From Pristiophorus japonicus (Eukaryota): a stretch of DNA of 64,000 nucleotides. The stretch lies in assembly GCF_044704955.1 (NCBI RefSeq), contig NC_091996.1:97898001-97962000 (forward strand), in the 5' to 3' direction. Below are positions 1-64,000 of this stretch, in pieces. How positions within the stretch are numbered: position 1 is the first letter of the stretch; each line of letters begins with the position of its first letter. The translations under genes and the position numbers were made by a program. The notes below the pieces were generated by a model, which saw only the letters and a list, made by a program, of their open reading frames with translations, searched no databases and was not told the origin of the DNA.

Positions 1-400
1 TGCTCGCTGACCCGTGTCCTAACACGCACCGAGTCCCGCTCACCCATCACCCCCTGTGCTCGCTGACCCGTGTCCTAACACGCACCGAGTCCCGCTCACC
101 CATCACCCCCTGTGCTCACTGCCCCCTGTCCTAACACGCACCGAGTCCCACTCACCCATCACCCCCTGTGCTCACTGCCCCCTGTCCTAACACGCACCGA
201 GTCCCGCTCACCCATCACCCTCTGTGCTCACTGCCCCGTGTCCTAACTCACACCCAGTCCCGCTCACCCATCAACCCCTGTGCTCACTGCCCCGTGTCCT
301 AACTCGCACCCAGTCCCGCTCACCCATCACCCCCTGTGCTCACTGCCCCGTGTCCTAACTCGCACTCAGTCCCGCTCACCCATCACCCCCTGTGCTCACT
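1..400 (+). repeat. ~57-bp tandem repeat derived from an L2 LINE ORF2 segment
   Basis: Unit cccgtgtcctaactcgcacccagtcccgctcacccatcaccccctgtgctcactgc is repeated and runs directly into an L2 3' end. The same unit is expanded at 16050-16640 and 45360-46285. Confidence 0.85.
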
Positions 401-838
401 GACCTACATTGGCTTCCGGTTAAGCAACACCTCGATTTCAAAACCCTCATCCTCGTTTACAAATCCCTCCGTGGCCCTCACCCCTCCCTATCTCTGTAAT
501 CTCCTCCAGCCCCACAACCCCCCGAGATATCTGCACTCCTCTAATTCTGCCCTCCTGACCATCCCTGATTATAATCGCTCCACCATCGGTGGCCGTGCCT
601 TCTGTTGCCTGGGCCCCAAGCTCTGGAACTCCCTCCCTAAACCTCTCCACCTCTCTCTCCTCCTTCAAGACGCTCCTTAAAACCGACCTCTGTGACCCAG
701 CTTTTGTTCACCTGCCCTAATGTCTCCTTATGTGGTTCGGTGTCACGTTTATTTGTTTTGTCTTAAAACAACTCCTGTGAATCGCCTTGGGACGTTTCAC
801 TACATTAAAGGCGCTATATAAATGCGTTGTTGTTGTAC
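400..838 (+). mobile_element. L2-clade LINE 3' fragment
   Basis: Degenerate end of ORF2 (HWLPV/RIDFK/GGRAF...PKLWNSLP-like) and a tail ...aaaggcgctatataaatgcgttgttgttgt. Confidence 0.75.
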
Positions 839-897
839 ATTCGATGCTGTTCTGTCAAGGGACGGAACGTTGGAACTTGAATCGAGGAGAATCTTAC

Positions 898-1101
898 CTC
901 TTCGTTTCAAGGCGAAATAAATAGCGACCGACATCATCGTCATCACCAGCCCCACAAAAACCACAGCCACAATAATGTTGGTGCTCCCGCCTTCTCCTGC
1001 GGACTCCGAGAAATTAGTCGTTCCTCCGTCTCCGAGTGTCACGTTCCCCCAGGGGTTCTGAGTAGGTCTGGAGGAATTCCAAGTCACTGACACCTCGCTC
1101 C
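898..1101 (-). CDS. Stalk + transmembrane exon of a type I membrane glycoprotein (partial gene)
   Basis: Acceptor ttgcaatttcAG and donor G|GTAAGA, phase 1/1, 204 nt. Encodes GSEVSVTWNSSRPTQNPWGNVTLGDGGTTNFSESAGEGGSTNIIVAVVFVGLVMTMMSVAIYFALKRR: three N-glycosylation sequons, a hydrophobic helix and a KRR stop-transfer. Confidence 0.7.
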
Positions 1102-1589
1102 CTGAAATTGCAAGTCACATCGTTGCCGCGGAGCTTATTTTCGCGCCCCGCCCTCCTCTCCGTTCCGCTGCCCCTCCAGACGCAGACTCGCGGAGGGCAT
1201 TGGCCGTGTGTGTGAGTGTCTCGGTGGGGCGAGCTGGCAGAGAGTTAGAGCTTGGGTTTGGGGTGGGACGGTGGGGGTTGCAAGACACTGAAGACACGCT
1301 CTGTGATCTGTCCATCCCGACATGGACAGTGCACCATGGCAGGGTATTTCTCCAGCCCTCATTCAATCCTACCCCACGTTATCAGCCCCAACCCTGGCCT
1401 CGAGCTGTTCCCGGGAGAGAAAGACAGACAGAGAGAACGAGAGAGAGAAAGAGAGAGAGAAAGAGAAAGCGAGAGAGACAGAACAGTGCACATGGTCAGC
1501 TGTATCTCAGCGTGTAGGACTCTCTACCCACTGAGCCACAGCTGATATGTCTGACCATGTGCACAATGCAGTCTTTGTCTTTCTTTTTG

Positions 1590-2745
1590 TACAGAGTCAG
1601 AGGTCGTGGGTTCAGGTCACACTCCAGGGACTTGAGCACATAAAGCTAGGCTGACACTTCCCGTGCAGTACTGAGGGAGCTCCGTACTGTCGGAGGGGCA
1701 GTACTGAGGGAGTGCCGCACTGTCGGAGGGGCAGTACTGAGGGAGCTCCGTACTGTCGGAGGGCAGTACTGAGGGAGTGCCGCACTGTCGGAGGGGCAGT
1801 ACTGAGGGAGCTCCGTACTGTCGGAGGGGCAGTACTGAGGGAGCGCCGCACTGTCGGAAGGGCAGTACTGAGGGAGTGCCACACTGTCGAAGGGGCAGTA
1901 CTGAGGGAGTGCCACACTGTCGAAGGGGCAGTACTGAGGGAGCTCCGTACTGTCGGAGGGGCAGTACTGAGGGAGCGCCGCACTGTCAGAGGGGCAGTAC
2001 TGAGGGAGTGCTGCACTGTCGGAGGGGCAGTACTGAGGGAGTGCCACACTGTCGAAGGGGCAGTACTGAGGGAGTGCCGCACTGTCAGAGGGGCAGTACT
2101 GAGGGAGTGCCGCACTGTCGGAAGGGCAGTGCTGAGGGAGCGCCGCACTGTCGGAGGGCAGTACTGAGGGAGTGCCGCACTGTCGGAGGGGCAGTACTGA
2201 GGGAGCTCCGTACTGTCGGAGGGGCAGTACTGAGGGAGCGCCGCACTGTCAGAGGGGCAGTACTGAGGGAGTGCCGCACTGTCGGAGGGGCAGTACTGAG
2301 GGAGTGCCACACTGTCGAAGGGGCAGTACTGAGGGAGTGCCGCACTGTTGGAGGGGCAGTACTGAGGGAGTCCCGCACTGTCGGAGGGGCAGTACTGAGG
2401 GAGTGCCGCACTGTTGGAGGGGCAGTACTGAGGGAGCCCCGCACTGTCGAAGGGGCAGTACTGAGGGAGCCCTGCACTGTCGGAGGGGCAGTACAGAGAG
2501 AGCGCTGCACTGTCGGAGGGGCAGTACTGAGGGAGCCCCGCACTGTCGGAGGGGCAGTACTGAGGGAGTGCCATCTTTTGGATGAGACATTAAACCGAGG
2601 CCCTATCTGCTCTCTCAAGTGGACATAAAAGATCCTATTTCGAAGAAGAGCAGGGGAGTTCTCCCCGGTGTCCTGGAAAATATTTATCCCTCAATCAACA
2701 TCACAAAAAAAACAGATGATCTGGTCATTATCACATTGCTGTGAT
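1590..2745 (+). mobile_element. tRNA-derived Deu-domain SINE (SacSINE1/AmnSINE-like) with internal 33-bp minisatellite
   Basis: B-box-like gtgggttcaggtc head, array of gcagtactgagggagtgccgcactgtcggaggg (~1664-2570), then the Deu core ggatgagacattaaaccgaggcc...aaaagatcc. Confidence 0.8.
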
Positions 2746-3089
2746 ATGTTCTGATTTCCGCCAGGTTTATCCAGGCAAGATAATCGCCTACAAGATAGGC
2801 TAAAAGTGTTGTGACTCCACCATTTAGAGAAGCGTAGATTTAAGGGCTGATCTGATTGAGGTTTAGAAGATAATGAAGGGACGAGATTGTGTTCCTGTTG
2901 ACAGTATGTTCCAATTAATTAGGTTCGGGAGGCCCAGGGTCACAAGATCTGGGTTAGATAGCAGGAGGTGGTACTTTTCCCAGAGAATAGTGGCCTTGTG
3001 GAACAGTCTGCATCTCGTGCCGTGGATACTGATCCCTTCAGCAAGAGCTGGACCTGTTTCTGGCTGGGGCGGTGATCACCTTACAGAAG

Positions 3090-3502
3090 GGTAGGTACTG
3101 CAGGGATTGGAGCGTAGTCAGGTGAAGGAGCGGCGAGAGACCGTGGAGGGAATGTGATCAGGGCCCAGGGGAGGTGTGAGTTTGGGGCCAGGGGCCCAGG
3201 GGCAGCACGGGCCCAGCCCACACTGCGATATGTGAGCGCACTGGTTCCGTGCAGCAGAGCTGGTCTCCAGTCGTCCTGGTTAACCCTTGCCCCTGGACCA
3301 AGACCTAGCTCTGTCAAGCCCCGTGTGGTGGCTGGTGTACAACGGTCACCCCACGTTAAAACAATCCACCCACAGGCATCTTCCACCCTTCGTGATATAG
3401 TTCAGGATCTGGAATATTAGGTCCTTCATTGAAACACCTGTGAACTCATCCTTATTTTGGCTTGAAGCAAGTCATCCTCGCTTCGAGGGACCGCCTATGA
3501 TG
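3090..3502 (+). mobile_element. RTE-related non-autonomous retroposon
   Basis: Multi-copy body (gcagcacgggcccagcccacactgcgatatg...) ending in gaagcaagtcatcctcgcttcgagggaccgcctatga, the same tail as the RTE LINE fragments at 34760 and 63000. Confidence 0.7.
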
Positions 3503-4494
3503 GAGAAGGATTGGACAAGAAAGAGTAAGGAACCTGACCTGGATGAATCACATGTACTCTTCAGGACTAGTTTATATTTTATTTGCATATACACAGCCCA
3601 AAAGCTGAGTTGAAAGATATAAAAGGCCGTGAAACAGATTATTCCATATTTGCAATTGGGTCGTAGAAATCTTGACCCATGTTTAGGCCAACTAATCTTC
3701 CTAGTTTGTCCATGGTCATCAGAAGAAAGTGCATTTAGAAACTGATTGTAAATGGAACACGAGAATCAGCTGCTCTATGTGAGTGGATAATGATTTTGAC
3801 ATTTTTGATCTTGGTCAGACCTTTGCTGTGCCGTGTTCTGCCTTGCTGGTGAGCACAACTTGAATGGTGAAGGCCTAATTGTTCTTCTAAACTATGTAGG
3901 GTGTTCGTTTTACATTCTACCTTGGTTCGTAGACCTCGGGAATTACAGGAAAGGACCACGCAAGACACAAAGTTTAAGTTTAACCCAACTGTCAGTTTTA
4001 TTACGCAAAAAACAGCTAAAAATTACAGAACAAGACTTCTGAGAGAATTGACCGAAGACATACAATCACCCATCCAGTTAGTTGCTGTAACCGCAGATTG
4101 TAGGTTCGTGGTCGTTGGTTCCATGACTGGTTATTCCTCTTTGATGTTCCCTCTTCTGGTGTTCTCTTCTTTTCCGTTCTGAGTTTGTCCGTCTCCATTC
4201 GTTCGCCCCGAGCTGCTCCCAGCTCGTGTATATATATATCCATTTTATCAATAAATCACCCCTTGAGCCACTTCCAGCTCGTGTATATATATCCATTGTT
4301 TAGATGCTGCTGTTAATCACATCCCAACTGAATCGTGTTCATTCTGTTAGTTTCCCTTTGTTTCTGCTGATGTTAATAACCCTGCAACTAGGCAGGAGTT
4401 TACTATTTTGATATTTCAAGTAGCAGTGTCGATATTTGATGTCTGTAAGATAAGAGGAGACGAATTGATGTCCTGTTTCTGACTGCTCCATTTT

Positions 4495-4830
4495 TGATCG
4501 GGGCGGAGGAGCGGCGAGAGTTCGGGGCCCAGGGGCAGCACGGGCCAGCCCACACTGCGATATGTGAGCGCACTAGGTCCGTGCAGCACAGCAGGTCTCC
4601 AGTCGTCCTGGTTAACCCTTGCCACTGGACCAAGACCTCGCTCTGTCAAGCCCGTGTGGTGGCTGGTGTGCAACGGTCACTCCACGTTAAAAAAATCCAC
4701 GCACAGGCATCTTCCACCCTTCAGGATGTCGTTCGGGATCCGGAATATTAGGTCCTTCACTGAAACATCTGTGAACTCGTCACTTTTTGGCATGGAAGCA
4801 AGTCACCCTCGCTTCGAGGGACTGCCTAAT
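4495..4830 (+). mobile_element. RTE-related non-autonomous retroposon
   Basis: Same body and tail as 3090-3502. Confidence 0.7.
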
Positions 4831-5087
4831 ACTATACTAATACTATAATACTATATATCCATTTCATGAATAAATATCCTGCTGGGCTGAGGTTCCCATT
4901 AATATGTCTGGATCGGTTTCATTGTTTGTGGGGATCTGTTTAACTGGCTGCGATGATGTGTCTGGTTATCCACAATTTGCACACAGAGTCGACAGGGCAA
5001 AAGATGACACCTTATCTTAAGTGCCCTGTTCTCCAAAAATGCACGCCTTATGGGGTCCTTTGTTGTCCTGGTTTCTTGCAGACTTGT

Positions 5088-5302
5088 TGTTACGCTCATA
5101 ATAAATGGTGAGACTGAGTACTGTGTGTAATGAGCGAATGTGAGCTTAGCTCCTTTATTGTAGTTCCAGAGAGCAGGTACCTTGTGGGTGACCTGCTTAT
5201 ATACTGTGCTCCCGAGGGATGCTGGGATCCCTTGGGACTCCAACAGGTGGGCCCTCTGGTGGCCAGGTGTGATGCAGGTTACAAGGAGTTAAATACAAAA
5301 CA
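5088..5302 (-). mobile_element. Solo LTR with 5-bp TSD
   Basis: TG...CA termini flanked by CTTGT at 5083-5087 and 5303-5307. AATAAA and TATA-like motifs lie on the - strand. Confidence 0.75.
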
Positions 5303-5576
5303 CTTGTGGTTCTCAGAGGGAACCGTTTCCCCTCCGGCCAATCAATCCACGGGCTCCTGGTTTAGATTACATCAATGCCTTTCTTTTGAGGCATAAACAG
5401 ATTTGGCTCTTGGTCGCAGAGATTGTTTTTAATCGGTGCCTTTTCCTCCTCCCCTGTCCAGTCAGTCCCAAAAGCTGGTTTTAAACCATGTTTCGTTCGT
5501 GGCCTCTTCCTGTGCCTTTTGTGAAAGTGTGCAACTGCGAGATACTGAAAATGCCTCGACTCTCAAAAGGTTTTGC

Positions 5577-5586
5577 AAGTGAAAGT
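5577..5586 (+). promoter_or_regulatory. IRF-E/PRDI-like site upstream of the chemokine gene
   Basis: AAGTGAAAGT about 360 bp upstream of the ATG. Motif match only. Confidence 0.35.
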
Positions 5587-5941
5587 AAGTGATGTGTTTT
5601 GATCAGGTTGGCTGTGACATTCCCCCCCCCCCCTCTCCCCAGGGTTTCTCGCAGCCTGGGGGGGTGATTCACCTTTAATCCGCAGAACTTCCAGGGGAGA
5701 TTTGCAGTGCACAGGGCTGAGTCAGGAAGGGTGGAGTTTGGAAATCGAATGTGAGGTGTACACTGGTAATCCCCTGTGTAGCGGCTGGCCATTGGCTCAA
5801 TGCACAAGTCTGATGCAAGTGAATGGAAACTGCTAGTGCCTGCCCGCCCGGTACAAAGAAACGGATCTGCCTCACTGTGTCTGCACTCTCTCGGCGCCGG
5901 GCTGTGTTGCAGTCGTTGACTTGTCTTTTATCCTGTCGGCT

Positions 5942-5987
5942 ATGGAGACCCTGATTCTGTGCCTCTTCCTCGTCTGCTCGGGAGCGG
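5942..5987 (+). CDS. Chemokine gene exon 1: signal peptide
   Basis: gctATGG start, encodes METLILCLFLVCSGA, donor G|GTGAGT (phase 1). Confidence 0.85.
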
Positions 5988-8900
5988 GTGAGTTTGTAAA
6001 ATCTCCGGTTCCCGCAGCTTCCGGGGAGATGGGTGGGGAGAGGATGCACCCCAGGGGGGCGACGGGGTGAGGCTTTGGGGGGGTCCATGCAGACCCCTGG
6101 AGATGTGACCGGCGACCAGGGAGGACAGCGAGGCGGCGGCGGGGGGGGGGGGGGGGGGGAGAGACAGAGCACAGTAAAAGGGTGGGACAGTCGGGGTCTG
6201 AGAGGGGCCAAGGTTCCTGGGCAAGACCCCCGCCGCCCGCACAGCCCGCAAAACACTGAGAGCTTCCGCCAGTTGAGTGCGACCGACACAACGCCCCGCG
6301 ACACAAATTAACGTTGAGTTCAGGAAAGTTAAGAGTTTTATACAAAATTCACCAAGATTGAAGGTGCTCCGAAGCATCGTCTCGTACCGGCCAGGAGTGG
6401 GCCCCCTGGCAATTCGACTGCGGCCGGCATCACACCCCCAACCCAAGCCGGGCGGCACAAGGCTTGGGTTTGGGGTGTGATGCCTGCCGCAGTCCAATTG
6501 CCCGCCCAGTCACTTGACGGGGCTGCTTGGCTCCAGAGCAGCTCTCCCCGGGTACAGCGCCAGCTCCTTGGACTGGGGAGAGGAGGGAAGCTGGGCATAT
6601 CCTTCCTTGTTGACAGGGGGCATGGGGGGGTGGGGTACCTTGAAGACACTGCCACCTTTCAGTGATTGATCCGAATGTGAAGTTGCTTGACTCCTCACAC
6701 GATTTGCTCGTTCCATTACTTCGGCGCTAACAGGAAAGAAAGCTTTGGGTTGTCGGCCGAGGTTTTGCAAATCTCAAAAGCTGAGCGAATCAGTAAACTA
6801 TCCCAGGATCAGCTGCTGCTTGGAAAGTGCTTTTCCTTGCACCGCAGGGCACACAGATCGAAGCCAGACTGACACATGTCTCTGTGTTTTATCCACAGTG
6901 TGCGGTGGGAGGCTCTCGGACAGTGCTGGCCGGTCATGCTGTGAACCCAAGTTACCGCAACCATTAAATATATCAGAATTCAACAAGCTGCAGAATTATG
7001 TGACCTTATCCGGTCAGGGAAGATGTCCCGAGTATCTAGTGTAAGTATTGGGCTTTGTACCTAAATAACGCTCATCACAGTAAAGTACAGGTACTTCAGC
7101 CCTGGTTCAGTGGGGAGTCGGGCGGTTGGAGGTTCAAGTCCCACGCCGCAGATTTCAGCACAAAAATCCAGGCTGACACCCCAGTGCAGTGCTGAGATAG
7201 CGCCGCACTGTCGGAGGGGCGGTACTGAGGGAGCGCCGCACTGTCGGAGGGGCGGTACTGAGGGAGCGCCGCACTGTCGGAGGGGCAGTGCTGAGGGAGC
7301 GCCGCACTGTCGGAGGGGCAGTGCTGAGGGAGCGCCGCACTGTCGGAGGGGCAGTGCTGAGGGAGCGCCGCACTGTCGGAGGGGCAGTGCTGAGGGAGCG
7401 CCGCACTGTCGGAGGGGCAGTGCTGAGAGAGCACCGTACTGTCGGAGGGGCAGTACTGAGGGAGCGCCGCACTGTCGGAGGAGCATACTGAGGGAGTGCC
7501 GCACTGTCAGAGGGGCAGAGCTGAGGGAGCGCCGCACTGTCGGAGGAGCAGTACTGAGGGAGCGCCGCACTGTCGGAGGGGCAGTGCTGAGGGAGCGCCG
7601 CACTGTCGGAGGGGCAGTACTGAGGGAGCGCCGCACTGTCGGAGGGGCAGTGCTGAGGGAGCGCCGCACTGTCTGAGGGGCAGTGCTGAGGGAGCGCCGC
7701 ACTGTCGGAGGGGCAGTACTGAGGGAGCGCTGCATGTTGGAGGAGCAGTACTGAGGGAGCGCTGCACTGTTGGAGGGGCAGTACTGAGAGAGCCCCGCAC
7801 TGTCGGAGGGGCAGTAGTGAGGTATTCAATACCTCAATCAGATCACCCCTTCAATACAATACAATATTGACGAGTGCCCTTTCAGAATTGAGCTTGACGT
7901 ATTTATTTCTGATTTACTGTCACAGATTTACCACAAACGCGAATCAGAGATTCTGTATATTATCGGGAAAGGCACAAGCCATGAAAGAGTTTGTTGATGC
8001 GAGATCCACAGGTAAGAATGGCATTGGTCCCAGTGCCAGGTTCCATCTGATTTGGAGCCTGGGTCACAAAATATTCCACAAATCACGCCGTGGGAGAATT
8101 AAAAAAACAATCAAATGTTTTTTTCTTAATCACTTTTTTGAAATATCGGGGATGGGAAAACCAATCTGTGTGATTGACGGACAAGAGTCCAATCGCTTTC
8201 CAATTGGCCGTGGGAAAGTTGGGGTGGGTGCACCGTGATGATTGACATGTTGGACGACCAATGGAGGGCGGGAGGGGCGAGTGGTCCTGGAATACGGTCC
8301 GACCAGAATTGGCGGTTCCCCCCAGACACCCACTCTCTGCAAGTCGGCCTCGAACGTGCGGCCATGCGTGAACAGGAAAGTGCCAGGCTGCGTGACCTGG
8401 GATAGGCCTCAGAGGCAGGGATTCTGCCATTGGCCTCGGGGGCCGGAGGGAGGGGAGGGGAGGGCTGGGGCTGGAGGTGCACGTTCGAGGGCCGGCTATC
8501 ACTCGCTGTATAGGGCGACGGTGGTCACTGGGACTGCAGGAAGATGTCAATCAACTGGTCAGGTGGGCAGAACATTGGCCACTGGAATTCAATCTGGAGA
8601 AGTGTGAGGTAATGCATTTGGGGAGGGCTAACAAGACGAGGGAATACACATTAAATGGTAGGACACTGAGAAGTGTAGAGGAACAAAGGGACCTTGGAGT
8701 GCAGGTCCACAGATCCCTGAAGGTAGCAGACCAGGTGGTTAAGAAGACACACGGGATAGTTACCTTTATTGGCCGAGGCATAGAATACAAGAGCAGGGAG
8801 GTTATGCTTGAACTGTATAAAACACTGGTTAGGCCACAGCTGGAGTACTGCGTGCAGTTCTGGTCACCACATTACAGGAAGGGTGTGATTGCACTGAGAG

Positions 8901-11900
8901 GGTGCAGAAGAGGTTTACCAAAATGTTGCTGGGACTGTAAAATCTAAGCTATGAGGACAGATTGTATAGGCTGGGTTTGTTTTTCTTGGAACAGAGGGGG
9001 CTGAGGGGACTCCTGATTGAGGTGTATAAAATTATGAGGGGCGTGGATAGAGTGGATAGAGGGGGTTGACTTATGAGGAAAGGTTGAGCAGGTTGGGCCT
9101 CTACTCATTGGAATTCAGAAGAATGAGAGGTGATCTTATCAAAACGTGTAAGATTATGAGGGGGCTCCACAAGGTGGATGCAGAGAGGATGTTTCCACTG
9201 ATGTGGGAGACTAGAACTGGAGGGCATGGTCTTAGAATAAGGGGCCGCCCATTTAAAACAGATGAGGAGGAATTTCTTCTCTCAGAGGGTTGTAAATCTG
9301 TGGAATTCGCTGCCTCAGAGAGCTGTGGAAGCTGGGACATTGAATAAATTTAAGACAGAGATAGACAGTTTCTTAACCGATAAGGGGATAAGGGGTTATG
9401 GGGAGGGGGCGGGGAAGTGGAGCTGAGTCCATGATCGAATCAGCCATGATCTTATTAAATGGCGGAGCAGGCTCGAGGGGCTGAATGGCCGACTCCTGCT
9501 CCTAATTCTTATGTTCTTCCCTTAAGAAGCTCCTTTAAAAACTACACTCTTTGACCAAGCTTTTGGTCACCTGCCGTAATCTCTTTGTTTTTTTGCGGAG
9601 AACACTTTTTATATAAACCACTCGACAAACGCAGAGTAATTTGGCTGTAATCCCACATTTCAGAATTGTATAAGTATTGGAATTCCTTTATTAACCAATT
9701 TGTGAATGCAATGAGCAGTTTCCTTCTGTTGCTGCAGAATACAAGCCGTCGACTCTATCTGAATCCAAACGGTTTTTAACACAGTATCTAACGAAATATT
9801 GGTTGATATTGTGACTGCAGGGTTGCATTTGGAACAGTTTTTTTTTCAAACATGTGTGTCCCATTGAAAGGTTCAGCACATAACCACAAGTATTTAGCAG
9901 GCTTGTGTGCCGTTGTGGAAAAGCCACTTTGCCAGTAAAACGGGAGATTTCATCAGAGTTCAATTCTAAAAACTTACGTTACTAACAATTACAAACACCA
10001 GAACCGTGCTGTCTATTTGTTACCTGGCTCAGTCTCAAATTCATTTTATTTGTCTTGTAACCCGCCTGTAAAGCACCCTGGGACATTTTACTAAGCTAAA
10101 GGCTCTATATAAATGTAAGTTGTTCTATTCAAGGCTGAGCGGGACAGAGTTTCACATACTAAGGGAACCGGAGTGTTTGAGTTTGTAGAGTCACTGTATG
10201 CTCCGGGGTTGAAAGGACTCGATTGGGTCCGTCAATGCTCACTCAAGAGACAATGTGAAAATTGTGACGTCCTGTTTTGCTGCCTCAGATCCTGGTGACG
10301 TGGGCGCCCGAACTGGTGGGATAGAGCAGACGGAGACCGGGGAAGGAACTCCTCATCCTGCACCTCCCACTGCAGGTCCAACCATTCCAATATCCAGCTC
10401 CTCCATCACGGCCGTCCCTGGGCTACACGGGCAAGAGAGAACCTTTACCCTTCAGCCAACACCGAACCCCCCCACCCGAGCCCACTGGCTTCAACATGTG
10501 GCTGTCACAACAAGAAACACAGCTGGAGAAACATCCGGGACAAGTCTCCATCCCAGGAATATTGTCACCACGACACTGACATCTCCTCCAAACAAACACG
10601 AGGCGGGAGAAGACAGGACTATGGAGGGCACTTACAGTCCCGGTAAGCATCATCATTCCCCTGTGTGTACTATAGAGAATAAAAGTCCCTATTATAGGGA
10701 ATAACAGCCCCTGTGTATATTGTACGGATTATAGAATCCAGGGACGAGCACATAGATCGTGGCTGACTCTCCAGTGAAGTACTGAGGGAGTGCCGCACTG
10801 TCGGAGGGGCGGTACTGAGGGAGTGTCGGAGGGGCGGTACTGAGGGAGTGCCGCACTGTCGGAGGGGCAGTACTGAGGGAGTGCCGCACTGTCGGAGGGG
10901 CGGTACTGAGGGAGTGCCGCACTGTCGGAGGGGCGGTACTGGGGGAGCGCCGCACTGTCGGAGGGGCAGTACTGAGGGAGAGGGGCGGTACTGAGGGAGC
11001 GCCGCACTTTTGGAGGGGCAGTACTGAGGGAGTGCCGCACTGTCGGAGGGGCAGTACTGGGGGAGCGCCGCACTGTCGGAGGGGCAGTACTGAGGTAGTG
11101 CTGCACTGTCGAAGGGGCAGGACTGAGGGAGCCCCGCACTGTCGGAGGGGCAGTACTGAGGGAGCGCCGCACTTTTGGAGGGGCAGTACTGAGGGAGTGC
11201 CGCACTGTCGAAGGAGCAGGACTGAGGGAGCCCCGCACTGTCGGAGGGGCAGGACTGAGGGAGCCCCGCACTGTCGGAGGGGCAGGACTGAGGGAGCCCC
11301 GCACTGTCGGAGGGGCAGTACTGAGGGGAGCTGTGTCCATGATCGGATCAGCCATGATCGTGATAAATGGCGGAGCAGGCTCGAGGGACCGTATGGCCTC
11401 CTCCTGTTCCTATTGGTTATGTTCTTATGACCTATTTCCCTCAGCAGAGGGGTCAACAACCAGGGGGCATAAATTTAAAGTAATTAGGGGGAGGTTTAGT
11501 GGAAATTTGAGGGAAAATTTCTTCACCCAGAGGGTGGTGGGGGTCTGGAACTCACGGCCTGAAAGGGTGGTAGAGGCAGAAACCCTCACCACATTTAAAA
11601 AGTACTTGGATGTGCACTTGAAGTGCCGTAACCCACAGGGCTACGGACCCAGAGCTGGAAAATGGGATTAGGCTGGGTAGCCCTTGGTCGGCTGGCCCGG
11701 ACACGATGGGCCGAATGGCCTCCTTGTGTCCTGTAAATTTCTCTGATTCTATGAGGGAGAGGCTCAGGGGATCTCTCTGCTGCCTGTGGGAATCTTAATC
11801 TGGGATAAGGGGATTGTCCTGTGAGGAGAGATTGAGTAGACAAGGCCCAGATTTTCTAGAGTTTAGAAGAATGAGAGGTGATCTCATTGAAACATAGAAA

Positions 11901-14900
11901 ATTCTTACAGGGATTGACAGGGTAGATGCAGGCTGGGGAGTCGAGAACCGGGGGTCACAGTCTCAGGATAAGGGGTCGTCCATTTAGGACGGAGATGAGG
12001 AGGAATTTCTTCACTCAGAGGGTGGTGAATCTTTGGAATTCTCTGCCCCAGAGGGCTGTGGAGACTCAGTCGTTGAGTATATTCAAGGCTGAGATCGATA
12101 GAGTTTTGGATATTACGGGAATCGAGGGATATGGGGATCGAGGGGGAAAGTGGAGTTGAGACGAAGATCAGCCATGATCGTATTGAATGGCGGAGCAGGC
12201 TCGAGGGGCCGAATGGCCGACTCCTGCTCCTAATTCTTATGTTCCTCCCTTAAGAAGCTCCTTTTAAAAACTGACCTCTTTGACCAAGCTTTTGGTCACC
12301 TGCCGTAATCTCTTACCTGGCTCGGTCTCAAATTAATTTTATTTGTCTTGTAACCCGCCTGTGAAGCACCCTGGGACATTTTACTCAGCTAAAGGAGCTA
12401 TATAAATGTAAGTTCTATTCAAGGCTGAGAGGGACAGATTTTCACATACTAAGGGAACCGGAGTGTTTGAGTTTGTAGAGTCACTGTATGCTCCGGGGTT
12501 GAAAGGACTCGATTGGGTCCGTCAATGCTCACTCAAGAGACAATGTGAAAATTGTGACGTCCTGTTTTGCTGCCTCAGATCCTGGTGACGTGTGCGCCCG
12601 AACTGGTGGGCTAGAGCAGACGGAGACCGGGGAAGGAACTCCTCATCCTGCACCTCCCACTGCAGGTCCAACCATTCCAATATCCAGCTCCTCCATCACG
12701 GCCGTCCCTGGGCTACACGGGCAAGAGAGAACTTTCACCCTTCAGCCAACACCGAACCCCCCCACCCGAGCCCACTGGCTTCAACGTGTGGCTGTCACAA
12801 CAAGAAACACAGCTGGAGAAACATCCGGGACAAGTCTCCATCCCAGGAATATTGTCGACATGACACTGACATCTCCTCCAAACAAACACGAGGCGGGAGA
12901 AGACAGGACTATGGAGGGCACTTACAGTCCCGGTAAGCATCATCATTCCCCTGTGTGTACTATAGAGAATAAAAGTCCCTATTATAGGGAATAACAGCTC
13001 CTGAGTATATTGTACGCATTATAGAATCCAGGGACGAGCACATAGATCGTGGCTGACACTCCAGTGAAGTACTGAGGGAGTGCCGCACTTTCGGAGGGGC
13101 GGTACTGAGGGAGTGTCGGAGGGGCGGTACTGAGGGAGTGCCGCACTGTCGGAGGGGCAGTACTGAGGGAGTGCCGCACTGTCGGAGGGGCAGTACTGAG
13201 GGAGTGCCGCACTGTCGGAGGGGCGGTACTGAGGGAGCCCCGCACTGTCGGAGGGGGCAGTACTGAGGGAGTGCCGCACTGTCGGAGGGGCAGTACTGAG
13301 GGAGCGCTGTACTATTGGAGGGGCAGTACTGAGGGAGCGCCGCACTGTCGGAGAGCCAGTACTGAGGGAGCGCCGCACTGTCGGAGGGACGGTACTGAGG
13401 GAACGCCGCACTGTCGGAGGGGCAGTACTGAGGGAGCGCTGCACTGTCGGAGGTGCAGTACAGAGGGAGTGCCGCACTGTCGGTTGGAACATTAAACAGA
13501 GGCCCTGTCTGCTCTCTCAGATGGACACAAAAGATCCCAGGGCCACTATTTCAAAGAAGAGCAGGGGAATTCTCCTCTGTGTCCTGGGGCCAATATTTAT
13601 CCCTCGACCAACATCGCAAAAACAGATTATCTGGGTCATTATCACATTGCTGTGTGTGGGAGCTTGCTGTGCGCAAATTGGCTGCCGCGTTTCCCACATT
13701 ACAACAGTGACTACACTTTTGGAGCATTTTGAGATGTGCGGTGGTTGTGAACGGTGCTATATAAATGTACAGGAGGAGGCCATTGGGCCCATCGAGCCTG
13801 TGCCGGCTCTGTGAGCGAGCGATCCCATCAGTCCCATCCCCCCGCTCTCTCCCCACAGCCCGGTGAATGTTTCCCCGTCAAGTATTGATCCAATTCCCGG
13901 TTTGAAAGTTACTATTGAATCTGCTCCCACCGCCCTTTCAGGCAGCGCGTTCCCGATCACAACAACTCGCTGCGTAAAAACATTCTCCCCATCTCCCCCT
14001 CTGGTTCCATCGTCGATTATCGTCAATCTGTGTCCCCCTGGTTACCGACCCTCCTGCCCCCGGGAACAGTCTCTCCCGATCGATTCTATCGCGTTATGGT
14101 ATGCGTGAAGCACTGTGTTAGAATCCCACTTGCAAAGCAAGTTCCCGGCAGGATGCTGGCTGTTGACGTGAAGATTTCGGACTGACGGTCGTGTTGCTGA
14201 CTTGGGTCGATAATCCGTGCTGTTTTTACAGGCTCCACAACGTCAGGACGCGGAGGGGCGAGAATGGGCCACGGAGTCGGGCCTGGGGTTGGAGGTTTGC
14301 TGCATTGCAAGGATTGCGACGAGCAACACAGATACTCGGCCGGTGAGGTCACAGCAGGTCAATGGTTGGCACTGGGCCTGTTGGCGTCTGCCATCGCGCT
14401 GCTCCTCACTGCTGCCATCCTCTTCGCCAGCATCAAGTTTAAGTGCACACAACAGATGCCAGGTGAGCTAACCGAGAGATGGAGGCAGACTGTCCTGCCC
14501 TCCGCCTCGCTGTGAATGGAGGGCAGTGCACGAGTTGGTGAGGCCAACCTTCTGGTAGTGAGGGGGGGGTGAATTAACGACGTTCAGCGGACCCCGGGAC
14601 ACTGGGGATGGTCAGGGCTGACTTGGGAGCAGGGGTGGTCTCCGATCGATTGGGAATTGAGATTTGGGCTTGTCACAAACCACCTCCTAGTGGACCTGGC
14701 TCCACAGTACAGGAGGGGCGAGGGGTCCACAGACATGCTGGGCCCACTGCCCTCCCTCGGTGCTGTATCCTGCTCTCGCTCAGCTTGACTGGCCTCCTGC
14801 ACATTTGCCCTGCTCCCCAGGCTCCACCATCAGCGGCTGTGTCTTCAGCTACCAGGGCCCTCAGCTCTGGGACCCTTTCCCTAAGTCTCTCCGCCTCTCT

Positions 14901-17388
14901 CTCTGACCAAGCCTCTGGTGGCTCGGTGCCAGTTCTTGTCTGACCACGCTCCCGTGAAGTGCCTTAGGACCTAGGTACACAGGAACAGGAGGAGGCCCAT
15001 TCAGCCCCTCGAGCCTGTTACACAGGAACAGGAGGAGGCCCATTCAGCCCCGCGAGCCTGTTACATAGGAGCAGGCCATTCAGCCCCTCGAGCCTGCTCC
15101 GCCACTCAATGAGATCGCGGCTGATCTGTGACCTAACTCCATCCACCCGCTGTAATGTATTTGCTCCGTGGGTTCTTTGCTTTAGAATCTACAGCAACAC
15201 ATTGCTATTAAGAACTAGTTGGTTTATTAGCAAAGGTTTAACAATCACGCGACACATTAACGGTTCATCCACCAGGCTCACAACCACCTGCCCCATCGTG
15301 GATCCCCCGAACCCAACTGGCTGGGGTTTTATTGAGTCTTGTGAACATCATGTGACTGGCTAAGCCCCTCCCAATGCAACAGTGCCACCAGCCTGTGACC
15401 ATACTCTCGGGGCGTACACTACACCCACCTTTGACCCGTATCCCTTAATAAATTTGATTAACAAAAATATATCGATCTCTGATTTAAAATTAACAATTGA
15501 CCCAGCATCAATTGCCGTTTGCAGGAGAGTTCCAAACCTCTCCCACCCTGTGTGTGTCGGAGTGTTCCCTAATTACACTCCTGAAGGGTTTGGCTCCAAT
15601 CTTTAGACTGTGCCCCTAGTCCCAGACTCCCCAACCAGCGGGAATTGTCTCCCAACCACCCTCTCTGCTCCCCGTAATATCCTGAAACCTTCGATCAGAG
15701 CCCCCCTTAACCTTCTATAGTCTGGGGAATACAGCCCTAGTTTGTGTAATCTCTTCTTGTAACTTAACCCTTGGGGTCCAGGTAGCATTCTGCTGACTTT
15801 TACTGCATGAAGGGTGGTTATATAAATGTAGGTTGTTGGTGCAGTATTGAAAGTCTGACTGATTTTGTGGGCTGAGGGCGGGGGAGGGGAAACGACTCTG
15901 GGACGTTTGGTTTATTTGAGGCCTTATCTACCATTGCTGAAGGCCTCATCCATGCCCCTGTTACCTCTCGGCTTGACTATTCCAACACACTCCTGGCCGG
16001 CCTCCCACATTCTACCCGACGTACTGGAGGTGATCCAAAACTCGGCTGCCCCGTGTCCTAACTCGCATCGAGTCCCACTCACCCATCACCCCCTGTGCTC
16101 GCTGACCCGTGTCCTAACTCGCACCCAGTCCCACTCATCCATCACCCCCTGTGCTCACTGCCCCGTGTCCCAAATCGCACCCAGTCCCGCTCACCCATCA
16201 CCCTCTGCTCGCTGACCCGTGTCCTAACTTGCACCCAGTCCCGCTCACCCATCTCCCCCGTATCCTAACTCACACCGATCCCGCTCACCCATCACCCCCT
16301 GTGCTCACTGCCCCGTGTCCTAACTCGAACCGACTCCCGCTCACCCATCACCCCCTGTGCTCACTGCCCCGTGTCCTAACTCGCACCCAGTCCCGCTCAC
16401 CCATCACCCTCTGTGCTCACTGCACGTGTCCCAACTCGCACCGAGTCCCACTCACCCATCACCCCCTGTGCTCGCTGACCCGTGTCCTAACTCGCACCGA
16501 GTCCCACTCATCCATCACCCCCTGTGCTCACTGCCCCGTGTCCCAACTCGCACCCAGTCCCGCTCACCCATCACTCCCTGTGCTCACTGCCCCGTGTCCT
16601 AACTCGAACCGACTCCCGCTCACCCATCACCCCCTGTGCTCGAATGGCCGACTCCTGCACCTATTTTCCATGTTTCTATGTTTCTCTGCTCCAAGGAGAA
16701 CAACCCCAGCTTCTCCAGTCTCTCCACATAACGGAAGTCCCTCGTCCCTAGAACCATTCTGGTCAATCTCCTCTCTCCCCTCCCCCAAGCCTTCACATCC
16801 TTCCTAAAGTGCGGTGCCTAGAATTGAACCCAATGCTCCAGCTGAGGGATGACCTTGTTCTATAAAGGTTTACCAGAACTTCCTTGGGTTCTGTACTCTA
16901 TTCCCCAATTTATAACCGCTTGCAATTTCAAAATAGCTGCCGGGGTCAGAGAGACAGGCAAGCTTGGGAAGGTGAAAGGTCAGAGAGGGTAAAATGGCGG
17001 CAACAATCGGTAAGGCAGGATCTAAATTTAAAGTTTTAAAAAAATATCGAGAAAGCCAGAGAAAGAATAGGAGGGAAAACAAAGAGCCGGAGAGAGTAAG
17101 CACGGGTTAAAGTGTTTACAGTTTTATATCAATTTGTCTTTTGGCGGACGTTTGAGTCAGTCATTTACCGTTAACCTTGTGACACGAGCACCGATTTTAT
17201 TGCTTTGTGTTTAGTGTTTGTCACAGCCTGAGAGCCAGAAACAGCCAGATGTTTCTCAAGGGCCTGCCAGTAGTGTTGAGGGTTAAACCGCTGACTTTTA
17301 ACCCCCACCCTTTGTGTTTTATACAGATGTTATGGTGCGAGGTGTGCGATACAGCAGGATTTGCGGCCTTCGCACTGACACAGTGTGA
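5942..17388 (+). CDS. Transmembrane mucin-stalk chemokine with CC motif (CXCL16/CX3CL1-like architecture), 7 coding exons, 424 aa
   Basis: Exons 5942-5987, 6899-7040, 7926-8011, 10289-10642, 12579-12932, 14232-14462, 17327-17388. All introns are GT-AG and the phases 1,2,1,1,1,1 join into one 1275-nt ORF. Confidence 0.85.
6899..7040 (+). CDS. Chemokine gene exon 2: CC motif and third Cys
   Basis: Acceptor gtgttttatccacAG. Encodes VCGGRLSDSAGRSCCEPKLPQPLNISEFNKLQNYVTLSGQGRCPEYLV. Donor GT|GTAAGT is phase 2, the canonical chemokine intron position. Confidence 0.88.
7100..7815 (+). mobile_element. Deu-SINE (3' truncated) with 33-bp array, in chemokine intron 2
   Basis: tRNA-like head (ggttcaagtccc) followed by the 33-bp unit array. 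Confidence 0.75.
7926..8011 (+). CDS. Chemokine gene exon 3: FTT...FC strand and C-terminal helix
   Basis: Acceptor tttactgtcacAG, encodes FTTNANQRFCILSGKAQAMKEFVDARST, donor G|GTAAGA. Confidence 0.85.
8535..9518 (+). mobile_element. CR1 LINE 3' fragments (two joined pieces)
   Basis: Translations FNLEKCEVMHLG, YKTLVRPQLEYCVQFWSP and YEERLSRLGLYSLE, with a CR1 tail gactcctgctcctaattcttatgttc. Confidence 0.9.
9585..10020 (+). mobile_element. AT-rich insertion, possibly a decayed Penelope-like GIY-YIG fragment
   Basis: Absent from the paralogous duplicate (~12313) and interrupts an L2-type tail. From ~9890 it translates as VFSRLVCRCGK / (frameshift) FASKTGDFIRVQF. Confidence 0.35.
10289..10642 (+). 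CDS. Chemokine gene exon 4a: mucin-like stalk
   Basis: Acceptor ttttgctgcctcAG, 354 nt, Thr/Pro/Ser/Gly-rich (DPGDVGART...EGTYSP), donor G|GTAAGC, symmetric phase 1. Confidence 0.8.
10735..11325 (+). mobile_element. Deu-SINE fragment with 33-bp array
   Basis: 33-bp unit array after the SINE head remnant. Paralogous to 13025-13768. Confidence 0.75.
11330..12245 (+). mobile_element. Several CR1 LINE 3' fragments
   Basis: TRGHKFKV...FFTQRVVGVWNS and GHSLRIRGRPFRTEMRRNFFTQRVVNLWNSLP, each with a CR1 tail. Confidence 0.85.
12579..12932 (+). CDS. Chemokine gene exon 4b: duplicated mucin-like stalk
   Basis: Near-identical copy of exon 4a, 2290 bp downstream, with intact splice sites and open frame. 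Confidence 0.78.
13025..13768 (+). mobile_element. Deu-SINE with 33-bp array and L2-type tail
   Basis: Array, Deu core and tail gtgctatataaatg. Confidence 0.8.
14232..14462 (+). CDS. Chemokine gene exon 5: juxtamembrane + TM
   Basis: Acceptor tgtttttacAG. Encodes GSTTSGRGGARMGHGVGPGVGGLLHCKDCDEQHRYSAGEVTAGQWLALGLLASAIALLLTAAILFASIKFKCTQQMP. Donor G|GTGAGC. Confidence 0.85.
14975..15790 (-). mobile_element. CR1 LINE 3' fragment interrupted by a solo LTR
   Basis: Minus-strand GLSYKKRLHKLGLYS...RRLRG and a reiterated CR1 tail. Confidence 0.7.
15151..15423 (-). mobile_element. Solo LTR
   Basis: TG...CA termini with near-TSD CCCGC/CCCAC. Second copy at ~40407-40647. Confidence 0.7.
15940..16640 (+). 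repeat. L2 fragment with ~57-bp tandem expansion
   Basis: L2 ORF2 remnant (..LEVIQNSAA..) followed by the 57-bp unit array. Confidence 0.8.
17327..17388 (+). CDS. Chemokine gene exon 6: cytoplasmic tail
   Basis: Acceptor ctttgtgttttatacAG, phase 1. Encodes DVMVRGVRYSRICGLRTDTV-stop. Confidence 0.75.
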
Positions 17389-18484
17389 GCAGAGCTGGGG
17401 TGATGTACGGCAGGAAGTTTGAACGGCAGAGCTGTGTGAAGTGGTGCCTGGACGTGCGAGGGGGGAGGGGGAACGGCGGATCCCTTCTCGTGCTCCACCG
17501 TTACCCGCTGAGCAAAGCTGGCGATGGGCCTGGAGAGCAGGGGGCCTTTCGAAGGGGCCCAGCCATTCCGGGACATCTTCGGCTAACGTAATCCAGGGAA
17601 GGCTTTGCGGAGCTGGAGGCGATGGGCCGAGCTCGGACCGTTCAAATGTGTCGCGCCTTCAGCTCTTCGCACCTTGGCCTCTTCCCAAGATGCACCGCTT
17701 CCGGACAAGGATTGGTAAAGCCCATCGGTCAGACACAGGCCGAGAAGGATGACTGTGGGCCGAGATGGCATTGTATTGTCCGTCTTTTGCGATGTGTGTT
17801 TTTCCGCTTAATTTTGTTCGTTTTACCCGGGGCGGGCGGGCGGGGGTGGGGGAGTGGGGGGGGTGGCCTTTGTGACCCATTGAGCCAATGGGGCCGTTCC
17901 CCACCATCACTCCCCACCCACCCAGTGGTTTCAACCACCGCCATTCACAAAACTCCGTGCTGGGAAATACCATGTTGTGAGGCGGGGGGGGGGGGGTAGA
18001 TCCCGTCAGGAGGGAAAGAGTTCCCTCGAGAGCGACGGAGGAGCCAGAGGGTGCAGTGCAACCAAAGGTTTGGTATTGTGGAGGGGGGGGGTTCTGACGT
18101 GCTGGACTCGAGCATGCATGTGTGCACACGGAGCTGGACACAGAGACCCACAGAGGTGGGCACACCGACAGATACGTACGCACAGGACACACCCCAGGTC
18201 TCAGTGGGCAGCACTCTCTCTCTCTCTCTCTCTCTCTCGTCTCACAGTCAGGAGGTTGAGAGTTCGAGACTTGAGCAGATCACGCGACACGGTGATGCCA
18301 CTGGACATAGCAGGCACCTGATTAGGGACTATCCACAAATAGCGGGTGCTTTTCAGAAGAGTACAATTCACACAGCTGCTCCCGGCCACATGACCGGTGA
18401 TCGACTGCTCCTCACTGGCTGGAAATAACTCTGTGCGCGTTCATCGATAACGTTCTCTGCCCTCAGCACCTCTTTGCTCAGTCT

Positions 18485-18865
18485 CGGCTGTGGCTCAGTG
18501 CGTAACCTCTGAGGCCCAAGGTCATGGGTTCAAGTCCCACTCCAGAGACTCCAGCACAAAAATCCAGGCTGTCACTCCCAGTGCAGTGCTGATGGAGTGC
18601 CGCACTGTCGGAGGGGCAGTACTGAGAGAGCCCTGCACTGTCGGAGGGGCAGTACTGAGAGAGCCCCGCACTGTCGGAGGGGCAGTACTGAGGGAGCGCC
18701 GCACTGTCGGAGGGGCAGTGCTGAGGGAGCGCCGCACTGTCGGAGGGGCGGTACTGAGGGAGTGCCGCACTGTCGGAGGGGCGGTACTGAGGGAGTGCCG
18801 CACTATCGGAGGGGCGGTACTGAGGGAGTGCTACACTGTCGGAGGGGCAGTACTGAGGGAGCGCT
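18485..18865 (+). mobile_element. Deu-SINE 5' part with 33-bp array (within the presumed 3' UTR)
   Basis: A box tggctcagtg, B box ggttcaagtcc, then the array. Confidence 0.8.
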
Positions 18866-18969
18866 CTTGTGGCCAATATTAACCCCAATAATTGTGATCA
18901 GCCCCTCCCTCTCAATGGTTCATCCTCCCAAATTATATCTCCTTCCTTAATGGTCACTTTACCGAGGTC

Positions 18970-19080
18970 ACTGTATTTATGTATTTAACAAAAAGACGTT
19001 TATTTTTATGAATTTATTTAATGTATTTCTAAAAAATCATATTTAAATAAAATTCTATCTCAACGCGTCCGTTGTGTGTA
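18970..19080 (+). promoter_or_regulatory. AU-rich elements and polyadenylation signal of the chemokine gene
   Basis: Five ATTTA pentamers (including overlapping ATTTATTTA), AATAAA at 19046-19051 and downstream GT-rich gttgtgtgta. Confidence 0.65.
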
Positions 19081-19184
19081 TATTAAACCTGCGATAAAGG
19101 TGTGTGTTCAACAGCCCAAACCTATATCGCCCTCCGCTCTGAACATATGTTCCTTTCTCAACCGGTCCCAACATTAACGAGAGT

Positions 19185-21496
19185 GCGGGGAGGGGGAGAG
19201 TGTCAGAGAGGGGAGTGGGAGAGGGGAAGGGTAGGGGAAGGGAGGGGAGGGGTGGGAGAGGTGAGGGGTAGGGTAGGGGAGGGGACGGGTGGGAGTGGGA
19301 GAGGAGAGGGAGGGGAGGAGTGGGAGAGGAGAGGAGAGGAGGGGTGGGAGAGGAGAGGGGTGGGAGTGGAGAGGAGTGGGAGAGGAGAGGGGTGGGAGTG
19401 GGAGAGGAGAGGGGTGGGAGAGGAGAGGAGATGAGTGGGAGAGGAGAGGGGTGGGAGTGGGAAGGAGAGGAGTGGGAAGGAGAGGAGTGGGAAGGAGAGG
19501 GAGAGGAGAGGAGGGGTGGGAGTGGGAGAGGAGAGGGGTGGGAGTGGGAGAGGAGTGAGAGTGGAGAGGGGTGGGAGTGGGAGAGGAGAGGGAGAGGAGA
19601 GGATAGGAGTGGGAGTGGGAGAGGGGTGGGAGTGGGAGAGGGGTGGGAGTGGGAGAGGAGAGGGGTGGGAGTGGGAGAGGAGAGGGAGAGGAGAGGATAG
19701 GAGTGGGAGTGGGAGAGGGGTGGGAGTGGGAGAGGAAAGGGGTGGGAGGGGAGAGGGGTGGGGGTGGGAGTGGGAGAGGAGTGGGAGAGGAGAGGAGAGG
19801 GGTGGGAGGGAGTGGGAGAAGAGAGAGGGGAGGGGTGGGAGTGAGGAGGAGTGGGAGTGAGTGAGGGTGGGAGTGAGAGGGGAGGGGGAGTGAGGGTGGG
19901 GGAGGGGGAGTGAGGGTGGGGGAGGGGGAGTGAGGGTGGGGGAGGGGGAGTGAGGGTGGGAGTGAGAGGGGAGGGAGAGTGAGGCTGGGGGAGGGGGAGT
20001 GAGGGTGGGGGTGGGAGTGAGAGGGGAGGGGGAGTGAGGGTGGGAGTGAGAGGGGAGAGGGGGAGTGAGAGGGGAGAGGGGGAGGGGGAGGGGGAGTGAG
20101 GGGGGAGGGGGAGTGAGGGGGGAGGGGGAGTGAGGGTGGGAGTGAGGGGGAGGGTGGGAGTGAGGGTGGGAGTGAGAGGGGAGGGGGAGTGAGGGTGGGA
20201 GTGAGAGGGGAGGGGGAGTGAGGGTGGGAGTGAGAGGGGAGGGGGGGTGAGGGTGGGAGTGAGAGGGGAGGGGGAGTGAGGGTGGGAGTGAGAGGGGAGG
20301 GGGAGTGAGGGTGGGAGTGAGAGGGGAGGGGGGGAGTGAGAGGGGAGGGGGAGTGAGGGTGGGAGTGAGAGGGGAGGGGGAGTGAGGGTGGGAGTGAGAG
20401 GGGAGGGGGAGTGAGTGAGAGGGGAGGGGGAGTGAGGGTGGGAGTGAGAGGGGAGGGGGAGTGAGGGTGGGAGTGAGAGGGGAGGGGGAGTGGAGGGTGG
20501 GAGTGAGAGGGGAGGGGGAGTGAGGGTGGGGGAGGGGGAGTGAGGGTGGGGGTGGGAGTGAGAGGGGAGGGGGAGTGAGGGTGGGGGGGGGGTGGGGAGT
20601 GAGAGTGAGGGTGGGAGTGAGAGGGGAGGGGGAGTGAGGGTGGGAGTGAGAGGGGAGGGGGAGTGAGGGTGGGAGTGAGAGGGGAGGGAGAGTGAGGTGG
20701 GGGAGGGGGAGTGAGGGTGGGGGTGGGAGTGAGGGTGGGGGTGGGAGTGAGAGGGGAGTGGGAGTGAGGGTGGGGGTGAGAGGGGAGGGGGAGTGAGGGT
20801 GGGAGTGAGAGGGGGAGGGGGAGTGAGGGTGGGAGTGAGAGGGGAGGGGGAGTGAGGGTGGGAGTGAGAGGGGGGGTGGGAGTGAGAGGGGAGGGGGAGT
20901 GAGGGTGGGAGTGAGAGGGGAGGGGGAGTGAGGGTGGGAGTGAGAGGGGAGGGGGAGTGAGGGTGGGAGTGAGAGGGGAGGGGCAGTGAGGGTGGGAGTG
21001 AGGGTGGGAGTGAGAGGGGAGGGGGAGTGAGGGTGGGAGTGGGAGGGGAGGGGGAGTAAGGGTGGGAGAGGGAGTGAGGGTGGGAGTGAGGAGGAGAGGG
21101 GGAGTGAGGGTGGGAGTGAGGAGGGGAGGGGGAGTGAGGGTGGGAGTGAGGAGGGGAGGGGGAGTGAGGGTGGGAGTGAGAGGGGAGGGGGAGTGAGGGA
21201 GGGTGGGAGTGAGAGAGAGAGGGGAGGGGGAGTGAGGGGAGGGGGAAGAAGGGAGTAGGGGAGAGGGCAGTAGGGAGAGGGCGAGGGGGGGAAGAAGGGA
21301 GTAGGGGAGAGGGCGAGGGGGGGGGAAAGAAGGGAGCAGGGGAGAGGGCGAGAGAGGGGGGTGGAAGAAGGGAGTAGGGGAAGGGGGGGAAGAAGGGAGT
21401 AGGGGAGAGGGGGGGAGAAGAAGGGAGTAGGGGAGAGGGCGAGAGAGGGGGTGGAAGGGGGAGAAGAAGGGAGTAGGGGAGAGGGCGAGAGAGGGG
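19185..21496 (+). repeat. Polypurine (G/A-rich) low-complexity tract ending at an assembly gap
   Basis: Units such as gagggtgggagtgagaggggagggggagt with almost no C. N-gap at 21497-21696. Confidence 0.95.
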
Positions 21497-21696
21497 NNNN
21501 NNNNNNNNNNNNNNNNNNNNNNNNNNNNNNNNNNNNNNNNNNNNNNNNNNNNNNNNNNNNNNNNNNNNNNNNNNNNNNNNNNNNNNNNNNNNNNNNNNNN
21601 NNNNNNNNNNNNNNNNNNNNNNNNNNNNNNNNNNNNNNNNNNNNNNNNNNNNNNNNNNNNNNNNNNNNNNNNNNNNNNNNNNNNNNNNNNNNNNNN

Positions 21697-24600
21697 GAGG
21701 GACTGAGAGACACCAGTCAGTGTACAGATATCTCCCTGAGGGAGAGGGGACTGAGAGACACCAGTCAGTGTACAGATATCTCCCTGAGGGAGAGGGGACT
21801 GAGAGACACCAGTCAGTGTACAGATATCTCCCTGAGGGAGAGGGGACTGAGAGACACCAGTCAGTGTACAGATATCTCCCTGAGGGAGAGGGACTGAGAG
21901 ACACCAGTCAGTGTACAGATATCTCCCTGAGGGAGAGGGGACTGAGAGACACCAGTCAGTGTACAGATATCTCCCTGAGGGAGAGGGGACTGAGAGACAC
22001 CAGTCAGTGTACAGATATCTCCCTGAGGGAGAGGGGACTGAGAGACACCAGTCAGTGTACAGATATCTCCCTGAGGGAGAGGGACTGAGAGACACCAGTC
22101 AGTGTACAGATATCTCCCTGAGGGAGAGGGGACTGAGAGACACCAGTCAGTGTACAGATATCTCCCTGAGGGAGAGGGGACTGAGAGACACCAGTCAGTG
22201 TACAGATATCTCCCTGAGGGAGAGGGGACTGAGAGACACCAGTCAGTGTACAGATATCTCCCTGAGGGAGAGGGACTGAGAGACACCAGTCAGTGTACAG
22301 ATATCTCCCTGAGGGAGAGGGGACTGAGAGACACCAGTCAGTGTACAGATATCTCCCTGAGGGAGAGGGGACTGAGAGACACCAGTCAGTGTACAGATAT
22401 CTCCCTGAGGGAGAGGGGACTGAGAGACACCAGTCAGTGTACAGATATCTCCCTGAGGGAGAGGGACTGAGAGACACCAGTCAGTGTACAGATATCTCCC
22501 TGAGGGAGAGGGGACTGAGAGACACCAGTCAGTGTACATATATCTCCCTGAGGGAGAGGGGACTGAGAGACACCAGTCAGTGTACAGATATCTCCCTGAG
22601 GGAGAGGGGACTGAGAGACACCAGTCAGTATACAGATATCTCCCTGAGGGAGAGGAACTGAGAGACACCAGTCAGTGTACAGATATCTCCCTGAGGGAGA
22701 GGGACTGAGAGACCCCAGTCAGTGTACAGATATCTCCCTGAGAGACACCAGTCACTGTACACATATCTCCCTGAGGGAGAGGGACTGAGAGACACCTGTT
22801 AGTGTACAGATATCTCCCTGAGAGACACCAGTCACTGTACACATATCTCCCTGAGGGACTGAGAGACACCAGTCAGTGTACAGATATCCCTGAGGGAGAG
22901 GGGACTGAGAGACACCAGTCAGTGTACAGATATCTCCCTGAGGGAGAGGGACTGAGAGACACCAATCAGTGTACAGATATCTCCCTGAGGGAGAGGGACT
23001 GAGAGACACCAGTCAGTGTACAGATATCTCCCTGAGGGAGAGGGGACTGAGAGACACCAGTCAGTGTACAGATATCTCCCTGAGGGAGAGGGACTGAGAG
23101 ACACCAGTCAGTGTACAGATATCTCCCTGAGGGAGAGTGACTGAGAGACACAAGTCAGTGTACAGATATCTCCCTGAGGGAGAGGGGACTGAGAGACACC
23201 AGTCAGTGTACAGATATCTCCCTGAGGGAGAGGGACTGAGAGACCCCAGTCAGTATACAGATATCTCCCTGAGGGAGAGGGGACTGAGAGACACCAGTCA
23301 GTGTACAGATATCTCCCTGAGGGAGAAGGGACTGAGAGACCCCAGTCAGTATACAGATATCTCCCTGAGGGAGAGGGGACTGAGAGACACCAGTCAGTGT
23401 ACAGATATCTCCCTGAGGGAGAAGGGACTGAGAGACCCCAGTCAGTATACAGATATCTCCCTGAGAGAGAGGGACTGAGAGACACCAGTCAGTGTACAGA
23501 TATCTCCCTGAGGGAGAGGGGACTGAGAGACCCCAGTCAGTGTACAGATGTCTCCCTGAGGGAGAGGGACTGAGAGACACCAGTCAGTGTACAGATATCT
23601 CCCTGAGGGAGAGGGGACTGAGAGACACCAGTCACTGTACAGATATCTCCCTGAGGGAGAGTGACTGAGAGACACCAGTCAGTGTACAGATATCTCCCTG
23701 AGGGAGAGGGGACTGAGAGACACCTGTTAGTGTACAGATATCTCCCTGAGGGAGAGGGACTGAGAGACACCAGTCAGTGTACAGATATCTCCCTGAGGGA
23801 GAGGGGACTGAGAGACACCTGTTAGTGTACAGATATCTCCCTGAGGGAGAGGGACTGAGAGACACCAGTCAGTGTACAGATATCTCCCTGAGGGAGAGGG
23901 GACTGAGAGACACCAGTCAGTGTACAGATATCTCCCTGAGGGAGAGGGACTGAGAGACACCAGTCAGTGTACAGATATCTCCCTGAGGGAGAAGGGACTG
24001 AGAGACACCAGTCAGTGTACAGATATCTCCCTGAGGGAGAAGGGACTGAGAGACCCCAGTCAGTGTACAGATATCTCCCTGAGGGAGAGGGACTGAGAGA
24101 CACCTGTTAGTGTACAGATATCTCCCTGAGGGAGAGGGACTGAGAGACACCAGTTAGTTTACAGATATCTCCCTGAGGGAGAGGGACTGAGAGACACCAG
24201 TCAGTGTACAGATATCTCCGACTGAGAGACACCAGTCAGTGTAGAGATATCTCCCTGAGGGAGAGGGGACTGAGAGACACCAGTCAGTGTACAGATATCT
24301 CCCTGAGGGAGAGGGACTGAGAGACACCAGTCAGTGTACAGATACCTCCCTGAGGGAGAAGGGACTGAGAGACACCAGTCACTGTACTGATATCTCCCTG
24401 AGGGAGAGGGACTGAGAGACACCAGTCACTGTACTGATATCTCCCTGAGGGAGAGGGACTGAGAGACACCAGTCACTGTACTGATATCTCCCTGAGGGAG
24501 AGGGGACTGAGAGACACCAGTCAGTGTACAGATATCTCCCTGAGGGAGAGGTGACTGAGAGACACCAGTCAGTGTACAGATATCTCCCTGAGGGAGAGGG

Positions 24601-25330
24601 GACTGAGAGACACCAGTCAGTGTACAGATATCTCCCTGAGGGAGAGGGGACTGAGAGACACCAGTCAGTGTACAGATATCTCCCTGAGGGAGAGGGGACT
24701 GAGAGACACCAGTCAGTGTACAGATATCTCCCTGAGGGAGAGGGGACTGAGAGACACCAGTCAGTGTACAGATATCTCCCTGAGGGAGAGGGGACTGAGA
24801 GACACCAGTCAGTGTACAGATATCTCCCTGAGGGAGAGGGGACTGAGAGACACCAGTCAGTGTAGAGATATCTCCCTGAGGGAGAGGGGACTGAGAGACA
24901 CCAGTCAGTGTAGAGATATCTCCCTGAGGGAGAGGGGACTGAGCGACACCAGTCAGTGTACAGATATCTCTCTGAGGGAGAGGGGACTGAGAGACACCAG
25001 TCAGTGTACAGATATCTCCCTGAGGGAGAGGGGACTGAGAGACACCAGTCAGTGTACAGATATCTCCCTGAGGGAGAGGGACTGAGAGACACCAGTCAGT
25101 GTACAGATATCTCCCTGAGGGAGAGGGGACTGAGAGACACCAGTCAGTGTAGAGATATCTCCCTGAGGGAGAGGGGACTGAGAGACACCAGTCAGTGTAC
25201 AGATATCTCCCTGAGGGAGAGGGACTGAGAGACACCTGTTAGTGTACAGATATCTCCCTGAGGGAGAAGGGACTGAGAGACCCCTGTTAGTGTACAGATA
25301 TCTCCCTGAGGGAGAGGGACTGAGAGACCC
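21697..25330. repeat. 47/48-bp satellite
   Basis: Unit gagggg-actgagagacaccagtcagtgtacagatatctccctgaggga, with 191-bp higher-order periodicity in the first kb. Confidence 0.95.
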
Positions 25331-25380
25331 CAGACCCTGTTGGGGAGCCACCGGGTGGGTTGTGGTGATGTCACAGACAG

Positions 25381-25580
25381 TCAGAAGCGCCTGTTCCCTG
25401 GTACGGCTCCGTCCATTGGAACGTTTATACCGGCCAGCGAGCCAATCTGACTGTACCCGCCTCCTGGGATATTCCTTAGTGGCCTAGAGGTGCTGTAGTA
25501 ACTGGTGTAAGTGGCCTGGGATATCACCAGTCTGGGCACAGGGTGGGAATGCTCTCGACCTCTGTCTCCACCTCGCAGAG
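25381..25580 (-). CDS. IgSF receptor terminal cytoplasmic exon
   Basis: Acceptor cacttccccataacAG, phase 1. Encodes ALRGGDRGREHSHPVPRLVISQATYTSYYSTSRPLRNIPGGGYSQIGSLAGINVPMDGAVPGNRRF-stop in non-repeat sequence. Confidence 0.55.
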
Positions 25581-28500
25581 CTGTTATGGGGAAGTGTGGG
25601 GTGAACGATCACACCAGGAACCGCCCACAGCTGGAGGCAGCGGACCATTAGACGGTGGTGGGACCTCTCCGGGATCTCACCGTTCCTCGCGTGCGAGCCG
25701 AGGCTATTCAACTGCAGACTGCATCACAGCCGAGCCGGTCTCTACAGTTTCCGGCAGGGATGGGGGTGGAGGGCGGGGGGATTGGAAACAGTGACTTTGG
25801 TGGTTGGTGCCACCCATTAACCACAGCCCAGGGTGGCTGGGCTTGTCAATAACCAAACCCCTCCCCCATCGCCTGTCATCCCACTAACCATCGAATCACA
25901 GCACGCACCATGGACCGGGGATTGGAGAACGACACAGCACAGAGGGTGATCATTGGGCCCATCGAGCCTGTGCCGGCTCTGTGAGCGAGCGATCCAATCA
26001 GACCCACTCCCCCCGCTCTCTCCCCACAGCCCGGCACATGTGTCCTTTCAAACATTTATCCAATCCCCTTTAGAAAGTTACCAGTGAACCTGCCCCCATC
26101 GCCCATTCAGGCAGCTCGTTCCCGATCACAATAACTCGCTGGGTGACAAAACATTCCTTCTCATCTCCCCCTCTGGTTCCATCGCCGATTATCGTCAATC
26201 TGTGCCCCTCTGGTTACCGGCCCTCCTGCCCCCGGGATACACGTTCTCCTCAATTACTCTTTGTAAACCCTTCGTGATTTGGGACGCCTCTGGCAAGTCG
26301 CCACAATAACCGTCTCTGCTCCGAGAACGATCCCGGTTTCTCCGGTCTCCCCTACGCGGCTGGAGTCCCTCAGCCCACCTCCGGTTGGGGAGGGGGTATG
26401 GTCTCCTCCGGCTCTGTTGGGCTCAGTGTCACTTGGACTGGCGGCCCGTACTGACGGGGCCTTTGGAGGAACGGTTCGAAGCCTCGAGTCACACCCACCT
26501 GCTCGCTGGATTCGGGTTGCTGCCGATTCCCTCCGGCAAGCCCCGGGGCCCGGTTCGGGGATTTCCCTGCGGAGTAAGGGCACAGCGATGAGCCCGGAAT
26601 ATTAAACGCAGGCACTCGCGGAGCAGCGCAGGCAGTGCCGGCCCTCGAGTGCAGTCACTGTTGTAGTGTGGGGAAAACACGGAGTGCACAGCAAGATCCC
26701 ACAAGCAGCACTGCGATTATGACCAAGCGTTGGATCAATAATTGGCCCCATACACCGAGGAGAACTTTCCCCCTGCTCGTCTTCCAATAGTGGCTCCGGG
26801 AAACTTTGGCGTCTGCCCCGAGGAGCCAGGCAAGACCCTCGGTGTAAACCAGGAGGCGGGAGTCGGGGAGGGGACAGTTAAATCCAGCGGGGGTGGGGGG
26901 GGGTAGGGGCTGGACACTAACCTGACTCCGATCCCACAACCCTCGGCCCGATCTGACTGACCGCCCCAAGTTGGCGTGGACCTATTTAAATGTACAGGGA
27001 CTTCAGCACATGGATCTAGGCCGACACTCCCCGTGCAGTACTGAGGGAGTGCCGCATTGTCGGAGGGGCAGTACTGAGGGAGCGCCGCACTGTCGGAGGG
27101 GCAGTACTGAGGGAGTGCCGCACTGTCGGAGGGGCAGTACTGAGGGAGCACCGCACTGTCGGAGGGGCAGTACTGAGGGAGCACCGCACTGTTGGAGGGG
27201 CAGTACTGAGGGAGTGCCGCACTGTCGGAGGGGCAGTACTGAGGGAGCACCGCACTGTCGGAGGGGCAGTACTGAGGGAGTGCCGTGCTGTCGGAGGGGC
27301 AGTACTGAGGGAGTGCTGCACTGTCGGAGGGGCAATACTGAGGGAGTGCTGCACTGTCGGAGAGGCAGTACTGAGGGAGTGCTGCACTGTCTGCTCTCTC
27401 AGATGAATGTAAAAGATCCCACGGCACTATTTCGAAGAAGAGCAGGGGAATTATTCCCAGTGTCCTGGGGCCAATATTTATCCCTCAATCAACAATTCTA
27501 GCAACAGATTATCTGGTCATTATCACAATACTGTGTGTGGGAGCTTGCTGTGTGCAAATTGCCTGCCGCGTTTCCCACATTACAACAGTGACTAAACTCC
27601 AAAAGTACTTCATTGGCTGTAAAGCGCTTTGGGACTTCCTTTTTTGGCACCTTGACACTTTTTGCTAGAGTATGGGACAGGTACTAGAGTGTGTGGGGCA
27701 GGTACTAGAGTGTGTGGAAGAGGTACTAGAGTGTGTGGGACAGTTACTAGAGTGTGTGGGAGAGGTACTAGAGTGTGTGGGACAGGTACTAGAGTGTGTG
27801 GGAGAGGTACTAGAGTGTGTGGGAGAGGTACTAGAGTGTGTGGGACAGGTACTAGAGTGCGTGGAAGAGGTACTAGAGTGTGTGGGGCAGGTACTAGAGT
27901 GTGTGGGAGAGGTACTATAGTGTGTGGGAGAGGTACTAGAGTGTGTGGGGCAGGTACTAGAGTGTGTGGGAGAGGTACTATAGTGTGTGGGGCAGGTACT
28001 AGAGTGTGTGGGAGAGGTACTATAGTGTGTGGAAGAGGTACTAGAGTGTGTGGGAGAGGTACTAGAGTGTGTGGGAGAGGTACTAGAGTGTGTGGAAGAG
28101 GTACTAGAGTGTGTGGGACAGGTACTAGAGTGTGTGGGACAGGTACTAGAGTGTGTGGAAGAGGTACTAGAGTGTGTGGGGCAGGTACTAGAGTGTGTGG
28201 GAGAGGTACTAGAGTGTGTGGGACAGGTACTAGAGTGTGTGGGGCAGGTACTAGAGTGTGTGGAAGAGGTACTAGAGTGTGTGGGAGAGGTACTAGAGTG
28301 TGTGGGACAGGTACTAGAGTGTGTGGGAGAGGTACTAGAGTGTGTGGGACAGGTACTAGAGTGTGTGGGAGAGGTACTAGAGTGTGTGGAAGAGGTACTA
28401 GAGTGTGTGGGGCAGGTACTAGAGTGTGTGGGAGAGGTACTAGAGTGTGTGGGACAGGTACTAGAGTGTGTGGGAAATGTACTAGAGTGTGTGGAAGAGG

Positions 28501-31500
28501 TACTAGAGTGTGTGGGGCAGGTACTAGAGTGTGTGGGAGAGGTACTAGAGTGTGTGGGGCAGGTACTAGAGTGTGTGGGACAGGTACTAGAGTGTGTGGA
28601 AGAGGTACCAGAGTGTGTGGGAGAGGTAGCAGAGTGTGTGGGAGAGGTACTAGAGTGTGTGGGACAGGTACTAGAGTGTGTGGGAGAGGTACTAGAGTGT
28701 GTGGGAGAGGTACTAGAGTGTGTGGGAGAGGTACTAGAGTGTGTGGGGAAGGTACTAGAGTGTGTGGGACAGGTACTAGAGTGTGTGGGGCAGGTACTAG
28801 AGTGTGTGGAAGAGGTACTAGAGTGTGTGGGGCAGGTACTAGAGTGTGTGGGGCAGGTACTAGAGTGTGTGGAAGAGGTACTAGAGTGTGTGGGGCAGGT
28901 ACTAGAGTGTGTGGGACAGGTACTAGAGTGTGTGGAAGAGGTACTAGAGTGTGTGGGGCAGGTACTAGAGTGTGTGGGAGAGGTACTAGAGTGTGTGGGA
29001 GAGGTACTAGAGTGTGTGGGACAGGTACTAGAGTGTGTGGGAGAGGTACTAGAGTGTGTGGGGAAGGTACTAGAGTGTGTGGGGCAGGTACTAGAGTGTG
29101 TGGGGCAGGTACTAGAGTGTGTGGAAGAGGTACTAGAGTGTGTGGGGCAGGTACTAGAGTGTGTGGGAGAGGTACTAGAGTGTGTGGACAGGTACTAGAG
29201 TGTGTGGGGCAGGTACTAGAGTGTGTGGGAGAGGTACTAGAGTGTGTGGAAGAGGTACTAGAGTGTGTGGGGCAGGTACTAGAGTGTGTGGGACAGGTAC
29301 TAGAGTGCGTGGAAGAGGTTCTAGAGTGTGTGGGGCAGGTACTAGAGTGTGTGGAAGAGGTACTAGAGTGTGTGGGACAGGTACTAGAGTGTGTGGAAGA
29401 GGTACTAGAGTGTGTGGGACAGGTACTAGAGTGTGTGGGGCAGGTACTAGAGTGTGGGGGGCAGGTACTAGAGTGTGTGGGGCAGAGCAAGTTAGCACAT
29501 CCCATTATACATCTGTTTGTCTGATGGTTGTGCTCAGGTATAGATGACTAAACTATCACAGATGCAATCTCTAGAACTCCCTGTTGACAATGATCTCATC
29601 ATCTCTGTCTCCAGGGCAGGCAGCGAGAAGCCCGGTTGATTCTCTCGGTCCCGTCGCAGTGCGACCAATTCCAAGGGCCCAATTGTTGCACCAATGGAGT
29701 CAGCTTCCTGGGCATGGAGCATGGACCAATCCTCCTGGGCTGCACACATCAGAACCACAAATGGAACTCACTACACTTTGTTCATCCGGTAACCACATGC
29801 ACCGATATAACGCCTTCAATGCAGCAAAGTGGCCCAGGGTGATCCACAGGAGCGTGAACCAGGCTAAATCTGGCACCGAGATACATGGGGACATAGTGGG
29901 GCAGATGACCACGGAATGCTCAAAGAATTAGATTGTACGGAGCAGGAAGGTCTTACTGCAGTTGTACAGGGCCTTGGTGAAGCCTCATCTGGAATATTGT
30001 GTACCGTTTTGGTCTCCTAATCTGAGGAAGGATGTTCTTGCTATTGAGGGAGTGCAGTGAAGGTTCACCAGACTGATTCCCGGGATGGCTGGGCTGACAT
30101 ATGAGGAGAGACTTGATCGACTGGGCCTTTATACATTGGAGTTTAGAAGGATGAGAGGGGATCTCATAGCAACATTTAAAATTCTGATGGGACTGGACTG
30201 GTTAGATGCAGGAAGAATGTTCCCAATGTTGGGGAAGTCCAGAACCAGGGGACACAGTCTTAGGATAAGGGGTAAGCCATTTAGGACTGAGATGAGGAGA
30301 AACTTCTTCACTCAGAGAGTTGTTAACCTGTGGAATTCCCTGCCGCAGAGAGTTGTTGATGCCAGTTCATTGGATATATTCAAGAGGGAGTTAGATATGG
30401 CCCTTACGGCTAAAGGGATCAAGGGGTATGGAGAGAAAGCAGGAAAGGGGTACTGAAGGAATGATCAGCCCATGATCATATTGGCCTACTCCTGCACCTA
30501 TTTTCTGTGTTTCTATGTTTCTATGTAAGAGGCTTAAAGGAGGAAGAGAGAGGAGGCGAGGTTGAGGGAGAGAGTTCACCAGCGTAGGGCTCAGGCGGCC
30601 AACAGCATTGTCAGAGCACGACCATTATTTCACAATTGAGAGCTCTAATTCCTGGACACATGAAGATAGCAGGAGACCGAGCTATACGATCAGAGTCAAG
30701 CGGGAACTGAAACTGCCAAAGTTCAATGGCTTCCAGCTCGGAATAACTCGCTAACCACAAACTTATCGACAATAGACAGCCCTGAGGAGCAGGAACTCGT
30801 GAATTTCTCACAAGCTTTGAACCTCTGGGTTATCACTCACAGCATCTCCGAGTTTGGTATCATGGGAGTGTGATAAAAGAAAATGGCCCCATCAATCCCA
30901 TTCCTTCACTAGCTCATCTCCCCTGTCATGGGCTCCACCCACTCGGTTAATCTCCTCCCACAGTACACTTTAATCAATAATGGACTCTGCCACTCTGCAA
31001 TCGCAGGGCATCACATCTGGGAGTGTTTGATGGGACAGTGTAGAGGGAGCTTTACTCTGTATCTAACCCCCTGTACCTGCCCTGGGAGTGTTTGATGGGA
31101 CAGTGTAGAGGGAACTTTACTCTGTATCTAACCCCGTGCTGTACCTGCCCTGGGAGTGTGTGATGGGACAGTGTAGAGGGAGCTTTACTCTGTATCTAAC
31201 CCGTGCTGTACCTGCCCTGGGAGTGTTTGATGTTACAGTGTAGAGGGAGCTTTACTCTGTATCTAACCCCCTGTACCTGCCCTGGGAGTGTTTGATGGGA
31301 CAGTGTAGAGGGAGCTTTACTCTGTATCTAACCCCCTGTACCTGCCCTGGGAGTGTTTGATGTTACAGTGTAGAGGGAGCTTTACTCTGTATCTAACCCC
31401 CTGTACCTGCCCTGGGAGTGTTTGATGGGACAGTGTAGAGTGAACTGGCTGACACCAGGAATTTGAGTTGAGAAAGAGATCCATTCACACCACAAAGGTC

Positions 31501-34500
31501 ACTTATCTTTACAGAGCTCAAAATTCGCAGAAACAAAGAATCTAAATGCCGACATGCAAAATATTCTCCGAAATACAAGTGAGTGTGTATTTACCTTTGT
31601 TATGTTTTTTTACCAAGAAGTAGATCAAAGACACCAATGGAACGATGATCAGGGCGACGGAAACTGCAGCCAATGACTGGTACGAGGCAGGAGCTGGGGG
31701 CACCATTGCTGAAAGAGAAGTTCCATTGTCTGCACTTTGTCAAATGAACGTCTGATATAGGGACCCACCAGCCCCCGGGCAGAGAGGGTTCACATTCCTC
31801 ATGGGCCCTGGGAATGGGCAGAGGAGGTACAGACTGACCTGTTGTCCCATGGACTCTGGGAATGGGCAGAGGAGGTACAGACTGACCTGTTCTCCCATGG
31901 GCCCTGGGAATAGGCAGGAGGAGATACAGATGGACCTGTTGTCCCATGGACTCTGGGAATGGGCAGGAGGAGATACAGACGGACCTGTTCTCCCATGGAC
32001 TCTGGGAATGGGCAGGAGGAGATACAGACGGACCTGTTTTCCCATGGGCCCTGGGAATAGGCAGGAGGAGATACAGACAGACCTGTTCTCCCATGGACTC
32101 TGGAAATGGGCAGGAGGAGATACAGACGGACCTGTTGTCCCATGGACTCTGGGAATGGGCAGGAGGAGATACAGACTGACCTGTTCTCCCATGGGCCCTG
32201 GGAATAGGCAGGAGGAGATACAGATGGACCTGTTGTCCCATGGACTCTGGGAATGGGCAGGAGGAGATACAGACGGACCTGTTCTCCCATGGACTCTGGG
32301 AATGGGCAGGAGGAGATACAGACGGACCTGTTTTCCCATGGGCCCTGGGAATAGGCAGGAGGAGATACAGGCTGACCTGTTGTCCCATGGACTCTGGGAA
32401 TGGGCAGGAGGAGATACAGACGGACCTGTTGTCCCATGGACTCTGGGAATGGGCAGGAGGAGATACAGGCTGACCTGGAGTGCTGGTGTGTCCACTCTCC
32501 CTTGTTCCCTCCAGTCTTATTTTGCTCCCCTCTGACAGAAGGGAGCGGGGAGGAAGGCAGGGGGTGGAGGGGGGGTGTGTCAGTGTGTTTGTTTTCTATC
32601 TAATCTAGATCCAGTCTGTTTGATTTTCAGGCAGTCAAGGCTGTTCTGTTGCCCACTTGTTTTGGGGGAAGGGGGAGAGAGACCGGAACTATGGGCCATA
32701 AATATAAGATAGTCACTAATAAATGCAAAGGGGGAATTCAGGAGAAACGTCCTTATTGTAGCGGAAAGGGCCCCAGCCTGTTGAGTCAGTCCCGATACTC
32801 CTACTACCACCTTGTATCTACGTCTCACATGGATTGTGCCCAGAATATCGGAGGAGGTTTGTCAGGAGGTGGTCATCGCCTTTGCAATCTTCAGAGGTGA
32901 CAGCACATTGCCAGCAGACAATGGTTACACCTTTCAACAAGGAGAAAAGGAATCACCAAGCAACCATCAACCGGTCCACCTTAGGTCAGCAATAGCAATA
33001 TTACTCCAGAGCTTCATTAGAAATCAACTAAAGGATTATCGAGAAGGGCGTGAACTGATTAGGGGCAGTCAGCTTGGAAGTGAGAAGGGAGGAGTGTAGG
33101 TGGGATCTTCAATGACCAGAAACTGTTGGATAATGTTCTGCCTCAGAGATTGGTGAAGGAAGTTAGAAGAGATGGAAGGGGGGGGTTTGGTACAAACAGA
33201 GACATGGGCAGACGTCACCTCCAGCTGGAAATCCCAGAAGTAGTGCCGACGCTGGGGAATTAGTGGGACAGCATCTTAACCCATCTCCCGTCCCCTAACC
33301 AGCACCCCACCCCCACCACCTCACCACCTGACATCGGGCAGTAGCTGCCGCAGAAACTACCAAGAGAGAGGCAGCAGGATATAAACGGGCGAGGTGAACA
33401 TGGGCAGAGAAGTGGCAGCTGCAGTTTAATACAGAATTAAAAAGCGGCATTTGGTGAGAAAGATAATGGCAATCTACATTAAATAATACCTACCCTGTAC
33501 CAGCACCACAGATCCATTTCCACAAAGTGTCCTGCTTGGGTGAGGTTTGAGGATCGTAACCTGACACCTATAGGTACCATTGTCCTTTTGAGATGCTCGG
33601 GTGATCCTTAAGACTGAGAATTTCCTTGGTAAATCAGCTGTGGCAGAGACTCTGGGGTCAGGACTAACACACTGCGACGAATCAGAGATATTAGCCTTTA
33701 TAGGGCAGGACACCTCAGTACTCGCCCCACTCCAGGTGAAGTTGAGCCCCTCTGGGTCAATGGCTGCTGTTGTCTGTAAGGTGCAGGTCAGAGAGATGCT
33801 TTCTCCTTCCGTTACCGAGAGGAAGGGAGGAGTCTGGGAGACAAATTCTGTCGGTGGTCCGGCTGCTAGACAAAAGGGACACAAGGTTCAGAAAACGGTA
33901 ACGAGAGAATCACAGATTCAGAGTGAGCGAATATTGAAACACCATTGAAGAGGAAATCTCAAGTGTCACAACATAAGGTAGAGTGATAAGTACTACAGGG
34001 AATCGAATACGGCCAGGGTGATCTCCTGGACTAGTGTCGATCACCTGGGTGGGTCGCAGAGGAATTTTCCCAGATTTTTTCTCCCTAAATTGGCCTGGGT
34101 TTTTATCTGTTTTTTGCCTCTCCCAGGGGATCACATGGCTCTTGTTGCGGTGGAGTGTAGAATGTTTCAGTATAAGGGGTGTCACAGTTGTGTGGGACGG
34201 ACTGGTTGGGCTGGGTGCTCTTTGCCTTTCCGCCATTGTTCATTGTTCATAGGTTTATCAGTAACCCTCAGGGCTGCTGGCCGAGGGCCGTGTGGCTCTT
34301 TGTCGGCCGACGCGGACACGATGGGCCAGAATGGCCTCCTTCTGCGCTGTAAATTTCTATGTTTCTATGAGATTCTTGAGCCATGAGAAGGGAAGAGTAC
34401 CTGAGGTGTTTTCCCACTCCCTAACTCGTTCTTTTATCTTCGGAATACCTTATCTGAGAGGGGTAGCAACCAACGCTAAAGAGCGTCAACTATTCCTTCA

Positions 34501-37500
34501 TAGGCTGCTACCTGGTCCCTCTCCAAAGCAACCTCTACCCGGCCAAATGGTATCTCTGCCTTATTCTACCAAGAGACAGAGTGACGGCACTAAAAAGATC
34601 AACATGTGCTCGACTTGTCATTGAGGGCGCTTCCTCTTTTGCTCGAAGTGGGGACATTGGCCGTGAATGGGTGGGAGAGCTCCCGAACCACTCCCATCCT
34701 CACCATCTGAATTCGGGCCACAGCTGGGTGCAAAATCCAGCTCGCACACTGTCCGAAACAGACTACACGATACGAGACACGAAACTCCCAAAGCAAGCGC
34801 TCTACTCGGAACTCCTTCACGGCAAGTGAGCCCCAGGTGGGCAGAGGAAACGTTACAGGGACACCCTCAAAGCCTCCCTGATAAAGTACACCATCCCCAC
34901 CGACACCTGGGAGTCCCTGGCCCAAAGACCAGTCCACCCTAAGTGGAGGAAGTGCATCCGGGAGGGCGCTGAGCACCTCGAGTCTCGTCGCCGAGAGCGT
35001 GCAGAAACCAAGCGCAGGCAGCGGAAGGAGCGTGCGGCAAACCAGTCCCACCCTCCCCTTCCCTCAACCACTGTCTGTCCCACCTGTGACAGGGACTGTG
35101 GTTCCCGTATTGGACTGTTCAGTCACCTGTGGACTCACTGTTAGAGTGGAAGCAAGTCTTCCTCGATTCCGAGGGACTGACTACGCTGATGATGATGACG
35201 ATGACAGGAGGACACAATCAGGAATGGGGCAAAATGGGCAGGTAAGTGGCTTATGCAGTTTAATACAGAAAGTGTGACAATACATTTTGAAATTGCCATT
35301 CGCCCTGATTTGGGGGGAGGGGGAGTGGGAGGGGGGTGGGCACTAACCTTCCGGGTCCAGGGCTTCCTGCGGTCAGCCTGAAAGTCCCACCCTCGACGTG
35401 CAATTGGACTGTGCGTCCCTGAAAGTAAGCGGAGCGCTGTCTCTGGCGATGCGCTTGGTTTGAGGGGCGTTCCGCTCCCAGGGCAGCCGGCGCTACGCGG
35501 GCGCAGTACAATGCACCTCCCTTTCAGGGCCACTGAGCAATCTGCAGGACCGATGGCGGACTGCCGCCGGAGGTGGTGCGTTCGACAAGGCCAGCAGCCC
35601 AGCACCCAACAACGGAGCGGCAGGCTGCACGATGGCCACCATTGTCGGGCCGACACACGAGTTGGCCGACAAATAAAGATGGCGGCCTGGGGCGCTACGG
35701 GGCTCCCCTTTAAGGGGCGGCCCGGGCGGCGGATTTGCGCAGGCTTCGCCTGGTCGCGGGGGCCAATTTCCACCCCCCCTCCCCCCTCCCCGCGCGGGAC
35801 ACGAAAAGGTCGCTGCCGGGCACTGAGGGATCGGTGCGCGTGACGATGATGTCATCACCCGTTGTGCACCAGCCCGGGGCACGAATCGTGGGGCGCGATG
35901 CGCTGCTGGGACCCCGCCACCCAAAACATCCGGGGGGGGGCAATTTTCCCCGAAGGCGCCATTGTGCCCCACAGAGGCACTCACACTCAAAGAATGGAAA
36001 TATACCTTAAACTGTTCCTACCTTGCACCAGCACAACACAGCCATTTCCTTGAAGTTGGATGATCGGAACGGGATTGGCAATCTTAACCTGACACCAATA
36101 GGTACCACTGTCCTTTGGAGATGCTCGGGCGATCGTTAAGACGGAGGATTTATTTGATAAATCAGCTCTGGCGGAGACTCTGGGATCAGAACTGTTACAC
36201 TGCGATGATCCAGAAGTGTGTGCTTCAACAGGACAGATCACATGGGTACGCTCCCTGGTCCAGTTGAAGATGAGCTCTTGTACATCAGTGGGTGGTATCT
36301 GTAAGGTGCAGGTCAGAGTGACCGTTTCCCCTTCCTTTACCGAGAGAAAGGAGGGGGTCTGGGAGACAGAACGTTGCATCAGTGCAGGGGCTGGATGAAA
36401 GGACAGAAGGCTCATTAACGTGCCAGGTGAAAAGACGAGTGAACGATTTAACGAATACAGCGAACATTGATCTAGAATTTAGGAACGTGCGAATATTCAA
36501 ACACTATTGAAGAGGATTGCCTAAAGGACCTTCTTGTGTGATACTGAGGCATACAGGCTGGAAGGTGCCCGATTATATCCCATCTGTACCAAGGAACCTA
36601 ATCTCACTGAGGGCAGGAAATGGGGAGAGGATGGGCAGGGCCAACAATTAGGCTCCTGGCCCTTTGGGGTGTAAGATGAGCCATACTATCCGTCTCTGAT
36701 CACAATCCAGTCACCCCCCCCCCCACCGCTGGTGGCAAAGATGTGCGACAACAAGCCTTGAATGGTAGATGGAGAATAGCCCAACCATACAGGTTAAAAC
36801 AACAAATTGAATTTATTTACACTTCAATCATATACAGAAGCAAAAACACTGGATGTTTAAAACATTGTACCAGCAACAACGCCTGGTTATATATCATCTT
36901 TTACTGGAATATTTCCCACGGTGCCAAATACTCTATCTGTCCCTAGGGCAGATCCTACATCAAGTCTCACTCATGGGAGGAAATCATTATCGTTGTCACA
37001 GGCAGTTCCTCGAAGCGAGGATGACTTGCTTCCACGCCAAGAAGGGATGAGTTTACAGGTGTTTCGATGAAGGACCTAATATTCCGGATCCCGAACTACA
37101 TCCTGAAGGGTGGAAGATGCCTGTGGGTGGATTGTTTAACGTGGGGTGACCGTTGCACACCAGCCACCACACGGGGCTTGACAGAGCGAGGTCTGGGTCC
37201 AGGGGCAAGGGTTAACCAGGACGGCTGGAGACCTGCTCTGCTGCACGGACCCAGTGCGCTCACATATCGCAGTGTGGGCTGGGCCCGTGCTGCCCCTGGG
37301 CCTTCGCCTCTCCTGGGCCCCGGTCACTTCCCTCTACAATCGCTCGGCTCTCCTGGGCCCCGGTCACTTCCCTCTACAATCGCTCGGCTCTCCTGGGCCC
37401 CGGTCACTTCCCTCTCCGGACTCTCACTGCTCCTTCGCCCCTCCTGCTGTGCCTGCCCGCACTACAATCAGCGACCTGACTTCGCAGCCGTCGCCCTCCT

Positions 37501-40500
37501 GCAGCAGCATGAGCTACTCCCTGCAGTGGTATACCGCTGTAAGCTGCTCCTTCCAATGGCCCCGGCCTGTTGATGGTCTTGCAGGCCGGGGCTGGGCCGA
37601 TTTCCGGGATCGTGGCACCTGAGAACCTCATTTTCCAATTTCTCTGGCTACAGGTGTGGTGTCGAAGGACTGCTAAGATTGTATGGTTGTTTAAAAAGGG
37701 AGAAAGGGATAGACCGAGTAATTAAAGGCCAGTCCGCCTAACCTTGGCAAATTAGTGGAACAAATTTTGAAGGACAGCATTAATCTTCATTTGGAAAGGC
37801 TTGGTTTAATCAAGGACAGTCAGCATGGATTTGTTTAGGGAAGTTCGTGTCTGACTAACTTGATTGCATTTTTTCAGGAGGTAACCAGGAGGGTTGATGA
37901 GGGCAGTGTGTATGATGTAGTACATATGGATTTTAGCAAAGCTTTTGATAAGGTCCCACATGGTAGACTGGTCATGAAAGTAAAAGCCCATGGGATCCAG
38001 GGCAAAGTGGCAAGTTGGATCCAAAATTGTCTCAGAGGCAGGAAGCAAAGGGTAATGGTTGATGGATGTTTTTGTGATTGGAACGATGTATCCAGTGGGG
38101 TTCCACAGGGCTCAGTGCTGGGTCCCTTGCTTTTTGTGGTATATATCAATAATTTAAACTTCAATATATGGAGCATGATTAAGAAGTTTGCAGATGACAC
38201 TACAACAGGCCGTGTGGTTGATGATGAAGAAGAAAGCTGTAGACTGCAGGAAGATATCGATGAACTGGTCAGGTGGACAGAACAGTGGCAAATGGAATTC
38301 AATTCGGAGAAGTGTGAGGTAATGCATCTGGGGAGGTCTAACAAGGCGAGGGAATACACATTAAATGGTCGGACACTGAGAAGTGTAGAGGAACAGAGGG
38401 ACCTGGGAGTGCAGGCCCACAGATCCCTGAAGGTAGCAGGCCAGGTAGATAAGGTGATTAAGAAGGCATACGGAATACTTGCCTTTATTGGTCGAGGCAT
38501 ATAATACAAGAGCAGGGAGGTTATGCTTGAACTGTATAAAACACTGGTTAGGCCACAGCTGGAGTACTGCGTGCAGTTCTGGTCACCATATTACAGGAAG
38601 GATGTGATTGCACTGGAGAGGGTGCAGAGGAAGTTTACCAGGATGTTGCTGGGACTGGAGAATTTTAGCAATGAGGAAAGATTGGATAGGCTGGGGTTGT
38701 TTTCTTTGGAACAGAGGAGGCTGAGGGGAGAGCTGATTGAGGTGTATAAAATGATAAGGGGCCTGGATAAAGTGGATAGGACGGACCTGTTTCCCTTGAC
38801 AGAGGGGGGCAACAACCAGGGGGCACAGATTTAAAGTAATTGGGGGGAGGTTTAGAGGGGATTTGAGGGGAAATGCCTTCACCCAGAGGGTGGTGGGGGT
38901 CTGGAACTCACTGCCTGAAAGGGTGGTAGAGGGAGAAATGCATTTAAAAGAAAGACTTGCATTTATATAGCGCCTTTCACGATCACCGGACGTCTCAAAG
39001 TGCTTTACAGCCAATGAAGTACTTTTGGAGTGTGGTCACTGTTGTAATGTGGGAAACGCCAACTTGCGCACAGCAAGCTCCCACACACAGCAATGTGAAA
39101 ATGACCAGATAATCTGTTTTAGTGATGTTGGTTGAAGGATAAATATTGGCCCCAGGACACCGGGAGAACTCCCCTGCTCTTCTTCAAAATAGTGGCCACG
39201 GGATCTTTTACATCCACCTGAGAGAGGGCAGACGGGGCCTCGGTTTAATGTCTCATCTGAAAGACTGCCCCTCCAACAGTGCGGCACTCCCTCAGTACTG
39301 CCCCTCCAACAGTGCGGCTCTCCCTCAGTACTGCCCCTCCAACAGTGCGGCGCTCCCTCAGTACTGCCCCTCCAACAGTGCGGCTCTCCCTCAGTACTGC
39401 CCCTCCGATAGTGCGGCACTCCCTCAGTACTGCCCCTCTGACAGTGCGGGGCTGCCTCAGTACTGCCCCTCCGACAGTGCGGCGCTCCCTCAGTACTGCC
39501 CCTCCGACAGTGCGGCGCTCCCTCAGTACTGCCCCTCCGACAGTGCGGCGCTCCCTCAGTACTGCCCCTCCGACAGTGCGGCGCTCCCTCAGTACCGCCC
39601 CTCCGACAGTGCGGCGCTCCCTCAGCACTGCCCCTCCGACAGTGCGGCGCTCCCTCAGTACCTCCCCTCCGACAGTGCGGGGCACCCTCAGCACTGCCAC
39701 TCCGACAGTGTGGGGCTCCCTCAGCACTGCCCCTCCGACAGTGCGGTGCTCCCTCAGTACTGCCCCTCCGACAGTGCGGCGCTCCCTCAGCACTGCCCCT
39801 CCGACAGTGTGGGGCTCCCTCAGCATTGCCCCTCCGACAGTGCGGGGCTCCCTCAGCACTGCCCCTCCGACAGTGCGGCGCTCCCTCAGCACTGCCCCTC
39901 CGACAGTGCGGGGCTCCCTCAGCACTGCCCCTCTGACAGTGCGGGGCTCCCTGAGCACTACACTGGATTATTAGCTTGGATTTTTTTTGTGCGTAAGTCC
40001 CTGGCGTGGGACTTGAATCCACAATCTACTGACTCAGAGATGAAAGTGCTGCCCACTGAGGCATGGCTGACATTTAAAAAGTACCCGGATGTGCACCTGA
40101 AGTGCCGTAACCTGCAGGGCTATGGACCGAGAGCTGGAAAGTGGGATTAGACTGGGTAGCTCTTGGTCGGCCAGCGGGGACACGATGGGCTGAATGGCCT
40201 CCTTCCGTGCTGTCAATGTCTATGGTTCTATGCGATACTTGAACCACTTACTAAGGAACAGTAGCTTCCCATTGCCTTCCTCAAGTGTTTTATCTTTGGA
40301 GTACCTTATCCAATAGAGGATGCAGCCATTACTAAACAGTACACTCACCTCTTACAGCTAGCCATTGACTGCACACCTATTGGAGTTGAGTACCATCCCT
40401 GGAGGTTGTAATGTGTTTGCTCCGTGGGTTCTTTGCTTAAGAATCCATAGCAACACGTTGTTATTAAGAACCAGTTGGTTTATTAGCGAAGGTTTAACAA

Positions 40501-43500
40501 TCACACGACACATTACCGGTTCATCCACCAGGCTCACAACCACCTGCCCCATCGTGGGTCCCCCAAACCCAACTGGCTGGGGTTTTATTGAGTCTTGTGA
40601 ACATCACATGCCTAACTGAGCCACTCCCAACTTGACAGCTGTACTCACAGGTGCGTTGAGTATTCAGAGCCAACGCTCTGGTCTTGTGCTCACTGGGCCT
40701 GTTTGCAGTGGGACTCAAGCCTAACCCTTCGGACTCAGAGATGGGAATACTGGCGCTGAGCCAATGGTCACTCTTTCCGGATACAAGCAGCCGACTGTCA
40801 ACCCAGCTTGCAGGGATTCTATTCTAGCCTGCACTCACCAGGGCTGCCTGGAGCAGAGATCGAACTTGCCACCTTCGGACTCAGAGGCTGCAACGACACC
40901 ACTGAGATAAAGGCCACTTCCTGGCAGACCATTAATAAGTTTCGGGGCACAGGAGAGGCAAGAGTCCAGGGCACAGGAGAGGCAAGAGTCCAGGGCCCAG
41001 GAGAGGCAAGAGTCCAGGGCTCAGGAGAGGCAAGAGTCCAGGGCCCAGGAGAGGCAAGAGTCCAGGGCTCAGGAGAGGCAAGAGTCCAGGGCCCAGGGGA
41101 GGGGAGAGTCCAGGGCCCAGGAGAGGCGAGAGTCCAGGGCCCAGGGGAGGCGAGAGTTCGGGGCCCAGGAGAGGCAAGAGTCTGGGGCCCAGGGGAGGGG
41201 AGAGTCCAGGGCCCAGGAGAGGCGAGAGTTTGGGGCCCAGGAGAGGCGAGAGTCCAGGGCCCAGGAGAGGCGAGAGTCCAGGGCGCAGGAGAGGCGAGAG
41301 TTTGGGGCCCAGGAGAGGCGATAGTCCAGGGCCCAGGAGAGGCAAGAGTCCAGGGCTCAGGAGAGGCAAGAGTCCAGGGCCCAGGAGAGGCGAGAGTCCA
41401 GGGCCCAGGAGAGGCAAAAGTCCAGGGCCCAGGAGAGGCGAGAGTCCAGGGCCCAGGGGAGGCGAGAGTCCAGGGCCCAGGAGAGGCAAGAGTCCAGGGC
41501 TCAGGAGAGGCAAGAGTCCAGGGCTCAGGAGAGGCAAGAGTCCAGGGCCCAGGAGAGGCGAGAGTCCAGGGCCCAGGGGAGGCGAGAGTCCAGGGCCCAG
41601 GGGAGGCGAGAGTTCGGGGCCCAGGAGAGGCAAGAGTCCGGGGCCCAGGGGAGGGGAGAGTCCAGGGCCCAGGAGAGGCGAGAGTTTGGGGCCCAGGAGA
41701 GGCGAGAGTCCAGGGCCCAGGAGAGGCAAGAGTCCAGGGCGCAGGAGAGGCGAGAGTTCGGGGCCCAGGGGAGGCGAGAGTTCGGAGTCCAGGGGCAGCA
41801 CGGGCCCAGCCCACACTGCGATATGTGAGCACACTGGGTCCGTGCAGCAGAGCAGGTCTCCAGGCGTCCTGGTTAACCCTTGCCCCTGGACCAAGCCCTC
41901 GCTCTGTCAAACCCGTGTGGTGGCTGGTGTACAACGGTCACCCCACGTTAAAACAATCCACCCACAGGCATCTTCCACCCTTCAGGATGTAGTTCGGGAT
42001 CCGGAATATTAGATCCTTCATCGAAACACCTGGGAACTCATCCCTTTTTTTGGTGGAGCAAAGTCCTCCTCGTGTCGAGGGACCGCCTGTGATAATGATG
42101 AATAAGGAACCACAACAAGAGGTCACGAGTTGGATGCAATCAGACCAGACAGTGAGTCAGGACAAGCCCACTCATTCACAGGCTGCTCCCTGGCCCCTCG
42201 CCAAACGTACCTGCACCCGTCCACCCGTAGGATCGCTGCCTTCCTCTACCAAGGGACATGGTGACGGCCCTGAATATATCGAACCGTTCTCAATCTCATC
42301 ATTGAAGGTTTCTCAACACTTTCTCTTCCTGTTCTCTCTCATCTTTGTGTCTCATTCTCTGTTCATCNNNNNNNNNNNNNNNNNNNNNNNNNNNNNNNNN
42401 NNNNNNNNNNNNNNNNNNNNNNNNNNNNNNNNNNNNNNNNNNNNNNNNNNNNNNNNNNNNNNNNNNNNNNNNNNNNNNNNNNNNNNNNNNNNNNNNNNNN
42501 NNNNNNNNNNNNNNNNNNNNNNNNNNNNNNNNNNNNNNNNNNNNNNNNNNNNNNNNNNNNNNNNNNNNNNNNNNNNNNNNNNNNNNNNNNNNNNNNNNNN
42601 NNNNNNNNNNNNNNNNNNNNNNNNNNNNNNNNNNNNNNNNNNNNNNNNNNNNNNNNNNNNNNNNNNNNNNNNNNNNNNNNNNNNNNNNNNNNNNNNNNNN
42701 NNNNNNNNNNNNNNNNNNNNNNNNNNNNNNNNNNNNNNNNNNNNNNNNNNNNNNNNNNNNNNNNNNNNNNNNNNNNNNNNNNNNNNNNNNNNNNNNNNNN
42801 NNNNNNNNNNNNNNNNNNNNNNNNNNNNNNNNNNNNNNNNNNNNNNNNNNNNNNNNNNNNNNNNNNNNNNNNNNNNNNNNNNNNNNNNNNNNNNNNNNNN
42901 NNNNNNNNNNNNNNNNNNNNNNNNNNNNNNNNNNNNNNNNNNNNNNNNNNNNNNNNNNNNNNNNNNNNNNNNNNNNNNNNNNNNNNNNNNNNNNNNNNNN
43001 NNNNNNNNNNNNNNNNNNNNNNNNNNNNNNNNNNNNNNNNNNNNNNNNNNNNNNNNNNNNNNNNNNNNNNNNNNNNNNNNNNNNNNNNNNNNNNNNNNNN
43101 NNNNNNNNNNNNNNNNNNNNNNNNNNNNNNNNNNNNNTCTCTCTCACCCATCTCTTGCTGTCTCTCTCTCTCTCTCTCTTGCTGTCTCTCTCTCTCTCAC
43201 CCATCTCTTGCTCTCTCTCTCTCTCTCTCACCCATCTCTTGCNNNNNNNNNNNNNNNNNNNNNNNNNNNNNNNNNNNNNNNNNNNNNNNNNNNNNNNNNN
43301 NNNNNNNNNNNNNNNNNNNNNNNNNNNNNNNNNNNNNNNNNNNNNNNNNNNNNNNNNNNNNNNNNNNNNNNNNNNNNNNNNNNNNNNNNNNNNNNNNNNN
43401 NNNNNNNNNNNNNNNNNNNNNNNNNNNNNNNNNNNNNNNNNNNNNNNNNNNNNNNNNNNNNNNNNNNNNNNNNNNNNNNNNNNNNNNNNNNNNNNNNNNN

Positions 43501-44015
43501 NNNNNNNNNNNNNNNNNNNNNNNNNNNNNNNNNNNNNNNNNNNNNNNNNNNNNNNNNNNNNNNNNNNNNNNNNNNNNNNNNNNNNNNNNNNNNNNNNNNN
43601 NNNNNNNNNNNNNNNNNNNNNNNNNNNNNNNNNNNNNNNNNNNNNNNNNNNNNNNNNNNNNNNNNNNNNNNNNNNNNNNNNNNNNNNNNNNNNNNNNNNN
43701 NNNNNNNNNNNNNNNNNNNNNNNNNNNNNNNNNNNNNNNTCTCCCTTCTCTTCCCTTCTCACCACCAGTTTCTGATGATCACCACACCCCTCTGAGATCT
43801 GAGTCCCTTTTGACTTTTCCGATCAACAGGAAGGTTTGCAACACTGAGTTAATCTGAACCGCTAAACATCGCTGTTAGCAGGCTGGCTTCCTGGACAGTG
43901 TAAGCGGAGACATTCAGACAACAGTCGGGATCGTGGCCGAGCCCATCTTACCGGTAACAAGGAGAGAGATGCAACTTGTCCAGACCCAGGCAGGAGCGAG
44001 GCATCTCCGAGTCAT
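25381..44015 (-). CDS. Two-V-domain Ig superfamily receptor, CD28H/TMIGD2-like (CD28/NKp30 VJ family)
   Basis: Exons: leader 44015-43952, V1 36390-36022, V2 33865-33494, TM 31708-31595, terminal 25580-25381. All are GT-AG and phase 1. Small cytoplasmic exons in between are uncertain. Confidence 0.75.
26995..27640 (+). mobile_element. Deu-SINE with 33-bp array
   Basis: Array plus Deu core and 3' body. Confidence 0.8.
27665..29485. repeat. 21-bp minisatellite
   Basis: Unit aggtactagagtgtgtgg(gag/gac/ggc/aag). Confidence 0.95.
29940..30525 (+). mobile_element. CR1 LINE 3' fragment
   Basis: GLTYEERLDRLGLY...NFFTQRVVNLWNSLP and a (tttctatg)n tail. Confidence 0.9.
31015..31440. repeat. 65-bp tandem repeat
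   Basis: Unit ctgccctgggagtgtttgatgggacagtgtagagggagctttactctgtatctaaccccctgtac. Same family as 59385-60390. Confidence 0.9.
31595..31708 (-). CDS. IgSF receptor transmembrane exon
   Basis: Acceptor cttctctttcAG, donor G|GTAAAT, 114 nt. Encodes AMVPPAPASYQSLAAVSVALIIVPLVSLIYFLVKKHNK. Not present in the ORF track. Confidence 0.82.
31800..32475. repeat. 49-bp minisatellite
   Basis: Unit gggaatgggcaggaggagatacagacggacctgttctcccatggactct. Variants recur with a 294-bp period. Confidence 0.9.
33494..33865 (-). CDS. Ig V-set (VJ-type) domain exon 2
   Basis: VSQTPPFLSVTEGESISLTC...FTW...VSCP...QC...LRITRASQKDNGTYRC...GNGSVVLVQ. NAGNAG acceptor (33865 or 33862), donor G|GTAGGT. Confidence 0.92.
34760..35205 (+). 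mobile_element. RTE-clade LINE 3' fragment
   Basis: TKLPKQALYSEL...CPTCDRDCGSRIGLFSH and a (gat)n tail. Confidence 0.85.
36022..36390 (-). CDS. Ig V-set (VJ-type) domain exon 1
   Basis: VSQTPSFLSVKEGETVTLTC...FNW...VICP...QC...LTIARASPKDSGTYWC...GNGCVVLVQ. Acceptor tcctttcatccAG, donor G|GTAGGA. Confidence 0.92.
36990..37615 (-). mobile_element. RTE-related non-autonomous retroposon, near full length
   Basis: Reverse complement of the family at 3090/58120, with a short internal tandem duplication. Confidence 0.7.
37630..38935 (+). mobile_element. CR1 LINE fragment with RT domain
   Basis: DFSKAFDKVPHGRL, SGVPQGSVLGPLLF and KFADDT motifs. Stops and frameshifts present. Confidence 0.93.
38950..40065 (-). 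mobile_element. Full-length Deu-SINE with 33-bp array
   Basis: Minus-strand tRNA head, array, Deu core and tail aaaggcgctatataaatgcaagtcttt. Confidence 0.82.
40407..40647 (-). mobile_element. Solo LTR (same family as 15151-15423)
   Basis: High similarity over ~220 bp, starting tgtaatg. Confidence 0.65.
40945..42098 (+). mobile_element. RTE-related retroposon with 24-bp tandem expansion
   Basis: Unit ccagggcccaggagaggcgagagt repeated over ~40945-41790, continuing into the retroposon body and RTE tail. Confidence 0.8.
43952..44015 (-). CDS. IgSF receptor leader (signal peptide) exon
   Basis: Encodes MTRRCLAPAWVWTSCISLLVT, donor G|GTAAGA phase 1, compatible with V1. RUNX (ACCACA ~44092) and ETS (ACTTCCT ~44140) motifs lie just upstream. 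Confidence 0.7.
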
Positions 44016-45359
44016 AGCCAGAGGCTGAGCTGTTTTGACTGTGCCAGGGCGAGATTGCTAAGGTTTCTTTGTATGCCTCTATCCACAACTGACCACAATA
44101 TGATTTCTCACTTGCTCGCAGTTCAAACAGCACTTGTACACTTCCTTAAAATTCATAACACATATCCGGCCTTATAGCCGCAGTTGGCTTCTCAGAACAG
44201 GCAGAATGACAAGCAGCTGATGTTCCTTGTCCGGACTTGCAGAACTTTCTTCCCCTGCCACTAGACAATATCCACCTCCTCCATCACCAGTGCACCGTGG
44301 GTACTGTATCACCACACAACTTGCATTTATATTGATAATAAAACCACCCAAGGTGCAGCACAGCGGCAATTTGCAGACACAATGTGGCACCGAGCCAAAG
44401 AAAGAGACATTAGGGCAGGTGACCAGAAGCCTGGTCACAGAGCTGGCTTTTAAGGAGCGTCCTGAAGGAGGAGAGAGAGGCGGAGAGGTTTAGGGAGGGA
44501 GTTCCAGAGCTTGGGGCCCAGGCAACAGAAGGCACGGCCACCGATGGAGGGGCGAAGAAGATTGGGAATGCGCCAAAGGCCAAAACTGGAGGAGCACGGA
44601 GATGTCGCAGGGCTGTAGGCAATGGTCCCTCTCGTTGTTGGAGGGCGTGCGGGCCATTCAAAATTCCGTCCACGGGCAGTTTTCCTATTTAAAAGCCAGC
44701 TGACTGGCTGTGGAACCTTCAGAGATTCCCCCTACCTCCAGTCCCACAACCCCGCGAGATCTCTGCGCTCCTCCAATTCTGCCCTCCTGACCATCCCCGA
44801 TTTTAATCGCTCCACTATCGGTGGCCGTGCCCCACACTCGGGAATTCTCTCTCTAAACCTCTCCGCCTCTCTACCCTGTTGGGTGTTGAATCTAGCAAGG
44901 CTCCTGGCTCCTTTTCAATTGCATTCTTAATTATTTCAACATCATTCATGGAGTATGTGTGCCAGCCATTTATCCTTCCAATGCATGGTACAATAAAACC
45001 TATAAAATTAGGGACACCAAGAGCAGGTCTCCAGCCGTCCTGGTTAACCCTTGCCCCTGGACCAAGACCTAGCTCTGTCAAGCCCGTGTGGTGGCTGGTG
45101 TGCAACGGTCACCCCACGTTAAAACAATCCACCCACAGGCAACTTCCACCATTTAAAATGACTTCATCAGTCTCCTGGGTACTCATTTTTGGCGTGGAGT
45201 CAGGTCACTCTCAACCCTCAGGGACTGCCTATGATGACTGTCTATGTATCAGGTATCCCTTTCTCTGCAAGTGTTTCTTAACTTCCAAATGGTACTTGTA
45301 TGTACTGGCCTCCCATCTTCCACCATTCATAACGGTGAGCTCGTCCAAACTCTGCTGCC

Positions 45360-46285
45360 TCGTGTCCTAACTCGCACCCAGTCCCACTCACCCATCACCC
45401 CCTGTGCTCACTGCCCCGTGTCCTAACTCTCACCGAGTCCCGCTCACCCATCACCCCCTGTGCTCACTGCCCCGTGTCCTAACTCGCACCCAGTCCCACT
45501 CACCCATCACCCCCTGTGCTCGTTGCCCCGTGTCCTAACTCACACCCAGTCCCGCTCACCCATCACCCCCTGTGCTCACTGCCCCGTGTCCTAACTCGCA
45601 CTCAGTCCCGCTCACCCATCACCCCCTGTGCCCCGTGTCCTAACTCGCACCCAGTCCTGCTCACCCATCACCCCCTGTGCTCGCTGCCCCGTGTCCTAAC
45701 TCGCACCGAGTCCCACTCACGCATCACCCCCTGTGCTCACTGCCCCGTGTTCTAACTCACACCGAGTCCTGCTCACCCATCGCCCCCTGTGCCCCGTGTC
45801 CTAACTCACACCGAGTCCTGCTCACCCATCGCCCCCTGTGCCCCGTGTCCTAACTCACACCCAGTCCTGCTCACCCATCGCCCCCTGTGCCCCGTGTCCT
45901 AACTCACACCGAGTCCTGCTCACCCATCGCCCCCTGTGCCCCGTGTCCTAACTCACACCGAGTCCCACTCACCCATCACCCCCTGTGCCCCGTGTCCTAA
46001 CTCGCACCGAGTCCTGCTCACCCATCGCCCCCTGTGCCCCGTGTCCTAACTCGCACCGAGTCCTGCTCACCCATCGCCCCCTGTGCTCACTGCCCCGTGT
46101 CCTAACTCGCACCGAGTCCTGCTCACCCATCGCCCCCTGTGCCCCATGTCCTAACTCGCACCGAGTCCCACTCACGCATCACCCCCTGTGCTCACTGCCC
46201 CGTGTTCTAACTCACACCGAGTCCTGCTCACCCATCGCCCCCTGTGCCCCGTGTCCTAACTCACACCCAGTCCTGCTCACCCATG
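45360..46285 (+). repeat. L2-derived 57/50-bp tandem repeat
   Basis: Same unit as 1-400, plus a shorter variant. Confidence 0.85.
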
Positions 46286-46301
46286 GGCACTCTGCACTGT
46301 A

Positions 46302-46429
46302 CACCTCATGGTGCAACATTAGCGTCTCTGTCTCCAGATCAGAAAGCTGCATGTTCAAATCATGTCGTCCAGTGGTTAGGATTCAGAGCTCGCACTGCCG
46401 TGGCCTGGGTTCGATTCCCGGTCAGGGAA
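46302..46429 (+). pseudogene. Fused tRNA-Trp / tRNA-Glu pseudogene
   Basis: 46302-46367 resembles tRNA-Trp(CCA) lacking its 3' acceptor strand. It abuts tRNA-Glu sequence (gtccagtggttaggattc...gttcgattcccggtcagggaa) lacking its 5' end. Confidence 0.75.
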
Positions 46430-46649
46430 AGTGTTTTTACAGAGTAAGTTGACAAAAATAATTCAAGTCTGTGAGATACTCAATCATTATTTCAATCATC
46501 ATTAATCCACCCACAACATGTGTTGCTCACTGAAGGAAATATAAATATGTTTGCCGAGCGACTATCCAATTTTAATAACTTTTTTACAACCGTAGAATCA
46601 GCAGAAAAACAGGATATTCGGCCCATAGTACCGAATATATAGCCCATAG

Positions 46650-47255
46650 TGCGAGAGTAAGGAAGGCTTGCTACAATTGTACAGGGCCCTGGTGAGACCA
46701 CACCTGGAGTACTGCGCACAGTTTTGGTCTCCTTGTCTGAGGAAGGATACACTTGCCTGGGAGGTGGTACAACGGAGGTTCACTCGGTTGATTCCCGGGA
46801 TAAGAGGGCTGTCCTATGAGGAAAGGTTGAGGAGGTTGGGCCTATCCTCTCCGGAATTCAGAAGAATGAGAGGTGATCTTATCGAAACGTATAAGATTAT
46901 GAGGGGCTTGACAAGGTGGATGCAGAGAGGATGTTTCCACCGATGGGGGAGACTAGAACTAGGGGGCATGGTCTTAGAATAAGGGGCCGCCCATTTAAAA
47001 CTGAGATGAGGAGGAATTTCTTCTCTGAGAGGGTTGTAAATCTGTGGAATTCACTGCCCCAGAGAGCTGTGGAAGCCGGGACATTGAATAAATTTAGGAC
47101 AGAAATAGACAGTTTCTTAAACGATAAGGGGTTATGGGGAGCGGGCGGGGAAGTGGATCTGAGTCCATGATCGGATCAGCCATGATCGTATTAAATGTCG
47201 GAGCAGGCTCGAGGGGCCGAATGGCCGACTCCTGCTCCTATTTCTTATGTTCCGA
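46650..47255 (+). mobile_element. CR1 LINE 3' fragment
   Basis: LYRALVRPHLEYCAQFWSP...NFFSERVVNLWNSLP. Confidence 0.9.
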
Positions 47256-47303
47256 TGACACATACAATATTCGGAAGGGGATTGACAGGGTCAATGTTGA
47301 GAA

Positions 47304-47376
47304 TCCCGGCTAGCTCAGTCAGTAGAGCAGGAGACTCTCAATCTCAGGGTTGTGGGTTTGAGCCCCATGTTGGGTG
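47304..47376 (+). pseudogene. tRNA-Lys(CTT)-derived pseudogene
   Basis: 73 nt matching the vertebrate tRNA-Lys body. Anticodon reads CTC, T-loop is GTTTGA, and CpG decay is evident. Confidence 0.8.
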
Positions 47377-47808
47377 AATTATTTTCTTTAAACTTTTATG
47401 TTGCTTTCACGGGAAAACATCATTAATGAGCCCATAATCTTCTTTTGCCCAATGTAAGAAATGCAAACTGAGGGAGAGTTGATCATTTGTTCTGTGCTCT
47501 GTATAAGAACACAAGAACCAGGAGCAGGAGTCAGCCATTTGGCCCTTCGAGCCTGCCTTCTTTTGCACTGAAACAAATTATAACCGTGTTTTTAAATGAG
47601 CAGTGCGAGATATTTAGAGGGCACCTTTCAATGCTTCACAAAACCATTCCTTTCGCTACAGCCACCCGGGATTGATTCCTGGTTTGGGAAGTAACTTTGA
47701 TATCACTGTTTGTAATTGAAGTGGGGTCATTTTATTCAGTTCGATGGATGTCCCAAAGCACTTCAGAGTGGTGTCCAAACAAATGAGTTTGTAATTAAAA
47801 ACACTGAA

Positions 47809-47891
47809 CGTCAGGAGTGGGATTTGAACCCACATCTCCAGAGGAGACTGCGACCTGAACCCAGCACCTTAGACCGCTCAGCCATCCTGAC
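47809..47891 (-). tRNA. tRNA-Leu(CAG), probably a pseudogene
   Basis: 83 nt gtcaggatggctgagcggtctaagg...ttCAGgt...gtgggttcaaatcccactcctgac, with an anticodon-stem mismatch and CpG transitions. Confidence 0.75.
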
Positions 47892-48087
47892 TGTTAGATA
47901 CTCCAGTTACAAGTTATTACTCTGGAAAGTTTCAGACCGGGCACTTGTTCAGTGTTACTGGAAGGCCCAGTGACCGGGATATCTCTCCCCCGGGGATTTT
48001 AAAGCCCTTTCATTGCACCAATGCAGGGTCAATGAAACTGTGTTTCAGGAACCTTCATGTATACAAACATGGGCAGGCTGCACTGTA

Positions 48088-48159
48088 GACCTTGTGGTAC
48101 AATGGTAGTGTGTCTGACTCTAGATCAGAAAGCTGTTGGTTCAAATCATGTCATGGTCA
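48088..48159 (+). pseudogene. tRNA-Trp-derived pseudogene (anticodon CTA)
   Basis: 72 nt gaccttgtggtacaatggtag...tctgactCTAgatcaga...ggttcaaatc...ggtca, with multiple stem mismatches. Confidence 0.75.
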
Positions 48160-48589
48160 ATATTCTTCTTCTGGAATTGAGATTTGCTGTTTCACAATAA
48201 CCTGACCCTTGCTCTACAGTCTGTCTCACTCTTTCCACAGTGACATGTTCATGTTACAATGAACATTCTGAATCAGATGCCTCAAGTAAAATATGGGTAC
48301 TTTTTCAACAATTAACATAAGTACGTAAGGAGCAGGCGTCGGCCATTCGGCTCCTCGAGCCTGCTCCACCATCCAATAATATCGTGGCTGTTCTGATCCT
48401 GCACCCCTGCTCTTTTTATACCCCTCTCGAGTTTCTGCAGTGTCGAGTTCTCACTATCTGTCCTAAGCTTCCCTTTTCCCTTTATCTTACCCTGTGTGTC
48501 CCTTGAGGAATTTTTATCCCCTATCTGACTTTACTCACTCTGTGTTTTAGGAGACTCGTTTAAAATGTTAATTGCACATCATGGAATCA

Positions 48590-49815
48590 GAGAAATTTAC
48601 AGCACGGAAGGAGGCCATTCAGCCCATCGTGTCCTCGCCGGCCGACCAAGAGCTACCCAGCCTAATCCCACTTTCCAGCTTTCGGTCCGTAGCCCTGTAG
48701 GTTACGGCACTTCAGGTGCACATCCAAGTACTTTTTAAATGTGCTGAGGGTTTCTGCCTCTATCACCCTTTCAGGCAGTGAGTTCCAGTGATTTCCCCTC
48801 AAATCCCCTCTGAACCTTCTACCAATTACTTTAAATCTGTGCCCCCTGGTTGTTGACCCCTCTTCTAAGGGAAACAGGTCCTTCATACTAAGTTGGGTGG
48901 CAGTGTGAGCTGCGAGGAGGATGCTATGAGGCTGCAGAGCGACTTGGATAGGTTAGGTGAGTGGGAAAATGCATGGCAGATGAAATATAATGTGGATAAA
49001 TGTGAGGTTATCCACTTTGATGGTAAAAACAGAGAGACAGACTATTATCTGAATGGTGACAGATTAGGAAAAGGGGAGGTGCAACGAGACCTGGGTGTCA
49101 TGGTACATCAGTCATTGAAGGTTGGCATGCAGGTACAGCAGGCGGTTAAGAAAGCAAATGGCATGTTGGCCTTCATAGCGAGGGGATTTGTGTACAGGGG
49201 CAGGGAGGTGTTGCTACAGTTGTACAGGGCCTTGGTGAGGCCACACCTGGAGTTATTGTGTTCAGTTTTGGTCTCCTAACTTGAGGAAGGACATTCTTGC
49301 TATTGAGGGAGTGCAGCGAAGGTTCACCAGACTGATTCCCGGGATGGCGGGACTGACATATCAAGAAAGACTGGATCAACTGGGCTTGTATTCACTGGAG
49401 TTCAGAAGAATGAGAGGGGACCTCATAGAAACGTTTAAAATTCTGATGGGTTCAGACAGGTTAGATGCAGGAAGAATATTCCCAATGTTGGGGAAGTCTA
49501 GAACCAGGGGTCACAGTCTAAGGATAAGGGGTAAGCCATTTAGGACCGAGATGAGGAGAAACTTCTTCACCCAGAGAGTGGTGAATCTGTGGAATTCTCT
49601 ACCACAGAAAGTAGTTGAGGCCAATTCACTAAATATATTCAAAAGGGAGTTAGATGAAGTCCTTACTACTCGGGGGATCAAGGGGTATGGTGAGAAAGCA
49701 GGAAGGGGGTACTGAAGTTGCATGTTCAGCCATGAACTCATTGAATGGCAGTGCAGGCTAGAAGGGCTGAATGGCCTACTCCTGCACCTATTTTCTATGT
49801 TTCTATGTTTCTATC
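48590..49815. mobile_element. Back-to-back CR1 fragments (- strand 48590-48885, + strand 48890-49815)
   Basis: CR1 ORF2 C-terminal translations on both strands and CR1 tails. Confidence 0.88.
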
Positions 49816-50212
49816 ACCCCTTGTGCTCGCTGACCTACATTGCCCAGTTGAGCAATGCCTCGAATAAAAAAACTCTCATCCTTGTTAACAAATCCCTCCA
49901 TGGCCCTCGCCCCTCCCTATCTCTGTAATCCCCTCCAGCCCCACCACCCCCCCGAGATGTCTGCGCTCCTCTAATTCTGCCCTCCTGACCATCCCTGATT
50001 ATAATCGCTCCACCATCGGTGGCCGTGCCTTCTGTTGCCTGGGCCCCAAGCTCTGGAACGCCCTCCCTAAACCTCTCCGCCTCTCTCTCTCCTCTTTTAA
50101 GATGCTCCTTAAAACATTTGACCAAGTTTTTGGTCATCTGCCCTAATATCCCTTTACGTGGCAAAGCAACAAATTTTGTTTGATAATCGGTCCTGAGAAG
50201 CACCTTGGGACA
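49815..50212 (+). mobile_element. L2 LINE 3' fragment
   Basis: Similar to 400-838. Confidence 0.7.
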
Positions 50213-50468
50213 TTCTCCAGAATTCCAAGTTGTTGATGCGATGCACTGTAAAAATTGTCACCGCAATTCTGATCAGCCGCTAATCAGCTGCAAACCTGCT
50301 GGTTTCAGGGATGCCTCTTGTAGATTTTGTCAGTTATTTGGCTCTCTCAGTCAGTGCCCCTTTATTCTGAGTGTCTGTTAATACAGGCTCCACTCCACGT
50401 TATATTCCTGCATTAATTTGCGATCGACTGACATTATTCCGTGCCCCCTCCAATTCCACTGCCCTCCG

Positions 50469-53400
50469 TGATACGTCCTTACTATACAGTATAAATGCAC
50501 ACAAGGCCCATGCTTGAGAGAAGGTCAGTCTGTGACCTGTCCTTTATTCCTCAGCACTCAAGTGATGAAGGTGGGGGGAGCTTCCCTTTTATACCTGAAG
50601 GTCCAGGTTCGGAGTGTCTCCCACCTAGTGGTCAGTGTTCTCACGGTGTACAACTTAGGTCAGTTTATACATGGGTTACAATGCTGGTTGAATAGATGAC
50701 ATCACCTCCCCCCCCAAAGTCTTATTGGGATCACAGGTTGAGTCTCTCTGGTGGTTTACGCTCCCTTGTAGAACGCCTGAGTTGGGGCTCCGGTTGTTGG
50801 GCGCTGGCCTGAGTGTCTGCTGTTTGCGGTGCCTCAGGCCTGTCCAGACTGCCCACAGTGACTGGGCTCTCCTCCCTTTGGTTCCGGTGTTCGGTCACCT
50901 GTGGTGGAGTGAACTCTATATCGTGTTCTTCCTCTGCTTCTTCTATGGGGTTGCTGAACCTCCTTTTTGTTTGATCCACATGTTTGCGGCAGATTTGTCC
51001 ATTGGTAAGGTTAACTACCAGAATCCTATTTCCCTCTTTGGCAACCACAGTGCCTGTGAACCATTTGGGCCCTGCAGCGTAGTTGAGGACAAAAACAGGA
51101 TCATTTACATCAATACATCGCGCCCTCGCATTCCTGTCATGGTAGTCATATTGTGACTGGCGCCTGCTCTCGACAATTTCTTTCATGGTGGGGTGTATGA
51201 GGGATAACCGGGTTTTGAGCGTCCTTTTCATTAGTAGCTCTGCGCGTGGAACCCCTGTGAGTGAATGTGGTCAGGATCTATAGGCCAACAGGAGGCGTGA
51301 TAAGCGGGTTTGTAGGGAACCCCCTTGGATTCTGAGCATCCCCTGTTTGATTATCTGCACTGTTCGTTCTGCCTGGCCGTTTGAGGCCGGCTTGAACGGT
51401 GCCGTTCTAACATGGTTAATTCCATTGCCTGCCATGAAGTCCTGGAATTCAGTGCTTGTGAAGCACGGGCCATTGTTGCTGACCAAGATGTCCGGTAGAC
51501 CGTGGGCGGCGAACATTGCCCGTAGACTTTCTACCGTGGCAGAGGATGTGCTTGAATTTAAAATGTCACACTCGATCCATTTGGAGTAGGCGTCTACTAC
51601 AACCAAAAACATTTTTCCCATGAAAGGACCTGCGTAGTCCACATGGATGCGTGACCAAGGCTTGGCGGGCCATGGCCAGGGGCTAAGGGGAGCTTCCCTG
51701 GGCGCATTGCCCAGCTGGGCACACGTGTTGCACCTGCGAACACAAAGTTCCAGATCTGCGTCTATCCCTGGTCACCAAACGTGTGACCTGGCAATTGCCT
51801 TCATCGTGACAATGCCCGGGTGCTCATTGTGGAGTTCTCTGATGAACACCTCTCTGCCCATCTGGGGCATGACTACGCGGTTTCCCCACAGTAGGCAATC
51901 GGCCTGAATCGAGAGTTCATCCTTGCGCCTGTGAAATGGTTTAAATTCCTCAGGGCATGCCCTGTACGTGGCTGCCCAGTCCCCATTCAGGACACATTTG
52001 TTGACTAGAGACAATAGCGGGTCTCTATTTGTCCAGACTTTAATCTGACGGGCTGTCATGGGTGAGCCTTCGCTTCCGAAAGCTTCAACAGCCATGACCA
52101 TCTCAGCAGCATGCTCGATTGCCCCCTCAGTGGTGGCTAGTGGGAGCCTGCTGAGTGCATCGGCGCAGTTTTCGGTGCCCGGTCTGTGCCGAATTGTGTA
52201 GTCATAGGCAGCTAACGTGAGTGCCCACCTCTGTATGCGGGCCGATGCGTTTGCATTTATGGCCTTGTTGTCGGCCAAAAGGGACGTTAGGGGTTTGTGA
52301 TCTGTCTCCAGCTCAAATTTCCTGCCAAACAGGTACTGGTGCATTTTCTTTAGCGCATATACACATGCGAGCGCCTCCTTTTCTACCATCCCGTAGCCCC
52401 TTTCTGCCTGGGACAGACTCCTGGAGGCATAAGCTACTGGCTGTAACTGACCCTTGGCATTGACATGCTGCAACACACACCCAACCCCACAGGACGACGC
52501 ATTGCACGTTAACACAAGTTTCTTACATGGGTCATATAGCGTTAACAGATTGTTGGAACATAACAAATTGCGTGCTCTATTAAAAGCCCTTTCCTGGCTG
52601 TCCCCCCAGACCCATTCGCGACCTTTGCGTAGGAGCACGTGTAGCGGCTCTAGCAGCGTGCTCAATTTGGGAAGAAAGTTACCAAAATAGTTCAGGAGCC
52701 CCCGGAACGATCGCAGCTCCGTCATGTTACGGGGTCTGGGTGCTCTCTGGATCGCTTCCGTCTTGGATACAGTAGGGCTGATCCCGTCTGCTGCTACCCT
52801 CCTCCCCAGGAATTCTACCTCTGGAGCTAGGAAGACGCACTTCGCCTTTTTCAGTCGCAGACCTACCCGGTCCAGTCTGCGTAGCACCTCCTCCAGGTTG
52901 TGGAGGTGTTCTTCAGTATCGTAACCTGTAATGAGGATGTCGTCCTGAAAAACCACCATCCCTGGAATCGACTTGAGGAGGCTTTCCATATTTCGTTGGA
53001 AGATCGCGGCAACCGAGCGAATCCCGAACGGACATCTGTTGTATTCAAACAACCCCTTGTGTGTCGTGATGGTGGTCAGCTTCTTCGACTCACTCGCCAG
53101 CTCCTGGGTCATGTAAGCTGAGGTCAGGTCCAACTTTGAAAAAAGTTTGCCACCGGATAGCGTCGCAAAGAGGTCCTCCGCTCTCGGTAGCGGGTACTGG
53201 TCTTGGAGTGAATCCCAATTGATGGTGGCCTTGTAATGACCACATCTCCTGACCGACCCATCCGCCTTGAGCACCGGCACAATCGGGCTCGCCCAGTCAC
53301 TGAATTCGACTGGCGAGATGATGCCTTCCCTCAGCAGGTGGTCCAATTCACCTTCTATCTTTTCCCGCATCACGTACGGCACCGCTCTGGCCTTGTGGTG

Positions 53401-53882
53401 TACTGGCCTGGCGTCCGGGTTTATGTGAATCACTACCTTGGCCCCCATGAAAGTGCCAATGCCGGGTTGAAATAATGAGTCAAATTTGTCCAGGATCTGT
53501 GAGCATGATACTCGCTCCACAGAGGAAATTGCATTGACATCGCCCCATTTCCAGTTCATGACAGCAAGCCAACTCCTCCCCAGTAGTGCGGGACTGTCCC
53601 CCGGGACAACCCAGAGTGGCAACCTGCTCTCCGAATCTTTGTGGGTCACGACTACCATGGCGCTGCCTAGCACCGGAATGATCTGCTTTGTGTAAGAGAG
53701 AAGGTCAGTCTGTGACCTGTCCTTTATTCCTTAGCACTCAAGTGATGAAGGTGGGTGGAGCTTCCCCTTTTATACCCGAAGGTCCAGGTTAGGAGTGTCT
53801 CCCACCTAGTGGTCAGTGCTCTCACGGTGTACAACTTAGGTCAGTTTATACATGGGTTACAATGCTGGTTGAATACATGACA
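50469..53882 (-). mobile_element. Ty3/Gypsy LTR retrotransposon, internally deleted
   Basis: 3' LTR 50469-50701 (TG..CA) with adjacent PPT, partial 5' LTR ~53696-53882, TSD CTCCG on both sides, and pol order RT-RNaseH-IN. Confidence 0.93.
50731..53673 (-). pseudogene. pol: Gypsy pol (protease remnant, RT, RNase H, integrase) with in-frame stops
   Basis: WASPIVPV, LDLTSAY, PFGI, FQDD, TDHKPL, HNEHPGI, VDAYSKW and SNGQAER motifs. ORFs 53673-51772, 51642-51271 and 51231-50731 are in one frame, split by TGA codons. Confidence 0.9.
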
Positions 53883-55586
53883 CTCCGAGCTTGGTATCAG
53901 CAGCAAGCCCGCTAAGAATGTTCTACATTTCATTGAGATCACCTCTCATTCTTCTAAAGGAGGGACATAACGGCCCAGAAAGCCCGGTTTCTCCTTCCCC
54001 CGGGTGTTCGAATGGATTTTAGAACAAAGATGCACACCGACCTGAAGCTGCTGGGCCCACGTGAGATCCCGGTCCTGAGGCCTCTCCTGACTGCGCATCG
54101 CAGCGCGTGCACGTTGGCATATGCGCAGGGCGGGAGCTGGAGTCACATGGCTCTGGGCAGCCAATCGGGTGCAGTGTATTCTCGTTCATTAGAACAAAAG
54201 AACATAAGAAATAGAAGCAGGAGTCGGCCATTCGGCCCCTCGAGCCTGCTCCGCCATTTAATACGATCCTGGCTGATCCGATCATGGACTCAGCTCATAG
54301 TCCATAGTAATAAGAGTTTCAGACTTACAAAACTCCTTTAATATGAATGAGAAACACCCCCAAAACACTAATAAAAGATAGAAAAATGCACAACATATTT
54401 TTATTAATTTAAATTAAAGTTATTAATGTATTTAACAAATATATATTTCCCGATTTTAAAAAAAAGTTTAAAAAATTATGCTTTAAAATAAACTTACCGC
54501 AGTGGGGAGGGTTTTTAGCAATAAAATGTGTTTTTATAACTTGATTTTAAAATGTTTTTGTGTATTTTAAAACTGTAACAGTAGGCTATGCGCCGGCTTT
54601 TATCAGGCGCGAGAGTTTTGAGGACCTTAGCCGGGCCAGATATGGGTAATTCCCACAATCCTGCCCGTGCGAATGTCCTCGCTCCCGAGATGCGAAGGAT
54701 GTGGTCAAGGCAGAAACCTGGCAGATCGGAAAAGCCGGCATTCAGCGCATGAGCGTTGCGTGCCGTAAACCCGCTTTTCCGAAGCCTTCCTGGGTCCGTA
54801 CACACTCCGTACCGACCTGGAGAGGCCGGGATTTCTGGGCCAATATCTCAAAGGGTACGGTAAAGCATCATGCAGAACACGACTTCGGTGTGACTGGACA
54901 AAGATGAACTGGACCCTCGCTTGGCTCCGCCTCTGTTGGTGCCCCGGGGGGAGGCGGTAATGGGTCTGGAGATGGTTACCGGCCGGGACATTCGGTGCCG
55001 GTTTTGCCGAGACGTAGAGCGGTGCCACCCAGCTGCATCGCGCCGCTCTGCAGTGTCCCGCGGTTTCGACAGCGGTATGAAATTCGGTTGTAGTGGTACC
55101 TGTAGCGCCCCCTAGTGGGGCCGCCAGGGAACGCGGGCAGTCCGAGCTGTTCCGGCTGAAGCCGGGGAAGCAATGACCGTACGAGGTAAGTGCGACTGAG
55201 TCTGCTTTCTTTTCCTTTTTGAGATTCATCTTTATTTGGGGGGGTGGTAATATATTGGGATTGTTTTCTGGGCTTTGTGTCCTAATTCTCATTTTTGCAA
55301 GGAGGCCTATTTTTCTCCCTAAATTGGCCTGGGTTTTTATCTGGTTTTGCCTCTCCCAGGAGATCCCATGGCTCCGGTTGGGGTGGAGTGTAGAATGTTT
55401 CAGTATAAGGGGTGTCACAGTTGTGTGGGGCGGACTGGTTGGGCTGGGTACTCTTTACCTTTCCGTCATTGTTCGTGGGTTTATCAGTAACCTTCAGGGC
55501 TGCTGACCGAGGGCCGTGCGGCTCTTTGCCGGCCGGGGCGGACACGATGGGCCGGAATGACCTCCTCCTGCGCTGTAACTTTCTAT

Positions 55587-56171
55587 GGGCTGGATTTTCC
55601 GATCATTTTTCCAGCCCGGCGAAAGTCCCCCGCTTAGCTTTTTAGTGATATCGCCCAAATCTAAACACGCCCACCGGGGCCAAACCGCCGACACGCACCG
55701 CTGAAAAAAATCGCCAGGGCGTAAATTTGGCCTCAACGGAAGCAGGTCCAGATCGCCGAGGGAACCGCCCGGTGAAAGCTGCTTAACCAGGGCGGTTGGT
55801 GAGCATTCCGCAAAGCAAGGTCAGTCAAAGCTCCTTTATTTATTTATTTGTCATTTTAAAACAGCGATTAGGTATAAAAGTGTCTTGGGAATACTTTGTA
55901 CGTTTTGTTTTATTGTTTTTTTCCCCCTCCCTAGGCCCAACCACAGCCTGGGGCTAGATTTTAAACACTTACCGTCCATTCCGGCAATGGCCGCCCGTTT
56001 TACTTGGATCCCCCTCAACCGCCGAGAATAAAGCTGCAAGGCCCATTTTCCCGCCGGGCGATTCGTTTTCACATAAAAGTGGAAATTGTCAACAGCGTCA
56101 TTCGGCAAACGCCAGCGGTTTTTCTGAGCGGCCAATCGGGCACTGAGGGGCTCTCGGGGAAAGTCTAGCCC
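55587..56171. mobile_element. MITE-like non-autonomous DNA transposon (PIF/Harbinger-like termini)
   Basis: Imperfect TIRs gggctggattttcc / ggaaagtctagccc, no coding capacity. Confidence 0.5.
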
Positions 56172-56179
56172 CATGTTTC

Positions 56180-56404
56180 TGTCGTGTATCCCAGATGGCC
56201 ACTGTTGGTACTATTACAAGGTGTGCACCAGAGGGCACTGCAGTGGGAGACTTGTAGCTTACCTGTACAGGTGTGCCTGGCCTAGTATCAAAGGCAGGCC
56301 ACCAGGTGTGACCCTCACTCTGAAGTTAACTAATAAAGGACTCAGGTCACTACAGTTCAAGCACAACACACTGCCTCGATATCAGAGCATCCTCGGACAT
56401 AACA
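56180..56404 (+). mobile_element. Probable solo LTR
   Basis: TG...CA ends, AATAAA and LTR-like size. No TSD seen. Confidence 0.5.
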
Positions 56405-56994
56405 GGGTTAGGGGGCTCCAAGGGGGGCTCTTTAGCTCGGGATTTCCAGCCGCTCATCCAGCCTAGCACCCTAAGAGGGGTCTGGAGCGTCTCCCTTAGC
56501 GATCTGCCTCACACACAGGCCCCCGCTGATCCGTTTCGTAGCCGCCGACACAAACCATTTTGCGGCACATCATTTAATGACCCACCCCCATTACCGGCCC
56601 CAGAAGCCTCCGGGCAAAAACCCAGCCCAGAGACCCACGAGCCTTCAAGTTCCTCTCCTCCCAGCCTGACACTCACACGATACTTCGAATGAAACCGCCA
56701 AAGTAGAATGAGTGGGAACGGTTTCAAACTCGTGAAAACCAAATGCAGAACTGATATCAGGAAGCTCTTCACATGGCACAGCCAGCTGGATTCAGGCCGG
56801 CAAGACTCTGGGTTCATAAAAGGACCACATTGGATGTGATAATGGGCAGAGAGGGTGGAAATCAGAGAATCCCAGAGACAGACAGCACCAGAAGTAAGCC
56901 TTCAGCTGATAATGTCTGTATCGGCGGTTTGTTAGAGCAATCCAATTAATCCCAGCCCTACCCACTGCTCTATCCCCATGGCCAGATATGTGCC

Positions 56995-58770
56995 AGCTGT
57001 GGTTCACTGGGCAGCCCTCGAGCCTCTGAGTTACAAGGTTGTGGGTTCAAGCCCCACTCCAGGGACTCGAGCACAAACAATAATCTACACTGACACTCCC
57101 AGTGCAGTGCTGAGGGAGTGCCGCACTGTTGGAGGGGCAGTACTGAGGGAGAGTCGCACTGTCAGAGGGGCAGGACTGAGGGAGTGCTGCACTGTCGGAG
57201 GGGCAGTACTGAGGGAGAGTTGCACTGTCGGAGGGGCAGTACTGAGGGAGAGTTGCACTGTCGGAGGGGCAGTACTGAGGGAGTGCCGCACTATCGGAGG
57301 GGCAGGACTGAGGGAGTGCCACACTGTCGGAGGGGCAGTACTGAGGGAGAGTTGCACTGTCGGAGAGGCAGTACTGAGGGAGTGCCGCACTATCGGAGGG
57401 GCAGGACTGAGGGAGTGCTGCACTGTCGGAGGGGCAGTACTGAGGGAGAGTTGCACTGTCGGAGGGGCAGTACTGAGGGAGTGCCGCACTGTTGGAGGGG
57501 CAGGACTGAGGGAGTGCTGCACTGTCGGAGGGGCAGTACTGAGGGAGAGTTGCACTGTCGGAGGGGCAGTACTGAGGGAGTGCCGCACTATCGGAGGGGC
57601 AGTACTGAGGGAGTGCCACATTGTCGGAGGGGCAGTACTGAGGGAGTGCCGCACTATCGGAGGGGCAGGACTGAGGGAGTGCTGCACTGTCGGAGGGGCA
57701 GTACTGAGGGACTGCCGCACTGTCGGAGGGGCAGTACTGAGGGAGTGCCGCACTGTCGGAGGGGCAGTACTGAGGGAGTGCCACACTGTCGGAGGGGCAG
57801 TACTGAGGGAGTGCCACACTGTCGGAGGGGCAGTACTGAGGGAGTGCCACACTGTCAGAGGGGCAGTACTGAGGGAGTGCTGCTCTGTTGGAGGGGCCTT
57901 CTTTTGGATGAGATGTTAAACCGAGGCCCTGTCAGCTCTCTCAGGTGGATATAAAAGATCCCAGGGCACTATTTTGAAGAAGAGCAGGGGAAATTATCCC
58001 CAGTGTCCTGGGGCCAATATTTATCTCTCGACCAACATCACTGAAACAGATTATTTGGTCATTCACACATTACTTTTGTCAGTTTGTCATTAGAGGGAGC
58101 AGGGTGCAGCGTCCTGGCCCGGAAATCACCGCGGTCCCGGCCTGCTAGACCATCGGCTGTCCGGGGCCATTAGAGGGAGCAGCATGCGGCGGTATACCAC
58201 GGCAGGGAGCAGCGCGTGCTGCTGCAGGAGGGTGACAACTGACTGCAGTGTGGGCAGGTGCAGCAGGAGCAGCGAGGTCAGGGCGAAGGAGCGGCGAGAG
58301 ATTGTAGAGGGACGTGATCGAAGCCCAGGAGAGGCGAGGGCCCAGGGGCAGCACAGGCCCAGCCCACACTGCGATATGTGTGTGCACTGGGTCCGTGCAG
58401 CAGAACTGGTCTCCAGCAGTCCTGGTTAACCCTTGCCACTGGACCAAGCCCTCGCTCTGTCAACCCCGTGTGGTGGCTGGTGTGCAACGGTCAGCCCACG
58501 TTAAACAATCCATCCACAGGCATCTTCCACCCTTCAACGTGTAGATCCAGAATATTAGGTCCTTCATTGAACCACCTGAGAACTCATCCCTTGTCGGTGT
58601 GGGAGCAAGTCCTCCTCGTTTCGAGGGACTGCCTGTGACAATGTTTGTCAGTGCTTCCTGTGCGTAAATTGGCAGCTGTGTTTCCTGATTTACAGAAGGA
58701 GTTGGCTGTAAAACACGTTGGGACGTCCTGAGTTAATGAAAAGCTCTATATAAATGCAGGGCTTTCTTTT
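56995..58770 (+). mobile_element. Deu-SINE with 33-bp array, interrupted by an RTE-related retroposon (~58120-58640)
   Basis: tRNA head, array ~57105-57895 and Deu core. The SINE 3' tail resumes after 58645. Confidence 0.78.
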
Positions 58771-59360
58771 TGCTGCTGCCCCATACTCGAGGCCATTAGG
58801 TCTTCATCTGGCGGCTTGATTTGGTGGCCACCTGAAAGGTTAAATTCGGCATTCTCATCGAGTGATACCACGCAGGAGGCCATTGGGTCCATCATACCGG
58901 TAATGGAGCAGTTCACCAAGGTAACAGCCCAACGGCACGAGATACAGACTGACCAACATAGACAGGACGGGGCAAGGAACGAGAGAAATCTCAACCCTGG
59001 CTCAACCTACACGTGCTTCACTGACGGAGATTCCTCCATGGATATAAATTCATACTACACAATGTTTTCAACCTCGCACTCCATCACTCTGAGAATCACT
59101 TCAGTCCAGGCTCACGGGCAGAGCTCAGACCAGCGAGATTAATCATTATAGAGAACAGTTAACAAAGGAGGGGACCCGAAGCTGTACCACATCAGTTAGT
59201 GACCCCAACAATATTACCTGGGCTGAGGGTCATTCACCAGTAACTCCTGTCAGCAGTTATCACAGAATTATACCACACAGCAGGAGGCCAATCGGCCAAT
59301 GCTGCCCCTGTCAAAAACCTATCCAATACGTCCCATTCCTCCCTGCTCCTACCCCAGCAC

Positions 59361-60390
59361 GGGTTAGATACAGAGCGAGCCTCACTCTGTATCTAACCCC
59401 CTGTACCTGCCCTGGGAGTGTTTGATGGGACAGTGTAGAGGGAGCCTCACTCTGTATCTAACCCCCTGTACCTGCCCTGGGAGTGTTTGATGGGACAGTG
59501 TAGAGGGAGCTTTACTCTGTATCTAACCCCGTGCTGTACCTGCCCTGGGAGTGTTTGATGAGACAGTGTAGAGGGAACTTTACTCTGTATCTAACCCCCT
59601 GTACCTGCCCTGGCAGTGTTTGATGAGACAGTGTAGAGGGAACTTTACTCTGTATCTAACCCCCTGTACCTGCCCTGGGAGTGTTTGATGGGACAGTGTA
59701 GAGAGAGCTTTACTCTGTATCTAACCCCCTGTACCTGCCCTGAGAGTGTTTGATGGGACAGTGTAGAGGGAGCTTTACTCTGTATCTAACCCCCTGTACC
59801 TGCCCTGAGAGTGTTTGATGGGACAGTGTAGAGAGAGCTTTACTCTGTATCTAACTCCCTGTACCTGCCCTGAGAGTGTTTGATGGGACAGTGTAGAGAG
59901 AGCTTTACTCTGTATCTAACCCCCTGTACCTGCCTTGGGAGTGTTTGATGGGACAGTGTAGGGGGAGCTTTACTCTGTATCTAACCCCCTGTACCTGCCC
60001 TGGGAGTGTTTGATGGGACAGTGTAGGGGGAGCTTTACTCTGTATCTAACCCCCTGTACCTGCCCTGGGAGTATTTGATGGGACAGTGTAGAGGGAGCTT
60101 TACTCTGTATCTAACCCCCTGTACCTGCCCTGGGAGTGTTTGATGGGACAGTGTAGAGGGAGCTTTACTCTGTATCTAACCCCCTGTACCCGCCCTGGGA
60201 GTGTTTGATGGGGACAGTGTAGAGGGAGCTTTACTCTGTATCTAACCCCCTGTACCTGCCCTGGGAGTGTTTGATGGGACAGTGTAGAGGGAGCTTTACT
60301 CTGTATCTAACCCCCTGTACCTGCCCTGGGAGTGTTTGATGGGACAGTGTAGAGGGAGCTTTACTCTGTATCTAACGCCGTGCTGTGCTG
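59361..60390. repeat. 65-bp tandem repeat array starting with a fold-back palindrome
   Basis: Same unit as 31015-31440, with an inverted partial unit at 59356-59379. Confidence 0.9.
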
Positions 60391-60889
60391 TACCATGATG
60401 TCGGTGTTTGTTCCCTCCCCTTCTCTCTATGTGGCGGACTGTTCTGGGTTAATTCCAGGACCAGGCTCTCTCCAGTTGATCGTTCGATTGGCCATTGATA
60501 TACACGTTCACACAGTGGCTATCAGCAGGAGCTTTGACGCCAGCCTGATGATGTCCTCAATCGACATTCACCGCGGTCCTACGAGGGTCAATGATCAATG
60601 TACAGTAGCAGAAACCTGTCCATGTCAGGGACACGGAGAACCCAATACTGAGAGCAGCTACATCAGCAGCTGGGGATTCAACGGTATGCAAGGCTGCGTC
60701 ACCAGCACCCGACCTGTGTACCCAGGAACACTCCAGTGTTCACCGTGCTGCCTCGACCCGACACCTGTTCATTATTATCCGCCTCGGAACCTCCTCAGCT
60801 CCACCAGCACAATCATCACCAAAGGGTAAATGACTAAAGGATGATGGGAATCCCCGTCAGCTCCCTGTCATTAAGGACCTTGTTCAGGG

Positions 60890-62470
60890 TCAGCTGGGGC
60901 TCAGTGGGCGGCAAACTCGTCTCGGAGTCAGGAGGTCCTGGGTTCAAGTCCCACTCCAGAGACTTGAGCACAAAATTCTAGCCTGTCACTGCAGTACAGT
61001 GCTGAGGGAGCCCCGCACTGTCGGAGGGGCAGTACTGAGGGAGTGCCGTACTGTCGGAGGGGCAGTACTGAGGGAGCCCCGCACTGTCGGAGGGGCAGTA
61101 CTGAGGGAGCGCCGTACTGTCGGAGGGGCAGTACTGAGGGAGCCCCGCACTGTCGGAGGGGCAGTACTGAGGGAGCACCGCACTGTCGGAGGGGCAGTAC
61201 TGAGGGAGCGCCGCACTGTCGGAGGGGCAGTACTGAGGGAGCGCCGCACTGTTGGAGGGGCAGTACTGAGGGAGTGCCGCGCTGTCGGAGGGGCAGTACT
61301 GAGGGAGCGCCGCACTGTTGGAGGGGCAGTACTGAGGAAGCGCCGCACTGTCGCAGGGGCAGTACTGAGGAAGCGCCGCACTGTCGGAGGAGCAGTACTG
61401 AGGGAGCCCCGCACTGTCGGAGGGGCAGTACTGAGGGAGTGCCGCACTGTCGGAGGGGCAGTACTGAGGGAGCGCCGCACTGTCGGAGGGGCAGTACTGA
61501 GGGAGTGCCGCACTGTCGGAGGGGCAGTACTGAGGGAGTGCCGCACTGTCGGAGGGGCAGTACTGAGGGAGTGCCGCACTGTCGGAGGGCCAATACTGAG
61601 GGAGTGCCGCACTGTCGGAGGGGCAGTACTGAGGGGGCACCACACTGTCGGAGGGGCAGTACTGAGGGAGTGCCGCACTGTCGGAGGGGCAGTACTGAGG
61701 GAGTGCCGCACTGTCGGAGGGGCAGTACTGAGGGAGTGCCGCACTGTCGGAGGGGCAGTACTGAGGAAGCGCCGCACTGTCGCAGGGGCAGTACTGAGGG
61801 AGCGCCACACTGTCGGAGGGGCAGTACTGAGGGAGTGCCGCACTGTCGGAGGGGCAGTACTGAGGGAGTGCCGCACTGTCGGAGGGGCAGTACTGAGGGA
61901 GTGCCGCACTGTCGGAGGGGCAGTACTGAGGGAGTGCCGCACTGTCGGAGGGGCAGTGCTGAGGGAGTGCCGCACTGTCGGAGGGGCAGTACTGAGGAAG
62001 CGCCGCACTGTCGGAGGGGCAGTACTGAGGGAGTGCCGCACTGTCGGAGGGGCAGTACTGAGGGAGTGCCGCACTGTCGGAGGGGCAGTACTGAGGGAGT
62101 GCCGCACTGTCGGAGGGGCAGTACTGAGGGAGCCCCGCACTGTTGGAGGGGCAGTACTGAGGGAGCACCGCACTGTCGGAGGTACCGTCTTTCGGATGAG
62201 ACATTAAACTGCTCCCTTGGATTGATATAAAAGATCCTGCGGCACTATTTCAGAGAAGAGCAGGGAGCTATCCCTGGCAATTGTGTACCCAAGCTCAGTA
62301 GTGCAGGTTACCTGGACGTTCTAATCTTGCAGTGTGTGGGAGCTTGCTGTACAAAGATTAGTGTTTTGTTTCCTACATTACAACAGTGACTACACTTCAA
62401 AAAGTACTGCGCCGGCTGTAAAATGCTTTTGCGAGGTCGTGAAAGGCGGTATATAAATGCAAGTCTTTCT
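60890..62470 (+). mobile_element. Full-length Deu-SINE with long 33-bp array
   Basis: A/B boxes, array ~61000-62180, Deu core and L2-type tail. Confidence 0.82.
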
Positions 62471-62984
62471 TTGGTTTGTATGTAAATGGGTTCACCGAGT
62501 GCGGTTAACACACAGGGAATAGCGGGCCGAGGAACACCATCGCTGTGGAGTGAGCCGAGGCAGGGTTGGGGTTACCAAGAACCCCTGCTGTTCGGGAGGG
62601 AAATATGTGTAGCTGACGACACCAGATCAGCATGTGCCAGAGAGAGGAATAGACGGACATACTGAGCAGTGAGAGGAAGGGTGTGTGGGGCATAAACCCC
62701 GGCACAGACCCGTCGGGCAGAACAGCCTCTTTCTGTGCCGTAAACTCGATGTAAGAGAGTGAGGCGAGAGGTTTAGGGGAAGTTTAGTTACAGCATGGAA
62801 TTCTTCATCTCATGGAACAGCTGAGACAGAGCCCAACGCAGCTTTTAAAGAAACGTTTTGATGCAGAGGCAGCTACGAGTTTACCGGAAGAGAGCGGGGC
62901 AGTGGGATTAGTGTCTGGCGAAGACACCATCAGCCAAACAGCCTCTTGCTGTGCTGTGCACGGCTGTAGTTCCACATTAGTATC

Positions 62985-63500
62985 AGTTACTTGGACATCC
63001 AACATCCCCAGCATCGAAGCACTGACCACACTCGACCAGCTCCGCTGGGCAGGGCCACATTGTGCACATGCCCCCAGACACGAGACTCCCAAAGCAAGCG
63101 CTCTACTCGGAACTCCTACACGGCAAGCGAGCCCCAGGTGGACAGAGGAAACGTTACAGGGACCACCCTCAAAGCCTCCCTGATAAAGTGCAACATCCCC
63201 CACCGACACCTGGGAGTCCCCGGCCAAAGACCAGTCCGCCCTAAGTGGAGGAAGTGCATCCGAGAGGGCGCTGAGCACCTCGAGTCTCGTCGCCGAGAGC
63301 ATGCAGAAACCAAGCGCAGGCAGCGGAAGGAGCGTGCGGCAAACCAGTCCCACCCTCCCCTTCCCTCAACCACTGTCTGTCCCACCTGTGACAGGGATTG
63401 TGGCTCTCGTATTGGACTGTTCAGTCACCTGAGGACTCACTTTTAGAATGGAAGCAAGTCTTCCTCGATTCCGAGGGACTGACTACGATGGTGATGATAA
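62985..63500 (+). mobile_element. RTE-clade LINE 3' fragment
   Basis: NIPSIEAL...QLRWAG, TRLPKQALYSEL and CPTCDRDCGSRIGLFSHLRTH, with a (gat)n tail. Confidence 0.88.
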
Positions 63501-64000
63501 CTGACTTGCAAAATGGCGGACAGGATAAAAAAACCTAGTTGGTCCAACTAACCTTTCACATATATTTATGATGCTTTGTACATTACAATTAATATATCCC
63601 ATACCCTCTCGGTGCCGTGTAATCTCCTGAGAGAGAGGAGATAAACCAGAATAAAACCCCAAGGCCAATTAGGGGGAACAAAATCTGGCAACTTCCTCAC
63701 GTGAGGTGATTAAAATGGCATTGACCATGACTTGCATTACTTGATCATCATCATAGGCAGTCCCTCAGAATCCACTCTTAAAGTGAGTCCTTCGGTGGCT
63801 GAACAGTCCAATACAGGATGTGCCGTTAGGCTCCATCAAAGGCTGAATTCCAGCCGCAGGATTAATCATTGAAGGGAAGCCAACAAAGGATTGAAGCCAG
63901 AGTTTGTCAAGTTGGTTAATGACCACCTCGACGGTGGCCTTGGTGAGTGTTCAGCTGTGGTCAGCGACTGAGTTCATGGGGTATCAGTGAGTGAATGTCC

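What the first reader, a model, noticed from the sequence alone, without database searches (positions are those of the whole stretch)
5942..17388. Hidden 7-exon gene for a membrane-tethered CC chemokine on a mucin stalk
Seen: seven exons with canonical splice sites and matching phases assemble into signal peptide - CC-x27-C-x14-C domain - T/P/S-rich stalk - TM - short tail (424 aa). The phase-1 and phase-2 introns sit at the standard chemokine positions. Established: in mammals only CX3CL1 and CXCL16 have this stalked transmembrane architecture, and neither has adjacent cysteines. Inference: this is a cartilaginous-fish stalked chemokine with a CC motif. The long C2-C3 spacing and RC-x-x-Y-x-x-F segment recall CXCL16 (compared from memory), so it may be a CXCL16 orthologue or ancestral form, or an independent invention. 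It lacks the usual Trp after Cys4.
Basis: partly seen in the sequence, partly recalled or inferred. Interest (0 to 1): 0.92.

Follow-up and report, generated by a model that had tools for sequence, protein, structure and literature searches.

The report
Sawshark stalked membrane chemokine-like gene
This is a real, spliced seven-exon gene of the Japanese sawshark for a membrane protein that holds a small chemokine-like four-cysteine domain on a sugar-coated stalk; public annotation already models it but calls it "mucin-2-like", and no search or fold prediction here could confirm that the domain is a true chemokine.

Summary
A public protein of Pristiophorus japonicus (P0007, "mucin-2-like isoform X1") matches every exon translation 100%, so the gene is already modelled, just not called a chemokine. 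Spliced RNA contigs join exon 3 to the stalk exon at 8011/10289.

The gene belongs to a family of at least seven 97-99% identical full-length variants. Recorded isoforms lack the membrane exon (347 aa) or one stalk exon (306 aa).

The chemokine reading is plausible but unproven:
- For: CC-x27-C-x14-C spacing, intron phases 1 then 2, and by-eye likeness to Xenopus CXCL16, which also has CC (CC-x26-C-x14-C, C-P-x-Y-x-V).
- Against: Pfam, PDB sequence search, HMMER over 1.84 billion proteins and two atlas searches found no relative outside this species, and AlphaFold2 failed (pLDDT 32).

A CC motif in CXCL16 and stalked membrane chemokines in zebrafish are both published, so the design is less unprecedented than claimed.

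The scan noted the stalk-exon duplication on this same stretch (s1-877311). It also noted a CC-chemokine array on another piece of this genome (s1-876549, unchecked).

The parts
5942..5987 (+). Exon 1: ATG (G at -3 and +4) and 15 codons of a hydrophobic signal peptide; donor CGG|gtgagt, phase 1
   Evidence: 15/15 identical to P0007
6899..7040 (+). Exon 2 (142 nt): end of the signal peptide, the CC pair, a 27-residue N-loop with one N-I-S sequon, and Cys3 followed by P-E-Y-L; donor AGT|gtaagt, phase 2, five residues after Cys3
   Evidence: 46/46 identical to P0007; tblastn 100%
7926..8011 (+). Exon 3 (86 nt): rest of the four-cysteine domain (Cys4 and a presumed C-terminal helix without Trp); phase 1 donor
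   Evidence: 28/28 identical to P0007; RNA contigs start exactly at 7926 and splice from 8011 to 10289
10289..10642 (+). Exon 4 (354 nt, phase 1-1): first copy of the T/P/S-rich stalk, 117 full codons
   Evidence: 117/117 identical to P0007 residues 93-209; covered by RNA contigs in X1-X3
12579..12932 (+). Exon 5 (354 nt, phase 1-1): second copy of the stalk exon, 8 nt different from exon 4 (6 nonsynonymous nt in 5 codons, 2 synonymous)
   Evidence: 117/117 identical to P0007 residues 211-327
10020..13478 (+). Tandem duplication that carries the stalk exon: 10020-11173 matches 12313-13478 at 94.6%, 2290-nt offset. Each copy holds the exon, its flanks and a 33-nt SINE-tail array
14232..14462 (+). 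Exon 6 (231 nt, phase 1-1): Gly-rich juxtamembrane piece with C-K-D-C, the transmembrane helix, and K-F-K stop-transfer. It is skipped in frame in the 347-aa isoform P0009
   Evidence: AF2 helix 251-283 of P0020 is the only part with pLDDT above 50
17327..17388 (+). Exon 7: 20-residue cytoplasmic tail with Y-S-R-I, ending T-D-T-V, then stop

Best explanation
The locus is one copy of a recently amplified gene family of the Japanese sawshark (Pristiophorus japonicus). It encodes a type I membrane glycoprotein made of a signal peptide, a ~75-residue four-cysteine domain, two copies of a 118-residue O-glycan-type stalk, one TM helix and a ~27-residue tail.

Shown: the gene model, its splicing from exon 3 to exon 4 in RNA, the multi-copy family, and recorded isoforms that lack the TM exon or one stalk exon.

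Inferred:
- The N-terminal domain is a very divergent CC-type chemokine domain with disulfides C29-C58 and C30-C73.
- The protein works like CXCL16 or CX3CL1. The stalk holds the domain away from the membrane, where it acts as an adhesion ligand for a chemokine receptor on leukocytes. A CXCR6-like receptor is the obvious candidate, since CXCR6 exists in cartilaginous fish.
- A soluble chemoattractant form arises by in-frame skipping of exon 6, or by shedding.

Because exons 4, 5 and 6 are all phase 1-1, each can be dropped without breaking the frame. This gives variable stalk length and a membrane/secreted switch.
For: - Exons, phases and splice sites.
- P0007 is identical to all seven exon translations. 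P0009 (347 aa, same locus) lacks exactly exon 6. The 306-aa forms lack one stalk exon.
- RNA contigs splice 8011 to 10289 in X1 and X2, and the introns are uncovered.
- The pattern CC-x27-C-x14-C and a net basic domain, 9 K/R against 7 D/E.
- Intron phase 1 after the signal exon and phase 2 after the next is the chemokine gene rule (PMC3346806).
- Xenopus CXCL16 printed in the supplement of PMC8811506, read by eye: CC-x26-C-x14-C, Pro at CC+5, basic-Leu at CC+15/16, and C-P-x-Y-x-V after Cys3, all shared with the shark protein.
- CXCL16 in Xenopus has CC instead of CXC.
- CXCR6 is present in elephant shark while no ligand is listed there.
- Human CXCL16 also yields a soluble form by ADAM10 cleavage or alternative splicing.
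Against: - No statistical support for chemokine homology: Pfam gave no IL8 or other hit at E<=10 on the exons or on the full proteins.
- phmmer against PDB found no chemokine.
- phmmer of exon 2 against 1.84 billion representatives found only the family itself plus bacterial repeat proteins.
- Three word-indexed searches of 5.8 billion proteins found only the family, and two atlas searches came back blank.
- AF2 on an alignment of 13 near-identical paralogues gave pLDDT 32 and no confident fold for the domain.
- The conserved Trp after Cys4 is missing.
- The RNA contig carries 10446 T>C and 10496 A>G, the signature of a paralogue of the P0002 type. So expression of this particular copy is not singled out.
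- No receptor or function data exist.
Confidence: 0.6

Rival explanations
1. It is the cartilaginous-fish orthologue (here multi-copy) of CXCL16. This is a narrower version of the best explanation: the CXCL16-CXCR6 pair would date to the jawed-vertebrate ancestor, and CC would be the older form of the motif.
For: - Same order of parts as CXCL16, with separate stalk and TM exons.
- The C2-C3 spacing of 27 and C3-C4 spacing of 14 are almost those of Xenopus CXCL16 (26 and 14), together with shared Pro at CC+5 and C-P-x-Y-x-V (by eye).
- Xenopus CXCL16 is also CC.
- CXCR6 exists in elephant shark.
- CXCL16 is known to diverge very fast and to lose synteny outside mammals.
Against: - No sequence search links it to CXCL16.
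- The third cysteine pair that follows the helix in Xenopus, which makes the six cysteines of the mammalian chemokine domain, is absent.
- The tail has Y-S-R-I, not Y-x-P-V.
- The window holds no ZMYND15 or MED11; the neighbours are V-set Ig exons.
- I could not run an alignment or a tree with CXCL16, because no CXCL16 sequence was available by reference.
Confidence: 0.4
2. It is a lineage-specific stalked CC chemokine. An ordinary three-exon CC chemokine gene gained stalk and TM exons by exon shuffling in the sawshark lineage, independently of CXCL16 and CX3CL1.
For: - No relative is detectable in any other species among 5.8 billion and 1.84 billion proteins.
- The family is very young, at 97-99% identity.
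- The stalk exon itself was recently duplicated together with SINE arrays.
- Stalked or TM chemokines have arisen separately in zebrafish.
- C-P-x-x-x-V-F-x-T after Cys3 also recalls ordinary CCLs (from memory).
Against: The long 27-residue N-loop is unusual for ordinary CCLs but matches CXCL16. Absence of detectable relatives is weak evidence for a 46-residue query and a fast-evolving family.
Confidence: 0.25
3. It is not a chemokine at all. It would be a mucin-like type I membrane protein whose small disulfide-bonded N-terminal domain only mimics the CC..C..C pattern.
For: All homology and fold tests were negative or failed. The annotators' pipelines named the copies mucin-2-like, SPT2 homolog and cadherin-related 5-like. 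The Trp after Cys4 is missing.
Against: Four independent features coincide with chemokine genes: the signal exon ends in phase 1; a phase 2 intron lies five residues after Cys3; the four-cysteine spacing fits; and a hydrophobic strand-like V-F-T-T after Cys3 is followed by a helix-like segment after Cys4. The annotators' names reflect only the low-complexity stalk.
Confidence: 0.15

Closest known systems
CXCL16 (SR-PSOX), especially the CC-motif form of Xenopus
   Same: - Type I membrane protein with a chemokine domain, mucin stalk, TM helix and short tail.
- Adjacent cysteines, as in Xenopus.
- Long C2-C3 spacing (27 against 26), C3-C4 spacing of 14, and C-P-x-Y-x-V after Cys3 (by eye).
- A soluble form is possible through alternative splicing.
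   Different: - No detectable sequence similarity by any search.
- Four rather than six cysteines in the domain, and no Trp after Cys4.
- Tail motif Y-S-R-I with a T-D-T-V end instead of Y-x-P-V.
- A duplicated stalk exon, and at least seven near-identical copies in one genome.
- Neighbours are Ig V-set genes, not ZMYND15/MED11.
CX3CL1 (fractalkine)
   Same: A chemokine head on a mucin stalk with a TM anchor, existing in both membrane and soluble forms.
   Different: It has a CX3C motif rather than CC, and shorter C2-C3 spacing. From memory, its stalk, TM and tail lie in one large last exon, whereas here they are in four separate phase 1-1 exons.
Zebrafish CXCL-chr24a/b/d
   Same: Non-mammalian chemokines with a Ser/Thr-rich mucin region and a C-terminal TM segment (PMC2416438). 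They show the design recurs outside mammals.
   Different: They are CXC type, much shorter (153-210 aa) and found in teleosts. I made no sequence comparison.
Ordinary CC chemokines (CCL family, Pfam PF00048)
   Same: The CC motif, gene phases 1 then 2, and a hydrophobic V-F-x-T strand after Cys3.
   Different: No match to PF00048 at E<=10, an N-loop about five residues longer, no Trp after Cys4, and about 330 extra residues of stalk, TM and tail.

Membership tests
Chemokines (IL8-like, Pfam PF00048) | Four cysteines arranged C1C2...C3...C4 in a secreted ~70-residue domain | tested here: met
   CC at residues 29-30, C58 and C73, giving CC-x27-C-x14-C, behind a hydrophobic signal peptide
Chemokines (IL8-like, Pfam PF00048) | Significant match to the family profile | tested here: not met
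   hmmscan against Pfam-A at E<=10 gave no IL8 hit, either for the exon translations or for the full proteins P0001 and P0002. PDB phmmer found no chemokine
Chemokines (IL8-like, Pfam PF00048) | IL8-like fold: N-loop, three-stranded sheet, C-terminal helix, disulfides 1-3 and 2-4 | tested here: inconclusive
   AF2 on the 13-sequence, 97-99% identical alignment gave mean pLDDT 32, with the domain below 50 throughout. No deeper alignment could be built
Chemokines (IL8-like, Pfam PF00048) | Gene structure with a phase 1 intron after the signal exon and a phase 2 intron after the second exon | tested here: met
   Phases were read from the sequence; the rule is stated in PMC3346806
Chemokines (IL8-like, Pfam PF00048) | Binds a chemokine GPCR and drives migration or adhesion | not testable with these tools
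   Needs receptor-binding and cell assays
CXCL16 | Chemokine domain, mucin stalk, TM helix and cytoplasmic tail in one type I protein | tested here: met
   TM helix in AF2; domain order as described in PMC5145142
CXCL16 | Sequence relatedness to known CXCL16 | tested here: inconclusive
   Only a by-eye comparison with the Xenopus sequences printed was possible. Spacing 27/14 against 26/14, and Pro at CC+5, basic-Leu at CC+15/16 and C-P-x-Y-x-V are shared, for about 20% identity overall. No alignment tool was run, because no CXCL16 sequence exists here by reference
CXCL16 | Six cysteines in the chemokine domain (an extra pair after the helix) | tested here: not met
   There is no cysteine between C73 and the stalk; the next ones are C215 (stalk copy 2) and the C-K-D-C at 353/356 next to the TM helix. 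Six cysteines are reported for mammals and seen in Xenopus
CXCL16 | Y-x-P-V motif in the tail | tested here: not met
   The tail reads Y-S-R-I and ends T-D-T-V; the motif is described in PMC5145142
CXCL16 | Synteny with ZMYND15 and MED11 | tested here: inconclusive
   The 64-kb window shows no such genes. It holds only Ig V-set exons at 33.5 and 36 kb, retroelements and satellites.
CX3CL1 | CX3C spacing of the first two cysteines | tested here: not met
   The two cysteines are adjacent

The most novel reading that the evidence does not exclude
This family is the long-missing cartilaginous-fish CXCL16. The transmembrane CXCL16-CXCR6 adhesion axis would then be as old as jawed vertebrates, with CC as its ancestral motif, rather than being a mammalian or tetrapod novelty. 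In the sawshark it would have been amplified to seven or more copies, with a spliced switch between membrane and secreted forms and between stalk lengths.
Probability: 0.35. Interest if true: 0.65.

Novelty: new variant of a known kind. Interest (0 to 1): 0.55.

Why it matters
Published surveys list CXCL16 as mammalian (PMC10792014) or tetrapod (PMC3568907). Yet its receptor CXCR6 is present in elephant shark, which leaves an orphan receptor in cartilaginous fish.

A stalked, membrane-anchored CC chemokine-like protein in a shark is a concrete candidate ligand and makes that question testable. It also shows how annotation pipelines name such genes after their low-complexity stalk ("mucin-2-like", "SPT2 homolog", "cadherin-related 5-like") and miss the signalling head.

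The recent amplification and the in-frame, skippable stalk and TM exons give a natural example of tuning stalk length and membrane or soluble form by splicing. The value is limited until the chemokine fold and a receptor are shown.

Tried and rejected
**Searches that found nothing useful**
- Pfam on each exon translation and on the full proteins: nothing relevant.
- phmmer of the full protein and of exons 2 and 3 against PDB sequences: no chemokine, only chance hits to an engineered repeat protein and ribosomal L29.
- phmmer of exon 2 against 1.84 billion representatives: only the family, plus bacterial repeat proteins matched through N-V-S-x-F-x-N-D low-complexity repeats, rejected as noise.
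- Word-indexed searches with the whole protein, with residues 1-95 and with residues 209-306: only the family.
- ESM atlas, twice: no usable hit.
- AF2 with the paralogue alignment: pLDDT 32. I therefore ran no fold search, which would have been meaningless on that model, and did not use the second AF2 job because no more diverse alignment could be built.
- tblastn of P0007 on the window: no second copy of the gene in these 64 kb.
- A check of the script machine for profile libraries: none.

The database protein P0007, identical to every exon translation, stood in for it.
- I did not align against Xenopus CXCL16 with any tool, because that sequence exists here only as printed text without a reference. 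The comparison is by eye.
- The comparison with human CXCL16 and with CCL2/CCL5 is from memory only and counts as a lead.
- Read laying was given 2,891 letters without the 33-nt arrays, so the junctions 2-3, 4-5, 5-6 and 6-7 were not tested with RNA.
Full report
**1. What is in the sequence.**

| Exon | Coordinates | Content | Donor phase |
|---|---|---|---|
| 1 | 5942-5987 | ATG plus 15 hydrophobic codons | 1 |
| 2 | 6899-7040 | The CC pair, a 27-residue loop with one N-I-S sequon, then Cys3 | 2, five residues after Cys3 |
| 3 | 7926-8011 | Cys4, 14 residues after Cys3, then a helix-like stretch without Trp | 1 |
| 4 | 10289-10642 | 354-nt stalk exon | 1 |
| 5 | 12579-12932 | 354-nt stalk exon, second copy | 1 |
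| 6 | 14232-14462 | Gly-rich piece, C-K-D-C, a ~24-residue hydrophobic helix and K-F-K | 1 |
| 7 | 17327-17388 | 20 tail residues ending T-D-T-V, then TGA | – |

- Every intron is GT..AG behind a pyrimidine tract.
- The exon lengths sum to 1275 nt, which is 424 aa.
- The stalk (residues 92-328) is 38% S+T+P and has 58 Ser/Thr.
- The head domain carries 9 K/R against 7 D/E.
- Kyte-Doolittle windows above 1.6 occur only at the N-terminus and at about residues 372-400.

**2. The stalk exon duplication is real.**

Region 10020-11173 matches 12313-13478 at 94.6%, with a 2290-nt offset. Each copy carries the exon, its flanks and a 33-nt SINE-tail array.

The two exons differ at 8 of 354 nt. Seven different full-length paralogues all carry both copies, with copy-specific residues such as T-T or D-M distributed differently among loci. 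So this is no assembly artefact. The duplication predates the spread of the family, and there are signs of exchange between the copies.

**3. The gene is already modelled, and it is a family.**

phmmer of the exon 2 peptide against 1.84 billion representatives returned two eukaryotic proteins, P0001 (424 aa) and P0002 (306 aa), plus bacterial repeat noise.

Their clusters hold 17 sequences, all from Pristiophorus japonicus. They are named mucin-2-like, protein SPT2 homolog, cadherin-related family member 5-like or uncharacterized.

- **This locus:** P0007 ("mucin-2-like isoform X1", 424 aa) equals all seven window exon translations at 100%.
- **TM-less isoform:** P0009 (isoform X2, 347 aa) is the same protein minus exactly exon 6.
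- **Short-stalk forms:** the 306-aa forms, several labelled isoform X4 or X5, lack one stalk exon.
- **Copy number:** seven distinct 424-aa sequences differ from each other by 2-15 residues. That means at least seven loci or alleles, very recently amplified.
- **In this window:** only one copy is present.

So "hidden" is wrong for the gene itself, but right for its nature: none of the names points to a chemokine.

**4. RNA evidence.**

Three small runs from one study (109-165 million letters, kind not on record) hold 71-77% of the words of exon 4.

Their contigs cover exons 3 and 4 and interspersed repeats, but not the unique intron sequence. They therefore behave as RNA.

- A 1248-nt contig in X1 and a 263-nt contig in X2 run from exactly 7926 to 8008, then continue at 10286. 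They skip 2277 nt with GT..AG ends; shifting the cut by 3 gives the equivalent junction 8011/10289.
- The X1 contig has 232 nt before exon 3. Exons 1 and 2 account for 188, leaving about 44 nt of 5' UTR. It has 575 nt after exon 4.
- It differs from the window at 10446 (T>C) and 10496 (A>G, His to Arg), but not at the other sites that separate exon 4 from exon 5. That combination is the stalk of the P0002 type.

The family is therefore expressed and spliced as modelled, but expression of this particular copy is not singled out. I did not test junctions 2-3, 4-5, 5-6 and 6-7 with reads. They rest on the database models and on the sequence.

**5. Is the head a chemokine domain?**

The evidence in favour is circumstantial:
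- the CC-x27-C-x14-C pattern behind a signal peptide;
- intron phases 1 then 2, which a published analysis states as the common rule for chemokine genes (PMC3346806);
- a phase 2 intron five residues after Cys3;
- a hydrophobic V-F-T-T stretch after Cys3, and a helix-like stretch after Cys4;
- the overall design of the known transmembrane chemokines.

Every automated test was negative or failed:
- Pfam gave nothing at E<=10.
- PDB sequence search gave nothing.
- Neither exhaustive HMMER nor three indexed searches found a relative outside the species.
- Two atlas searches were blank.
- AlphaFold2 on the only available alignment, 13 sequences at 97-99% identity, gave pLDDT 32, with only the TM helix above 50.

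The AF2 failure says little, because the alignment carries no evolutionary information. The fold is simply untested. I put the chemokine-fold reading at roughly 0.8, and the full "works like CXCL16/CX3CL1" reading at 0.6.

**6. Comparison with what is known.**

- Adjacent cysteines are already known in CXCL16. The Xenopus orthologue lacks the residue between the first two cysteines (PMC3568907; PMC8811506).
- Mucin-stalked transmembrane chemokines are not confined to mammals. Zebrafish has three of CXC type (PMC2416438).

The Xenopus CXCL16 proteins printed in the supplement of PMC8811506 can be compared by eye.

| Feature | Xenopus CXCL16 | Shark protein |
|---|---|---|
| Cysteine spacing | CC-x26-C-x14-C | CC-x27-C-x14-C |
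| Position CC+5 | Pro | Pro |
| Positions CC+15/16 | basic, then Leu | basic, then Leu |
| After Cys3 | C-P-x-Y-x-V | C-P-E-Y-L-V |
| After the helix | an extra cysteine pair | none |

Mammalian CXCL16 has six cysteines in the domain and a Y-x-P-V tail motif (PMC5145142), which the shark tail (Y-S-R-I ... T-D-T-V) does not have.

My recollection that human CXCL16 has x27 and R-C-x-Y-Y-x-x-F is from memory only.

CXCR6 is reported in elephant shark, while CXCL16 is listed only for mammals and Xenopus or called mammalian. A shark ligand is therefore expected but undescribed. CXCL16 is also described as highly diverged and with altered synteny in frogs.

Synteny gives no help here. The window holds Ig V-set exons at 33477-33887 and 35990-36478 on the minus strand, retroelement fragments and satellites. 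An earlier unchecked note places LECT2 4 kb beyond the window's end.

**7. How it most likely works.**

Shown:
- it is a type I membrane protein with a cysteine-knit head on a long Ser/Thr/Pro stalk;
- exons 4, 5 and 6 are each phase 1-1 and a multiple of three in length;
- recorded isoforms drop exon 6 or one stalk exon in frame.

Inferred:
- The head is displayed about 240 heavily O-glycosylated residues above the membrane and engages a chemokine GPCR on passing leukocytes. CXCR6-like is the first candidate. This would mediate capture or adhesion.
- The exon 6-skipped product, or a shed ectodomain, acts as a soluble attractant. This parallels the ADAM10 cleavage and alternative splicing described for CXCL16.
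- The Y-S-R-I and the C-terminal T-D-T-V look like a tyrosine sorting signal and a PDZ-type ending. This is inference from general motif knowledge and was not tested.

**8. Verdict.**

The thing is best filed as a new variant of a known kind, the stalked transmembrane chemokines. It has no profile-level membership in any family yet, an open question of CXCL16 orthology (about 0.35-0.4), and a notable recent amplification.

Interest is moderate. It offers a testable ligand candidate for the shark CXCR6 and a case of mis-naming by low-complexity sequence, but the fold and the receptor remain to be shown.

Noticed in passing
window 33477-33887 (-) and 35990-36478 (-): Two open exons with clear immunoglobulin V-set matches (Pfam PF07686, E 4e-11 and 1e-14). 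An earlier unchecked note describes a CC-chemokine array on another piece of this genome that lies between VJ-type receptor genes, which raises the possibility of a duplicated chemokine-plus-receptor block.
   Followed up: partly
window 803-1114 (-): An open exon encoding an N-glycan-rich stretch, a hydrophobic TM-like segment (about 22 residues) and a basic stop-transfer, with no Pfam hit. It is probably the TM exon of another membrane protein gene upstream of the finding.
   Followed up: partly
window 50734-53730 (-): An LTR-retrotransposon pol remnant: reverse transcriptase, RNase H and integrase core domains in adjacent open frames (Pfam RVT_1, RT_RNaseH, rve). A further RT fragment lies at 37839-38501 (+).
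   Followed up: yes
window 19000-25500, 27600-29550, 31600-32600, 40800-42000: Large tandem satellite arrays with strong G over C skew (up to 0.88 at 20-22 kb), next to assembly gaps at 21497-21696, 42368-43137 and 43243-43739. The 33-nt SINE-tail arrays (for example 7190-7830, 10780-11330, 13070-13490) recur in the introns of the gene.
   Followed up: no
proteins P0001-P0020 (alignment A1): The residues that mark stalk copy 1 against copy 2 (T-T or D-M at the end of the exon, Gly or Cys at codon 5, His or Arg at codon 69) are swapped or homogenised among paralogues. This suggests gene conversion or unequal crossing-over between the two stalk exons.
   Followed up: partly
window 10614-10708 and 10122-10298: Short RNA contigs in run X2 run unspliced across the exon 4 donor and acceptor. 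They could be pre-mRNA or retained introns; a paralogue origin is not excluded.
   Followed up: no

Follow-up and report, generated by a model that had tools for sequence, protein, structure and literature searches.

Two tandem germline-joined V domains in a putative inhibitory receptor of the sawshark Pristiophorus japonicus

Introduction

Contig NC_091996.1 of Pristiophorus japonicus (GCF_044704955.1) carries two neighbouring V exons, which raises the question of whether they belong to one receptor and to which family that receptor should be assigned. The window, meaning the whole stretch of DNA analysed, comprises 64,000 nt (97,898,001-97,962,000) and holds the gene on its minus strand. In the original prediction, made from the sequence alone, the gene was read as CD28H/TMIGD2-like, with either two tandem domains or mutually exclusive V exons. 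The latest survey, by Quiniou et al. 2024 (PMC11599192), describes nine CD28-family members of single IgV-TM-cytoplasmic architecture, and sharks carry a PD-1 gene of their own (PMC12151841).

Gene structure and splicing

The features of the locus, in window positions, are the following.

43952..44015, minus strand: leader exon, ATG at 44015, 64 nt, phase-1 donor, residues 1-21 of the database protein P0001
36022..36390, minus strand: V1 exon, 369 nt, membrane-distal germline-joined VJ-type domain
33866..36021, minus strand: V1-V2 intron, 2156 nt, GT..AG, skipped in the 602-nt contig of run X1
33494..33865, minus strand: V2 exon, 372 nt, NAGNAG acceptor, membrane-proximal VJ-type domain
31595..31708, minus strand: short stalk and TM exon, 114 nt, in phase, aligning with the TMs of orthologues
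26499..26566, minus strand: first cytoplasmic exon, ending at a CAG/GT donor, covered by a contig of X1
21497..21696, no strand: run of 200 N between two tandem arrays, where the missing terminal exon(s) with the tail tyrosines may belong

Both V exons are of phase 1-1 with AG/GT ends. The leader and TM exons had been proposed to lie in phase with them, and a frame check agreed; translation of the five exons gave 329 aa that agree without a difference with the N-terminal part of P0001. The V exons had also been said to have no TM exon between them, and no 19-residue window of the V1-V2 intron, translated in its three sense frames, exceeded a mean hydropathy of 1.9. The TM core, LAAVSVALIIVPLVSLIYFLV, has zero charged residues, as predicted. 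The J-like strand sits in the same exon as V, unlike rearranging Ig/TCR V with a separate J, and the coding strand between 33000 and 37000 showed no RSS heptamer. A C1 exon was absent from the spliced model; the SIRP plan is V-C1-C1, and CD300 is defined by its cysteine pattern.

V1 is joined to V2 across the GT-AG intron by an unbroken 602-nt contig of run X1. Runs X1 and X2 stem from one study and neither is on record as RNA; they were treated as RNA because the intron is skipped and exons only are covered, and one run (X1) was informative for the V1-V2 joint. Since the contig crosses the intron, V1 and V2 form one two-domain receptor in a single message. This upholds the exon-duplicated, two-domain version of the prediction. 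The check for separate transcripts found both exons on the same X1 contig, and mutually exclusive V exons are unsupported in the one informative run. X1 contig 6 extends 105 letters past the start of V1.

Beyond the TM, a contig of X1 covers 26499-26567 and then continues for 447 further letters, and X2 has a loose end of 177 letters at 26499. Positions 26270-26489 have no cover. The database tail of P0001 is splice read-through past the donor at 26499, and the correction matters in that the model, misnamed 'turtle homolog B-like', had made the sawshark protein look non-signalling. The true last exon seems to be missing from the assembly, an assembly gap and a masked stretch being indistinguishable here: tblastn of orthologue tails against the window, k-mers, a pattern search of G000 and a comparison of the basking-shark tail with G000 all failed to recover it, and the 30 letters following 26499 in X2 matched neither the window nor G000.

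The V domains

Pfam V-set was matched by V1 (E 5e-15) and V2 (E 3e-11), which are 58-60% identical to each other, as befits the paralogues that they had been taken for. All residues ascribed to them were present in both domains, namely the B/F-strand Cys, the C-strand Trp, D-x-G-x-Y-x-C, the GNG strand and an extra Cys pair at W+9/W+21. The loop of V1 reads YWC-QVKIAN-PVP-IIQLQ-GNG, with one further Cys after GNG, and that of V2 reads YRC-QVTILK-PHP-SRTLC-GNG, with one further Cys before GNG. Cys139 and Cys259 of P0001 are missing from five aligned orthologues.

The AlphaFold model of V1 (pLDDT 90.7) has a V-set fold, and fold searches with it gave generic V-set matches lying within about 2.5 Z units of one another, which do not discriminate the family. 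PDB sequence, profile and fold searches matched mostly TCR/Ig V domains. PD-1 was among many near-tied matches for V2 and for the V1 model, and the top PDB matches of V2 include it weakly (E about 2e-4). In the ESM Atlas, P0003 retrieved clusters for MPZL1, PD-1, CTLA4, CD7 and NCR3-like proteins, which tied at 0.95-0.96. The full-length AlphaFold model (6 sequences) had a pLDDT of 45.6, too low to read the domain arrangement, and a complex prediction of V1 with a neighbouring B7-like V domain (score 0.00) gave no answer, neither for nor against.

The receptor group and its FG loop

The sawshark gene belongs to a group of germline-VJ receptors that carry 1-4 V domains and occur in sharks, rays, one chimaera and two amphibians (caecilian, axolotl). 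The group was not found in the literature searched and is apparently unnamed. The nine supplements of PMC11599192 contained neither three orthologue accessions (type A of white shark and whale shark, one skate gene) nor one chimaera accession and two loop motifs. Two V domains are present in white shark, basking shark, Mustelus and one sawfish gene, three in the horn shark orthologue and one in that of the whale shark; ray genes have 2-4, adding a related outer domain, and P0050, P0058 and P0140 are single-V relatives within the clade.

The CD28 family has a proline motif in the CDR3/FG loop, accompanied in many members by GxG (PMC11599192), and both are found in V1 and V2, with P at F-strand Cys+7 and +9 and GxG at +15, as in CD28H, CD28X and one CD28/CTLA4 domain of this genome. 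The spacing of the group, YxC-x6-PxP-x5-GxG, is common to CD28-family domains, and in this respect the proposed CD28-family likeness holds. Pro at Cys+7 occurs in 38/40 domains of the group and G-x-G at Cys+15 in 27/40 (+15/+16 in 32/40); the CD28-type domains of the sawshark genome have P+7 and P+9 in 13/13 and GxG+15 in 9/13. P+7 was seen in none of the 7 complete NKp30-like and none of the 4 NITR-I-like domains; it does occur in 2/2 germline light-chain V ends. P-x-P is kept in 10/10 outermost versus 3/15 inner domains, these rows being related and not independent.

Like the CD28 family (PMC11599192), the group thus spaced has a germline VJ-type V, a type I TM and, in the orthologues, a tyrosine-motif tail. 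The family has one V with EIP or PPP, whereas the group has 1-4 V domains and neither motif, and the sawshark gene has two V exons spliced in tandem. With PD-1 the orthologues share an ITIM and a C-terminal TEYxxV ITSM, and the sawshark gene an uncharged TM; PD-1, however, has two tail tyrosines and one V, whereas the group has three tail tyrosines, P-x-P and GxG, and the sawshark gene two V. The gene encodes a type I membrane receptor with two tandem, non-rearranging VJ domains and an uncharged membrane helix, probably an inhibitory checkpoint receptor from a so far unnamed lineage akin to the CD28/PD-1 family.

Phylogenetic placement

The group formed one clade apart from CD28H/HL/X, CD28/CTLA4, NKp30-like, NITR and TCR/IgL domains (SH-aLRT 96), and a second tree gave the same clade at 82/92, unstarred. 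SIRP, CD300, PD-1 and human TMIGD2 sequences were left out of the trees. Constrained grouping with the CD28 family, in a tree without PD-1, was neither rejected nor recovered (p-AU 0.09), grouping with NITR was not rejected (p-AU 0.34), and a V1/V2 duplication specific to the sawshark was neither recovered nor rejected (p-AU 0.33). From these sequences the trees do not decide the deep placement, including CD28-family ancestry.

The best tree weakly joins the group to NKp30-like domains (73/74). The gene could descend from NKp30 or NITR and encode an inhibitory germline-VJ receptor in an NK-type paired-receptor cluster of ITIM-bearing and tail-less members, its CD28-like loop having arisen independently and its ligand not being of B7 type, which we regard as rather unlikely. 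Agreeing with such an origin, the same species has P0156, a tandem two-VJ protein that, with P0105, we take to be NKp30-like from its motif, and the cluster includes members without tyrosine motifs and a PILR-like remnant. A single-exon VJ domain is shared with NKp30/NCR3, a receptor with a charged TM arginine; the sawshark TM has no charged residue, its FG loop is longer and contains proline, and the orthologue tails are of inhibitory type. The NITR plan of ray-finned fish likewise combines an ITIM tail (here in the orthologues) with two Ig domains that both end in a germline J-like strand, and bowfin NITRs lie among CD276-like genes (10.1101/2021.06.11.448072). The same source describes six conserved cysteines in the NITR I domain, whereas the sawshark domains have four conserved ones each, at other positions, the extra Cys at W+9/+21 versus W+23/+36 in NITR-I-like domains. 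Both sawshark domains are V-type paralogues with a longer FG loop, GxG lying at +15 in the group versus +11 in NITR-I-like and +10 to +14 in NKp30-like domains, and the GNG strand of both exons is without the F of FGxG.

The cytoplasmic tail

By the definitions of PMC12151841, an ITIM consensus was present in 5/6 orthologues and an ITSM (TEYAMV, TEYAVV, TEYAEV, TAYAEI) in 4/6; neither the sawfish orthologue nor any of the ray fusion genes has an ITIM. Y-x-N-x was absent from the six orthologue tails, that of the sawshark being part-read. In the part read, beyond 26499, a single Y-x-x-V, EGYSLV, stands at the place of the orthologues' first motif, differing from an ITIM in having no hydrophobic residue at -2. 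An inhibitory tail is established in orthologues and partly seen in the sawshark gene.

If the gene is an inhibitory checkpoint receptor, the outer V1 would, by analogy with CD28/CTLA4, bind a cell-surface Ig-family ligand, probably of B7 type, via its front face and P-x-P FG loop, and V2 may serve mainly as a spacer. Ligand engagement would lead to phosphorylation of the tail tyrosines, and the phosphorylated ITIM/ITSM would recruit SHP-1/SHP-2 and damp lymphocyte activation, as in PD-1.

The non-canonical first motif, the ITIM-less sawfish orthologue and the two cysteines of P0001 that the five aligned orthologues lack would also suit a sawshark copy with a weakened or non-inhibitory tail, acting in adhesion, as a decoy or as a modulatory receptor, with the unpaired cysteines perhaps giving a covalent dimer. 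This is improbable, as the splice into the tail falls where it does in the ITIM-bearing orthologues, the first Tyr is kept, and X1 carries the 447 further letters.

Relation to CD28H/TMIGD2

Identity with CD28H/TMIGD2 did not stand: a clade with shark CD28H was rejected (p-AU 0.001), the FG loops read N-P-V-P (V1) and K-P-H-P (V2) in place of E-I-P, and shark CD28H is a different gene on C18 (L005), resembling epaulette-shark CD28H by eye and lacking the extra Cys pair. Human CD28H does have such a pair near the C'-D region, as the original prediction had it, at W+8/W+22 (PMC11599192 supplement). That nearly identical position, the frame kept when either V exon alone is dropped from the spliced model, and the basking-shark database isoform P0005, which omits V2, would fit a CD28H/TMIGD2 orthologue that was duplicated and uses its V exons alternatively for different ligand specificity, a very improbable reading given the above, the lack of a YxN motif in the orthologue tails and the unbroken contig through the V1-V2 joint.

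Chromosomal neighbourhood

The gene lies on C20 in a block with human 7q22 markers, its neighbours being TAF6, SRRT, MEPCE, NYAP and a MOGAT-like gene; a V-only B7-like gene, adjoining a member of the group, is about 830 kb away. The locus is none of the synteny blocks that PMC11599192 names for the nine CD28-family members, the PD-1 gene itself not having been located. Elsewhere in the genome CD28H lies on C18, CD28HL1/2 on C2, CD28X on C10 and CD28/CTLA4 on C3. CD28HL3 shares the ITIM/ITSM tail with the orthologues, and bichir CD28HL3 the loop spacing (PMC11599192 supplement 4); its synteny is prkab1-pla2g1b-tmem233 (PMC11599192). Orthology with CD28HL3 was rejected: AMPKBI and PLA2 matches fell on several contigs, C8 among them but not C20, with PRKAB1 and PLA2G1B at C8:182-183.6 Mb and another V exon at 179.7 Mb.

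Distal C20 carries an NYAP gene with a paralogue on C10, the contig that also has CD28X and a transferrin-receptor-family match; the transferrin-receptor marker matches C10 and C29, not C20. With human positions as we assume them, C20 would seem to be a paralogue of the block linked to PD-1; the literature searched held no confirmation of a 7q22/17p13/3q paralogy. Tentatively, and with some doubt, the group may be a tenth, overlooked CD28-family branch of sharks, rays, chimaeras and amphibians, a WGD sister of the PD-1 and CD28X loci on a 7q22-type chromosome, with the linked V-only B7-like gene as candidate ligand. It would be the sole branch evolving by V-exon stacking and shuffling (1-4 domains, ray paralogue fusions) with the outermost ligand-binding loop held constant. 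If so, early jawed vertebrates would have had a wider checkpoint repertoire, with one more ancient lineage whose tails bear ITIM/ITSM and whose domain number varies; the group would also provide a candidate sister of PD-1 and allow a direct test of ectodomain length tuning inhibition.

Searches with TSC22 and Fis1 markers gave no C20 match, and one with Pex19 was uninformative for locus placement. Pentraxins had pointed to 1q23, a placement given up because the spliced exons of UFC1 map to C34. Among 385 ORFs near the locus, a length- and repeat-filtered subset, Pfam matched only V domains, pentraxins, a DAGAT exon and retroelement pieces, with two sub-cutoff matches besides.

Gene structure and splicing

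The window corresponds to 97.90-97.96 Mb of chromosome C20 in the sawshark assembly G000, and five exons of the receptor gene were located in it.

Exons of the receptor gene in the window
44015-43952, minus strand, leader (exon model)
36390-36022, minus strand, V1, phase 1-1
33865-33494, minus strand, V2, phase 1-1
31708-31595, minus strand, TM (exon model)
26566-26499, minus strand, cytoplasmic, found in this analysis in addition to the exons of the original prediction

The two predicted V exons and the leader and TM exons flanking them were all recovered; V1 and V2 both matched V-set domains in Pfam and were 58-60% identical. The five-exon translation (329 aa) was the same as the start of P0001, a protein filed under Pristiophorus japonicus with the record name 'turtle homolog B-like'. 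The gene is real and transcribed. A fifth cysteine sits next to the GNG strand in both sawshark domains (Cys139 and Cys259 of P0001), with no counterpart in the orthologues aligned; an inter-chain disulfide is possible.

V2 was contained in two sequencing runs of one study, X1 and X2, neither recorded as RNA. In X1, a single 602-nt contig joined 230 nt of V1 to the whole of V2, skipping 2156 nt with GT-AG ends; V1 is thus spliced to V2 in this run; X2 did not span the joint. Mutually exclusive use of the V exons, proposed as an alternative in the original prediction, was not supported: had a V1-TM or leader-V2 isoform been abundant, the X1 contig would probably have ended at the joint, through which it ran unbroken. 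Contigs of this kind do not retain rare isoforms.

The tail contigs covered the gene at 26499-26567 only and then continued off-site (447 letters in X1, 177 in X2). Since they leave at 26499, the tyrosine-poor tail of P0001 is a read-through of the donor at this position. The first 30 letters past 26499 encoded Y-x-x-V in the same position as the first motif of the orthologues and matched neither the window nor G000; the sequence beyond the donor probably sits under a run of 200 N at 21497-21696. The first sawshark tail motif is EGYSLV, which does not carry the residue expected at ITIM position −2.

A receptor family of three types

Protein searches yielded unnamed or misnamed elasmobranch proteins. 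The studied gene and its orthologues are here termed type A.

V domains and tail motifs of type A orthologues
Horn shark, 3 V, VLYAVL/TAYAEI/SVYTVV
White shark, 2 V, VVYSMV/AAYAEI/TEYAMV
Basking shark, 2 V, VVYSMV/GAYAEI/TEYAVV
Mustelus, 2 V, VLYAMV/VAYASI/TEYAEV
Whale shark, 1 V, IVYLLV/SAYTEI
Sawfish, 2 V, none

Type B, a single-V gene without tyrosine motifs, lies on the opposite strand about 42 kb from the leader of the studied gene, and type C, about 800 kb from the gene, has a single V with ITIM/ITSM in three database orthologues. A type B domain preceded one to three type A domains in database models, with splicing as annotated, from sawfish, stingray, manta and skate, and single-V relatives were found in a chimaera, a caecilian and axolotl. 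With a profile made from four sawshark domains, family domains scored at least 77 bits each, against 53 for the protein next in rank. Tandem VJ domains by themselves are not rare in sharks: the sawshark protein P0156/P0171, named 'polymeric immunoglobulin receptor-like', has two of NKp30-like kind.

Phylogenetic placement

The 40 family domains formed one clade in a quick tree of 78 domains (SH-aLRT 96) and, after removal of 31 near-redundant or long-branch rows, in a careful tree of 47 (support 82/92). The identification as CD28H/TMIGD2 was abandoned, as a grouping of type A with CD28H was rejected (p-AU 0.001). The best tree placed the family beside NKp30-like domains (support 73/74), and neither grouping with the CD28 family (p-AU 0.09) nor with NITR-I (p-AU 0.34) was rejected. 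The sawshark CD28H, CD28HL1/2 and CD28X labels come from visual comparison with supplements 3 and 4 of PMC11599192, the CD28/CTLA4 label was based on an ICOS V-set Pfam match and a PPP motif, and unnamed proteins called 'NKp30-like', 'NITR' or 'TCR' were so labelled by us from their motifs. Across shark species, V domains tended to cluster by their position in the protein (first or second), which suggests an old V1/V2 duplication, while a sawshark-only duplication was not rejected (p-AU 0.33).

Loop and cysteine motifs

Counted from the F-strand Cys, both V1 and V2 carry Pro at +7 and +9 and G-x-G at +15, a spacing shared with CD28H, CD28HL1/2, CD28X and one CD28/CTLA4 domain of the sawshark genome. 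NKp30-like and NITR-I-like domains differ in lacking Pro at +7 and having shorter loops, whereas light-chain V ends share this Pro. Among ten multi-domain proteins, P-x-P was intact in 10/10 outermost versus 3/15 inner domains, a sequence pattern that suggests binding through V1.

The extra Cys pair was present in all 22 type A domains and in none of the 11 type B or 5 type C domains. Its predicted likeness to CD28H holds for the human protein, with a pair at W+8/W+22 according to a supplement of PMC11599192, and fails for shark CD28H, which has no such pair. Four V exons in a cluster on C11 also have one (W+9/10 and W+24-26). The pair therefore recurs across the group and is no marker of CD28H.

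Six further V exons with CD28-type P-x-P loops were detected at C11:79.89-81.05 Mb (L064, L065, L078, L090, L091) and C13:21.93 Mb (L066), two with EIPPP and four with an extra Cys pair. Their motifs matched none of the nine published CD28-family members, and by this measure sharks seem to possess a wider CD28-like repertoire than has been published. A VJ-type exon at C8:179.66 Mb (L070), 2.5-4 Mb from PRKAB and PLA2 matches, is a candidate, of unsure tree position (long branch), for shark CD28HL3, which was not detected in the CD28 survey PMC11599192.

Proposed function and novelty

We lean, by a little, towards a scheme in which V1 would engage an Ig-family ligand on the cell surface, probably of B7 type, V2 would act as a spacer, and the tail tyrosines would recruit SHP-1/SHP-2 and damp activation, the inhibitory role being extrapolated from orthologues. 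The gene is regarded as a new form of the CD28/PD-1 kind and not a filed member, because it departs from their single V and their synteny. Its interest lies in an unnamed ancient clade with ITIM/ITSM tails and stacked domains. Four orthologue or relative accessions and two loop motifs were absent from nine supplements of PMC11599192 by term search, no paper was found for six LOC ids, and the accessible part of PMC12227049 makes no mention of CD28, ITIM or PILR. Among the records listed by topic literature searches there was no description of the clade; a prior one is possible, for example in subscription papers.

Chromosomal neighbourhood

Neighbours of the receptor gene
C20:85.5 Mb, NYAP-family gene
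C20:88.1 Mb, MEPCE
C20:92.3 Mb, SRRT
C20:97.59 Mb, TAF6
C20:98.76-98.77 Mb (L043:1876-2253, L044:1492 onward), B7/CD276-like V exon and frameshifted PILR-like V exon (weak, E 6e-4), directly behind type C
C20:99.10 Mb, MOGAT-like exon

The TAF6, SRRT, MEPCE, NYAP, MOGAT-like and PILR-like neighbours correspond to genes of human 7q22, and for PILR the literature search agrees. In manta model P0051, the B7/CD276-like protein comprises a V domain only and ends in a hydrophobic C-terminus. NYAP paralogues were found on C10 and C6, and C10 also holds CD28X and a transferrin-receptor-family match, TFRC being given in PMC11599192 as a PD-1-linked marker. This pattern fits, and does not prove, a whole-genome-duplication link of the locus to the PD-1 and CD28X loci; no position was obtained for PD-1, and three further marker searches came back blank or uninformative.

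Three tandem copies of a unit, 21-24 kb apart and 95-99% alike, occupy window positions 1-18213 and about 43 kb before the window, and may be a real duplication or an assembly artefact. The unit includes a stalk-plus-TM exon (window ~1085-893, minus strand), and its ORFs gave no Pfam match, among them one with the hydrophobic stretch GQWLALGLLASAIALLLTAAILFASIKF (window 14201-14512, plus strand). A pure tandem repeat of at least 90 kb starts right behind the type B V and stalk exons (C20:97.99-98.08 Mb, L028-L036). The interval between the studied gene and type B contains a LECT2-like stretch interrupted by a stop codon, together with a fragment of a pentraxin (L025 ~4960-5230, L026:4141-4380). 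In the horn shark model P0002, LECT2-like sequence is joined to the N-terminus, probably through an annotation merge, and an intact CRP-like pentraxin is located at C20:99.11 Mb.
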